This document shows positions 1-64,000 of a DNA stretch of 64,000 nt, in pieces. The notes below the pieces were generated by a model. That model had not been told where the DNA came from. It did not search any database and was given only the letters and a program-made list of their open reading frames with translations. The translations under genes and the position numbers were made by a program. Numbering within the stretch: position 1 is the first letter of the stretch; every line of letters starts with the position of its first letter. Origin of the DNA: Carcharhinus longimanus (lineage: Eukaryota); contig JASCQW010000081.1 of the NCBI GenBank assembly GCA_030264375.1, forward strand, positions 35,818,353 through 35,882,352. Direction: 5' to 3'.

Positions 1-735
1 CCTCTGCAGCCCAGATGAGACATCCTGGACCCGAGCACCAGGCAGACAACACACCCTTCTGTATTCTTTATCATTGTGACAAAAGACAGTGTCTATACCC
101 CTAACTACACTATCCCCAATTACCACTACATTCCTCTTTACTTCTTCCTCTTTGTCCTGTGTCTGCACCACTGTACTGTGGGCAGTTTGCTCATCAACCT
201 TACAGCCCTCGTCCTTGTCCACACTGGGAGCAAGAACCTCAAACCTGTTGTGCAGATTGAGAGGCTGAGGCCTTTGGGTCCCCCCCTCCTTCCTCCCCGC
301 TCCCCCCAGCAGCACCCTCTTGTTCCTGACCCTTAGAGTTAGCCAGTCTAGGGGGTGTGGATGTCTCTTGCACCCCATTATCTACAGTACACTCCCTCTC
401 CCTGATGAGCCTCAGTGTCTGAAGCTCAGAGGCCAGCTCATCTACTTAGAGCTGGAGCTCTTCCAGCAACCAGCACTTACTGCAGACATGGTCACTGGGA
501 AGGACCTTGAGGTCCACCAGCTCCGACATCATACAGAAACAGCACATCACATACCCCTCCATCACAGTCTCTTAGTAATTACTGAATACAGTTAAGAAGT
601 CAAACTTACCTGGCCCTTTTCTCCCAAGCCCTTGGATCCTAAGCCCTTACAGCTCACTCAGCTTCCCTCTCACTCCACTGCCCGCTCCCAATGCTGCCCG
701 CTGTCTACAGCAAGCCTCCTTTTAAACTTTGCGTG
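1..735 (-). mobile_element. CR1 LINE 5' region / ORF1 remnant (zinc-finger/leucine-zipper and esterase-like segments)
   Basis: Minus strand translates to DHVCSKCWLLEELQL*VDELASEL (~420-495) and CCLPGARVQDVSSGLQR (1-51), typical of CR1 ORF1; stops present. Confidence 0.65.
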
Positions 736-811
736 GTGAGTCTATTATAAGTCTATTTCAGTGTTTTATGTATTAGTCTAATTTCTCAAGGTTGTTCATA
801 CACCAGATAAT

Positions 812-936
812 GAGTGGAATTTTACAGCTCTGTCATGGCAGGGGCAGGGCTGGAAAATGTGGCTAACTATTCAAAAGTCCACTGACTTCAGTGGGACCTG
901 AACAGCTGGCAATGAGAGGGGTGCAAAATTTCATCT
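812..936. mobile_element. Short degenerate MITE (Harbinger-type termini)
   Basis: Imperfect termini GTGGAATTTTACAGC...GTGCAAAATTTCATC, similar to other short MITEs in the window. Confidence 0.4.
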
Positions 937-1053
937 ATAGAATCTATGAGGAAAGGAAAATTTCTAAGTTGTCCTGATGTTTGCCATGAGGGAACAGGAG
1001 CAACCATTCAGAGATGTCAGGTCAAGGGAAGACCAAGAAGGACTGTCTTTCAC

Positions 1054-1088
1054 CTATTGATACAAAAGCTTGCATTTTATTTTGACAT
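1054..1088 (-). CDS. Candidate last coding exon of the minus-strand gene (DVKIKCKLLYQ*)
   Basis: Acceptor gatttaactcctgttctcttggttag with branch-like TTTAAC; the phase-1 frame from exon 1259-1363 ends in TAG at 1054-1056. Confidence 0.3.
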
Positions 1089-1258
1089 CTAACCAAGAGA
1101 ACAGGAGTTAAATCTAGTTCAAGAATCATTAATTTTCTTTGGAAATAAACCTCAAAACAACACCTATTGGAAACTCTGTGATAAAACAGCACTTGTAGTG
1201 ATAGGGAATTAATTATTGCTAGAACTACAATTTCAGTGATTCTAATAAAAACAGATAC

Positions 1259-1363
1259 CTGTAATATCAGATTGACATGCAGCATTACTAGTGGCCAACT
1301 CTGAACTGGTACGCTTGCATTGTTTTGATAATGCAGTCAGATTTTGTTGATTAGATTTTTCAT
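1259..1363 (-). CDS. Repeat exon 5 (105 bp, phase 1-1): DEKSNQQNLTALSKQCKRTSSELATSNAACQSDIT
   Basis: Acceptor ttcttaaaacttcaattcttttgtattcag, donor CAG|gtatct, open frame, length divisible by 3, acceptor shared with four other exons. Confidence 0.75.
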
Positions 1364-1754
1364 CTGAATACAAAAGAATTGAAGTTTTAAGAACCTTTGG
1401 TCTGATTTTATTAAGAACTAAAATCAACTTTCTTTGTATATAAAAATTATGATCATATCATGAAAAGGCATACATTTACATTTCAATATTTAAATAAAAT
1501 TCCTTCCTCTAATGTAAATATTTCCAAAGTAATTACATTAGCTTGGGAGGTGGGATGCAATGAAAGAGAGGCATGTAGCAAACATCAGGCCTGAACAAAA
1601 GTCAGTTATGAGAATTAATAAATAACTGAAACAATATCCACGAATGGTCAGGATCCAGAAAAGGCTGAATAATGTTGCTGTTTTCCTGCAGTCAGTGAGG
1701 TCACGCCAGCGTGGTTTACAACAGCTTTATAAAAATGTGAACCTGGTGAGCTCA

Positions 1755-3620
1755 TATTGATGCCACACTCAGTCAAATGCTGTCTTGATGTCAAGAATTA
1801 TCACGCTCCCTTTCTGAACTTCAGTTTTTTTGTCCATATTTGAACCAAAGTATAATGAAGTGAAGAGCTGAATAGGCCTGGCAGAACCTAAACTGAGCAT
1901 TAGTGAGCTGGTTTGTTATTGCCTACTCCTGCTCCTATTTCTTATGTTCTTAAGCAAGTGCTGTTTGATAATATGTTGATGACCCCTTTCATTACTTTAC
2001 TGATGATCTGGAATAGACTGATGGGTTGGTAATTGGCCAGATTGGATTTGTCCTGCTTTTGGAGAACAGGACATTGCCCTGGGTAGATGCCGATGTTGTA
2101 GCTGTATTGGAACATCTTGGCTACAGGCAAGTTCTGGAGCATAACTCTTCAATACTATTACCAGAATACTGTTGGTATCCATAGCCTTTGCAGTATCTAG
2201 TGCATTCTTGATATCATGTGGAGTGAATCAAATGTTTTTACTCATCCATTGGATGTGGACTTTGGCCAGCATTTATTGGTCATCTCCAATAGCCCTTGAG
2301 AAAGTAGTAACGAGCTGCACTCTTGACATGGTGTTGTCAGCAGTATTGCAGCCGTGATACTGGGGATCTGAGGGGCATGCTGAGATGGATTAACCACTCA
2401 CTTGCAAATGCTTCAGCCTTATCTTTTGCACTGATGTGCTTGCCTCCCCCTATTATTGTGGATGGGGATATTTGTGGAGCTTTTGCCTTCATTGAATTTT
2501 TAATTATCCACCATCATTCACGACCAGATCTGGCAGGACTGCAGAGCTGAGAATTGACCTATCAGTTTTGAAATCACTTAGCCTGTTTATTGCTTGCTGT
2601 TTATGCTGTTTGACACAGAAGTAATCCTGTTTTGTACCTTCGCCAGGTTGACACCTCATTTCTAGGTGTGCCTGGGACTGCTTCTGGCATGTTCCCCTGC
2701 ATTCTTCATTGAACCAGGGTTAATTCCCTAGCTCATTGGTAAATGGTTGAGCAGGGTATGCCAGACCATGAGGTTGCAAATTGTGATCAAGTACAATTCT
2801 GCTGCTGCTGATGGCCCACAGCACCTAATGGTTACCTAGTCTCGAATTGCTATATATTTGATATCTATCCTTTTTAGCATGCTAATAGTGCCACACAACA
2901 TGATGAAGGGTATTGTCATTGTGAAGATGGGATTTCATCTCCACAAGGACTGTGTTATGGTCACCCCTACCACTACTGTCATGGGCAGATACATCTGCGG
3001 CAGGCAGGTTGGTGAAGGTGAAGTCAGGATACTTTTCCATCTTGTTGGTTTGCTCACCCATGCCAGACTGAGTCTGAGTCTAGTAGCTATGTTCTTTAAA
3101 ACTTAGCGAACATGATCTGTAGTGGTGCTACCAAGTCATGGTTATGAACATTGAAGTACCCCACCCAGAGTACATTCTGTGCCTTTGCCACCCTTAGTGC
3201 TTTCTCCAAGTGGTATTCAACATGAAGGAATACTGAGCTGTGGGGGAGGGGGTGTAGTCAGCACCATTTTTGACCGAACACCATGAGTCTTCATGGGGTC
3301 TGGAGTTGATGTTGAAGACACTCGCAGCAAGTCCCTCCTGAATGTATTCTACTGTGCTACCACCTCTACTGGGTCTGTCCTGCCAGTGGAATAGGACATA
3401 CTCAGGATTGGTGACAGAAGTGTCTAGGACATTATCTGTAAGGTATGATTCCATGTCAGACTGTTGCTAGGATTGAGTTTGCCGTCGCTTCCGGTGTCTA
3501 GGTTAATGGCAGGTGGTCTGTTCGATTTCATTCCTGTGAGACTTTTTAGCAGTTTGATATGATTGAGTGATTTGCTCAGCCATTTCAGACAGCATTTATG
3601 ATTTAACTCCATTGCTATGG
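1755..3620 (-). mobile_element. Decayed CR1/L2-like LINE ORF2 (endonuclease to start of RT)
   Basis: Fragments ESYLTDNVLDT..WQDRPSRGGST (EN) and LKSYAPELA..KQDKSNLANYQPISLFQIISKVMKGVIN (pre-RT); frameshifted. Confidence 0.8.
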
Positions 3621-4150
3621 GTCTGAAGTCACAAATAGGCCAGTTCAGGTAAGGTCAGCAGATGAACTTCCCCAAAGGATGTTAGTGGACCAAATGGGTT
3701 TTTACAGCAATCAAAAATGGCTTCATAGTCATTATTTGTAATGAAGCACACAGGCTTTGTCAGAAACACAAATGAATTTTTTAATTAGGAAAAAACTGTA
3801 CAGAAGCCAGCAGCTCCTCAACTGCCCTAGAACAGCTCACCAGCAGCCCCAGTCCCTACATCTATTCTAATTTTTCTCCAAGATGCCTTCTGCCTAAGAG
3901 AAGACTCCACCCTCCCGGGTGATTACCCACTCTGTCCCAATTGGTTTCCCCAAGCCACGTGACTCTCTTATGCTTTGTTGCCCTTGAAGGAACAATGACC
4001 ACAATCACCACATCATTTGAGTTTTAAGCCCAGATTTTTACTGAATTCAAATTTCACCATCTGCCATAGTGGTGTTTGAATCCGGGTCCCCAGAGTGTGT
4101 TACCCTGGGTCTCTAGATTACTAGTTCAGGAAGAATAGCGCTATGCCACT
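3545..4150 (-). mobile_element. SINE/LINE-tail repeat interrupted by a solo LTR
   Basis: Same family as 8185-8550 and 17365-17695 (gccatttcaga...ggtctgaagtca...ttcaaatttcaccatctgcc...attactagt). Confidence 0.6.
3737..4012. mobile_element. Candidate solo LTR (~276 bp)
   Basis: TG...CA ends, flanked by ttatt/tcatt (5-bp TSD, 1 mismatch); splits the surrounding SINE. Confidence 0.45.
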
Positions 4151-5599
4151 GCACCTCATGTGTTACAGGGTTATACATGGCAGGAACATTATGGTCCCAC
4201 TTGTGGGAAGGGGAAGAGCAAGGCCTATATGCTCAATGGGTAGCTTGGTGTGCAGGATGCAGTCAGTGTCTCACACTCAGTGAGCTTGGTGGTGGCTGAC
4301 TTGGTACAGGGCTCGAAACAGGTTGGTCATGGTCAGGTGAGATATCTACTGCTGTAAATGAGGAAAATGTAATAAAGGAGATACCCAAAGGGTATGTATG
4401 TGTGTACACACAGGTTTACTAATGTCCTTTAGGGAAGGATATCTCCCATTCTCATCCGATCTGGTCTAAAAGGGGCTCCTGATCCACAGCAAAGTGAATG
4501 ACTTACAACTGCCCTCTGAAATGGCATAACAAACCTCTCAGTTCATGGGCAATTTGGCATGGTTAATATATTATAGCCTTGCCAGTGATATCTTATGAAA
4601 GTGTAAAGGAAAAAGTAGCCTCAAGATGGGGAGAGGTGACGTCCTCATAGGACATGGGAACGTCCACAGTGACTGGTTCAGGGGCAACAGCAGAAATCTT
4701 CGCAACAGTATCAATAGGGGGAGGCTGGAAAATTAATGGATGGAGGCTCACCTATGCATCATGGGGTTCCAGGATAATTGGAGGGACTTGAAGGGTAGCA
4801 GAAGAAGGGTTGAAGTTGATCTGCAAGTAAATGTATAGCACCACCATCTTGAGACCCTGAAGCAATGATGCAGTTTAAAAATGAAACTGTGAAAAAATCT
4901 TCATGTAAGGGGACTGAGATAGTTGAGAAGCAGAACACAACTGAACACAGGGGCCTTTTGAGGGGACAGCCTCATACTTATCAGATTCTCAACATGAAAG
5001 TGAAAGGTTACGTTATAGAACTCATGAGCATCTTATTGAGAACTGAGGTAGGAACCACTCAGTTACGGTGCACTTTGACCCCAGACAGTAACAGTCAATT
5101 GACTCAATTAGAGGTGGCCTCATTGAGCATGTAAACATCAAGAATGTGAAAAGGGAAGTGGCATCAGCCATTAAGGGAGCACAGTTACTAGATATCTGCA
5201 AGATGCTCCATCAAACTCTGTAAAATGCATTGTCTAATCGTCGTCGGTTTGGGACTAAAAGATATCCAGTCATTCAAAAGGTGCATGGTAGGTCTAATTT
5301 CTAATCCAAATCAGACATTGTATTTAGTGTTTGGCTTTGCTTAAGCCTCTTCAATCCTCTACGAACTTGAGATGTCAAGTTGTTGAGGTGGCTTCTTAGG
5401 CACTCACAATCTGTGACAGAGCATCTCAGCTACAAGGTTGCAACAGGGATAAGCAACGAGAGTGCTTCACAGCACGAGAGCATGACAATGGTTTTCTGGC
5501 TAAGAGTGGCAGGTCTTCTAAATTATTCAATTTAAATTCATTGTTGGATCTATCTGTCCACAGGGAGAAGGAGGCTGCTCTCAATGCTGCCTTCTTAAT

Positions 5600-6375
5600 G
5601 GCAGTGTTCAGATTGGGGAGGACAAGGGGCTGGCACCATATAGCACAACTTAGAGAGGATCCCCAACTTGAAGTGCATGGTCCAGAGAAGCCCCAGGTTG
5701 AGAAGTGACTGGCATAAACAAAAGTTTACTGAGATGTCTTTCCTATTTGGACATCAACGAGAGACAATGCTGCACACATCTGCAACTGACAGGAGATGTA
5801 GTGGCTCATATCTGCTACATTCTGTGGGAAGGTATAATGCGGCATGGATTGGGAGGCCACCCTTTGTCTGTATCCCCAAAAGTCACCACTGCACTCAATT
5901 TCTTTGCAAGCAGCTTATTCTAGGGATTCCATGAGGACTTATTTGGCACTTCTTAATACTCCACACATAAATGTATAAAGGAGTTGACCAATGCCCTCTC
6001 CTGTAAGGTTCACTGTTATATAAAGTTCACATTGGATGACAGCAGCCAGGTTGCTAGATTTCTTTGACTTGCGGCAATCTCAGGCTTCTCTTGAGCGCAA
6101 TCAATTGCATACATATTGTTTTAATAGATCCCTGGCACCAGCATCTGATCTTCACTAATGGGAAAGGGTTTCACACTTCAACATTCAATTGGTGTGCAAT
6201 CATTAGAAGCATATCATGCATGTTTGTGCCAAGTACACTGGGAATTCTCTTGACTCCGAAAGGCTGAGTCACTCATAGATGCATAGATATTTGAAGGGCC
6301 ACACAGCGCTTACTGGATTGGCTGCTGAGTGACAAGGGGTATCTGCTGAAAAGATGGTTCATATCACTTGAGCAT
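5600..6375 (+). mobile_element. Decayed Harbinger/PIF (HARBI1-like) transposase
   Basis: LGGHPLSVSPKVTTALNFFAS, AINCIHIVL..FTNGKGFH, WLLSDKGYLL; many stops and frameshifts. Confidence 0.8.
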
Positions 6376-6791
6376 TGTCTTCAAAGTGGGATGCAATCTG
6401 TAGCAAAGGAAATTAAGTCAGTCAGCAAACCAGATGAATGCAGAAATACAGTAGGTTCAGCTCTGTTCCAGTGAAGCTTGCTTTCGGTACTGCTAATATC
6501 AATGGGAAGAATGTTGGTGCCATAAACTCTTGATTATTTTCATCTCAACAAATCATTACAGTGCCAAATTTTCACTCAATTCTACCATTTTCCAAGAGTC
6601 TCAATTGGCATCAGACTAGTAAATTAGTTTCTAATTTCTAGTTTCTAAAAAACAATATGTTTTTATATCACTTTGTTTCAAAGCAACTGATTTTGATGCA
6701 GACCAAACAATTTGACATGAAATATAATTTGTGACACTGAAGAAATATTTTTAGCAGATAATTCAATGCTTTCTCATAAGCAAGTTAGTAC

Positions 6792-6908
6792 CTGGGCAAT
6801 CAGAGCGACACGGAGCAGGATCTTTGTTGGTCAATGAACATATGCTTCTATGTTTTGAGGGAGAAGACATAATATGGCATCCTTCTATCGGAGAACTCAA
6901 TTTATTAT
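6792..6908 (-). CDS. Repeat exon 4 (117 bp, phase 1-1): DNKLSSPIEGCHIMSSPSKHRSICSLTNKDPAPCRSDCP
   Basis: Acceptor ttcttaaacattccattcttttgtgttcag, donor CAG|gtacta, open frame, clear peptide similarity to exon 7969-8088. Confidence 0.8.
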
Positions 6909-7494
6909 CTGAACACAAAAGAATGGAATGTTTAAGAAACAGCATGAGCGTTCTGCAGGCTTTTAGAGAAGATATAGTCTGAACTTTGCACTTCAGGTGT
7001 TAAGTGAAAGTGGATTTTCAAATGCCCAAGCACCTCCCACCTGTTGTAACTGCTGTGAAAACAACACCTTTTTGAAGCCCATGCTTTGTTTGCATTCAGT
7101 GGTGAGCTGCACTTGTCTAAACAGAACTCTGAAACAGCTTCCAGCTGCAGAGCTGGCAGACAGTCAGAGTTCAATGAAATGTGGGAAGGATGTGAGGAGG
7201 CAATATTAAGGATAGCTTTGCACACAATGGATTATTTGTGTGAAGTCCATCAAAGCATTCTATCTCCTTTTGGCCCCACAGAAAGAAATACTAAAAATTG
7301 CTTTGGACAGTGTTTTGAATAGCCTGCAGCACTCCTTTAAGATTGCTGAAAATGTCATTCATATTACTACAAGTAGGTGCAGAGTATGCAAGACCCTGTC
7401 ATTGGACTCTAATTTGTCTGAAAACAGACAGCGGCTGTGTCTCACACTCCCAAGTCCCTGTCCAAGATAGTGATGGCTTGGCTCTGCACCACCA

Positions 7495-7850
7495 ACTCTT
7501 TTGTAATTTAATCGCTCCTGCCTTCACCATATCGCAGACCTTCCCTTCTGTTCTTTTTTGAATCCTCCCCTCTACATTTGCTTAAAATCTATTATATTTC
7601 TAAATTTTCGCAGTTCTGATGAAAGAATGTCAACATCCACCTGAAATATTGGCTGGAATTGTCCACTTTTGCACACTTTGATACCACTGTCAGCAAGAAT
7701 GGAGAATTTCGCGCTCAGCCAAATTGCCATTCACTGCAGCCATTGGGAGAATCCCAGTTGTGGGCAAGGTCAGAGAATGCCACCTGTTAATTCTGTTTTT
7801 CATTCTACAGATTCTGCCTAAGCTGCTGATTTTTCCAGAATTTTTTTTAT
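7495..7850 (+). mobile_element. Penelope-like terminal repeat fragment with nested MITE (~7650-7785)
   Basis: ctgatgaaag...gaaa motif then cagattctgcctaagctgctgatttttccag tail; the MITE resembles 17863-17999. Confidence 0.5.
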
Positions 7851-7968
7851 TAAATCGATATCTTGCTCTTCTCGATGAAAAATTGACAGTGAGATAAAAC
7901 TTATGATAGTAAATAAATATTATCACGAAGAACTTGAAATTCTGAGTTTTTTATAAATAAGTGAATAC

Positions 7969-8088
7969 CTGGGCAATTGGACTGTGAGGGTGCAGAACCT
8001 TTGTCTATCAATGAGCATACATTTCCGTCACTGTTTGAGAGAGTATTCCTACTATGGCAACTTCCTACTGGAGAATCCAATCTATCAT
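7969..8088 (-). CDS. Repeat exon 3 (120 bp, phase 1-1): DDRLDSPVGSCHSRNTLSNSDGNVCSLIDKGSAPSQSNCP
   Basis: Acceptor ttcttaaaactacaattcttctgtattcag, donor CAG|gtattc, open frame. Confidence 0.8.
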
Positions 8089-8184
8089 CTGAATACAGAA
8101 GAATTGTAGTTTTAAGAAACATACATGATTCGATTGCACTCATGATCAGTTTTTTTCTCTTGTTTCTATTCACATTGGTTATGA

Positions 8185-8550
8185 GCATCGCTGACAAGGC
8201 CCATTCCTAATTACCCTTAAGAAGGAGGTGGTGACCCATCTCCTTGCTTACAACTATGAATGGCTTGCTGGGCTACTTCAAAGGACATGCAAGAGTCAAT
8301 CACGTTGCTGTGGTTCTGTTGTCAAATATCAGCCAGACCGAATAAAGTCAGCAGATTTCTTTCTGATAGGTATTTATAACAATCCAATAGTTTAATCATC
8401 CTGATTACAGGTACCCACTTTTAATTTCAGATTTTGTTAATTAACTGAATTTTAAATTCCCCAGGTGCCATGTTAGAATTTGAAGTCATGTATGTAGATC
8501 ATTTGTTAAGCATCCAAAATACTGGCTCAGTAATACAACCATTATGCTTG
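8185..8550 (-). mobile_element. SINE/LINE-tail repeat
   Basis: Similar to 3545-4150 and 17365-17695. Confidence 0.55.
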
Positions 8551-8569
8551 AAACATATCTCCCTATGTG

Positions 8570-10610
8570 ATATATATGTTTCATTCTTGGGATGTGTGCA
8601 ACACTGCTAACAAGAGAGAATCTAATCATTTTATCTTGACATTTAACATCCCCAAACCCCCAACATCAACATTACTCTTAAGTCTTAACTGGACCAGCCA
8701 TATAAATACTTTGATCCAACAGCAATCAAAGGCTTGGGATTCTGCAACGAGTAACTCACCTCCTGACTCATCTATCATTTACAAGTCCAAGGGTATGTTG
8801 GAACATCTCCATTTAGCTGGAACTGTGACACTATAATAAATAACTAAAAGCTTGGCACTCTCCAAGTCAAAACAGCTCACATGATCGGCACCCCATCTAC
8901 CATCTTAAACATTCACTCCTTCTACCTTTAGTGCAGTGACAGTAGTATTACTATCTCCAAAAGTATGGCAATAACTTGTCAAGGTTTTATCATCAGCACC
9001 TGTCAAACAACTGAACTCTACCAAATAGAAGAGCAAAGGCACCAGATGCCTAGTAAAAAGTGTTTGTCCATTCCTAGTTGAACTTGCTAAGCCACCTGCT
9101 CAAGGTAATGTGGTGTGGGTATCAAATGTTGGGATGATACATGACTTGAAGGAAAACTTTAAGGTGGGAGTGTTCCCAGGCATCTGATGCCCGTGTTCTG
9201 GCTGGTAGAGGAGTGCCAGGGTATTGCATGGGCATGCTGCTCTCCCCTTGAAGGCTGTACTCAGTGTGTAGCTTTTGTGATTCACGTCAGCGTGCAATGA
9301 ACATTCCAGCATGGGGGGACTGTCAGCATAAAAGTCAGCTCTGCTTTGGTAATTAATTGAGATCCCCATTATGTCATTTGCAGGGGCAATCCATTGAAGT
9401 TACATTTTGGGATTCCTGATTGATTCTCTGCTATGATTCCCCACCCTACCCGCCTCCCGATTGCTCTTGTAGTTACTGTATTCATATGTATAGTCCAGTT
9501 AAGACTTTGGAGAGTGGTAGCACCCATGATGTTAACAGTGGGGAATTTGGCGATGTTGAATGCCAAGAAAAAATGATAAGAATCCCTCCTGTTAGAGATG
9601 GTCATTAGCATGGCACAAATGCTAATTGTCATTTATCACAACTAAATGTTGCTCAGATCTTGTTAAACAAGGGCATAGGCTGATTCTGTATATGATGAGT
9701 GTAAATAACACTGTGCATTCATCAGGAATCATCTCCATTTCTGACCTCATGTTGGAGGGAAAGACATTGATGAAGCTGCTGAAGATGGTTTAATCTAGGA
9801 CACTACCTTGGGTAAAAGATGCAGTGATATCCTGGGGTTGAGATGGTTGGCCACACCCATTTTCCTTTGTCCAGGTATGACACCAACCAGTGGAGAGTTC
9901 TTCCCTTGACTGCTATTTAATTTTTCTCGGGGTCCTTGATGTCACACTTTGATCAAATATTGCCTTGATACCAAGGACAGTCACTCTCACCTCATCTCTT
10001 TATTGCAGCTTTTTTGTCCATGTTGAACCAAGGCTATATTAATGTTCACGGCCATATAGGCCTAGGAGAACCCAAACTGTGCATCCATGAGCAGGTTATT
10101 ACTAAGCAAGTTCAGTTTGATAACATTGCCAATGAAACATTCTATCACTTTGCTTATGATTGAGAGTGGACTGATGAGACAATAATAGGCCGGATTGAAT
10201 TTTTCCTACTTTTTGTGGACAGGACATAGCTGCCAATTTTCCAGTGTTATATCTTTACTGCAACGGCTTGGCTAATGGAGCACAGCTAGTTCTTGAGCAA
10301 CTGGCTTCAATATTACAACTGAGAAGTTGTCAGAGCTCATGATCTTTGCTCTATCCAGCACCTTCAGGTACTTCCCAATATAACATGGAGTAAATCAAAT
10401 TGTCTGAAGACTGACATCTGTGATGGTGGGGTCTGCAGGAAGAAACCAAGATAGATCTTCCATTTGGCTCTTCTGGTTGAGGATGGTTGTAAATAATTGA
10501 ACCTTGTCTTTTCTACTGCTGTTCTGGATTCCACTATCATTTAGCATAGGAATGTTTTTGAAACCTCTTCCTCCACCATTCATGACTAAATGTGGCACAA
10601 CAGCAGAGCT
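8570..10610. mobile_element. CR1/L2-like LINE RT fragments in both orientations (+ 8570-9050; - ~9470-10610)
   Basis: SLNWTSHINT / SLNWTIHMNTV and NIPMLNDSG..KDKVQLFTTILNQK; same family as 1755-3620. Confidence 0.7.
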
Positions 10611-11866
10611 TTGATTGATTCATCAGTTGTGGGATCACATAACTCTAAGAATTATGTTCCAGTGTTTATTTTAAGAACATGCCATTAAGTCCAGGGGAAT
10701 AAACAAGTTTCTGGCCGAAGCTGGGTTGGGTATGCAGAGTCGAGAGACTTCCCAACTTGGCAAATCTCACCTTTAAAAATGTTCACTTGCAGATTGGCTT
10801 TTTGGTTNNNNNNNNNNTTCTTGATAATGGGCAGGGCTGAAATACAAATCGGGCAAGTGAGCTCATAAGTGAAGATGGTTTGGAAGCAGACCAAGTGTGG
10901 ATTGCAAGACTTGGGCACATATATAAAGTGCTCTGTAGGTGTTGTTGGTGAATGCAGCATGTCCACAGCCTTGGAGAAGGTGTGGATTTGTTGGGGTGTT
11001 CAGAGGTGTGTCAAAGCTGTAAATGTTATCCAACTGTCAGATAATCCAAGGATAGATGGTCCATCAAGGACTTTCCCAATTTGGATTTATCATTGATGCC
11101 ACCTATTAAAAATGTGCTAAACGAAACCAGTGAGTGAATTTCCAAGACACAGACAAGAAGGTGGCATTGTCTTGACACCACAATGTGACGCGGATAAGAT
11201 TAAGTGAGTTATTAAGCTGGTTAGACTCAGTTGATGAAGGAACAACATCGATACGCTTATCGATATCCCATCCACTTTCTATCACCACTCATCTCTCGGA
11301 ATGCACCCATATTGCAGACCCTGATAGGTCCCTCATATTTGCAGTGTGGTGGCATAACAATCTGAATAAGATGGGAGTAAACCATTAGGATTGTCAGTGG
11401 TCTTGAAACACAGCATGTCATTTTGTACTGGCAGCCACAACATTCACAGCACCAAGTGTATGTTCAGAGATGTTCTTTCTCAACCACACCGTTGAGAGTA
11501 TTCATAGTTGAGGTGACGTCCATGGTTAGTGCAAGAATAGCAATGTATTTTGAGTTGTTCATGAGCCTTCTCACCATACATTTTCATTAAATGACTTATT
11601 AATTCACAGAATGTAGCACAGACCAGGTTCCCCTTAAGGATGCAGGTGATGGCTTGAGCTCAGTTTGGAAACCTGGGGTAGGATTTTTATTCCTTTCCAC
11701 TGTGTGTTTTGTAGTGGTGCAAGGTATCCTGCCGTTCATTGGTGGTGGGATCTATGGTTCCGCTGTCGTTAACAGGTTTTTCCGTTAAACGCACCCCTTG
11801 CCTTCGGGAAACCCGCCATGGGGATGAGCCATCAGCAGGACTATAAGATCCTGCAGGCATGAATGG

Positions 11867-12107
11867 CAGCAAGATTTTGGTGTGGATGTGCCGGCGTTGG
11901 ACTGGGGTAAACACAGTAAAAAGTCTGACAACACCAGGTTTTAGTCCAACCGATNNNNNNNNNNNNNNNNNNNNNNNNNNNNNNNNNNNNNNNNNNNNNN
12001 NNNNNNNNNNNNNNNNNNNNNNNNNNNNNNNNNNNNNNNNNNNNNNNNNNNNNNAATCGGTTGGACTAAAACCTGGTGTTGTCAGACTTTTTACAGCAAG
12101 ATTTTGG
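11867..12107. mobile_element. Penelope-derived inverted-repeat insertion (family A) with 14-bp TSD, at the edge of a MITE (~11676-11880)
   Basis: TSD cagcaagattttgg at 11867-11880 and 12094-12107; arms aaaaagtctgacaacaccaggttttagtccaaccgat and its reverse complement lie either side of a gap. Confidence 0.7.
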
Positions 12108-12809
12108 GGCAGAGTTCATGTGAGAGGATACAAACTCAAGGCTTTGTCTAGCTTGAAGCTGGAGAAAGAAATCCATAGTGGCCTTTACAGAGAACAGCAA
12201 GCCAGCAGTCATTCAGATTGGAACAGACAAAGAGAAGGTCTCTGTTGAGAGCTCAAAATCAACTGTGGGACTAGCAGCTGAGGAATCAGGAGTGTTCCTG
12301 ATGTTTAATTCAATAAGCAGGAAGGAAGTGAAGGCCTGGCTTGAACTGAAGTGTCCACAGTCATGAGATGTTTGAAGAAAATTAAAAATTCACATAGCCA
12401 TAAGCTAAATTCTGAAAATTAATATCTTGAAGAATACCTGGGTCACTGAGTAGAAATGTAACTGAATTCCAAAAGGCTGTGGCATATCTTTGAGATGATC
12501 CCAGAAGAAGTGAATTAATCTCCCAGATTTTAAAACATATAAGATAATTTTTGTGGGGCATATCACAAGAAGAACTGAGTTTTTAGCATATGTCTTTATA
12601 AATTAAAATCTTAAATGAGTGGTACTTGCTTTGTTTAATTTCTTTTTAAGTACAATAAAATTTGTTTTTGCTTAGAAACATAAAATTCTGTGGTGTACTA
12701 CTGACAGTGAATGACGGGATGCTCAGATTTCTCTTTGAACATTGACTGTTGCTGAACAGGGTGGTAACAATGTGATGGACTGCCTCTGCATTCCTATATG
12801 AATGTAAAA

Positions 12810-13060
12810 TATCAGTGTTTATTGCAAGGGGAATCCTGTGTAAAAGTAGGGAAGTATTGCTGTAATTGTACAGGAACTTAGACCACATCTGGAATATTGT
12901 ATACAGTTTTGTCTCTTTACTAACGAAAGGATGTAAGTGCATTCAGGGCAATTCAGAGACTGTTCAGTCATCTGATTCCTGGGATGAAGAGATTAGCTTA
13001 TGAGGAAAGGTTGAGCAGAGTTTAGATGAATGAGATGTGATCTTAATGAAACATGTAAAA
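12810..13060 (+). mobile_element. CR1 3' fragment
   Basis: REVLL*LYRNL..PHLEYCIQF-like region of the CR1 ORF2 C-terminus. Confidence 0.6.
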
Positions 13061-13099
13061 TTTAAGAGCAAAAGCAAAATACAGTGGATGATGGAAATC

Positions 13100-15510
13100 C
13101 GAGACTGACTTTCAGGTTAGCATATGGGGAGGACGGTTCAACTGCATGGAAAGTTATGAAAATATTTAAAAAGGAGAACTCAGGAAATGTTATTAATGGA
13201 GGTATTATGATTCAAAAGGAAGGTATAAAAACTAACATAAGGGTGCTTTACCTAAATGCTCATAGCATTCGAAACAAGGTAAATGAGTTGACGGCACAAA
13301 TCATCGTGAATGATTATGATTTAGTGGACATTACAGAGACATGGTTGTAGGGTGGTCATAACTGGGAGTTACATATCCAGGGTTATCAGACTATTCAGAA
13401 GGACAGACAGGAAAATAAGGGAGTTGGTGTAGCTCTGATATTTAAGGGTGACATCAGGGCGGTAGTGAGAGACGATATAGGTTCAATGGAGAAAAAGGTT
13501 GAATCCATTTGGGTGGAAATTAGAAATAGTAAGGAGAAAAAGTCACTGATAGGCATAATCTATTGGCCACCAAGTAATAACATCACGATGAGATGGGCAG
13601 TAAACAAAGAAATAACTGATGCATGTAAAAATAGCACGGCAATTATCATAGGAGATTTTAATCTTCATGTCGATTGGTCAAACTAGATTGCTCAAGGCAG
13701 CCTTGAGGAGGAACTCATAGGATGTATCTCTGATAGTTTCCTCGAACACTATGTAATGGAACCTACGAGGGAGCAAGTTATGCTAGGTCTGGACCTGTGT
13801 AATAAGACACGAATAATTAATAATTAATGTTAGGGAAGGAGTGATCATAGTATGGTTGAATTTAAAGAACAGATGGGGAGAAGGCAAAATCCAATACCAG
13901 TGTCTTGTCCTTAAACAAAGGAGACTACAATGGGATAAAGGAGGAGTTGGCTAAGGTAGACTGGAAGCAAAAACTTTACAGTGAGACAATTTAGGAAGAC
14001 TGGAGGAGTTTCAAAGCGATTTTTCACAGTGCTCAGCATAAGTATATACCAATGAAAAGGAAGGGATGTAGGAAAAGGGATAATCAGCCTTGGATATCTA
14101 CAGAAATAAAGGAGGGTATCAAGTTGTAGAATAATGCTTACAAAGTGACAAAGATTAATGGGAAACTAGATGATTGGGAAATCTTTAAAGGTCAACAGAA
14201 AGCCACAAGAAAAGCTATAAAGAAAAGTAAGATAGATTATGAGATAAACTAGCTCAGAATGTACAAACAGATAACAAAGGCTTCTACAAATATTTAAAAC
14301 AAAAACATGTGGCAAAACATTGGTCCTTCAGAGGATGAGAAGGGGGATTCAATATTGGAAAATGAGGAAATGGCGGAGACATTGAACAGATATTTTGTGT
14401 TGGTCTTCACAGTGGAAGACACAATTAACATGCAACAAATTGCTGATAAGGAGGCTATGGCCAGTGAGGACCTAGAAACGATCATTATCACTAAAGAGGT
14501 AGTGTTGGACAAGTCAATGGGGATAAAGGTAAACAAGTCTTCTGGCCTGATGGAATGCATCCCAGGGCATTAAAAGAGATGGCAGGGAAAATAGCAAATG
14601 TGACGCCACTGTTTAAAAAAGGATGTAGCTAAAAGGCAAGTAATTATAGGCTGGTTAGCTTAAATTCGGCAGTGGGGGAAATACTGGAGTCTATCATCAA
14701 GGAACAAATAGTGAATCATTTGGATAGGAATTGTCCCATTGGGCAGCAGCATGGGTTCATGAAAGGCAAGTCATGTTTAACTAAACTATTGCAATTCTTT
14801 GAGGATATTATGTGTGCGGTAAACAATGGGAACTGGTGGATGTGATGTATATAGATTTGCAGAAGGCATTCAACAAGGTGCCGCACAAAAGGTTGCTGCA
14901 TTAGATAAAGGTGCACGGCATTATAGGTAATGTATTAGCATGGATAAAGGATTGGTTAACTAACAGAAAGCAACGAGTGGGGATGAATGGGTGTCTTTCT
15001 GGTTGGCGATCAGTGACTAGTAGTGTTCCTCAGGGAACACTAGTGTTAGGACCACAATTGTTTGCAATTTACATAGATGATTTGAAGTTGGGGACCAAGT
15101 GTTGTGTGTCAAAGTTCACAAATGACACAAGGATAAGTGGTAGAGCAAAGTGCGCAGAGGACACTTTAAGTCTGCAGGAATATAGAGAGTTTAAGTTAGT
15201 GGGCAAGGGTTTGAAAGAGGAAGGACAATGTTGGTAAATGTGAGGTCATCCATTTGTAGGAATAACAGCAAAATGAACTATTATTTAAATGCTAAAAAAT
15301 TGCAGCAGCTGCTGTGCAGGGGGACCCAGGTGTCCTTGTGCATGAATCGTAAAAAGTTGGTTTGCAGATGCAGCAGGTACTTAAGAAGGCAAATGGAATT
15401 TTGTCCTTCAATGCTGGAGGACTGGAGTTTAAAAATAGGGAGTTTATGTTGTAACTGTATAAGGTGTTGGTGACACCACACCTGGAGTACAGTGTACAGA
15501 TTTGGTCATT
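13100..15510 (+). mobile_element. CR1 LINE ORF2 (endonuclease + RT), inactivated
   Basis: VLYLNAHSIRNKVNEL..DITETWL, ESIWVEIRN..GDFNLHVDW, WIKDWLTNRKQRVG..SVPQGT.VLGPQLFAIYIDDL; stops and frameshifts. Confidence 0.92.
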
Positions 15511-15624
15511 AGTCTGTGAAATACTCTTTCTGTTGTTTTGGACAAATTAACTAAATTAAAGACGAATCACAGTTTTCCATGGCACTCCATAACAGTTTGG
15601 GGCAAAGTAAGGAGGGAAGATTGT

Positions 15625-15920
15625 TAAAGATCAAAGCTTTGACAAAGAGTCACCTGGACTTGAAACGTCAGCTCTTTTCTCTCCTTACAGATGCTGCCAG
15701 ACCTGCTGCGATTTTCCAGCANNNNNNNNNNNNNNNNNNNNNNNNNNNNNNNNNNNNNNNNNNNNNNNNNNNNNNNNNNNNNNNNNNNNNNNNNNNNNNN
15801 NNNNNNNNNNNNNNNNNNNNNTTTTCTCTCCTTACAGATGCTGCCAGACCTGCTGCGATTTTCCAGCATTTTCTCTTTTGGTTTCAGATTCCAGCATCTG
15901 CAGTAATCTGTTTTTATTTT
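15625..15920 (+). mobile_element. Penelope-derived terminal repeat (family B) with degenerate hammerhead core
   Basis: AGCT TTGACAA A GAGTC acctg GACTT GAAA CG TC AGCT at 15635-15673, then cagatgctgccagacctgctg...cagattccagcatctgcag tail. Confidence 0.65.
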
Positions 15921-16439
15921 GAAGATTACTCACTGTTTACAATATAAACACTGTGTGTGTGTATTACAATGTATTTGAAGCCCAAATTGGGGCTGACTGA
16001 CAAAACTGGGAACAGTCTGGTTCAATTTGAAATTGTGGAGTTATCTTTTCCTTGATTGATGTAGAACAAACCAGTGGTGCAAGGTCTGGCCGGTCACTCA
16101 TATGGCTAAAATGTCTGGCAGATTTTAATATCCAGACTTTATTACATTTATTTGCAGAATGACATTTTATTAGATGCATTGACGGGCAGCCTGATCAATT
16201 AGGAGGTAGGACTTCCACTTGAGACCACAGTTTTGAAAGACAGAATGGAACTTGTACAGTTGTGTTGAGAAAAGTCTTGCCTGCTACTTTGATATAAACT
16301 TTTATTGTTTCTTGGGCATATAGGTTTTTATGTTTATCTCTGTGATTTCTCTGTGTTTGTTCTGTGGCCCTCAGAAATGTGTCAGTTTCCCCACTTGCTT
16401 GCAGTATCTGAAAAATGTTCAGGACAAGAGCTGCATACT

Positions 16440-16650
16440 TCAATGCTATTGTGGTGGGATGCTGGTGGAGCAGGTACAGCACAGGAGGTTAGTCCTCTTC
16501 CCAAAAGACAGAACCAGAATGCAAAACACACCCAATGCCAAACCTGGATGGAGGTTGCAGAAGTGATAAATATCCATAACATTACCCAAAGAAATGTCTT
16601 CAGTGTAGAAACTGGTTCAATGACATGTCCAGGACAATACAGGTGGGAGG
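16440..16650 (+). mobile_element. Harbinger Myb/SANT-like exon remnant
   Basis: MLVEQVQHRRLVLFPK..WMEVAEVIN resembles the Myb exons at 28813 and 30452. Confidence 0.5.
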
Positions 16651-17057
16651 TTTCTCTGGTTTCACATGTGCCAAATATTTCCATTGTAGTTTTTGTCTGT
16701 GTATGATTCTCTCTTCTCCCTCTGATGTCCTGTGGTCATTTTGATCAATAAAACCAGCTAGACATCAAGCACATCAATAGTTAATTAAGGTTTTTCACAC
16801 TGTAGCCAGGAGGTACAGGAATGCTTGGTGAGCCTGACAATGACGATCTGTATGTCTGCTGCCATGGACTCTCTCTTTCCCATGTGTATGTAGAATCCTG
16901 GAGAACCTCCCTTCCACCACAGATTACTTGAGTGTTGGTGGTCAATTTCTGGGATGTCTGGTCTTTGTCTGCCAACCAGCTGTCTCTTCATGCAATTTTG
17001 GGTGGGTAGTTGACTGACAGAACATTAATGAGGCTCAGGCATTAAAACTGACCAGGC

Positions 17058-17320
17058 TGCCAATGGGTAACAAAAACAGAAAATACTGGAAAATCTCAGC
17101 AGGTCTGACAGCATCTGTGGGGAGAAAATAGAGCCAACGTTTTGACTCTAGAGGACCCTTCGTCAGAGCTAGACCCTTGATGAAGGGTCACCTANNNNNN
17201 NNNNNNNNNNNNNATTCTCTCTCCACAGATGCTGTCAGACCTGCTGAGATTTTCCAGCATTTTCTGTTTTTGTTTTAGATTCCAGCATCTGCAGCATTTT
17301 ACTTTTATGCCAATGGGTAA
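17058..17320. mobile_element. Penelope-derived inverted-repeat insertion (family B) with 13-bp TSD
   Basis: TSD tgccaatgggtaa at 17058-17070 and 17308-17320; inverted arms; CTGACGAAGGGTC core on the minus strand. Confidence 0.75.
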
Positions 17321-17364
17321 TGCAGGGTGGGAAGTTTTCTTTATTTATTCATGGATGTTATGGT

Positions 17365-17695
17365 AAAGGCTAGCATTTATTGCCCATCCCTAATTGACTA
17401 ACTGAGTCACTTGCTAAGCCATTTCAGTGGGCAGTTAGGTGCCAACCACATTACTGTTGGTCTGAAGTCAATGTAGGGCAGACTTGGGTAAGGACAGCTG
17501 GCTTCCTTCCCAAGGACAACAGTGACACAGGTGGATCTTTATGACCATACACAGATTCCATGGTCATGATTACCAATACTAGCTTTTTATTCCATATTTA
17601 TTTTATTAATTTAAATTCCTAGTTGTCATAATGATTAAATCTGTATCGATCAATCTGGGTTACTAGTTTAGGAAAATAACCCTTATGCCATAGTA
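17365..17695 (-). mobile_element. SINE/LINE-tail repeat
   Basis: gcatttattgcccatccctaattg...gccatttcag...ggtctgaagtca family. Confidence 0.55.
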
Positions 17696-17862
17696 TCCAA
17701 AATAAAGTGGCTCCCTTGCTTTTTCACCAGAAGTTAAAAAGTAATTAAAATCCAAACTGAATTAATTGATATTAACAAAATAATAATTCTTGCAATCATG
17801 AAACCCTTTTAAATTTAGTCTTACAATTTAGAATTCAGTAAGATCAACTAAAGCTAATTATG

Positions 17863-17999
17863 GGCTGGAATTCTCCAGTCTCGTACATCCCCACTGCTAC
17901 TGCCAGCGAGAACAAGGAATTTGGTGCTCAGCCACATCTCCATTCATTGCAGAGGGACTGGAGAATCCCAGCAGCAGGCGAGGTCAGAGAATTCTGGCC
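17863..17999. mobile_element. Harbinger-type MITE (137 bp)
   Basis: TIR GGCTGGAATTCTC / GAGAATTCTGGCC with 3-bp TSD ATG. Confidence 0.7.
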
Positions 18000-18041
18000 A
18001 TGGTGTTTTTAGATAGAAAGAAAGAAATAAAGAATGAGTAC

Positions 18042-18155
18042 CTTGCTGACTGAATTCACAGGGTGCATTAATTTCCTGCACCTTTGGACTTCTGTCATTT
18101 TTTGAGACTTCAGTCATAGACCGTTTACTTTGTGTTGGAGAGATTGATCTAATAT
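18042..18155 (-). CDS. Repeat exon 2 (114 bp, phase 1-1): DIRSISPTQSKRSMTEVSKNDRSPKVQEINAPCEFSQQ
   Basis: Acceptor ttttaaaactacaattcttctgtctttag, donor AAG|gtactc, open frame; absent from the ORF track. Confidence 0.75.
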
Positions 18156-18479
18156 CTAAAGACAGAAGAATTGTAGTTTTAAAAAATGTATTTTGCCAGA
18201 AACATATGTTTTAAGAAGCATTCACTGTATTGCATTTTCAGTGAAAGAAATATATAACTAACACGCAAAAAATTATTTTCACAGAAAAATTACAAACTGC
18301 TTGTAAATTTCTCAAATCTCTGTGTTAATGGTTTGGCCCAATAAAGGAAGGGACAATAAAAGTTAGCAAGAGAAAATATTAATGACAAAGAAATAAAATG
18401 AAGGTAAAATATGCGTACAAATTGACAGAGATAAAAGAGAAAGTATCAACAGGAATCAACTAAAATTATGTCCAATTCT

Positions 18480-19100
18480 GAGTACTACACTCTCTAAAGG
18501 ACATCAAGGCTTGAACTGAGTGCAAAGGAGATTTACCAGAATGATATCAATGATAAGGAACACTTCAGTTATATGCAATGACGGAAAATGTCTTTACTCA
18601 GAGGGTAGTAAGGGCGTGGAATGCCCTGCCTGCAGCAGTTGTGGACTCGCCAACTTTAAGGGCGTTNNNNNNNNNNNNNNNNNNNNNNNNNNNNNNNNNN
18701 NNNNNNNNNNNNNNNNNNNNNNNNNNNNNNNNNNNNNNNNNNNNNNNNNNNNNNNNNNNNNNNNNNTTAGATTGGTTCCACTGGTTGGCGCAACATCGAG
18801 GGCCGAAGGGCCTGTACTGCGCTGTAATGTTCTATGTTCTAAGCTGTGGGTGTGACTACACCAAGTGGATAGTATCAGTGCCAGTAGGCATCTCCCTGCC
18901 ATCTTCTCATGGATAATCAGAGATGGGCAACAAATGCTGGTCCTTCCATCAATGCTCACATCTGGTGAGAATTGTTCTCCTTAGACCTTAGAAGGTTATG
19001 GGGAGTTTCAATGGAGGTGCTCAAAATTACAAGGGATTTTAATAAGTAGAGAGAAACTGTTTCCAGTGGCAGATGTGCCAGTAAACAGGTGATACATATT
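18480..19100 (+). mobile_element. CR1 3' fragments (nested)
   Basis: VQRRFTRMI; FTQRVVRAWNALP; tail ggccgaagggcctgtactgcgctgtaatgttctatgttct. Confidence 0.7.
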
Positions 19101-19125
19101 TAAGATAACTAGTAAAAAAGTGTAC

Positions 19126-19239
19126 CTGAGCAATTGAATTGACATAGTAAATTATTTTTATCCACCAGAGAACACCAATCGTTTTTTGAGGTTGTGGTTA
19201 TTGCCCCTGGCATTTCTACTGAGGAGTCTTGTTTGCTAT
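19126..19239 (-). CDS. Repeat exon 1 (114 bp, phase 1-1): xSKQDSSVEMPGAITTTSKNDWCSLVDKNNLLCQFNCS
   Basis: Acceptor attaaaactacaattcttttgtgttcag, donor CAG|gtacac, open frame, CSLxDK and C-x3-C motifs shared with exons 3 and 4. Confidence 0.8.
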
Positions 19240-19924
19240 CTGAACACAAAAGAATTGTAGTTTTAATAAATAAAAATATAAATATTTCAAGTGTATTCTT
19301 CATCATTTTTCTCTCAATTCATAATCTAAATCTCTATAATCTTTGGGGCTATATCCAAATAAACAGAGAAGAAATCAATTTTAAATTGCACCTTACATGA
19401 CTGAAGAACATTTCAAAGTCATGAACGTTGTGAACCTAGCATGGTGGACCCTGAGGGAGTTCAAGGAGTTAAGTGTAGTACCCATCTGCCCCCTCTGCCA
19501 CTACCAGGCTGCAGAGGGAGGCTCTCCCAAGGGTTCTGGGGGTTGGGTAGGTTAGGGCTAGGGGCAAAGGGTTGACCTCAGCACTCTACCCTGGGGCAGG
19601 AGCCTTGTGACTAGATTGCCCCTTCTCAAGACCTGGAAACTTGAACATCACTCTTGGCATGGTGATTTCAGGCATCTCTCTGACCAAAGTCTTTGTTCTG
19701 ATATGTGTATTTGTGTACTGTGAAAACCTGGACACCTGGCAGGCTTCCAAATCACAGCACCAATTAATTCTGCAGAAGGCATTTCTGTTTTCTCTCTGAG
19801 CTGCAGGTGTGAGAATACTCCTTTCAAGTCCTTTGCCTGACTGGAAAAGTTACTTACATTGGGGCAAGCGGAATCCCATTCTCCACAGCTGCTCACTCAG
19901 CTGCACTCCATTTTTAAAGACTGC

Positions 19925-21073
19925 AGAGGCGATTTTCCCAAAAAAGTTCAGTGCTGCATTTGTGGGAAATTGGTGTAAACCATGATTGTTTCTTCATAGG
20001 AGTTCAGACTTGAATTTCCCACACTCCGTGCAATGCAGAGTTCACAATCATGAATGTCATTTAAAGCCCGGGGTGGGGTGGGGCATATCCATGACAAAGT
20101 CTGATAGTTTGGGCCTCTGCGCATGCGCAGTGGCCCCGTACTGTCAGCCTGCAGTCTGCTGGCCAGCTTGATCACTGACCAGCCCAGGACTCCACAATGC
20201 TGCCCCTCCACACCCCCTGTGGCCGATCGCGGTTCCCACGAGCATTTCCAGGCCGGCTCCAGCCATCCCTCCTCATCCAGGAGCACCCTGATCTCCAGCA
20301 CTCCCCTCCACCCCCCAGCAGTGACGNNNNNNNNNNNNNNNNNNNNNNNNNNNNNNNNNNNNNNNNNNNNNNNNNNNNNNNNNNNNNNNNNNNNNNNNNN
20401 NNNNNNNNNNNNNNNNNNNNNNNNNNNNNNNNNNNNNNNNNNNNNNNNGCCCCAATCACTGGCCTCCCTCTAGCCCTGACTGATCCCAATGGCAGAGTGG
20501 CAGTGGGACCCCCCCACCTCCACCAATAGCACCTTAGCTCTGTCCCATAGGCCCTGCCCCCCTTGGCACTGTCTGATGCCCAGTGGCAGTGCCATGGTGC
20601 CTCCTGGGCATGGGCACTTTGCCCCTTGGGCAGTGCCAGGGGCATAGGCTGTCATTGTCAGAGTGCCTATGCCCAGGGGCATCAACCCTCACCGCCCGAC
20701 CCACTGGGGGGGCCCCGATTGCCCCCCTTTCACACCAGCAGTGTCTCCTGCTAGATCCTTGAAAGTGGGGAGCTACTCTAAACCCTGCCAGACTGAACTT
20801 GTATTGATGGGGTGGGAGATGCTATCAGGCCCAGAGAATTTAGTCCCAGGCCCAATAATGATACGTAAATTACATTAAAATAAGATTAAAATAACTTACC
20901 TGCTGGCCCCGCCTGTTTCCAGTGTGGTCCCAGCCTCGATGGATATCCGTCGCTGGGAGATTGTCGCATGTGCTGGAGGAACGCACATGCGAATCCTGCA
21001 AATTGGCGCACATGCAATTCTCCCAGCCGCTCACACTAATAAAATTGCGCATTGGGATGGGAGAATTGCCCCC
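19925..21073. mobile_element. Non-autonomous Harbinger element (~1.15 kb, GC-rich)
   Basis: Imperfect TIR GGCGATTTTCCCA / TGGGAGAATTGCC; internal gcgcatgcgc and ttggcactgcc..ggcagtgcca motifs shared with 61620-62645. Confidence 0.7.
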
Positions 21074-21289
21074 TGCATGCATTGCTATGAACTTTCTGAG
21101 AAAGCACAACTCTTGAAAATCCTTTGAAGTTGTTTGAATGTAATTTGTGGGTTTGAAGCCCGATTCAAAGTCCTTCTGCCAGCTGTCCAGGGGGTATGGA
21201 GATTAAAGTGACCAACCCACTTCAAAGTACAGAGACCAGAATGAAGACTTTGATCAGAGATCTACCTGGAATCGTCATGCCAAATGAGG

Positions 21290-21620
21290 TACATAGAAAC
21301 CTCCATATCTCATATCCCCTGATCCTTCAGCCCCAAGAATTATACCTAATTACTTCTTGAAATCAGACAATGTTTTGACCTCAACTACATACTGTGCTAG
21401 TGAATTCCACACATTCACCACCCTCTGGGTGAAGAAATTTCTCCTCACCTCAGTTCTAAAAGGTTTACCCCTTTTCCTCAAAATACGATCCCTAGTTCCA
21501 AACTCACCCATCATTGGGAACATTCTTTCTGAATCTACCCTGTCTAATGCTGTTAGAATTTTAGAAGTTTCTATAAGATCCCCTCTCACACTTCTGAACT
21601 CCAGTGAATATAACCCTAAT
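21290..21620 (-). mobile_element. CR1 3' fragment
   Basis: LGLYSLEFRSVRGDLIET..FRTEVRRNFFTQRVVNVWNSL. Confidence 0.85.
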
Positions 21621-22299
21621 GTTCTTTCTGTGGTGAGGGGAGGATACCCATCTATGATCATGAGGGGTTGATGGTGGGGGGGAGGGGGTCACCACCATTT
21701 CCATTGTGGGGAGCAGTGGCCTGTGTCAGTATGGCGATCAGGGCATCCTTTAAAAAGGGGGCCCCAATCTCTGATCAGCCAAGCAGGCAGAGATGTTTCC
21801 TGTGATGCATAGGTTTGCATCACTCAAGCAGGAGAATTCCATTGCTAACACCAGCGGGAAACACTCCAGTGAATCGCAACCCTGTAGAACTTCATTATTT
21901 TTGGTGTGTAGTTACTATTGTCTTGCAGGCAAACATGGGTGTTAACCCACACACTAAATTCCACAGGCAGGTTCACACAATAGGGCAGGTTTTTCTTGCT
22001 GTGCTTGCCCTGAAACAGGAAAATCCTGCCCGAGGTCAATGGACCTGTGCAAGGTCCATCTCCCACCTGCTACGATTCCGCCCATGGAGTTTGTGTTAAT
22101 CTTCCATGAATTTGCAGATGACAAAGTTATAACATATTGTGATAATAGGAAACTTTGCTTATAAACAATTTGCAACAAATCCATTTACATTTTGAAACAT
22201 AAGAAAACTTCAAAATCCAATATTTCACTCTGTTTGAACTTCAATGATAAAACAATAACATGACTGCTTCTCTGAATTATTTGCTAAATTAAATAAGTC

Positions 22300-22705
22300 A
22301 CTGCGTGCGATTCTCCCCCAAAAATTCTAAATTTCGAATGCACGTAAAAACTGGAGTAAATCCTATTGTTTCTTTCAGCGTGATATTCAAAATGAATCTC
22401 CCATACTCTGCACTGCACTGTCCGAGCGTGAATCACATGAAAAATCTGTGGGCGGGGCTATTCTGACTGGAGAGGCCAGCAACAGAGCGTTGAGCAAGTG
22501 TTTTCAGAGTGGAGAATGGTGCATGCGCAGAGGCCCCGCACTGCCAGCCTCCTGATTGCTGGCCAGCCCCTCCACCCAGCATTGCCAGCCACATGACCCC
22601 CCGCCCGCCCCAATCAATGGCCCCCCCGACATGTCCAGCGGGGATCTCACTAAACGGCCTCCGCTTGAGTCTCCCAACTCGCTGCACTGCAAATGCCCCC
22701 ACATG
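22300..22705 (+). mobile_element. Truncated Harbinger non-autonomous element (left end)
   Basis: Begins gcgattctcccc; same terminal family as 19925 and 27820. Confidence 0.55.
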
Positions 22706-23382
22706 AACACTGCATCTAATATCAAATGTCAGAGCACCTTGAGACAGTGCTGGTGACTTGGCTGAGGATAGGAACCAGAGGGGAATTCAGATAGTAGAGA
22801 AACATAGCTGGAAATGGTGGGGAGAAGAGTGGCAAGCAAAATTATTCAGTGGAAAGAAAGGATAGCATCAAATAGGGTCAAAACACAAAAAGTTTCAAAA
22901 AGCAAAATCAAAGGCACTTTATCTGAATGTATGCAGTATGTGCAACAAAGTAAATGAACTGATGATACAAATAGAAGTAAATGGATATGATCAAACTGCT
23001 ATTATGCAGACATGACAATCTGGTGAAATTTGGGAAATGAATATTCCAGCGTATTCAATATTTAAGGTAGATCGGTACAATTAAAAGGAGGTGGAATAGT
23101 GGAATAAAGAATGAGATCAATTACAGGATCTAAGACTGGAAGAACAAGAAGTAGAATTAATGGGGGTGGGTTAAGAAACACAAGTGGTAACAAATATTGG
23201 TGTGAGTTATTTATAGGCCACCAAATAAGGGTGATAATGTAGGACATGGTATAAATTTAAAAAATAGAGGTACATGCACAAGGGTAATACAGTAATCATG
23301 GGAGATTTCAATCTTCATACAGACTGGGTAAACCAAATTAGTCCTAATGCTGTGGAGGACAAACTCTCTGAATATATACAAC

Positions 23383-23581
23383 GGGGGTAATTCTCCAGCC
23401 TCTCAGCGCGTGCTTCTCAGCGGCAAGAAGTGGCATGTTATTCGTTGGCACCAGGATTGTCTGGTCCTTTCGCTGTAAATGGGATTTCCCATTGATGTCA
23501 CCCCCACGCTACTGCAAAACCCATGGGAGGGGTGCACTGCCAGCAGGATCCCCCTGGCATGAACAGCTGGAGAATTACCCC
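23383..23581. mobile_element. Harbinger-type MITE (~200 bp)
   Basis: 16-bp perfect TIR GGGGTAATTCTCCAGC / GCTGGAGAATTACCCC; AAC on both flanks. Confidence 0.75.
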
Positions 23582-23656
23582 AACTTGCTTTTCTTGAATG
23601 GATTGTTGAGGAGTCAACTAGGATGTCGGCCACAAAACCAAAGACTGCTGAGACTT

Positions 23657-23937
23657 GGCTGGCACGGTAGTTAGCACTGATCAAGGGACCCACATTCGAT
23701 TCCTGGCTTGGGTCACTGTCTCTGCAGAGTTTGTACTTGCTTCCTGTGTCTGTGTGGGTTTCCTCCGGGTGCTCCAGTTTCCTCCCAGTCTGAAAGACGT
23801 GCTGGTTAAGTGCATTGGCTATGCTAAATTCTCCACCCGAACAGGCGCTGAAGTGGGACCAGGGATTTTCACAGTAACTTTATTACAGTGTGATGTAAGT
23901 CTACTCATGACACTAATAAAACAAACTTTAAACTTTA
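23657..23937 (+). mobile_element. tRNA-derived V-SINE (HE1-like)
   Basis: Head ggcacggtagttagcactg..ttcgattcc, V-core tgggtttcctccgggtgctccagtttcctccca, tail ending aataaa..aaacttt. Confidence 0.85.
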
Positions 23938-24912
23938 AAAAGTCAGCATGTCTGGCAGCAGTTGTAGGGAGAGAAAACAGAGTTACCATTTCTAAATGTT
24001 AACTCTGCTTTGTCTCCCTACAGACGCTGCCAGATCTGAATTTTTCCAGCATTCTTTGTTTTTGTTTCAGATTCCAGCATCCTCTATAGTTTGTTTATCT
24101 TAGGAAATAGGCCATTTTTGATCCAGTATTGTGCAATGAGCAAGGGCAAATAATCTCATTCTAAAGGAGCATATAGGGAAGAGTGACTATATGTTAGAAT
24201 TTTACATTAAGTCTGAAACTAGGCTCCTAAATCTAAACAAAGGAAATTACAAAAATATGAGGGGCAAAAGATTTGGAAATTGTATTAAAAGATATGGCAA
24301 TGGACAGGCTAATAATGCAATGGCTAGAAATTAAAGGATTAATTCATGGTTTACAATAAATATACATTAATCTGAGGCACAAAATCCAGCAGGAAAGTGA
24401 TCCCACTGTGGTTAACAAGAGAAATTAAAGATTTTATTAAATAAAAGGAAGTGGCTTGCAAGATGCCAAAAAGCAGTAAACCTTTTCTGAGGACCTACAA
24501 ATGATGAAGAAAGGGACAACTGAATGCAAGAGTAAGCCAGTGAAAAACATAAAAACAGATATATAGGTATTTAAAAAGTAAAAATAAATTAGCGTTGTCA
24601 AATGTGGGCCATTGCATAGAGAAGAAAATTAAGAAAATGGCAGAGAAACTGAACAAATACTTTAGTTAAGATTTTGCAGTCCTGCCTCGAGGCAGGACCT
24701 TCTTGGTCCTGCTGAAGTCAATGGACTGTTAGATGATCCACTGCATCCACCATGGAGGAACTGGAAAATACCAGTTAGTGTCAGTTTTCACAGAGGTGAT
24801 ACAAAAAACCTCCCAGAAATATTGTGAAACAAAGGGACTAGTGGAAATGAGGAACGAAAATAAATTAGTATTTGTAACAAAGTAGTATTGGAAAAAAGTT
24901 GATAAATCCCTG

Positions 24913-25277
24913 ACCTCATGATCTACATACTAAAAAGTCTGACAACACCAGGTTTTAGTCCAACCGATTTATTTGATAATAGAACATAGAACATTACAGC
25001 GCAGAACAGGCCCTTCGGCCCACGATGTTGCGCCAACCAGTTAAAAAACAATGACNNNNNNNNNNNNNNNNNNNNNNNNNNNNNNNNNNNNNNNNNNNNN
25101 NNNNNNNNNNNNNNNNNNNNNNNNNNNNNNNNNNNNNNNNNNNNNNNNNNNNNNNAAACCTCGAAAGCTTATGAGTCTATTATCAAATAAATCGGTTGGA
25201 CTAAAACCTGGTGTTGTCAGACTTTTTACTGCGTTTACGCCAGTCCAATGCCGGCGTACCCACCTCATGATCTACAT
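24913..25277. mobile_element. Penelope-derived inverted-repeat insertion (family A) with 16-bp TSD and a CR1 tail inside
   Basis: TSD acctcatgatctacat at 24913-24928 and 25262-25277; inverted arms. Confidence 0.75.
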
Positions 25278-25544
25278 TGCAGGGTGTTGATAAAGTGTGG
25301 CTGTATATATAGTGGATGCGTTGGTGGTTAGCTTGCAAAATTTTATAGATTCTGGAATTGTTCCTGTAGATTGGAAGGTAGAAAATATAACCCTAGCACA
25401 TTAAGAAAGGAGGAGACAGAAAACAGAAACTACAGATCTGTTAGTCTGACATCAGAACTAGCAAAAATGTTAGAATCTATTACAGAGGATGTGTTAATAT
25501 GGAAAATAGTGGTAAGATTTGTAGGATAGCTTAATTCTGATAAT

Positions 25545-25690
25545 TAAATGCATTGGCCATGCTAAATTCTCCCTCAGTGTACCCGAACAGGCACCGGAGT
25601 GTGGCGCCTACGGAATTTTCACAGTAACTTCATTGCGGTGTTAATGTAAGCCAACTTGCAACACTAATAAATCAACTTAAAACAACTTAA
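25545..25690 (+). mobile_element. 3' half of HE1-like SINE
   Basis: Matches the 3' part of 23657-23937. Confidence 0.7.
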
Positions 25691-26144
25691 ATTGTATTAA
25701 GGGCATTAGTGAAATAATCAAAATATGTCAACCGAATATGATTTTATGCTTAATTCTGGGACATATGTTCATCACATGACTTGGTCTTGGCATCATATTC
25801 AAACTTAACAAGGTAGGAAAAGCATGTAGCTCTTAAGCCAGTGATGCAAGATGTCATGGTTGACCAGTATTGGTGCAGAACCATCCACCTCACTAGAAAT
25901 TAAAATTATTAGTTGCGTTTCCAAATTCAAAGGCCTATTGTGCAAAGAAAAACAAGTGTTAAAACATTCAATCTGGTGCACTAAGTTGGTGCAGTTTAAC
26001 TTGTGATATTTAAAGAAAGTCACTTTCTCTCACAGTATGTAACCATCTTTGTTTTTGTAAGTTTATAATTAAATTTTGCAATTTTGTCATTGTATGAATC
26101 TTTTAAATTTTAACATGCATTACTTGAATGTGTTTTGCTGTAAA

Positions 26145-26890
26145 ACCATAAGACAAAGGAGCAGAATTATGCCACTTGGCCCAGTAAATCTGCTCTGCCA
26201 TTCAATCATGGTTGATTTTCTTTCAATCCCCATTCTCCTGCCTCTCCCCCATAACCCCTGATCCCCTTATTAATCAAGAACCTATCTACCTCCGTCTTAA
26301 AGATATTCAATGAGCTGGTCTCCATAGCCTGCTGCGACAAAGAGTTCCACAGGTTCACCACTTTCTGGCTGAAGAAATTCCTCCTCAAGTCTGTTTTAAA
26401 GGATTGTCCCTTTAGTCTGAAGTTGTGTCTTCTGGTTCTAGTTTTTCCTACTAGTGGAAACATTCTCTCTATGTCCACTCTATCCAGGCCTCGCAGTATC
26501 CTGAAAGTTTCAATAAGATCCTCCCTCATCCTTCTAAACTGCGAGTATAGATTCAGAGTCCTCAACTGTTCCTCATACGACAAGCTCTTCATTCCATGGA
26601 TTATTCTTGTGAACCTCCTCTGGACTCATTCCAAGACCAGCACATCCTTCCTTAGATATAGGGCCCAAAACTGCTCACAATACTCCATATGGAGTCTGAC
26701 TACAGCCTTATACAGCTTCAGAAGTACATCCCTGCTCTTATATTCTAGCCCTCTCAACATGAATGCTAAAATTGCATTTGCCTTCCAAACATTAACCTTA
26801 AGAGAATCTTGAACAAGGACTCCCAAGTTGCTTTGTGCTTCTGATTTGCTAAGCATTTCCCCATTTGGAAATAGTCTATACTGCATTTAA
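26145..26890 (-). mobile_element. CR1 3' fragment
   Basis: GLEYKSRDVLLKLYKAVVRLHMEYCEQFW; RRNFFSQKVVNLWNSL. Confidence 0.9.
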
Positions 26891-27000
26891 CTCACAGATC
26901 ATTTTCAAACATTGGTTTTATATGTATTTTGTATAAACTTTGTGTAATTTCTGTAACTTTATAAGTTTTGTAAAGCTTTCTATATTTTTAATTTACTTAC

Positions 27001-27121
27001 ACCCAGCACTGACAGATACAACAAAAACATACTGTGGCAAAGCAGTTCTCTCAGCAAAAACACATTGATAAACACCTGTTTCAATGAAGTTCCACAGGAC
27101 ATGCTGATACCTATAAATCAA
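27001..27121 (-). CDS. Candidate exon (121 bp, phase 0-1): LIYRYQHVLWNFIETGVYQCVFAERTALPQYVFVVSVSAG
   Basis: Consensus donor GT|gtaagt at 27000; open frame; acceptor ambiguous (exon start 27121 or 27110). Confidence 0.45.
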
Positions 27122-27457
27122 CTGAACGTTTCAACTGATGAATCTTATGTTCCCTTAGATCACATGCTGTTTTATCTCAAATAAAAATTGACATCAAAAC
27201 CATTCTCACGGATACTCTATACATATACTATATAACTTATAAGTACTACCCATTTTGCAATCTTCCTTATTAACTTTAAGATTGTAAACAAATTGGCCAG
27301 TATATCCTTTATTTTACATGTGAAGTAACTAATTCCAAGTGACCAGAGAGGAAGAAATCACTCAGCAAAAAGGTCTCTAAAACATTCACTGTAGGGATTT
27401 GATTTGATACTAATTAAACAAAGTCAAGATCTCAATCATGCAAACATGATGGCATAC

Positions 27458-27510
27458 TTCTCCTAGCCTGAACAAATGCACAAGGAAGGTATCATAAAAC
27501 ATTCTTTTAT
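27458..27510 (-). CDS. Candidate exon (53 bp, phase 1-0): DKRMFYDTFLVHLFRLGE
   Basis: Strong acceptor aaatttgtttcttcttgcttag, donor GAA|gtatgc; only the phase-1 frame is open. Confidence 0.4.
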
Positions 27511-28812
27511 CTAAGCAAGAAGAAACAAATTTTATTAAGAAATATGGTCCCACATCATAATTGACACCTTAGAGGGCCAGTTGAGGACAATGGGAAATTA
27601 AATCGATAGATGGCCATCACCCTTGAGAAATCAATTAGAAATTGATCATGCACCCCTTAAGACAATTAAGAAATATTCTGGCCTCTTTTAGCCAGTCAGA
27701 ATGTAATATCATTGATCACACTGGTTTATAGCTTGGAAAGAGTTAATGAGCAAGTTGCACAGCAAGTTTTAAACTATGTTGTGCCTGCTATCAATGGGAA
27801 AGCAGAGAACAGAAATTGAGATAACGATTCTCCCAAAACTGCTGAATTGGTGGGAAAACTGTTCTAGATCACAACTGTTTTCTCAGTTCTACTTCTCACT
27901 CAAATCTCCTCTCTATGTGCAATGCAGAGGGCCTAGTCGTGAATCTCACTAAATGCTCGGTGGGGCAGGGCCAAAGAGCCTGAAATTGGCAGGCTGAGTG
28001 AGAACTCACGCATGCACACATTGCTGGGAGATCACAGGAAAGACCTCCCAGCATCCAGATCACTGCCATCCAAACACCATACACATTGCTGGCCTCCATA
28101 ACTTCCCCCCCTCCAAACACATTGGNNNNNNNNNNNNNNNNNNNNNNNNNNNNNNNNNNNNNNNNNNNNNNNNNNNNNNNNNNNNNNNNNNNNNNNNNNN
28201 NNNNNNNNNNNNNNNNNNNNNNNNNNNNNNNNNNNNNNNNNNNNNNNNNNNNNNNNNNNNNNNNNNNNNNNNNNNNNNNNNNNNNNNNNNNNNNNNNNNN
28301 NNNNNNNNNNNNNNNNNNNNNNNNNNNNNNNNNNNNNNNNNNNNNNNNNNNNNNNNNNNNNNNNNNNNNNNNNNNNNNNNNNNNNNNNNNNNNNNNNNNN
28401 NNNNNNNNNNNNNNNNNNNNNNNNNNNNCCCCCTCATCTCCCCCCACACACAGACTCGACTGCTCACTCACCCCATGGATCCAGATAATGCAGGTACCCA
28501 ATCCCTCCATCTCTTGAACATCCTGTCCTCACTGCTGCCCTGCAGAGAACTAGCATTGTGCTAACGTGCACAATCCCACCTTGTGATCTTTCCCTCTCTT
28601 GAATGGGAGCCTCGGATATTACACCCCCCGACACAGTAGCTTATTGAATGGCAACCAATCAGCACCCCAAGGGATAACACTCAACTGAATGCAACCTTCA
28701 AAATTTCTCACAAGTATTTGACTGGCCACACTCACTGCACCTGCATTCTCCGAATAAGCCAAAGCTGTATATAAGCTGCAGGAATGGGCCCACAGCCAGT
28801 CACGTCATAAAG

Positions 28813-30163
28813 GTGTCAACTCATAAACCTGACCCAGATTCACAGAGGCCGACCAGGAGCACCCACTAGATGCCGTGGAGGAGAGGCAGGAGTGGATCTT
28901 CCCCTCACCCAACAGATGCACCTGCCACGGAATTGTGGGAGGAGGTGGCAGAAGCAGTGAATGCCTGGAGCCTGATACCACGCTCTGGCAGGCAGTGTCG
29001 GAAAAAAACTGTACAACCCTCTTCGAGCAGCAAGGGTGAGTGAGCATCCCATTTGGAACCGCGCACGTGCTTGGCACGGATCTCCAACCCTGCTTAGACA
29101 CTTGAAGGGCATGCAACAAGTCACCCTTCCCCCAGGAACAGAATCTAACCCCTTCACCTCACCCCTTAACGAGCACCCTTCAAAGGTGACCGCTTTCTCC
29201 GAAACTGCCAGCACAATGCCCAAGGCACAGGAACGCACAGTGCACCATGCACTGCAATATGTTAATGCTTGCTATCCACCTTATGTTCTCACAGGGAAAA
29301 AACATCCATAATGTATGTGAGATGACACAGTGTGGTGGTGGGTGTGCCTGACCTGCGGCAGCTGACCAGCGTGGAGGAGCGTGCCATGGAGCTGGCAGGG
29401 GGCGATGGGCCAGCCTGACTGGTCACCAACTGCCAGGTCAGCGCCCAGCATGCAAGTGAGCAGAAGTGCACCCTAAACTGAGGCCCTCCTCAAAGTAAAT
29501 TTGCTGCTGCATAGAAAGTTTTGCCTCCCCCCCCCCCTAATTTGTGTTGTTTATTGCAACTCTGGACCCAGAGGAACCCAACCCTTTGGGTTTTGCCATC
29601 ACCCCTGCTGCTCTGGAGCAAACTCCCCACAACCCCTTGGATGACACCTCGGAGGGAGGCACTGAGGAATCCTCCGAGAGTAGCACCACTGAAGCAGCAC
29701 CAGCATGTACCAACACAGAGACGATCACCATGGTGGCTACCTTTAGTGTTGAGGCTTCTGGGTCACGAACTGGTGAGCACATCACACGACACTGATACAC
29801 ATTGGATAGGGGCGCATCCGAGGACTCGGGCACACTGCCGGAGACCAGGATTCAGCTGTCCCCAAGCCAGCAGCTGGGCCTCGGGGTGTGTTCTCCCAAG
29901 GCTGGTGGAGATGCATCAACCCGGGGGGCTGTGGAAAGGCTGTCAGCAACCATGCTGCGACTGCAAGACTGTTTAAGGGAGTCCAACAGAGTGTTGTTGC
30001 AGGAGGTGGTGCTGACACGGCGTGAGACCCAGGCCAACACTGTAGGGGTCTGTACTCATGGTCCAGGTCACCCTGGAGGCACAACGGGCCATGGGTGAGT
30101 GTGTTTCCGGCATCCAGGAGACACAGTGTTTGATGGCCGTGGGCGTTGGGGCATGTGGGAGAC
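28813..30163 (+). pseudogene. Harbinger Myb/SANT DNA-binding gene, copy 1 (exons ~28813-29035, 29295-29455, 29560-gap)
   Basis: PRFTEADQEHPLDAVEERQEWIFP..EEVAEAVNA..WQAVSEK; GT-AG introns; GTG at the position of copy 2's ATG. Confidence 0.75.
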
Positions 30164-31897
30164 NNNNNNNNNNNNNNNNNNNNNNNNNNNNNNNNNNNNN
30201 NNNNNNNNNNNNNNNNNNNNNNNNNNNNNNNNNNNNNNNNNNNNNNNNNNNNNNNNNNNNNNNAGCAGCATATTGAGTGGCAGCCAATCAGCACCCTGAC
30301 GGATGAATGACACTCAACTGAATGCAACCTTCAAATCTTTCACAAGTGTTTGTTGCCGATGGGCCCTTGACTGGCCATACTCACTGCACCTGCACACCCC
30401 TAATGAGCCAGAGCTGTATATAATGGACACACAGCCAGTCACGCCGTAAAGATGGCTGCTTGTAAACTGGCTCCCAGATTTTTGGAGGCAGACTAGGAGC
30501 ATCTGTTAGATGCTGTGGAGGAGAAGTGTCATTGTCTGTTCCCCGGTCAGGGCCCAACCCAAAGCTTGCATCTGCCATGGCATTGTGTGAGGAGGTGGCA
30601 GAAGTGGTGAATGGCAGGAGCCTGACGCTGTTCTCTGGCTGGCAGTGCTGCAAAAAAATGAATGACCTTCCGCGAGCAGCAAAGGTGAGTGAGCATCCCT
30701 CTTGGAACCTCGCACATGATTGGCGTGCATCTCCAATCCTGAAGGCCACGTAACAAGTGACCCTTCACCCAGGAACAGAATCTAACCCTTTCCCCTCACC
30801 CCTCGACAAGCACCCTTCAGTAGTGACCACTTTCCCCAAAAATGTCAACAAAATGCCCGATGCACAGGCACGCTTAGCACAACATGCACTGCAATATGTT
30901 AATGCTTGCTATCCATCTTCTGTTCCCACAGGAAAAAAAAATCCACAATGCACGGGAAATGACACAGACTGATGGTGGTGTGCCTGACCTGCGGCAGTTG
31001 AGTAGCATGGAGGAGCATGCCAAGGAGCTGGCAGGGGGGTGATGGGCCATCCCGAATGGTTATCAACAGCCAGGTCAGTGTAAGCGTGCAACTGAGCAGA
31101 AGTGCACCCTCAACCTTGGTCCTCCTCTAAGTAAGTGCGATGCTGCATGGAATGTTTTGCCTCCTTCTTCCTAATGTGTTTTTTTTCCGAGCTCTGGACC
31201 CAGAGGAACCCGGCCCTTCGGGTGTTGCTGCTGCCCCCGCTGCTCTGGAGCAAACTGCCCACAATCCCCTGGATGACACCTTGGAGGGAGGCACTAAGGA
31301 ATCCTCCGAGAGTAGCACCACTGAAGTGTCAACAGCATGTACCATACAACCCATCAACACAGAGATGAGCACCACAGTGGATAACTTTAGTGTTGAGGCT
31401 TCTGGGTCACGATCTGGTGAGCACATCACAGCCGCTGATGCCACTGATGCACATCGAGTGGAGCAGGGCACATTCAAGGGCTCAGGCACACGGAGGTCTG
31501 CCACAGGCCAGGATTCAGCTGTCCCCAAGTCAGCTGCTAAGCCTCTGGGCTTGTTCCTCCCAAGGCTGGTGGAGATGCATCAGGAAACCCGGGAAGTTGT
31601 GAAGGGCTGTCAGCAACCATGCTGCAACTGCAAGGCTGTTTAGAGGAGTCAAATAGAGTGCTATTGAAGGAGGTGGTGCTAACACAGTGTGAGATCCAGG
31701 CCAACACTGCAAGACTGGTGACTGCAGTGGAAAGTCTGGCTCAGGGGTCTGTCCTCATGGGTGACAGGGTTCAGGCCATGGAGACACTACGGGCCATGGG
31801 CGTATGTTTCTAGCATTCAGGAGGCACAGTGTTCAATGGCCATGGGTGTCAGGGGCATGTGGGAGACACTGCTGGCCTTGGCTGGGTCTCTTGCTGG

Positions 31898-32298
31898 CAT
31901 TCTGGAGACACAGTAATAAGTCTTAACACCAGGTTAAAGTCCAACAGGTTTATTTGTAACAAAAACCACTAGCTTTCGGAACTGGCTGTTCTTTCGTCAG
32001 GTGGGTGGGAGGGAAGTTCCGAAAGCTCATGGTGTTTGCTACAAATGAACCTGTTGGACTTTAACCTGGTGTTGTGAGACTTCTTACTGTGTTTACCCCA
32101 GTCCAACACTGGCATCTCCACATCNNNNNNNNNNNNNNNNNNNNNNNNNNNNNNNNNNNNNNNNNNNNNNNNNNNNNNNNNNNNNNNNNNNNNNNNNNNN
32201 NNNNNNNNNNNNNNNNNNNNNNNNCTGGTGTTGTGAGACTTCTTACTGTGTTTACCCCAGTCCAACACTGGCATCTCCACATCATTCTGGAGACGCAG
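31898..32298. mobile_element. Penelope-derived inverted-repeat insertion (family A) with 16-bp TSD
   Basis: TSD cattctggagac(a/g)cag at 31898-31913 and 32283-32298. Confidence 0.75.
31966..32004 (-). ncRNA. Minimal type-I hammerhead ribozyme motif
   Basis: CCAC-CUGACGA-A-AGAAC-AGCCA-GUUCC-GAAA-GC-UA-GUGG: intact core, stem I CCAC/GUGG, stem II GAAC/GUUC, palindromic AGCU in place of stem III. Confidence 0.7.
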
Positions 32299-33506
32299 CA
32301 GGCAGTGGCTGTGAGCCTCGACAACTTAGCCCAGGCTCAGAGGGTGATTGCTGAGGGACTCCAGAGCTTGGCTTGCTCGTAGAATGCTGTACCGGAGGAG
32401 CTGCGGAGCTTGGCGAGTCTCAGAGGGCCAGGGCTGAGGGATCACACATCATGGGGCAGATGCATTTAGGCCTCCAGGAGACGCCAGAGCTTCTGGAGCT
32501 CAGTCCAGCTACCCAGATGTCCTATGGAGTGCCCCCAGGGGCTCTGGGCACCCCAAATGGGAAAAAGGCATGAGCCCATGTCTGGGACTTCCACCCAGGA
32601 GACCCCGGACATCCGGAGACCTACCAATTCCCCCCCTTCCTCACACTGGGGCATCTCAGGACTTGCGAGATAAACAGGGTGACACTGAAAGAGTGCGATC
32701 CGCAAGTCAGCCGGGGCCCTCCAGGTCCTGGCCACCCAGGGGACATCTGCTAAGGACACCACAGCTGGACATCTCCACCTCCAATGTGCATCCTGGGATA
32801 GCACCTAGAAGAAGCTGTAGACAGCACAAAGTTAGAAAGTTGTAGTTCATTAGAGGGCACATGTGAAGGTCAGCACTAATCAGGGTTTGGTAATCATTTA
32901 TGTTAACAGCACAACAAACTGTTAATTGCACATCATGCTGTGACTAATGTATTGCTCATTCTCTTCTCAGTGTTCCTGACTCCCAAACATAGAGGTGCTC
33001 AACAAGTCTGTTGAGCCTTGCAGACTCAGCCCATGTTTCCCCACCATCCACCAGTCCTACCTACCTTCCCCACCATCCACCAGACCCTTGGTGCAAGTGC
33101 AAGTGACCTGCCCGCCCCCAACAATCTCTTGGCCAAAAACATGTGTCCCCAAACCTTATAGCCATGTGGGTCAGGGTGGCAGCATGAATTCGGAGTACAG
33201 GTAGGAGTAAGACTTGAATTGCGCCGAGGGCAGGATCCTAGTGTGCACAACAGCGAGTCACTGTCATCCTCCAACCTTCAAACAAGACTCGCAACCACTG
33301 CCAGCCCAGACACATTAATAGGATTGGATATTTCTGGGAACAGGGTGGTGTGATGACAGGAGCAGGGAAAGGGTGATGTGATGGTTTGAAGGCCCAGGTC
33401 GATTTGGAGGGGGAATAGCAACTGCACTTGCTCGTGGGGTGTGATGGATATGTGTTGGTTGCATCCCCCTCACTGCACAGCACCAGTTAGGTGAGGCAGG
33501 CTGCAA

Positions 33507-34721
33507 TCAAGGTGACCCTCGTTGCCCTTTCTTGATGGACATCTGCCATCGCCGCCTGCTGTCTTTCCTACGGCACTTCATGTGGTGGGGCGCCCACCTT
33601 GCTGCTCCTCCTCTTCCTGCTCCAGCTAGTCTTCCCACTGCTGGGCTATGTTGTGAAGAGCGCGGCAAACGATCATGATGATCATATGGGCCTCGTTGTA
33701 GCAGGTCTCTGCCTCGGTCTCGGGCCTCCAAAGTGGCAACATCAGCTTTGACCCTAGCGGGGTCACCCAATAGCCATCTCGGGAGTCTGGGCTGGTCTTC
33801 AAGGAGTCCAGGGATGTCTGACTGCCGGGTCACAAAGCTGTCATTGACACTCTCTGAGTGGCATGCATCGACCTGCAAGATCTTGAGCTGATGGTCACAG
33901 ACGATTTGAACGTTCAGGGAATGGAACTCCTTCCGGTTCACAAATCACTACGGCTCTGCATGGGGGGCCTGCAAAGCAATGTGCGTGCCATCCACAATGC
34001 CCTGCACATTCCTGATCCCGGCGATGGAGGCGAAGCCGAGAGCCCAGGCCTCCTGCTGTGCACGGCCCATATTGAACTTAATGAACTGCCCTGCCCAGGC
34101 ATACAGGGCATTTGTGACCTGCCGCACACATCTGTGCACGGAGGCCTGGGGGATCCCAGCTAGGTTGCCACTGGGAGCCTGGAATGACCCAGAAGCATAG
34201 AAATTGAGGGCTGCCATCACCTTCACGTCCACAGGGGGTGGGTGGCCGCCACTCTCCCCAGGTGCCAGGTGTGAGAGCACCTCACAAATGTGATGCACTG
34301 TGGTTTTGGACAAGTTAATAAGTCTGACAACACCAGGTGGAAGTACAACCGATTTATTTGATAGTTTACTATCAAATAAATTGGTTGGACTTAAACCTGG
34401 GGATGTCAGACATCTTACTGTGTTTACCCCAGTCCAACGCCGGCATCTCCACATCATGTTTTGGACAAGCACAGCCGGCGACGGTACATCTCCTGTAACT
34501 TCTTGGCCTAAGCACCCTCTGCCTCCTGTGCACCTTCTTGGAAGCGTGCTCACTCTGGTCCTGAGTGGCAGCCCCCTGTCCTCCTTCCTAGGGTCTGGTA
34601 GTGGCTCCTCTTGCGGTGGTCGCTCCACGCCTGCCACCTCCTGAGATGCCCCCTCTTCCTCCTCCTCCGCCCTTGCTGCCACCAACATGGCCAGCTCCAG
34701 ATCAAGCAAACTGAGATCCAT
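33507..34721 (-). pseudogene. Harbinger (HARBI1-like) DDE transposase, disrupted
   Basis: KVMAALNFYASGSFQ, VQGIVDGTHIAL, NRKEFHSLNVQIVCDH, WLLGD; internal stops, an insertion and deletions. Confidence 0.92.
34303..34469. mobile_element. Short palindromic Penelope-derived insertion (family A) with 12-bp TSD
   Basis: TSD gttttggacaag at 34303-34314 and 34458-34469; hairpin centred on atttatttgatagt-tt-actatcaaataaat. Confidence 0.8.
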
Positions 34722-35788
34722 CTGCACCGTGCGTTTTGGAAAAAGCATACAATGATGGATTATTACCATTGGCTGATAGACCCAGCACTATCTCAATCCC
34801 TCACTTGGGCCAACATCCCCACTTATGGGAACTGGCAACCCCACATAATCCATGGTGCCATGTGTGGCCTGATTGGGGTTGTGTGAGATTGCCATTATGA
34901 CAAATGCTGGCACAGATTATGCAAATCAGTGTGCAGACGTGAGCAATGTGCACCCTTGAGCCATTGCTATGTGTGCAACTGCAACATCTGTTACAGGCAT
35001 GTGTTACTGGTCCAAGTTACAAGGCAGGGACTGAGTGCAAAGCAGCTTCAGGTGTATGCCCCGTGACAGCAGATTCAATGCAATCCTTGTCTGAACCTCT
35101 GCAGCCCGGTCTGGAGCAGCAGCTGCTTCATCTAGTTAGGGCAGCAGATGGTACACTCCTCCCCCACCCCAGAACACCAGCATTTAGGACAGTCCCTGAC
35201 CACACCTCGCAGAAAGACACTGCCACTGCAAAGTGCTGTGGAGGGGAGAGGGGAAGTGGGAGCCCTTGATGCTGCCTCTCACAATGTGCTTCAGTGCTGC
35301 TTAAAGGGGGCGTAAAGGGAGGGGGACAGGCGGGAGCCCTCGAGGACAGACGTCACTTGTCAATGGACCAAAACATGAAAGCAGCAGGTGGAAGGTCACC
35401 AGGCATTTCCAGGGCCTGCCTGCAACATCCCCCGCGCTCTGCTAGCAGCACTTACCTCCTCACACCAGTTCAAGGCTGCTATGCCAGGTTGCGGCTTTTA
35501 ATACCTATTCTGATTTGCGCCAAAATTACATCATGCCAAAGAAGTGGGAGACACAGTCATGGGCAGAGATTGCCATGTGGATTCCGATAATGGCATGCAA
35601 AGGTATGTAAACTTATACTAACAGCGGCTCGCCGATTTTCAGCAGGTTCCCGGCAGCACCATTTTTGTCTAGTTGGGAGATGCACATGAGTTGAAAATAC
35701 TGTCAGGGAACCTGCAAAATGGCAACATGCACATCTCCCAGTTGGACTCGCCAGAAAGGTGGTGGGTCCCGGTGGGAGAATCGCAGCC

Positions 35789-36499
35789 TGAGGGTCAATC
35801 TGACACCAAGGCTGAACCAGACAGAAAGAGCCGTAGTATGTGAGTCAAGTTCTGTCCTGTTTTTAGTGAGTATTAATCAACAACTTATTAAAAATTTCAA
35901 TCTGTCTGATTTGTGGCCATGATCAATGGGATACCTGAGATACAGTCAACCATGAAGGGAAATCAAAATAAACACAGCTGGCTGGAGGATGATAGAAATC
36001 CACTGATTTGTCAGCTGAATCTTTTATGAGGCACCTGTGACACTAGTGTACCTCAAAGAAACGCATTTTAAAAAAAATCACGTTCTCTGCTGTTAAACAG
36101 CTTGGGTTTTTTTATTGTTGCTGGGCTGTTTGCTAGAAGTCCTTTCATTGCTACTTCAGTGGCTTAAATGTTTATTTATACTTTTGGTCTCAGGTACACT
36201 CTGGGACTTTTTATGACCTTGCATTGTTAGGAGGAAGAATGATTGACAGGTCAGGTGACAGGAGCTCTTTCTCTCTGTGTTGAGCTGCTGTTTTAACTTA
36301 GGAGGGGTATGGACATCAGACTGAAAAGCAGAGTTTCTCTCACTCTCTCTCCCTGGTATTGGAAATTCTGCTGATGAGCTGGAAGCACAGCTTTGTGCCT
36401 TCTTGGAGTGAAAATTCTGCAGTTGGTGATTTTGCAGCAAGTACCTAGAGTCTCTCTCTCTTTCCCCCTGGAGTTTGGGAAGCTGTTCTGATTTCAAGC

Positions 36500-36532
<33 letters not shown>

Positions 36533-36884
36533 TCAAGAGAACAGCAGCTTTCAACCAAAGCACTAAGTTCTACCAACACGTGAGCATTTGTACTTGCTGT
36601 GTTCAACCCGTGGTAAGGGTTCTGTTTATGGGGAAGTTTGATTGGAGCATTGTATACATTTGTTAAGGTTTATACAATATCATTGTTGCTTTTTGTTCCT
36701 TGTTTGTAATTGGTGAAGGTTATTGTTAATTTTCTTTCTATACATGTTAACTGTATTCTTAAATAAACTTTGCTTGATAAATGCTGAGTCATACCTGAAG
36801 TGATGCATCTAATGCTCACCATTGCAAACATGATTCAGGCAGGCTTCACAAGACACTTTGGAGTTTCTGACCTGAATTATAACA
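35789..36884 (+). mobile_element. LTR-like sequence, possibly split by the Harbinger (left part ~27702-27819)
   Basis: Ends ...TTATAACA, AATAAA at ~36762, CT/GT tracts; candidate start TGTAATA at 27702; no TSD found. Confidence 0.4.
36501..36531. repeat. (TG)n microsatellite
   Basis: About 15 TG units. Confidence 0.95.
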
Positions 36885-37599
36885 TACTGCACATTAAACA
36901 TTTCAGATCAAAGTGCAAGTACAATAGAGAGGGTTTCAACACAGCTCTGCGTGGGAGAGGGGAAAATCTCTGCTGCAGAATGGAGAGCTGGGGGATGGGG
37001 GTGCATGACGATTAAAGTGACCAGGCCACTTCAGAATTTGCAGAGCTGACAGGCAGGAATACAGATATTGATCACAGGGCTGCCTGAAATCACCATGCCT
37101 GGAGTGATCTTCAGGTCTACCAGGGCTAGAAAGGGCAGTTCAGCCACAAACATCCCCAGCCTGATGGAGAATGGCGAGATCAACATCTTGTACACCTAAT
37201 CCACAGGACTCTTGATATCAATCTGGAAGCAGCAGCAACAAAGGGATAAATGGCCACTGAACGTACCTTCTTGAGCTCCCTCAGGACCCAAGATGCCAGG
37301 CCAGGGTTCAATGCCAGGGGGCATTACACTGCTGGCACTGCTAACTGTTTAGCTGAAGGAAGGCTGAGTGGGGGATCTGAGTGCAATAGGGGCCTGAGTG
37401 GGGAATTGGGTCAGATAAACCGCATGTAAACAGTGTGGGGTTGCGGGGAGGGGAATGCCTCTCATTGCTAGGGTTGGTGGTGCTTCCTTGACCCTTGCAG
37501 TCCAACACACCGGATCCTCGCTTTTGAGGATCTATATGAAAGCCCAGCTGCTGCAATTCCTGCTGCGGAGGAGGGTAAATAGCAACCCCATCTCTCTCA

Positions 37600-39145
37600 C
37601 CCTGATCTCCTTACCTAAGGAAGGATAAACTTGCCATGAAGGGAGTGCAACAAAGATTCATCAGACTGATTCCTGGGGTGGCGGGATTGTCGGCCCTCAA
37701 GCCTACTCTGTCATTTAAGATCATAGCTGATCTGATAGTAACCTCAAATCTGCATCCAACCGTCCCCCAATAACCGATCAGCACATTGCTTACTAAGAAT
37801 ATTCCACCTCTACCTTAAAAATATTCAAAGGCTTTGCTTCCAAGGAAGCAAAGCCTTTCCTTTCCAAGGAAAATTCCAAAGACTCACAACATTCTGAGAC
37901 AGAAAATGTTGCTTTATCTCCATTTTAAATGGGTAACCCCTTCTTTTAAATACTAACCCCTAGTTCGAGATTCCGCCACACAAGGAAACATCCTCCCCAC
38001 ATCCACCCTGTCAAGATCCCTCAGAATCTGATATGTTTCAATGAAGATGCTTCATACTCTTCTACACCCAGTCAATATAAGCCTAGCCTCTCCAACTAAT
38101 CCACCCATTCCGGCTAACAGTCTGGTAAGCCTTGTCTGAACTGTTTCCAATGTATTTGCATCTTTCCTTAAATAAGGTGACCGATTCTGTGCGTAGTATG
38201 CCAGATGTGGTCTCACTAGTACCTGGAATATATAAGTGAATCATAACCTCCCTACTTTTGTATTCAAGTCCCCTCACAACAAATGATAACATTCTATTAG
38301 CTTTCCTAATTACTTGCTTTACCTGTATTAGGACACTCAGATTCCTCTGCATCTCAATAGGTCTACAATCTGTTACTATTTAAATAATATGTTTCTCCTT
38401 TATTCTTCCTGGACAATTTCATTTTCTATTTTTGTACCAGCTTTAATACTAGCAACCATCCCACCCAACCCTTTATTCACATCATTTATAGAAATTGTAA
38501 ACAGTTAAGGTCCCAGCATTGATCCATTTGGCACACCACTCATTACACCTTGCCAACCTGAAAAAAAAACATTTATACTATACGCTTTCTGTTAATCAGC
38601 AAATCTTCAATTTATGCCAATGTTACCCCTTACACCATGAGCTTTTATTTTCCACAATAACCTTTGATGTGGCACTTTATGAAATGCCGAGGAGGAGAGA
38701 TTGAACAATCCGAGTCTGTATCGTCCAGAGTTTAGCAGAATTAGTTACAATCGCATTGTACATAGAAAATTCCCACAGGGCTCGACAAGGCAGATGCAAA
38801 AAAGGTGTTTCCTCTAGCTGGGGGTTCCAGAACCAGGCAGCAGTTTCATAAAAAGGGATATGCCATTTAACACTGAAATGATATGCTGACTGACCCTTAC
38901 TCTGCTGTGTTGCCCTTAAAGGGGCAATTGGGACAATCACCGCAGATGAGAAGGAATTATTTCACTCAGAACATAGTGAATCTTTGGAATTCACTATCCA
39001 GAGGGATGTGGAGGCTCAGTCGTTAAGTAAATTCAAGACAGAAATCGATAGATTTCCAAGTGGTAAATCTATCACAGGATATGCAGGTAAGTGACACTGA
39101 AGTAGATTATAAGTTGTGATCCAACTGAATGGTGGAACAGACTGA
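37600..39145. mobile_element. CR1 3' fragments in both orientations
   Basis: KANRMLSFVVRGLEYKSREVMIHLY (minus); RRNYFTQNIVNLWNSL-like (plus). Confidence 0.75.
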
Positions 39146-39450
39146 AAGGGTGGGATTTTCTGGTTGCATTTGCCCCAAGAGTGGAAAATCCTGCCCAAGG
39201 TCAAAGGACCTTCCCCTCTTTCATCTTGAGTATCAGGGCATGGGTGTCCATTTCAGACTCCAAAGTTCCAATGACCAGAGACAGAGACTGGGAGCTGGCA
39301 ACTCACGGAATTTTTTCCAAGGTTCCCAATATGCAAGGTATAGATTATTACAATGGCCTGGGCTTTTAAATGGTCTTGGTGTTTTCGTAGAATGCATCTC
39401 CCATGCGGACTTTGTTGGAAACCGGTCCTGCCCTTGAGACGACCATGCCT

Positions 39451-40543
39451 TGTAACCACGCAAGGCCCTTCTCACAATTCTTTAATAATACCATATCATC
39501 TGCCTTTAGTTGTCTCTCTCGGCTAGTGTTGTTGTGTGCTTCTTGATGCCTCCCCCCCAGTCCCCAATGATTTGTGAGGAGTTGTCTGACCGTGAGCAGG
39601 ATCTATTCTGGTAGTTGCATGAGAGGTCAGAGAGGAATTTGGGCAGTTTGGTGTCTGAAGAGGCTATGAGCTGTTATTTTAAACCTGCTTTTAATCTTTG
39701 GACTCCATGGTCTTCCTGGCCATTCTCAAGGGTGCAGAGAGTTGCTAATGATAGCTTCTGTTCTAGTTTTTGATCTAATTTTATTTATTATTGTCACATG
39801 TACTGGTATACAGTGAAAAGTGTTGTTTCTTGCGCATTGTTATAAAGTGGAGGTTGAGAAGTGAGAACTAATACCGAAGCACCCAAAAAGGAGTACCTCT
39901 CCTTACAGTCTGTAAAAAGTGTGTGTGAAGTGATGTGACCTGCTTTTCCCCAATCTCTAGTGGCTAAATATAAAATAAATCCTGAGACTCACTCTAGAAT
40001 TTTCTCGGCCTTCTCTGTTGGTTCTTCTGTCTAGGACTTATTTTCTTCTTTGGTATCTTTGCTTTCTAGATGGTGCTTTTTTTAAGACATAGATAAAGCT
40101 ATGAGAACCAGCGATTCTCTTTCTCTGTTACCTTGGGCAGGTGGCAGTTGCTTTTTTTGTTCCACTGCTCCCTTTTTTTATACCCGCAATGACATATCAA
40201 TATTTCTCACAACAGGATTGGTCCTAAGTTGTCAAAATCATCAGATTTAAATTTAACAGGTTCTTGGTATCTAAGTGCCTGATTCAAATTGATTGGCTAA
40301 ATTCAAAAGCCTGTTGTCTTGATAAAAACTGCTGCTTGGCCTTTCGATACAAATGTTTCAGTTTGGGGCTTGCTATGTGCCTGCATTTTTTTCAACTCTC
40401 TAAGCACAGAGAAAGCAGCAACTTTTAAAGTTGCTTTTACAGTGCTTTCCCTCCTAGTATTTTACAATTTTACAATTCTTACAAATACCAAATTCTAACT
40501 TCCTATCTCCCAATCTACAATTACTCTACCCAACTTTGCAACA
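39451..40543 (-). mobile_element. Candidate 3' LTR of the Gmr1-like element
   Basis: Minus-strand PPT aaggggggaga is immediately followed by TGTTG at 40543; candidate end GTTACA at 39451. Confidence 0.55.
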
Positions 40544-43160
40544 TCTCCCCCCTTAAGAAAAATTGAACCATAATCATGAAAAAATGACTTTTTTTTAAAC
40601 CTTAACTTCACCATATTATGAGATCCATAGCTCATTAAGCGAGAATTTCACATTTTATACTAATTCTATTTATGTATAACATTGACCAGTATGATTTCTA
40701 TCTTACGTAAACATTTTTCTTTTAAACTCGCAATAAAGCACTTGTGATAACATAAATGACCTGCAACATGTACAAGCTGTAAATTAAACGCTTGTAACAC
40801 GAGATTCCAACGAAATAATTTGGTGTTCTTGTCCTCAAATCTTTCTAGAATTGTCAAAGGATTGTGATTGGTATATACAATTGTCTCTGATGCATTGTTT
40901 GCAACATAAGCATTAAAATGTAAGGCCATTACCAAACTCAATAACTCTTTTTCAATGAATATTTTTTCTGGCAGATATTGAGTTTTTTAAAAAATAACTG
41001 GACTTTCAATTCCACAATCATCCTCCTGTAATAACACAGCTCCAATACCTACATCGCTTGTGTCGATGGTGACTTTCAAGGGTTTCAAAAAATTTGAAAA
41101 ACAGGTGTGGTGGTTAACACTGCTTTTAAATTCTCAAATGCGTCTTGGCATTGTTCTGTCCACCAAAATTTTGTGTTTTTTTAAAATTTGTCAATGGTGC
41201 CTCTGTGCTACTAATGTTCAGGACAAATTTCCTGTAGAATCTGTTCAATTGTGAAAATCGTAGCACTTCCTTTTTCAAGGATGGTTTTGGAAACTCCTCA
41301 ATGGCCTTTGTCTTCACATTTCTTGGTGTTATCTGTCCGTATCCAATATCGTGTCCTAAAAATGTCACTTGTGCCTTCACAAATTCTGTTTTTGCCAAGC
41401 TTATGACCAACTTTGTCTTCCGTAGTCTCTCAAAGAGCTCTGCCAAATGCTCCATGTGATCTTTCCACGAATGGCTAAAGATCACTAAGATCACTAAAGA
41501 TCTATGTAGACAGCACAATTAGTCAATCCTGCAACAACTCTGCTCATAAATCTTTGAAAAGTGGCTGGTGCGTTTTTCATTCCAAAGGCTATTACTTTAA
41601 ATTGATATAGCCTATTTGGGGTTACAAAAGCAGAAATTTCTTTTGCTCTCTCTCCAACAAAGGTACTTGCCAATAACTGCGAAGTAAGTCCAACTTTTTG
41701 ATGTAAGTGGCTTCTCCTACTTTTTCCACACAATCCTCTAGGCTTGGAATTGGGTATGAATCAGATTTAGTCACAACATTGACCTTCCTATAATCTAAAC
41801 AGAGTTTTGAGTACCATCAGGTTTGAGAGCCAACATGATTGGCGAACTCCACTCGCTTTGACTTGGCTCTATAATGTCTTCTTGTAGCATCGCTTCCACT
41901 TCCTTCTGAACTTGCGCTGCTTTGACAGGATTAAGCTAATAGCATTGTTGTTTTATCGAAACAGCATTCTTTAAGTTAACCTCATATATCATGGCATTAG
42001 TCATCCCCATTCTGTTTCTACATAAGCCCTCAGCAGTGCAACAATTCTTTCAATTCAGTTCTCTGTTCCTGGGAGAGAGAGCTCACTACCACATTCCTTT
42101 CCTGAAGGACTTCTTCATTATTCAAATTATTCTGAGGCACATCAAAGTCCAAATCATCTGGAGTTGATTCCTCACTCTGAATGGCAGTAACTAATACCTG
42201 TTTCTCCAGTTCCTCTTCCCTGTCATAGTACTGTTTCAGCATGTTCACATGACCTATCCTATGAATTTTTTCCTAACTAGCAGCTTTACCAGATTATTCA
42301 TCTGATTTAACTTTTCAATCTGATAGAGACCACTGAACGTTGTTTTGAAGGGATCTCCTGCCATTGGTAATAACACCAATACTTTATCCCCACGGGGAGA
42401 AGTACAAATTTTAGATTTCTTATTTGCTTCTTGCTTCATTAGGTGCAGTGCCACCTTCAAATGTTGACTAGCTAATTCATCTACTCTGTTTAATCTTATC
42501 TCAGATATATAATCTAACTGTGAGATCTCTGACTTTGGACCTACCAACTTTTCCTCAATTATTTTTAAAAACCCTCTTACTTTGTGTCTGAATATCAATT
42601 CAAATAGAGTAAACTGAGTTGATTCATCTGGAACATCTCCAGTAGCAAATAATATAAATGGGAAAGTTTTATCCCAATCATTGGGTAACCCTGGCAATAA
42701 GCCCTCAACATAGCCTTTAGGGTTTTATGCCATGTTTCCAATGCTTCCTAGGATGCAGGATAGTACGCACTTAATGTAGAGTGACTGATGCCTAAACTAT
42801 CCATAACCTGCAGAAATAATTTGGCAGTAAAATTGGACCCTTGGTCTGGGTAATCCATAACAGTTAAAGAAAGCAAGCAACTCCTCCATGACCCTTTTTG
42901 CCTGGACATTCCATAATGGAATTGCCTCTGGAAACCTGATAGACACATCCATTATGGTTAGCAAATACTGGTTCACACTTTTGGTTTTAGGGAGGCGACC
43001 GACACAATCAATTATAACCCGTGTAAAAGGTTGTTCAAATGCAGGAATTAGCTTCAAAGGCACTGGTTTTATCATTGCCTGTAGCTTTCCTGCCATCCGA
43101 CACGTATGACAGATACGACAAAATTCAACCACATTTTTATGTAATCCAAGCCAATAACCA
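40544..43160 (-). mobile_element. Gmr1-like Ty3/gypsy pol remnant, domain order IN-RT-RNaseH
   Basis: IN (FCRICHTC..PFTRVIIDCVGRLPKT; DWDKTFPFILFA) at 43160-42250, RT (FGMKNAPATFQRFM..VYID; VTFLGH) at ~41900-41130, RH (IVYTNHNPL..KLFRWNLVLQAFNL) at ~41070-40670. Confidence 0.85.
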
Positions 43161-43169
43161 GCGTTATGC

Positions 43170-43780
43170 AGACAAAACGTACTGTTCATAGAGGACATCG
43201 GGAAGAAGGAAAGGAGAGAGTGCACAATGTAATGTTACAGTCATAGTAGGGTGTAGAGAAAGATCAACTTAATATTAGGTCTATTCAAAGGTCTGATGGC
43301 AGCCGGGAAGAAGTTGTTCTTGAGCTGGTTGGTACATGATCCCAGACTTTTGTACCTTTTTCCCAATGGAAGAAAATGGAAGAGAATGTATCCAGGGTGC
43401 GTGAGGTCCTTGATTATGCTGGCTGCCTCTCCAAGGCAGTGGGAAGTGTAGATGGAGTCAATGGATGGGAGGTTGGTTTGTGTGATGGACTGGTCTACAT
43501 TCACAACCCTCTGTAGTTCCTTGAAGTCTTGGTCGGAACAAGAGCCATACCAAGCTGTGATACATCTGGAAAGGATGCTTTCTATGGTGCATCTTTAAAA
43601 ATTGGTGACAGTTTTATCAGACTTGCCAGATTTCCTTAGTCTTCTGAGAAAGTAGAGGCATTGATGGGCTTTCTTAACTATAACGTCAGTGGGGAGGGAC
43701 CAGGACAGGTTGTTGGTGAAGTTCTCCACCATTTCCACTTCATCCCCGTTCACGTAGACAGGGGCATGTCCTCCACTACT
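43170..43780 (-). mobile_element. Rex1/Babar- or L2-type LINE 3' fragment
   Basis: LPSIDSIYTSHCLGEAASIIKDLTHPGYILFHFLPLGKRYKSL..LKNNFFPAAIR. Confidence 0.8.
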
Positions 43781-43789
43781 GACCCATGA

Positions 43790-46700
43790 GTACAGCTATG
43801 TCCATATCCATGCCTGGCCATTAGGCATAGCTCCTTGCGAACATTTTTATTTTTTGTCACTTTTGGGAGGCCATGGTGAAGTCTGGTAGGGTGGGATAGC
43901 GGCCCTCGGCATGACAACTCTGGAGCTCAATAAAGGTATGCCATCTTTCACAATCAAATGCTTTCTCTGACTCCAGTATGGGTGAATTGTGGGCTGTAAT
44001 AGCCTACCAGCTGTTTCAATTTTGTGAGGACTGGGTCATTTTTCGTCCATTGCTGAATATTATTTGCTGTCACTGGGAAAGTTTTTCAAAAAAATTCATT
44101 GTCATCTCCGTCTCGACCAATGGGGAGACTACTGGTGGGATGCCTGCTAATGGTGGTCAATTCAAGGCATCAGTGTTGGTTACTCGGCCTCCTGGATGAT
44201 GTTCAAATCGATAATTGTAGGTGACCAGTAATAAAACCCACTGCTGGATTCGGGCTGTGCAATGGGCAGCAGCACCTTGTCCTCCTTTAGCAGTCCTAGT
44301 AGTGGCTTGTGGTCCATCGTAATCATGCATTTTGGCCCATACAGGTCCTGGTGTAATTTTTTAACCCCACATATCACCGACAATCCTTCTTTATGAGTAC
44401 CGGTGTTCCATGACAATCAAGGTCCTGGAAGTGTACACAATTGGGCTTTCATCTCCGTTTGGGCACTTATGTGCCAATACCGCATTGATTCCATTCAGGG
44501 ACGCCGCATTGATTCCATTTGGGGATGTATTGCATGTCAGCAGTTGTTCTTTCCTGGGATGATAACATACCAGAACGTTCGACGAGGAAAGCTGTTGCTT
44601 TACTTTACTGAAAGCCAAGGATTGAGGGGAATCCCACTCCCAAGGCTGATCCTCTTTCAGTAGTTGATGTAATGGGGCCAGGATGGAGGCAAGGTTGGGT
44701 ATAAATTTCCAGTGATAGATAACCAAATACAAAAATGAGCTTAGCTCCTGAATGGACATGAGAGCCAGGGCACCTTTGATCGCCTGCACTTTGTCTTCCA
44801 ATGGATGTAGACCAGACTTGTCTACTCTGTAGCCCAGACAGATCACTTGGGGGACTTGGAATACACATATCTCCCTTGCTAGGCATACGCCTGTCTTGGA
44901 AAACCAGCTTAGAACTTTATCAAGATTCTCTAGGCATTCCTTAGTTTTCCTCTTATGAGGAAAAAGTCTACATAAATAGCCACCTAAAGTAGACCTCGAA
45001 AGAGGTTCCCCATCATTCTCTGTAAAATTGTGCAGGCTGACAATAGCCCAAATGGCAATCTAGTAAATTGATAAAGGCCTTTATGAGAATGAATTGTTGA
45101 ATATCTCTGGGAGTTCTCATCTAGATGGAATTGTAAGTTCATGCGATTCATATCAAGTTTTGAAAACGAGAATCTGCCTGCCAACTTCGCGTATAAGTCC
45201 TGATCTGAGAGGTCAGATATTTATCCAGCTGCGAGAAATGGTTTACCATTTATTTAAAATCCCTGCACAGGTAGACTGATCCATCTGGATTCAAAATTGA
45301 GATGACTGATGCTGCAATTCCGCAAATTGGACTGGTTTTTATGATCCCTTTATGTTCTAGTTTCCAGATTTCAGTTTCCACTTTTTCCTGTAAGGCAAAT
45401 GAAGTTTATTTATTAGTCACAAGTAAGACTTACATTAACACTGCAATGAAGTTACTGTGAAATTCTCCCAGTCACCACACTCTGGTGCCTGTTCGGGTCA
45501 ATATACCTAAGCAGCATGTCTTTCAGACTGTGGGAGGAAACGAGAGCACCCAGAGGAAACTCATGCAGGCACAGGGAGAACGTGCAAACTCCATACAAAC
45601 ACTGACCCAATTCGGGAACTGAACTTGGGTCTTAGGCACTGTAAGGCAGCAGTGCTAACCACTGTGCCACCATGCCACCCACTGGTCTGGTCTAGCACTG
45701 GTTGGGCCTTGCAAAATCGCAGAATCGCTTCCTGGTCAACATGTAATGTTACCTTGGCTCCTTTCCCTCAGCCTTCTTCAAAAATCTCAGGGTACTTAAG
45801 CAGGACTTCACCANNNNNNNNNNNNNNNNNNNNNNNNNNNNNNNNNNNNNNNNNNNNNNNNNNNNNNNNNNNNNNNNNNNNNNNNNNNNNNNNNNNNNNN
45901 NNNNNNNNNNNNNACTTAAGCAGGACTTCACCACGGCGACCATTATCTAGCTTAAAAATGTTGAGCCATTCCAGGTGCATCTCTTGCAATCAATATTGCC
46001 CCATAAGGCTTGGGCCCAAGCTCTTCACTATTATCACTGATAACTGAATCAGTTGTCTTTCATAGGAGAAAGGGACAGATGTTGTACCCACGATTCGCAA
46101 AGGTTCCACTGTATAGGTTCTCAGTCTCGCTGAAGGCTTGGTTAAAATTAAGGATTGGAGTCCAGAGTGAATTTTATGGAACACTGATTCTCTGATCACT
46201 GATACAGCCACATCCATCTGATCTTCATTAATACCAGATGTCCATCTAACCATACATTTATCTTGATTGGGTCTGATTTGGACATCGCTATGCAATTTAA
46301 ATGTTCAAATCAGATGTAGGTGAACCTTCCAAGGTGTGAATTCTCCTGGATACCAGCCTACCGGTTGTTTTTGTAGATCTAGTTCTCCTCTGCTGTTTTG
46401 ACTCTGCACACCGGCAACAATTATAATGCACTACAATGACTGAGGGAACTTGTGACTGTTTGGTCACAGTTTGACTTTGCCTTAGGGCTGTGCTGCAGGC
46501 AGACCTGGAGTTAAGTGTATCTGGATGCTTCCTGAGTGAAGCTATGTAATCACCTGTGTTCAAGTGGTGGTCCCCGAATTCAGTCGGACTGGCATAGATA
46601 TCCACTTCCTTTGGTATATCTTACAACTCAAATGCTCCACTTGCAGCATTTTCCAATGATAAGACCAGCTATAGTGCCAGTTTGAAGTCCAGTTGAGCTT

Positions 46701-47224
46701 CAGCCAATAGGTGTTTTTGAATAGTTGTGTTATTAATCCTGCATACCAAACGGTCTCTAAGCATCTCTTTAAGGGTAAAACCAAAATCACGTGCTTTCAC
46801 CTGTCGTTTTAACCTGGTTGGGAAATCCGTAACCAATTCCTCTGGTTCTTGGTTTGCTGAGCAAAACTGATAACGTTTCTGACTCAGAGGGGGCTTGGGA
46901 TCATAATATTCTCCAACTAGTTCAGTCAGTTCTTGAAAGGCTTTAGTACCAGTGCCTTAGGAAAAATTAAACTTCAAAGGACAGCACATGCTGAAGCCCC
47001 ACAGGCAATCAGGTGAATTATCCATTGTTTCTCATCTGCCATAATGTTGTTTGCCCGAAAAAGTAACATACGTGTTTCCTCACACACTGGGCCCAGTCTT
47101 CAATGCCAGGTTGAACAAGCCTAATCTTCCAAATAAACGCATGATGCATGAGAATGGCTTACCCCCATTTAGGCCAACTGTCTTGAGCTAGTCCCTTCAG
47201 AATCGTGCATTACCTCATCACCCG
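43790..47224 (-). mobile_element. Mag/K02A2.6-like Ty3/gypsy remnant (gag-PR-RT-RH-start of IN)
   Basis: gag YYDPKP..LKEMLRDRLVCRINN; PR RLRTYTVEPL..GPSLMG; RT FSKLDM..GLYQFTRLPFG; RH MDHKPLLGLL. Confidence 0.85.
45401..45680 (-). mobile_element. HE1-like V-SINE inserted in gypsy pol
   Basis: Reverse complement of the 23657 family with intact head gggtggcatggtggcacagtggttagcactgctgcc. Confidence 0.85.
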
Positions 47225-47440
47225 TGAAATAATCCCCACAAGGCCAGTGTCCCTTCATCAAATCCAGATTTATTTACAATAGTTATTATGACTCAGACAG
47301 GTACTTCCCAGTGGAGAGTATACACCCTCAGTGCCCATAACCCGGACACTTCACATTGTAGACCTCCGCAGGCCTCCTGGATTGGACAACATTATTTGCC
47401 TCAATCAGACAGCTAACAGATTGTGGACCTTGTTAAAGTC
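47225..47440 (-). mobile_element. Candidate 5' LTR of the Mag-like element
   Basis: Minus strand ends ...ATTTCA followed by PBS-like cgggtgatgagg (cf. tggcgacgagg); AATAAA inside; far boundary uncertain. Confidence 0.5.
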
Positions 47441-47499
47441 ATTAGTGACCTTTTCTATCCTGCCAGTACACTTCGAACTAACAGGTCCCAAAAGTTAAT

Positions 47500-49050
47500 C
47501 TCCGTATCTGAAAAGGTCTTGACAAAGTTATTGAAATGCAATCTTTCTCGACATACCTTTGAGAAGCTATTGCTGACCCTTTCTATAGTTATTGGCTGCA
47601 ATTCTCCAATTTATTTGAAAAACAATTGGTTTCACAACAATACTGTTTTGCAGACTGTTTGACTCTGTCTGGATTTCAACACAAATGAGTGGGAAGAGCC
47701 CTGTTGATCACAAAGGTATGTGATTGGGCAATAAACAGACTGCATTGTCATCCACAGTATTTGATATGGCAATAGTCACATGACAGAAATCAGGGCAGGG
47801 ATTTTCTACGCCTGCCTTGGTGGAACCCACTGTTGGGCATGTGGTGAAACAGCCAAAAGACCACTAATTTTCCACTGCGTCAGAAGACCCCAGCAGTGGG
47901 CAGGGCCAGAGAATCATAGGCTTAGGCTTCTGATAAGGAGATCTAATAAGATACACTTCTGGAGTGGAGGATACATCTAGACCAGTGAAAGAACAAGACC
48001 CTGCTAAAGAAACAACTTTAGGCAGGGATTTGAGTTGACCTTAACCTCTCTACCTGAGGAACTGGACCTGGGGACCCTACAGGGCTTCCATATTGCACTT
48101 TAACTGGAGTGGAACAAGTGAAATCTGCTACATGAACATTAAATAACAGAAAATCCATTTCTCTAAAACGTCCAGACTGTTTTCTTGGGTAGACCATTAA
48201 AGGGTTACATCATTTCACCATTTTCCTCTGGGGATAGCAAATGTGACAAAGCAGCCTTTGAACTCTTTAGACCATAATGCATGCTATTTTTTGTAATCAC
48301 TGTGTTTTCTTCAATGTGCGCATATACGTATAAGTTCATGAGTAGCTATGGTTGCATATATATTTAGGCTTTGAATAATAAACACTTGTCTTTCTTTTAA
48401 AAATAATTTGTTCTTGTCAGAAATAGCAACAAAACAGCTTTGTTTTATAAAAATATGCTGGTCAGGATTTTCCAGCCCCCCCACACCAGTTTTCCTGGTG
48501 GTGGAGGCAATCCGCCATTGGCTGGCAGCAGGATCTTCCAGTCCTGCCAGAGTCAATGGTGTTTTCCATTGGTTGCTGGCCATGAGACCAGTGAACCCAC
48601 CGGCTAATGGTGACTTGCCCCTGCTGCCAGAAAACACACCACAAGGAGGCTGGAAAATCCCAGCCATTGTCTTTGATCAATAGGGAGGTGGCAAAAGGGG
48701 GAACTATCCTTACCAATTCCCCTTCTCCATAACAGCATGAACATTTTTACTTCCCAATGTCGATCTTAAATTTACTTTAGAAATCACAGAACACAATTTC
48801 TTTTGCCGTTTTGATGTCTTTCTCCCAGTAATTTATTTAAGAGATATTTTTATCACCTACTGCCTTAAAGTATTTAGGACTTTCTCCAATGTCATCAACT
48901 TTCGAACTGTGCAACTGTTTCATGCCATAATCTGACCAATATCAAGACAGAATTCTGTTATTCTTTGTAGATTTTGCTGGTGGTGCCTGGGTGATGCCAT
49001 ATTGTTTTGCCAGTTCAGTCTCTGATCTTGTATCCAGGGCAGTGATAATT
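47500..49050 (-). mobile_element. Possible highly decayed Tigger/pogo transposase
   Basis: RSETELAKQYGITQ (HTH-like), KQLHSSKVDDIGE..FKAVGDKNIS (CENP-B HTH-like), LLPN..CDQQGSSHSFVLKSRQ (DDE-like). Confidence 0.4.
48460..48665. mobile_element. Harbinger-type MITE (~205 bp)
   Basis: TIR GGTCAGGATTTTCCAGCC / GGCTGGAAAATCCCAGCC. Confidence 0.7.
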
Positions 49051-49849
49051 ACATAGTTAGCTCATGTTCACATATATGTGCTTTGTTTTTGTAAGTAATT
49101 CAATTTTCATAAAAATAATAATTATAAAGACCCAAAATACAGTAAAGTAACAGCCTCTCCTTATTATAACTATTCCTTATTGTAAGATGGAGCAATTGTG
49201 AATAAACAATCTGGTCAGCTCAATCTGTGATTGTTAAAACAGGTTGAAATAATATATAACATTACTGAATGAGTTATTAATTGGGGCTGCATTCTTATGT
49301 AACATTTTATTAATTATAACATGATACATCTATACAATGCAAATTCAAGATATGTACAAAAGCATCAAGCATAGTCAGGTCAGGCTATCTGTATAACATT
49401 ATGCAAGTTGTATCAATGGGCAACTTAACATTTTATGAATTCAGTTGTGATTATATACTGTGACAATGCCACATATAATCATACACGATATCTAAAATGT
49501 TCGTATGTCACTGTTTCACCCGTTTACGATATGGGCTGTACATATACAATTGCAAATCTATTAGACTATTATTAAAAATCAGAAACTGGAAGTAAAAAAC
49601 AAAGAACATTACAGCACAGGAACAGGCCCTTTGGCCCTCCAAGCCTGCACCAACCATGCTGCCCGACAGAACTAAAACCTACCCTTCTGGGGACCATATC
49701 CCTTATTTTCCCATCCTATTCATGCATTTGTCCAGATGTCCCTTAAAAATCACTACTGTATCTGAAAAGTGGTCTTATTTTCAGAAACGTTCCTTATGAA
49801 TTGCTAGGAGAATGTGGTAGGGTGAGTACGCGGATAAGTAAATGAGTAC

Positions 49850-49933
49850 CTGGACATGGGGAGAGGTTGATGGCATTTGACGAACATTTTCTTCCGCACT
49901 GTTGTTTCACATTAGATATTTTCTGCTGTGTCT
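49850..49933 (-). CDS. Candidate exon (84 bp, phase 1-1): ETQQKISNVKQQCGRKCSSNAINLSPCP
   Basis: Acceptor aatctctcttatag, donor CAG|gtactc (same style as the repeat exons), open frame, ends CP like exons 3 and 4. Confidence 0.5.
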
Positions 49934-50599
49934 CTATAAGAGAGATTGGTTTATCAGTAGATAGAAAATATGGTTACAAACGTGACATACTTTTTCTTTA
50001 TCAAATAAAATATTTGCTTCCTTCATGTTTAGTGTTCTAACAATTTTCAGTTTAAAGTAAATGCCTATGGTCTTAGAGCTTAGATTTTTTAATACTTGGA
50101 TCTTTGGGCAATAATTTATTACACCAGGTTGCTGCTCATGTTAAATATCCTATAATTCTCAGATTATATGGATGCATTACATATAATCCCAGTGTATAGT
50201 TTCATAGCTGTAAGAAACTCCAATCTGAATACTGTGTTACTTAATTAGAATATGCATTAAGATGGTGAATGTTTGTACATGCATAACACCCAGGTATAAT
50301 GAACACATATAGTTGTCAGCATAAAACAGTTCATTGAAAGAGCCCAGTAAGAATAATGTTTTCCACTTTTCTAGCTATTTCTTAACCGTTTTTCACGTTT
50401 ACTTTTGTTGTTGTCATTAAGATTGCCAGATCCCTTTGTGCTAATTATTATGCCAGTTTTATTTCCAGTAACTGTAATTGTGTTCTATACTGCTCCCCAT
50501 TGGAAATCCTATATGCCTTTTTTGGGGAAGGGGGTAGTAAATCAATGAAGTATTGCCACTATCAATAGTCAGAAGCATTTATATTGACATTTTTTGAAG

Positions 50600-50957
50600 C
50601 ATAAGAACATAAGAAATAGGAGCAGGAGTAGGCCATCTAGCCCTTTCAGCCTGCCCCTCCATTCAGTAAGATCATGGCTGATCTGAAGTGGATCAGTTCC
50701 ACTTTCCCGCTTTCTCCCCATAACCCTTAATTCCCNNNNNNNNNNNNNNNNNNNNNNNNNNNNNNNNNNNNNNNNNNNNNNNNNNNNNNNNNNNNNNNNN
50801 NNNNNNNNNNNNNNNNNNNNNNNNNNNNNNNNNNNTCCATCTGCCAGGTCCTCGCCCACTCACTCAGCCTATCCAGATCTCTCTGCAGACTTTCCACGCC
50901 CTCCACGCAATTTGCTTTTCCACTCATCTTCGTGTCATCAGCAAATTTTGTCACCAA
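50600..50957 (-). mobile_element. Young CR1 3' fragment (gap inside)
   Basis: KFADDTKMSG..SLQRDLDRLSEWARTWQM plus cataagaacataagaaatagg tail. Confidence 0.9.
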
Positions 50958-52732
50958 ATTTCGTCAAGCAATAATGTCAAAAGAAAATGTAAGGCAAGGA
51001 AACAGGCTATGTTGCCCTTGATTCTCCATTGGAGTCTCCATCCATCATTCCTGTTGGGGACCAAATTAGAAACCAAAAGGGACTAGACCCCGACTATTTT
51101 TTTATTTTGGCATTAGTGCGAGGATAAGGTGTTTCACTACAGGTGTGGTTCTATTGACACATTAGGAAGCATTTATCAAAACAAATTTCATTTTTATAAT
51201 ATAGTTTAGCAATAACAAATGAATTAGTTTAACTTTTACGAATTGAAACACTTAGAAATGTCAAGATGCAATTCTAAACTGCTCATGTATCTCTATTAAT
51301 TCCAATTTAAGCAATATTCCTTATAGAACCTGTAGGGAAGAAGATAGGCAGGAGTATAGCCCAGGGCCCTCCAGCCAAGAGACCCTGGACGTCTCCAGCC
51401 CATTTGATTACACCCCCACCCCCCCCGTCATTCTGAGTGAGTGACATGCATCCAGCCCTGATGCTGAGGAGGGCAGCAGTCCAACATCTGTGCTGCCTTA
51501 AGGCAGACTGTGACCCTGAAGGACCGGCTCCTCAGGGGCAAAATGTTGAAATGATGTAATCCTTTAATGGTCACCTCAAGCAAAAGGGCATGGTTGCCTC
51601 AACTTCAGCTGTGGATCCTTGAGAGGGATCTAGATGTAGTGGGAGAGTGAGAAAGATTAAGAAGCCATAGGCACCTAATGGGCATGGATGAATATAGGCA
51701 CTACTGCAAATAGGTCACCATTTTGTTCTGAATGTTTGCCAATGTATTTCACTTAGTTCACTTGCAGAGCCTTCACTGTGTCTGTTCCCACCAAGCTTGG
51801 GGTAACCACCTGCTCACTCAGTGCCTCATCCTTGTGGAGTGCTATGTTCCACACACCCTCTTGCCAGCCCCACTAAGGAAGGACACTCCCTCAGCTGCAA
51901 TATGGACAGGAACCCAGGAAGGAGGACACAGGACACGCTGCCTGCATACCAGCCTTCACAACCCCTACCAAGCAAGAAGTGTCCAGACACGAAGGGTAGA
52001 TAAGACCTGCAAGTGACCTCTCCCGACCCCTTTCCCTGAAATGGCAACTCTGGGACCCCCATCTGTGAGTTGAACCTATCCATGTCCCCCGTGTCCTACA
52101 AGTTCTCTCCAGTGCCCCCTGACCAGTGCATACCTCAGAGGTGAAGGTACCAGGTTCATGCTTCCATCGATGTTATAAATGATGCCGGTAGGATGTCACA
52201 CTAGTGCCTACTGAATACTCAGCCTGGGGACGTCCCAAATAGGGTGCTCATTAATGAAAGGTTAATATATTAAAACGAGCATTCTGTGGTCCCATGATGT
52301 GTTTCAGGCCATTTCACCAGTGAAGGCCAGTAATATTAAAACATGGAAACTCACTGGCATGAATCCTGCTATCCAGATTTTGAGCTAATGTCACTATTCC
52401 CGCAGACAGAAAGTGCGGGCTCAAAATCATCCCCAATGTTTGAGAATGAAAACTTTGCAACTAGTGCCTAGGAAGTGGGCATTGGCTTGCATGATTTTTT
52501 ATCCCTTATCAGTGATCCATTATGCATTGATAAAATAGAACCTTTTGCAGTTCATTTGATTACATGGTGAGTGTTGGTACCTGCGTCTATGATCAAATGG
52601 GCATCTAACAACAGAATGTTGAGTCTTATCAAGCAATTAGCCCACTGTATCATGCTTCTTCACTGCTCAGTTAGAAAAGAGACAGCTGGTCACTAGCACT
52701 GCTGATCACTGCATTGGTTACCTATTTTGTAC

Positions 52733-52892
52733 CTTTGCGGACAACAACAAATTGCTGACACCATTGATCTCTTCTTCGATAGCTTGGAATGAGTGGAATA
52801 AAAATTGTGCAATGGCAATTCGAACTGTCACTCGGAACAAGCCCCATAATCCAGCCTGTCCATAAATGTTTTAGTGGCATCTGAAATTGTTT
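52733..52892 (-). CDS. Candidate exon (160 bp, phase 0-1): KQFQMPLKHLWTGWIMGLVPSDSSNCHCTIFIPLIPSYRRRDQWCQQFVVVRK
   Basis: Acceptor tttatctctgcatttgcacag, donor AAG|gtacaa, open frame in non-repetitive sequence. Confidence 0.4.
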
Positions 52893-53364
52893 CTGTGCAA
52901 ATGCAGAGATAAAGCCCAATAGTCATTGTGAATGAAGTAAACTCACCAGGGTGTTCACCTGATGTGGCTGGAAAAGTGGAAAACATTATTCTTACTGGTC
53001 ATTGTGCATCGTGATGGGTGTAGACAGGACAGGCAGGCATTAAAAATGACTGAGATGTATTAACCAAAGAACATATTTACTAACAAATTACACTGCCAAT
53101 GCAATGGTTGTATCTGGAAAAGTTATCTTATAACAACCATTTTCAATTTGTGCTATTGACACTGGATGGGTCTTCTACCTGAAATTCAAAAAGTAAAAGC
53201 TGAACATCAATGAACTTATATTTTAGTGCTGTATGCATGCACAATGAAGCTACAATACATTCTGTATGACAGTAGTTTATATTAGTTTTGAGATGGGCTG
53301 GAAGATTGAAGACTCAGTGCATTTCTGATGGAATAATTTTCCAGTTCTTGCTTGCTGGTCTTAC

Positions 53365-53440
53365 AGCGTTGGGAACATTATTCTTCACAGGATTCACGGA
53401 TTTCTTGCAGTGCCATGCATCCCACCAACAAGCTAATGTA
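53365..53440 (-). CDS. Candidate exon (76 bp, phase 2-0): TLACWWDAWHCKKSVNPVKNNVPNA
   Basis: Acceptor aacatgcctacag, donor gtaaga; the only open frame is phase-compatible with 52733-52892. Confidence 0.3.
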
Positions 53441-53824
53441 CTGTAGGCATGTTATTTATGGCACAAGAGCTGAACATTGTAGTTGCAACGAACACAAATA
53501 AATATGAGACAAATAGTTTGCTTGTAAAAAGTAGCTATTGATGCTCCCCTTATCAACTTAATGTTTACCATCTAAGTTACTGTTTGACTCTTCGGAAAGG
53601 GTAAGCATTCATTAATATTCCATAAAGTAACAGTCTGATGTAATTAAATGGCTGTTTGTCTGTTTCAGGGAGACTTTGAAGAAAGAAGGTTAATATTTAC
53701 AATAGTTGTAAAGAACAGATGGCAGATCAGGGAACCATTTTTCAAGGGTCTCTGATCTCAAGAAAGTACACCTCATCCCAGGGAATAAGGCATGCCTGGC
53801 TTTTCTTTGGTACTGGGAAGGTGA

Positions 53825-53914
53825 CCACTCACCTAATGAAAGAGCAGCACTCCGAAAGCTCATGATACCAAATAAACTGTTGGACTTTAATCTGGTGTTG
53901 TGAAACTTCTTACT
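53825..53914 (+). mobile_element. Penelope-derived family A fragment with mutated hammerhead core
   Basis: TCAC CTAATGA A AGAG CAGCA CTCC GAAA GCTC ATGA followed by aaataaactgttggactttaatctggtgttg. Confidence 0.65.
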
Positions 53915-54720
53915 CTTCATCCAATTTAACACCTTTCCCCAAGGACCACTCTTGTCTTTATCCATAAGTATCTGAAAACTTACAGAATTATGGTCACTAT
54001 TCCCAAAATGCTCCTCCACTGAAACTTTAAGCACCTGGCCGGGTGCATTCCCCAACACCAGGTCCAATATGGCCCCCTCTCTCGTTGGATTATCCACATA
54101 CTGTTTCAAAAACCCATCCTGAAGACACCTGACAAATTGCTTCCCATATGTGGCTAGCCCAGGACTCTATTTAAAATCATCCACCACATCACTTCACGTC
54201 TTTCCACAATCTGATTACATATCTGTTCCTCTATCTCCCACTAGCAGTTGGGAAGTCTGAGGTACAATCCCATTGAGTGCATTGTGGAAGAGTGCATTGT
54301 GATTGCACTCTTCCTGTTCCTGAGCTCTACCCATAATGCCTCATTGCAAGATCCATCGAAGGTGTCTCCCTGTGATATGCTCCCCAACCAGTAAAGCAAT
54401 TCCCCAACTTCTTTTGCTTCCTCCTCTGTCTCACCTAAAACATCGATATTCTAGAACATTAGCTGCCAATCCCGTCCCACATTCAACTATGTCTTTGTGA
54501 CAGCAATGACATCATAATTCCAAGCATTAATCCAGGCTCTAAGTTCATTTGTCTTACCTTCTTGCATTGAAGCAAGTATAGTCCAAGCCTCCAGTTCTGC
54601 TGAGCTCAGCAACCTCTCCCTGACTGCTCTTTCTCTTAAGCTATACTTACTTCAATCTCAAGCTCTTCCTCTCTGTACTTACTGACCTTCTGCTCTGGTT
54701 CCCAACCTCTGCCTACCTCT
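53915..54720 (-). mobile_element. CR1 endonuclease fragment
   Basis: QYVDNPTREGAILDLVLGN..EHFGNSDHNSVSF. Confidence 0.85.
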
Positions 54721-55070
54721 AAAGTTTCTTTCTCAAGGAACAACAATGAGTGAGGGCAGTTCATCAGCACTGACACTAATTTAAGCTTCTCATAGTAGTG
54801 TCCCAAATTAAGGCATGCACATTTGGATGAGATCCCTAGACTGCAGCACTGTTAACATTATAAACTGATGATGGAAGTGTCAAGGCTTGACATCACTGTT
54901 GTTCTCAGTGGACTTTAAATTCAGAGTGATTGCATTAGTGGGGCACCACTGACCAAAGCTGAGATCATGACCTAGCAAGCTATGGGGCCAGAACAGGCAA
55001 ATGTGAATGCAGGGCTTGTTCTCTCAGAGGTTGTTTGCTTATCCCCTGAGATAAGGTATGGGTTTGAGGG

Positions 55071-56510
55071 CTAGGTGAAATATGACCATATGACCTCATT
55101 GACTTTATTCTCCCAGGAATCTGTCAGCAATTGAAGTGTCATGGGTACATCTTCCTCATTCCACTGCATCAACATGCTTATAATGCCTCCCAGCAGCCTG
55201 CTGAGTTTGCAGGATCTCCGCATCTTCATCTTCGAATGTGTTCTCACCCTCTGCAGTTCACCTACTGGTATGGGCTCACTTCTTTGCATAGCCAGATTGT
55301 GAGGGGCACAAAGCACTGTGATTATGCAGAAAACCCCCTCTGGAGTGGATTGCAGTAAGTAACCTGAGTGGTTCAAGTATCTGAAGTGCACCTTCAGAAG
55401 CCCTGTGGTCTGTTCTATAATGGAGCTTGTGGAGCTATGAGCAGCATTGTAACTCTCCTTGGCATGATTGTGAGAATGACATATTGGAGTCATCAGCCAA
55501 TGTTTCAGTGCTATCCCTTATACCCAAGCAGCTGGCCCTCAAAAATCCCAGGCACTTGTGAGTGACTCAGGATGTAGGAATCATGGCAACTCACAGAGTA
55601 CTGTGCACTCACATGTAGTCTGTGCTTCTGATGGTCACACACCAGCTGCACATTGATGAAATGGTAGCCTCTGAAGTTTGAAAACACTGGGGGCTGCTGC
55701 CATGAAGTTTGTAAAGCCACACAAGTTCAGTCTATTACCCCCTGCATTCTCGGGGAGCTTGAGATGGATATGAAGCCCGTGAATCTTTGAGCCTGGCAAT
55801 GTTCATCCAGAACAAAGCTGACCCAATGACAGGTCTTTCTGTAAAGGGCATTCTGTGACCTCCATTATGAGAGATGCTACGGACACTCCATGTTGATCCC
55901 AGAGGAAAAGAAATCAACTGCTGCCGTCATCTTCAAAGGCTGGGCGAATGGGCCAGGAACTGGCAAATGGAATTTAATGTTGGCAAGTGTGAAGTTGTCC
56001 ACTTTGGTAGGAANNNNNNNNNNNNNNNNNNNNNNNNNNNNNNNNNNNNNNNNNNNNNNNNNNNNNNNNNNNNNNNNNNNNNNNNNNNNNNNNNNNNNNN
56101 NNNNNNNNNNNNNTCAGCCATGATCTTATTGAATGGCGGGGTAGGCTCGAAGGGCTAGATGGCCTACTCCTGCTCCTATTTCTTATGTTCAAAGCCACTG
56201 GCAAAGAGAAGTATCTAACACAACATAGTGGCAGATCTTCAAGAAGAACATGGCATATGTGATATATGAGGTTTCATCACAAGCACTGCATCACTCATGT
56301 ATAAGGATATCTGATAATAAACCCTTGGTCTGATGAGTATTGTTCTCTCTCTTGGTCTCTCCTCCTCAGCCTCCTGTTTATGCTCTGGCTCCCCTTGATC
56401 ATGTCCCCTGAGGTGCCTCCTTTTGGAGCTGCACTCAGTGAAATCTCACCCTTTCTCTCCTCCTCCATTGAATGAAGACCAGGAGAAATGCAGCAGTGAG
56501 CACTGAATCC
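55071..56510 (-). mobile_element. Decayed Harbinger transposase with CR1 insert (~55935-56190)
   Basis: GYHFINVQLVCDHQK..SCHDSYILSHSQVP; SIIEQTTGLLKVHFRYL..HNLAMQR; ttcaaag flanks the CR1 insert. Confidence 0.85.
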
Positions 56511-56979
56511 ATTAGTCTTTGTGCCTTCTCTCTGACATGAAATGTTGAGGACAACATTGATTAAACTGTGCAGAAATGATGTTAAAACTCATGGGAAATA
56601 TTGCACTGCACAACTTTGTCTGCCTTATGTGCACTGCCTTGCTTAAGATTCCAGCACACACATTGAGGTGATCAAGATGCCATTCCAAAGATGTAACTTT
56701 TAGAGCCCTCTCTGATGTGATACGGTGTGAATGCAATGATTAAAGAAAGGTTTTATGTTCCATTCTGTGAAGTGGCATACTATGACCTTCTACTTACTCA
56801 TGGTCAATCAGATCAAAACATTTGGCCAGTGATGAATGGTGTTTATTATAAGTCCATGGCTGCTATTCATTGATAGGATGTCAGATATGATGCAGATGTG
56901 CCCCTTCAATATAGCCTACACTCCTATGTATGCTCTGTCAATGTTGTGATTCTGACGTGAAACTAATGAGTTATGTCTA

Positions 56980-57660
56980 TGCCTTTAGTAGCATTAAAGG
57001 AAAGGATTCACTTTCAATTGCTTCCTGATGTCTCTGCTTAGGAAATGACCTGGATCTTCTCCACAGTAGTGCATCCCAAGAGGGGGCCCTATTTCCCAGC
57101 AGAGTGGTTCTCCTCAACTGCCTGATACCCCTCCAAGATAGAACTGATGTTACTTTTGTTTTTGCTTGGTGCATTTGCTCTGGGAATTCAAAATGCTACT
57201 ACACCTTTACTTCAGGTCCAAGATTGACATGCGCTCCCTTACTTACTGTTCATGTGTCTTTGATTTATCTCGAGTCTCATGATGTGAAGATATCTCCTGT
57301 TATTTCCCAGCCTCCCCCAATAATACTGGATCTCACTATTATTGTGGTGGACCATATGACCATCCAACCCCTGAGCTCATCACTTGAGAAGTGCCAAGCC
57401 CCATGAGGATTTCTATCCATTTCATCTAGTGTGCATTATTGTCTATAAAGGTAACCCCCAAGCACTCCACCATGGGAGCTTCAGATATACCCTTCCCCTA
57501 CCTGTATTATGCCTTCCCTATCTGTTGGTTGCACATGCACCTAGTCACTACTACCATTCCTTCTGTAACCGAATATAGTGGCAGTTGGCCCAGGGACATC
57601 AGCTGTAAGACAGCTCTGAACACCAGGCTGTGTTTTTGTCATGCGGAGCAATAGCCTTTG
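56980..57660 (+). mobile_element. Probable Harbinger Myb/SANT gene remnant
   Basis: GNDLDLL..EGALFP and a later exon-2-like stretch; very degenerate. Confidence 0.35.
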
Positions 57661-57679
57661 CTCCTCCCTGAAGATGGAA

Positions 57680-59130
57680 TACAATAGAAATTGGAGAGAT
57701 TAGGAAATCCTTTTCACCCAGAGAGTGGTCAGCCTGCAGAATTTGTAATCACAGAAAGGCCAAAACATGGTATGTTTTCTAAAAGCAGTTAGGTATAGCA
57801 CTTGAGGCAAAGGGGATCAAAGGATATGGAGGGAAGGTGGGATCAGGTCATTGAGTTGGATGATCAGCCACGATCAAAATGAATACTCCATACCAACCTT
57901 ATCTGTGAGGGCAGCATTGTACTGTGGGACTCACGCAGCCTCCACTTGCAGGCATTGACCAATACTGTGCCCAGGATTGGGGAGTACAGGGGCCATTTGC
58001 TCCCTGTGCTTAACACTGTAGTCCATAAGGACAGCACTGTGTTGCAGGACTCACGCAACCTCCATTTTGATCCACCTGAAATTCAATTGGGGTTGGTCTG
58101 GCGATGACAAGAGGGTCAAAGGGGAAGGAAGGCTGTGCAAGGGCAGTGGGGGAGGTAGAAAACACGTGAGCGAAATGAGGAAGACTGCAAGGAGGGCATA
58201 GGCAAGGAAGTGGAGAAGGATGAGGAGTAATGACTGGCAGAAGGAAGAATGAGGAGTGGGAAGCTGGAGCCTTACCAGACACTGACAAACAAGGGGGTCA
58301 AAGGGATATCATTAACTAGGATACATGCAGACCTTGGAATTGGGGTGGAGGGAATTATTAATGTGGCACATTAACAATTAACACATTAGGGATGGTTCAC
58401 ACAAAGAGTCAGAGGTTGGGATTGTATGGGTTTGGAGGGTCACTCTTGTCCTCTTGCAATTGAAAGTTATATGAAGATTTCCATGTTTGTTCGGGGGCTT
58501 GCGGACAGGAATCACAGATGACAGGTAGGCCAGGGGCTACATAAATCTCAGGGTCAGAAATCAGAGATAGGAGACAGTGCCAGCATGCAGAAAAAGTAAT
58601 CATCAAGTCATAGAGGTTTACAGCATTGGAACAGGCCCTTCGGCCGAAAACGTCCACGCCAACTAATTTTTTTACANNNNNNNNNNNNNNNNNNNNNNNN
58701 NNNNNNNNNNNNNNNNNNNNNNNNNNNNNNNNNNNNNNNNNNNNNNNNNNNNNNNNNNNNNNNNNNNNNNNNNNNNCGCTAATCCCAATTGCCCGCGTTT
58801 GGCCCATATCCTTCTATACCAATCTTATCCATGAGACAAAATTGTACCTGCCTCTACTACTACCTTTGGCAGCTCATTCCAGACACCACCCTCTGTGTGA
58901 AAAAATCATCCCTCTGGGCCCTTTTGTATCTCTCCCCTCTCACCTTAAACCTATGCCTTCTAGTTTTAGACTTCCCTACCTTTGGGAAAAGATCCTTGGG
59001 ACTATGTTAAAAACATAGAAAAATAGAAGAAGGAGGAAGCCTTTGAGCCTGCTCACCATCCATTCCAACTGAATGGCGGAGCAGGCTTAAGTGGCTATAC
59101 AACCTACTTCAATTCCTATTTCTTATGGTC
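57680..59130. mobile_element. CR1 3' tails and degenerate repeats
   Basis: RKSFSPREWSAC-like tail (+, 57680-57880) and acaggcccttcggcc-type tails (-, 58600-59130). Confidence 0.55.
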
Positions 59131-60659
59131 TGAATGTGAAGTAATGCGCACGTATTACAGAATATGAGGGGGCCAGTTGTATTGTTAGTGTGGCACAAGA
59201 GGATGGGTTGCACAGAAACTTATGGAGAGGGTGGGGAGTGAAATGTCATCAGTAAAGAAGGAATGAGAGTGCTCACTAAAAGATAGTCATAGTCCCTGGT
59301 CTGGGACCAAAAGGACTGAGTGAGAGATTAAATGCAGTGTATTAGTGAATTGGTGAGATGAGTTTAAAAGCACTACTGGAACTTTGTGGGCCATGCTACA
59401 GGCTCATGTATAGCACGTCGTAGTTCTGCTCCAGGAAGGGACAAAGCTTGTGTGTTCAATTGGGAAAAGATGTAAGTTGCGGTGCAAGGTGTGGTCATGG
59501 TATTATAGTCACCAGCATCAGTCTTATCTGGCTTGGAACTGGGCTTCAGACAGAATGGTCAGGATTAGGAGAGTGTTTGAGGCCTGTAAAAGAGGAATCT
59601 GATGGAGGGTATTCAAAACGCACCTGGGAAAGGAGGGGTTTCCTCAGCATAGGATCATGCACATAGGTTCGAGATGGGAAGGGATGAAGCCCATATTGGG
59701 CATGGGGACATCTACACTGTTAGGTTTAGGTGGCAGGATTGGAATTTCAGAACAATGATGGGATCCAGGATTACTGGAGGAGGATGCAGGATAACAAGAG
59801 GGAGCTCTATCAGCACACCTAGGGATTCTGGATAACAGGAGAAAGTTCTACCTGCACAGAGGGATCCTGGGAAGAGTGGAGGGACCCAAACACTCACAGC
59901 GGGAAGGGCAAAGCTGGTCTCAAAATAAAATTGTACTTCTGCCATCTTGTAATCATAAGTTAAGGCGCAGTTAGAAATCAAAACTGGAAATGAATCTGAA
60001 TGGGAGGGATCTGATTCAGTGTGGGAAGAGATGGGGGCTGCACTCAGAGACCTATTCAGCGAGTACCCTCAAATTGCTCAGACTCGAAACATTGAAATGG
60101 AGTCAGCTGAGAGAAAAGAGGAAGATTTCTTTGAGAAGCTGCAAAATTGAAGCCTTGTGTTATGCTTTAACAAGAAACTTGAGGCAGGGTTTTCCAGCTG
60201 CTTTCGCCCAAAAACGGAAATTCCCACATTTACATGGTCTTCCCACTCACTACGATTCCCATGGTGGGTGGTAGCTACACAATATAATCACTTTGTTTGA
60301 GGTTTTACAAAGAGGTGTATGCAAAAAAAATGCAGGAAACGAAAGGAAACACAGCCGCTGCATATCTGCCAGATCATAAATGAAAGCCTATAATGTGCTT
60401 TCTCCAACTGGCATGGATGATAGGTCAAAAGGCATCCATTCATTGCTGAAAAATATGTTGTTCTTGATCAGCATTCAAGGTCATAGATTTGAGGAGTGCC
60501 TTTGGTAAGATGCCACATTTCATAAATGTATCCAAATCTTTCCCATGCTCNNNNNNNNNNNNNNNNNNNNNNNNNNNNNNNNNNNNNNNNNNNNNNNNNN
60601 NNNNNNNTGTGTGCCACAACTGCAGAGCTTTCACAGCGAAAATTGAGAAGCGAAGGTCC

Positions 60660-63250
60660 AGCTCTACAGTACGATGTTGGCTTTTCATTTAGGAATCCTG
60701 TTATATTTGCCCAGTGTTCAAATACCTTCCAAGGAAAACGAGAATTGAAAACTGAAGCCTATGCTAAATGCTGCCTTCTTGGTACCTGTGATCCGATTGA
60801 GGAGAAGGCCTGGCACTGCCAAGCCCAGCTTCGAGGAGACCCGACCTCGAATTTATGGTCCAGGCAAGCCCCAGCGACATCCAGAGGCTGAGCAGGTAAG
60901 ACCTAACCAACGGAGGCAAATCACACCACCAAGGTATACCCAAGAGGTCACTGCTACCAGGACACACATGACAAACAATGCCTGCGCTTGTTATGAAGGG
61001 TGGTGGACCATGGACTGGGAGAGCATCCCTGCCAGTGATCTTGAAGGTCACTGTAGTCCCTAATGTTTTTGCCTGCAGATTGTTCCAGGGACCCACTGTG
61101 GACTGTGTGGCATCTCACGTAAATGTATCAAAAAGGTGACAAACACTCTCTACAGTAAGGCTCATTATTGTGTGAACTTCACTCGATTCAGCTGGCCAGA
61201 CTGCTAGTTTTCTGGATTTTGCAGTCATCTCAGACTTCATTAGAATACAGAGTGCAATCAATTGCACATATGTGGCTTTGAGAACTTCATGGCACCGGCC
61301 CTTGATATTTATGAACAGGAAAGTGTTCCACTCCATCAACATTCAACTGGTATGTGATCATCAAAAACACATCAAGTCCATTTGTGCCAGGTAAGCTGGA
61401 AATTGCCATGATTCAGACATGACCCACTGGGAGGCCCCGAATGCCCCCCCTTCATTCAAGCAGGGTCTCCAGCTTGTTCCCTGAACGTGGGGAGCTAGTC
61501 TGAACCCTGCCGGAACGAAGTGCTCCTTGTGGGGTGGGAGATTCAATCAGGACTTGGAAGGTCCCAATAATGAGCAAATAAACATATTTAAAATACTACC
61601 TGTCTTCCCATCATACCCGGTGGCTGATTGGGGAGGGATGCAGTGGGATCATGGTTGACCGTGGAATCTGACCATTTTCTCAGCTCAGCTTCTCACCTGA
61701 ATCTGCGCACTCTATGCACTGCAGAAATCCCAGTCGTAAATCTCATTAAAAACCCAGGGGGCAGGGCCTATTCATGCTGGAATTTGACAACTCTGGAACT
61801 CTGCACATGCGCAGTGGTCTCGATCTGTCAGACTCCCCATTTGCTGGCCAGCTCAGTGACTGGCCAGCCCGGAAGCCCTGCAGTGCTGCCCCTCCAGCTG
61901 CGCCCCCCCCGCAGCCTGATCGTGGCCCCCACAGCAATTCCCAGGACAGCCCTGACCTTCCACCCCCACCCCCACCCCCAGGGCCCCAGAGTGCCCCAAT
62001 GTGCAGCCCACAACCCCCCCAGCAGTGGTGATCCCTCCCACCACCTTCCCCCAGCAGACCAGCCCCTCCCAATTGTCACCCTCCCTCCATTCCAGACTGA
62101 TCCTGTCTGCAGAGTGGCACTGGACCCCCCACCCCCACCGATTGTCCCTTGGTCCCAGCCTCCAATAGGCCCCGTCCCTTGGCACTGCCCAATGCCTGGT
62201 GGACATGGGTAGTTTGCCTTTTGGGCAGTGCCAAGGAACTGCTGTATTCAGGGCACCACCTCCGCCGCCTGACCCACTGGGAGGCCCCGAATGCCCCCCC
62301 TTCATTCCAGCGGGGTCTCCAGCTTGTTCCCTGAATGTGGGGAGCTAGTCTGAACCCTGCCGGAACGAAGTACTCCTTGTGGGGTGGGAGATTCAATCAG
62401 GACTTGGAAGGTCCCAATAATGAGCTAATAAACATATTTAAAATACATTCAAAAAAGATTTAAAATACTACCTGTCTTCCCATCAGTTTCCAGTGTAGTC
62501 TAACCAGTGACTGTTCGCTAGCTGTGCGAGAAACGCATGCATTCCCAACACATGCGCAAATCCCTGTTCAAGGTCGGAGATGTGCATCTCCCATTCCGAC
62601 CCGATAGAAAAGTTGCGGGTCATGATGGGAGAATCGCGGCCCAGGTTTCAGGATTCTTTCATGTATTAAGTGCATAAGATACCAGATTTGGACTCACAAA
62701 AAAATGAATCTGAAACTCCAATTTTCAAGCTTGTTCTGGACTTAGAATGTTTTTCAGAAGATCACCCCCCCGAGTCAGTCCCAAGCAAATACATGGATCG
62801 CAGCTTAGGGATAAGGGCTATCTGCTCAACGATGGCTCACGACACCAGTGTGTCAACTTGATTGACTTGCAGGAAAGATACAATGAGGCAAATAAAGCCA
62901 CGTAATCCATCATCAAACAGACTTTTAGCATCCTGAAGAAGCATTTCCGTTGTATAGTGAACTCTGCAGTACACTTCACAGAGGTGGACCCAGGTCATTT
63001 TGGTCTGTTGTGCTGTCAGGAACGGGGGGTGGGGGCTTTGGGGGGGGAGGGGGAGNNNNNNNNNNNNNNNNNNNNNNNNNNNNNNNNNNNNNNNNNNNNN
63101 NNNNNNNNNNNNNNNNNNNNNNNNNNNNNNNNNNNNNNNNNNNNNNNNNNNNNTTCCATGTGAAGATGCCAGTGAAGAAACACAATGTGGAAGATATGCT
63201 TGTGCCACATTGACAGCCACACAATTCCAGTATAATTAATATACAGACAA
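60660..63250 (+). mobile_element. Decayed Harbinger transposase interrupted by a nested non-autonomous Harbinger
   Basis: KCIKKVTNTLY, FMNRKVFHSINIQLVCDHQKHIKSICAR*AGNCHDS, resuming after ~62645 with LRDKGYLL..YNEANKA. Confidence 0.8.
61420..62643. mobile_element. Non-autonomous Harbinger with internal ~190-bp direct duplication
   Basis: Right end GGGAGAATCGCGGCCC; 61420-61612 nearly identical to 62270-62484. Confidence 0.75.
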
Positions 63251-64000
63251 TGGGGCACAGCAATGTTCCTCCTGTCTCTTTGCGCATGTCAGTGGAGTGA
63301 AAGGTCTTTACATACACAAACATTGAGAGCAAGTTCAGCACTGGGATTTGCAACTTCAACTCTCATGATTCACTAGGCCTTAATCACTGGAAAAGCCAGC
63401 AGCGAACTCTCCACTGGTGAATTTTCAAATGTGACAGCTGCCACAAAAGCACAGATGTTGCGTAAAAAGACTTGATAAATTGGTGACCACCTTTATGAGA
63501 AGCTTTTTGCAGACCGAGAGAGTTGGAGAGTGCATCATGGCTGCAGATCTTGTGCTTTGACACTATCAATGAAGGCAGCCTTCTCATTTGGAGAGCAATT
63601 ACAGCTACCCCTCCATGGCTAGTGAGGATGCCTAACTCCATTCTTGTAAGGTATTTTGGTTGCTGAGGTATTTTGCAGACAGTTCAGTAAAAAGTTTGAT
63701 GCACACCCCGGCATAATTCAAGGCACAGTAAATATCGTGATTCAGATACACATCACATACATGTGAGTGGGGGGTATGGCTCACCCTTGAAATAAAAGGG
63801 CACATAGATGTTTGGCACAATGTTTTCAACTGACGAAATCATTCCCATGAACAGCAAATGTATTTACATATTAACAGTTATTAAATAAACATGACCCAGA
63901 AATAAATTCAAACCTACTTAATTTTTCCTCATCAAATTGCTGTATTTTGGTACATCCCTGAAATCCACAGCAGAAGTGGAAACATAGAAAATAGGTGCAG

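Follow-up and report, generated by a model that had tools for sequence, protein, structure and literature searches.

Six phase 1-1 exons on the minus strand of a 64,000-nucleotide stretch of Carcharhinus longimanus DNA (hereafter, the window) form the central part of a single protein-coding gene, which extends beyond both window ends (Table 1). The gene probably encodes the orthologue of a shark protein with one epidermal growth factor (EGF) domain and one transmembrane (TM) helix, in which the exon-built repeats would form a cytoplasmic tail acting as a spacer of variable length.

Table 1. Repeat exons of the window gene and their matches in other sharks
Exon	Position	Strand	Length (bp)	Phase	Matching model and residues	Identity	Remark
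E0	49850..49933	-	84	1-1			28 aa; module type expanded by rays and skates
E1	19126..19239	-	114	1-1	Heterodontus X1 175-213	69%	
E2	18042..18155	-	114	1-1	Heterodontus X1 214-251	55%	
E3	7969..8088	-	120	1-1	Heterodontus X6 174-219	67%	
E4	6792..6908	-	117	1-1	S. canicula X1 294-334	68%	
E5	1259..1363	-	105	1-1	S. canicula X1 333-369	70%	also Heterodontus X1 332-368, 62%

The sequence-only reading of this DNA had described an array of five exons, E1–E5. All five are real, their coordinates and lengths (114, 114, 120, 117 and 105 bp) are correct, each starts AG|AT and ends AG|GT, and each is open solely in the frame that gives phase 1-1. The chance that all five would be stop-free is 3.6e-6 by base shuffles, or 4.4e-8 when multiplied by (1/3)^4 for lengths, both figures treating the copies as independent. 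One more phase 1-1 exon, E0, belongs to this gene and had been overlooked. It is bounded by AG..GT, it is the tblastn match to a 28-aa segment that is found in Heptranchias X2 and missing from X4, and it is the best match of an HMM built from batoid segments alone (E 0.0012 among 2706 six-frame segments). A six-frame search of the window with an E1–E5 HMM gave no further module copy, the next match being E0 itself (E 0.08). Sixteen N-gaps in the window could conceal another. The acceptor regions of E1–E5 have about 28 nt in common. With a weight matrix trained on these five, they themselves score 43–47 bits and no other site exceeds 14.7 bits, a gap that shows only that a close sixth copy is absent. 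A generic splice-site scan based on approximate site frequencies was too noisy, placing one of the five known exons among its top 71 minus-strand rows, and an Rfam search returned 0 matches.

The window gene is likely to be the orthologue of S. canicula LOC119964595 and H. francisci XP_067892503, a set that also includes H. perlo XP_067845791 and, among batoids, L. erinacea LOC129700943, A. radiata LOC116977805 and M. hypostoma LOC134354888. The six window exons match the modules of the LOC119964595 group in order at 55–70% identity, one-to-one for E1–E5 in Heterodontus and for E0–E5 in Scyliorhinus. Each is nearest to the module at the same position in other species (mean z of 13–16 within E1–E5 classes, 1–10 between), and the proposal of a host gene whose repeat region was built by exon duplication is borne out by these orthologous proteins, whose modules are the same and are arranged alike. 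Searched against 1.84 billion proteins, a five-exon profile gave three matches, of which the best two (E 6e-27 and 7e-15) are shark EGF–TM proteins; the third, P0003 (E 9e-5), is an ENA protein that carries a 25-aa repeat of its own and was set aside as probably due to chance. All 15 matches of a homologue search came from sharks or rays, and orthologous proteins were found in the annotations or contigs of ten species. For the EGF, TM and C-terminal exons, tblastn gave no match in the window, and they lie beyond it. Because two Logan contigs of 2.8–2.9 kb encode an 893-aa skate protein, the skate orthologue is spliced and transcribed. The gene is undescribed, though annotated without a name in RefSeq models, and its architecture is already known; literature searches, one of them by six LOC identifiers, with supplementary tables outside the search, found no paper on it, a tenascin article being the sole return.

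Pairwise z-scores were used for the relationships among modules, because the module tree is based on few columns and only 6 of its 28 branches are starred (upstream 'U' segments excluded). E3 and E4 are sisters (z 9.0–9.4; 72% DNA identity), followed by E1 with E2 (6.2–6.7) and E1 with E3 (6.0–6.6). The two-exon duplication unit proposed earlier would require E1 to pair with E3 and E2 with E4; the intron lengths, 970 and 1060 nt, confirm the spacing that suggested it, but the unit is unsupported because the adjacent E3 and E4 are sisters and E2 and E4 are not (z = 2.1). E5 is the most divergent of E1–E5; like E0, it is weakly related to E1–E4 at the protein level, and it has the common acceptor sequence. 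Very likely, the array was extended as single phase 1-1 exons were duplicated together with their splice signals, and these exons would be alternative cassettes in C. longimanus too. The consensus first drawn up, D..SP....CSLxDK..P C...CP, fits E3 and E4, E1 in part, and E2 and E5 poorly. Serine, at about 20% of the region, justifies half of the description 'Ser/Cys-rich'; cysteine is merely about 6%. None of the five modules has a Pfam match at E<=10.

Alternative inclusion of modules was followed in computed RefSeq and UniRef isoform models, in which combinations of distant exons may not be real molecules; the RefSeq models here presumably rest on RNA-seq junctions. Whole modules are dropped exactly at exon boundaries in RefSeq models of the horn shark, sawshark and sevengill shark: relative to X1, whole-module deletions occur in 5/9 Heterodontus, 3/6 Pristiophorus (E1–E5 only) and 3/4 Heptranchias isoforms (E0–E5). 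E1 is skipped alone in Heterodontus X3, E3 alone in Heterodontus X4 and E4 alone in Pristiophorus X2; E1 and E2 are skipped together in Heterodontus X6, and E5 is skipped along with its neighbours in Heterodontus X8, Pristiophorus X6 and Heptranchias X5. The expectation that any module could be skipped in frame is therefore matched by models of three sharks, but not for every module, as none of the compared isoforms skips E2 alone or E5 alone. The six alternative S. canicula models contain no whole-module skip. X2 and X3 of that species lack the first 7 or 8 residues of E3, and X4 the first 8 of E4; in the window, E3 has internal in-frame AG acceptors at +21 and +24, and E4 has an in-frame AG at +24.

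The module set turns over between lineages. The window species and Scyliorhinus have E0–E5, Heterodontus models are without E0, Pristiophorus models have E1 twice and no E2 counterpart, and Heptranchias has E0, three copies of E3, and E5, its X1 model being without an E2 counterpart. Batoids have about 4–11 E0-type segments, and the E1–E5 HMM has no match to proteins of 4/4 batoids. The E1–E5 type is thus the one expanded in sharks, and the E0 type the one expanded instead in rays and skates. Identity between Heterodontus and other sharks is 56–63% in the repeats, 72–84% in the EGF–TM part and 79% in the C-terminal exon; against batoids, the same regions give 18–21%, 44–65% and 57–62%. Modules of S. 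canicula, the species without a whole-module skip in its alternative models, group with those of the window in three of six cases. The gene offers a clean natural example of the birth, death and replacement of an exon array.

The orthologous proteins share a layout of short N-terminus, EGF domain, stalk of about 6 residues, hydrophobic segment, repeats and conserved C-terminal part. There is one EGF domain per protein, with six cysteines, and one hydrophobic stretch, followed by a Cys/basic cluster; beyond the TM helix, the predicted tail has 250–800 Ser-rich residues. Pfam EGF scores above the cut-off in 5/6 proteins, the exception being Narcine X1; the domain is lost in Narcine models and so is not universal in the gene. 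Shark orthologues lack a signal peptide or hydrophobic N-terminus. Lysine and arginine residues after and before the hydrophobic stretch number 7:1, 8:1 and 6:2 in three sharks. In all likelihood, the EGF domain is outside the cell and the tail in the cytosol, and therefore the modules would be cytoplasmic. In AlphaFold predictions, the TM helix is the sole confident element, with pLDDT of 26–32 over the repeats from a shallow 6-sequence alignment; this is a weak sign of disorder, because pLDDT from that alignment is low over the EGF domain as well. Large hydrophobic residues make up 16% of the repeats.

Copy number and the frames of relatives were compared for E3 and E4. Both exons have single-copy depth (10.7 in X1), next to an intronic repeat with a depth of 15,000–31,000. 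In the related organisms B and C, both frames are open, with no stop among the variants listed. Eight changed sites are among those variants, a small count: six are non-synonymous and two synonymous, against 70:28 expected without selection. The lone exonic indel listed is a 3-nt deletion in E4 of organism B, and 5/7 of the indels listed outside the two exons are not multiples of three. E3 and E4 keep their frames while their amino acids change at about the neutral rate in these two close relatives. The sequence-only reading had been prepared to yield to a dispersed, high-copy transposable element with broken frames; a transposon origin was rejected, as E3 and E4 are single-copy and open in B and C.

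On balance, we lean towards reading the modules as a spacer and linker that is disordered, rich in serine and prone to phosphorylation. Frame, splice sites and composition would be under selection, but not the exact sequence, and splicing would determine how far the conserved C-terminal motifs lie from the membrane. Against this, a pure spacer would not need module identities to be kept by position, and these are kept at 55–70% identity across shark orders. That observation suits a reading in which each module is a specific unit (a docking motif, kinase substrate or Cys/His metal site) and splicing changes the partners, in the manner of calpastatin or MAP2. SP, SL.DK and C...CP elements do recur, and what the isoform models leave out is a selected set of modules, not the whole array. 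Yet a single residue is invariant among the five exon peptides, cysteine positions are not kept among modules (those of Heptranchias contain 3% Cys), the whole array is replaced in batoids and changes between close relatives look neutral, which makes specific units unlikely.

The EGF domain has Cys spacing 4-5-11-1-8. ErbB ligands have seven residues between Cys1 and Cys2, and their conserved arginine sits before Cys6. That an arginine is conserved in ErbB ligands is stated in PMC2132487. Among 13 EGF domains, taken from this gene and from the paralogue, four residues separate Cys1 and Cys2 in 13/13 and arginine precedes the sixth Cys in 0/13. The best PDB sequence matches are Notch-type repeats (Notch1, DLL/DLK), with Notch1 at E 0.0015, spitz at 0.13 and EGF at 0.5. 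The O-fucose-type consensus C-xxxx-T-C is present in 5/5 shark domains and absent from 3/3 batoid and 5/5 paralogue domains. Notch ligands of the DSL family have DSL/MNNL domains and several EGFs, whereas this gene has a single EGF and, by Pfam, neither domain. The EGF probably binds a cell-surface partner and is probably not an ErbB ligand.

A divergent neuregulin/EGF precursor, NRG4-like without a signal peptide, shed and ErbB-binding, with a neuregulin-like tail, is accordingly a very unlikely identity. A six-Cys EGF in a transmembrane precursor is common to ErbB ligands and this gene, the single EGF adjoining one TM helix resembles pro-neuregulin-4-type ligands and tomoregulin-like proteins, and the long spliced tail fits. 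ESM Atlas neighbours of residues 1–130 point the same way ('Tomoregulin-1-like', 0.91; pro-neuregulin-4 clusters, 0.89 and 0.88, scores under 0.9 being leads only). The Notch-type Cys spacing, the missing arginine, the PDB ranking and the Pfam results, which list no neuregulin family, speak against it. Tomoregulin/TMEFF proteins have a signal peptide and follistatin/Kazal domains; that identity was rejected, since no Kazal or follistatin match was found and the shark N-terminus is not hydrophobic.

A paralogue (C. maximus LOC144692374, S. tigrinum LOC125456528, R. longicauda LOC144598407) has the same EGF, TM helix and basic juxtamembrane segment (91 columns, probability 98.7, identical Cys spacing). 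It differs in having a hydrophobic N-terminus and an extra domain of about 110 aa before the EGF, which may resemble FN3; its tail matches neither module HMM. It is probably the next gene downstream, because Pristiophorus models read through into it. Its AlphaFold model has low confidence (mean pLDDT 42.5), and Foldseek with that model gave nothing at E<=0.001; the best ESM Atlas score, 0.78, is uninformative.

The paralogue bears on a highly improbable reading in which the topology is reversed or incomplete and the repeats form an extracellular, glycosylated, mucin-like stalk in the style of CD44 variant exons. Extracellular modules are typically encoded by phase 1-1 exons, the Ser/Thr-rich repeat region contains 2–5 N-x-S/T sites, and no signal peptide fixes the orientation. 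However, the six-Cys EGF, which needs an oxidising compartment, lies across the helix from the repeats, basic residues follow the helix and the same EGF–TM unit in the paralogue is preceded by a hydrophobic N-terminus. That the exons are non-functional transposon fragments or dead-gene remnants in C. longimanus is scarcely credible: near-neutral change in E3 and E4 and the position of the EGF, TM and last exons outside the window would allow it, but the single-copy depth of E3 and E4, the intact frames and splice sites of all six exons and the orthologues in ten species tell against it.

The finding points to a pair of shark and ray surface proteins without a name. A broader history seems quite unlikely: an elasmobranch-restricted EGF–TM pair in which one protein, after losing both signal peptide and N-terminal domain, acquired a combinatorially spliced cytoplasmic tail, with different seed exons amplified independently in sharks and rays at the same gene site and modules evolving at a neutral or faster rate. 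If it were true and expression were restricted to gonad or immune tissue, this would make the protein a lineage-specific recognition molecule, with signalling or anchoring tuned by tail length. Unless a role in gamete or immune recognition is shown, the value lies in the comparative biology of cartilaginous fishes, because building disordered regions from duplicated symmetric exons is an established principle and RefSeq already has models of the gene.

Regions of the calpastatin and MAP2 kind are among the closest known systems. There, tandem duplicated, symmetric, alternatively spliced exons encode predicted disorder, and the window exons resemble them in being symmetric, of one phase and paralogous to each other. 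No sequence relation to these regions was found in a comparison through Pfam only. Unlike them, the array described here makes up a membrane protein's tail, and its modules have been turned over between the shark and ray lineages.

The five segments of the array are a real feature with correct exon calls, and their host gene is identified. As the sequence-only reading had placed them, five minus-strand exons (numbered along transcription, from E1 at 19239 to E5 at 1363) begin AG|AT, end AG|GT and have lengths divisible by three, and phase 1-1, the symmetric class proposed for them, is the sole open register in each. In base shuffles, the chance of five open frames is 3.6e-6; requiring the lengths as well lowers it to 4.4e-8. 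The exons have in common an acceptor sequence of ~28 nt and can be aligned with one another as DNA and as protein; the module consensus proposed earlier is a good description of E3 and E4 and a poor one of E2 and E5. A sixth exon, E0, was added. No match to further exons of the host gene was found in the window, which places its EGF, transmembrane (TM) and last exons beyond the window ends. At several gaps, the flanking sequence is duplicated or inverted, which has the look of an assembly artefact.

Exons and other elements located in the window
Feature	Position	Strand	Remarks
E0	49933-49850	minus	84 bp, phase 1-1; 30.6 kb upstream of E1
E1	19126-19239	minus	114 bp
E2	18042-18155	minus	114 bp
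E3	7969-8088	minus	120 bp
E4	6792-6908	minus	117 bp
E5	1259-1363	minus	105 bp
Very high-copy short-element fragment	7664-7775, 17856-17992		summed contig depth up to 31,000 vs 10.7 in unique DNA
Short repeat family	11878-12097, 24925-25273, 31908-32284, 34316-34458		internal inverted arms; often beside 100-N gaps
LINE-like fragment	13351-15500	plus	endonuclease match 13351-13683, below Pfam cut-off
Presumed LINE-like fragments	21350-21688, 26206-26625, 53690-54166		
PIF/Harbinger-like element	28800-35300		DDE_Tnp_4 fragment at 33510-33944
Tandem duplication, ~1.65 kb	28900-31900		78-87% identity; adjoins DDE_Tnp_4 fragment 33510-33944
Degraded LTR-retrotransposon pol fragments	40669-45059	minus	two separate stretches; RT, RNase H, integrase zinc finger
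Second DDE_Tnp_4 fragment	55074-55517		

A profile of the five peptides had 3 matches among 1.84 billion proteins. One was discarded as chance; the other two, both strong, belong to Heptranchias perlo and Heterodontus francisci and are uncharacterised proteins with an N-terminal EGF domain followed by a hydrophobic segment. E1–E5 are collinear with residues 176-366 of Heterodontus X1 and E0–E5 with Scyliorhinus residues 168-369, and window E2, E3 and E5 cluster with S. canicula modules, without strong support, pointing to a galeomorph shark as the probable source. The host gene is already annotated, yet unnamed, and no papers on it were found in a literature search of main texts, mostly from outside subscription journals. 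With the Heterodontus protein as the query (targets of 320-1021 aa, best 8000 candidates), all 15 matches came from sharks, rays or skates; with its residues 1-175 (targets of 30-361 aa, 47 candidates), all 3 came from sharks. Because these searches covered targets of up to 1021 aa and required shared 5-residue words, the matches do not establish absence from bony vertebrates or chimaeras. In carpet sharks and lamnids, an unnamed EGF–TM paralogue was found and no host-gene model.

Ordered orthologous modules and paralogy among E1–E4 support the proposal of a repeat region grown by exon duplication. The duplication unit suggested earlier, two exons, predicts that E1 pairs with E3 and E2 with E4. 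Among window modules, the highest shuffle z-score is that of E3-E4 (9.0-9.4), followed by E1-E2 (6.2-6.7), E1-E3 (6.0-6.6) and E1-E4 (5.8-5.9), with E2-E4 at only 2.1; at the DNA level, E3 and E4 share 72% identity, and their match continues into the downstream intron (243 columns, 70%). On these sequence comparisons, the two-exon unit is rejected in favour of single-exon tandem duplication, which fits better. The introns that follow E2 and E3 share a 135-nt match, which was ruled out as common ancestry, being a high-copy repeat (depth 15,000-31,000). Single exons were also duplicated later: E1 occurs twice in Pristiophorus and E3 three times in Heptranchias. An E1–E5 HMM had no match in any of four batoids, which carry about 4-11 segments with an S-P-C-P-like end (rough split); an HMM of 29 batoid segments alone has window E0 as its top match (E 0.0012) and also matches Heptranchias E0 (1e-6). 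Together, these results indicate that sharks and batoids each amplified a different seed exon at the same position in the gene.

In-frame skipping of modules, which the sequence-only reading had considered possible for any of them, was scored against each species' own X1 model, all isoforms compared being computed models; it is seen in three sharks and in none of six alternative S. canicula models. Modules are missing from five of nine Heterodontus isoforms (X3, E1; X4, E3; X6, E1+E2; X7, E3+E4; X8, E3-E5), the rest differing by 8 aa, the EGF exon or the C-terminus; from three of six in Pristiophorus (X2, E4; X5, E3+E4; X6, E3-E5), the rest lacking E6, the EGF exon or residues 16-173; and from three of four in Heptranchias (E3a; E0+E3a; E5+E6), the fourth lacking E6. 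The deletion edges coincide with the exon boundaries first proposed, and we take these models to be supported by RNA-seq junctions. In three S. canicula models, E3 or E4 is shorter by its first 7 or 8 residues, and the window offers in-frame AG sites at +21/+24 in E3 and at +24 in E4. Two Logan contigs (2,903 and 2,839 nt) encode an 893-aa skate protein, so a spliced transcript exists in that lineage. The EGF exon is itself skipped in frame in two shark isoform models (P0019, Heterodontus X5; P0041, Pristiophorus X4), and Narcine models (P0058) have no EGF domain, which leaves a TM-anchored tail.

E3 and E4, both single-copy, were compared over 6600-8250 with contigs from organisms B and C (contig sources X3 and X5 being a single sample, and X1 perhaps the window's own source). 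Among the 40 of 52 variants listed, eight exonic sites changed, six non-synonymously and two synonymously, with no stop (70:28 expected without selection, by our own transition weighting); the only indel within an exon is 3 nt, five of seven outside the exons are of frame-shifting size, and none of the listed variants touches the AG or GT. On a longer time scale, no part of the protein evolves faster than the repeats. These small numbers point to selection acting on frame more than on sequence.

The shark proteins lack a hydrophobic N-terminus; their single hydrophobic segment (about 57-92) precedes a cluster of Cys and basic residues, and the positive-inside rule and the six-Cys EGF in front make it likely that the EGF lies outside and the tail inside. 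In AlphaFold, only the TM helix is confident; the conserved C-terminal part shows hints of strands and of one short helix. For this part, identity is 79% between the Heterodontus and Scyliorhinus proteins, both of which end in E-T-D-V, presumably resembling a class I PDZ-binding end; identity to batoids is 57-62%, and the batoid proteins end in E-T-E-A, -D-D or -D-G. The modules would form a disordered, phosphorylatable spacer, of a length set by splicing, from the membrane to the conserved C-terminal motifs; the main rival is module-specific binding. Skate orthologues (P0048 504-629, P0070) carry an extra intra-exon tandem repeat of ~10 residues, Cys/Asp/Pro-rich, in about 10 copies, partly missing from one isoform model.

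The closest relative is the unnamed elasmobranch paralogue, which lies outside the window (P0039/P0010 residues ~402-end; P0073-P0077). Ahead of its EGF and TM segments, it has a hydrophobic N-terminus and an additional conserved domain of ~110 aa that matches nothing in Pfam; in three species, its tail carries a K-N-V-R-F motif that we take to be like a PP1-binding RVxF site. Its probable place is directly downstream of the host gene, since Pristiophorus models read through from the one into the other.

In all 13 EGF domains of host gene and paralogue, the Cys spacing is 4-5-11-1-8 and the Arg before Cys6 is absent. PDB sequence matches weakly favour Notch1 repeats; the O-fucose consensus applied to the EGF domains was C-xxxx-T-C. 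ESM Atlas neighbours are small EGF–TM proteins labelled tomoregulin-like and pro-neuregulin-4. According to PMC2132487, members of the EGF growth-factor family are recognised by one arginine, two glycines and the spacing of their cysteines, and PMC4914847 describes ligand EGF motifs as variable apart from such marks. The host gene shares with ErbB ligands the layout of an EGF–TM precursor without a signal peptide, but falls outside them in tests of membership. The exon array is probably one instance of a pattern described in PMC3632108, in which symmetric exons duplicated in tandem give rise to disordered regions; calpastatin and MAP2 are its examples of class 1,1.
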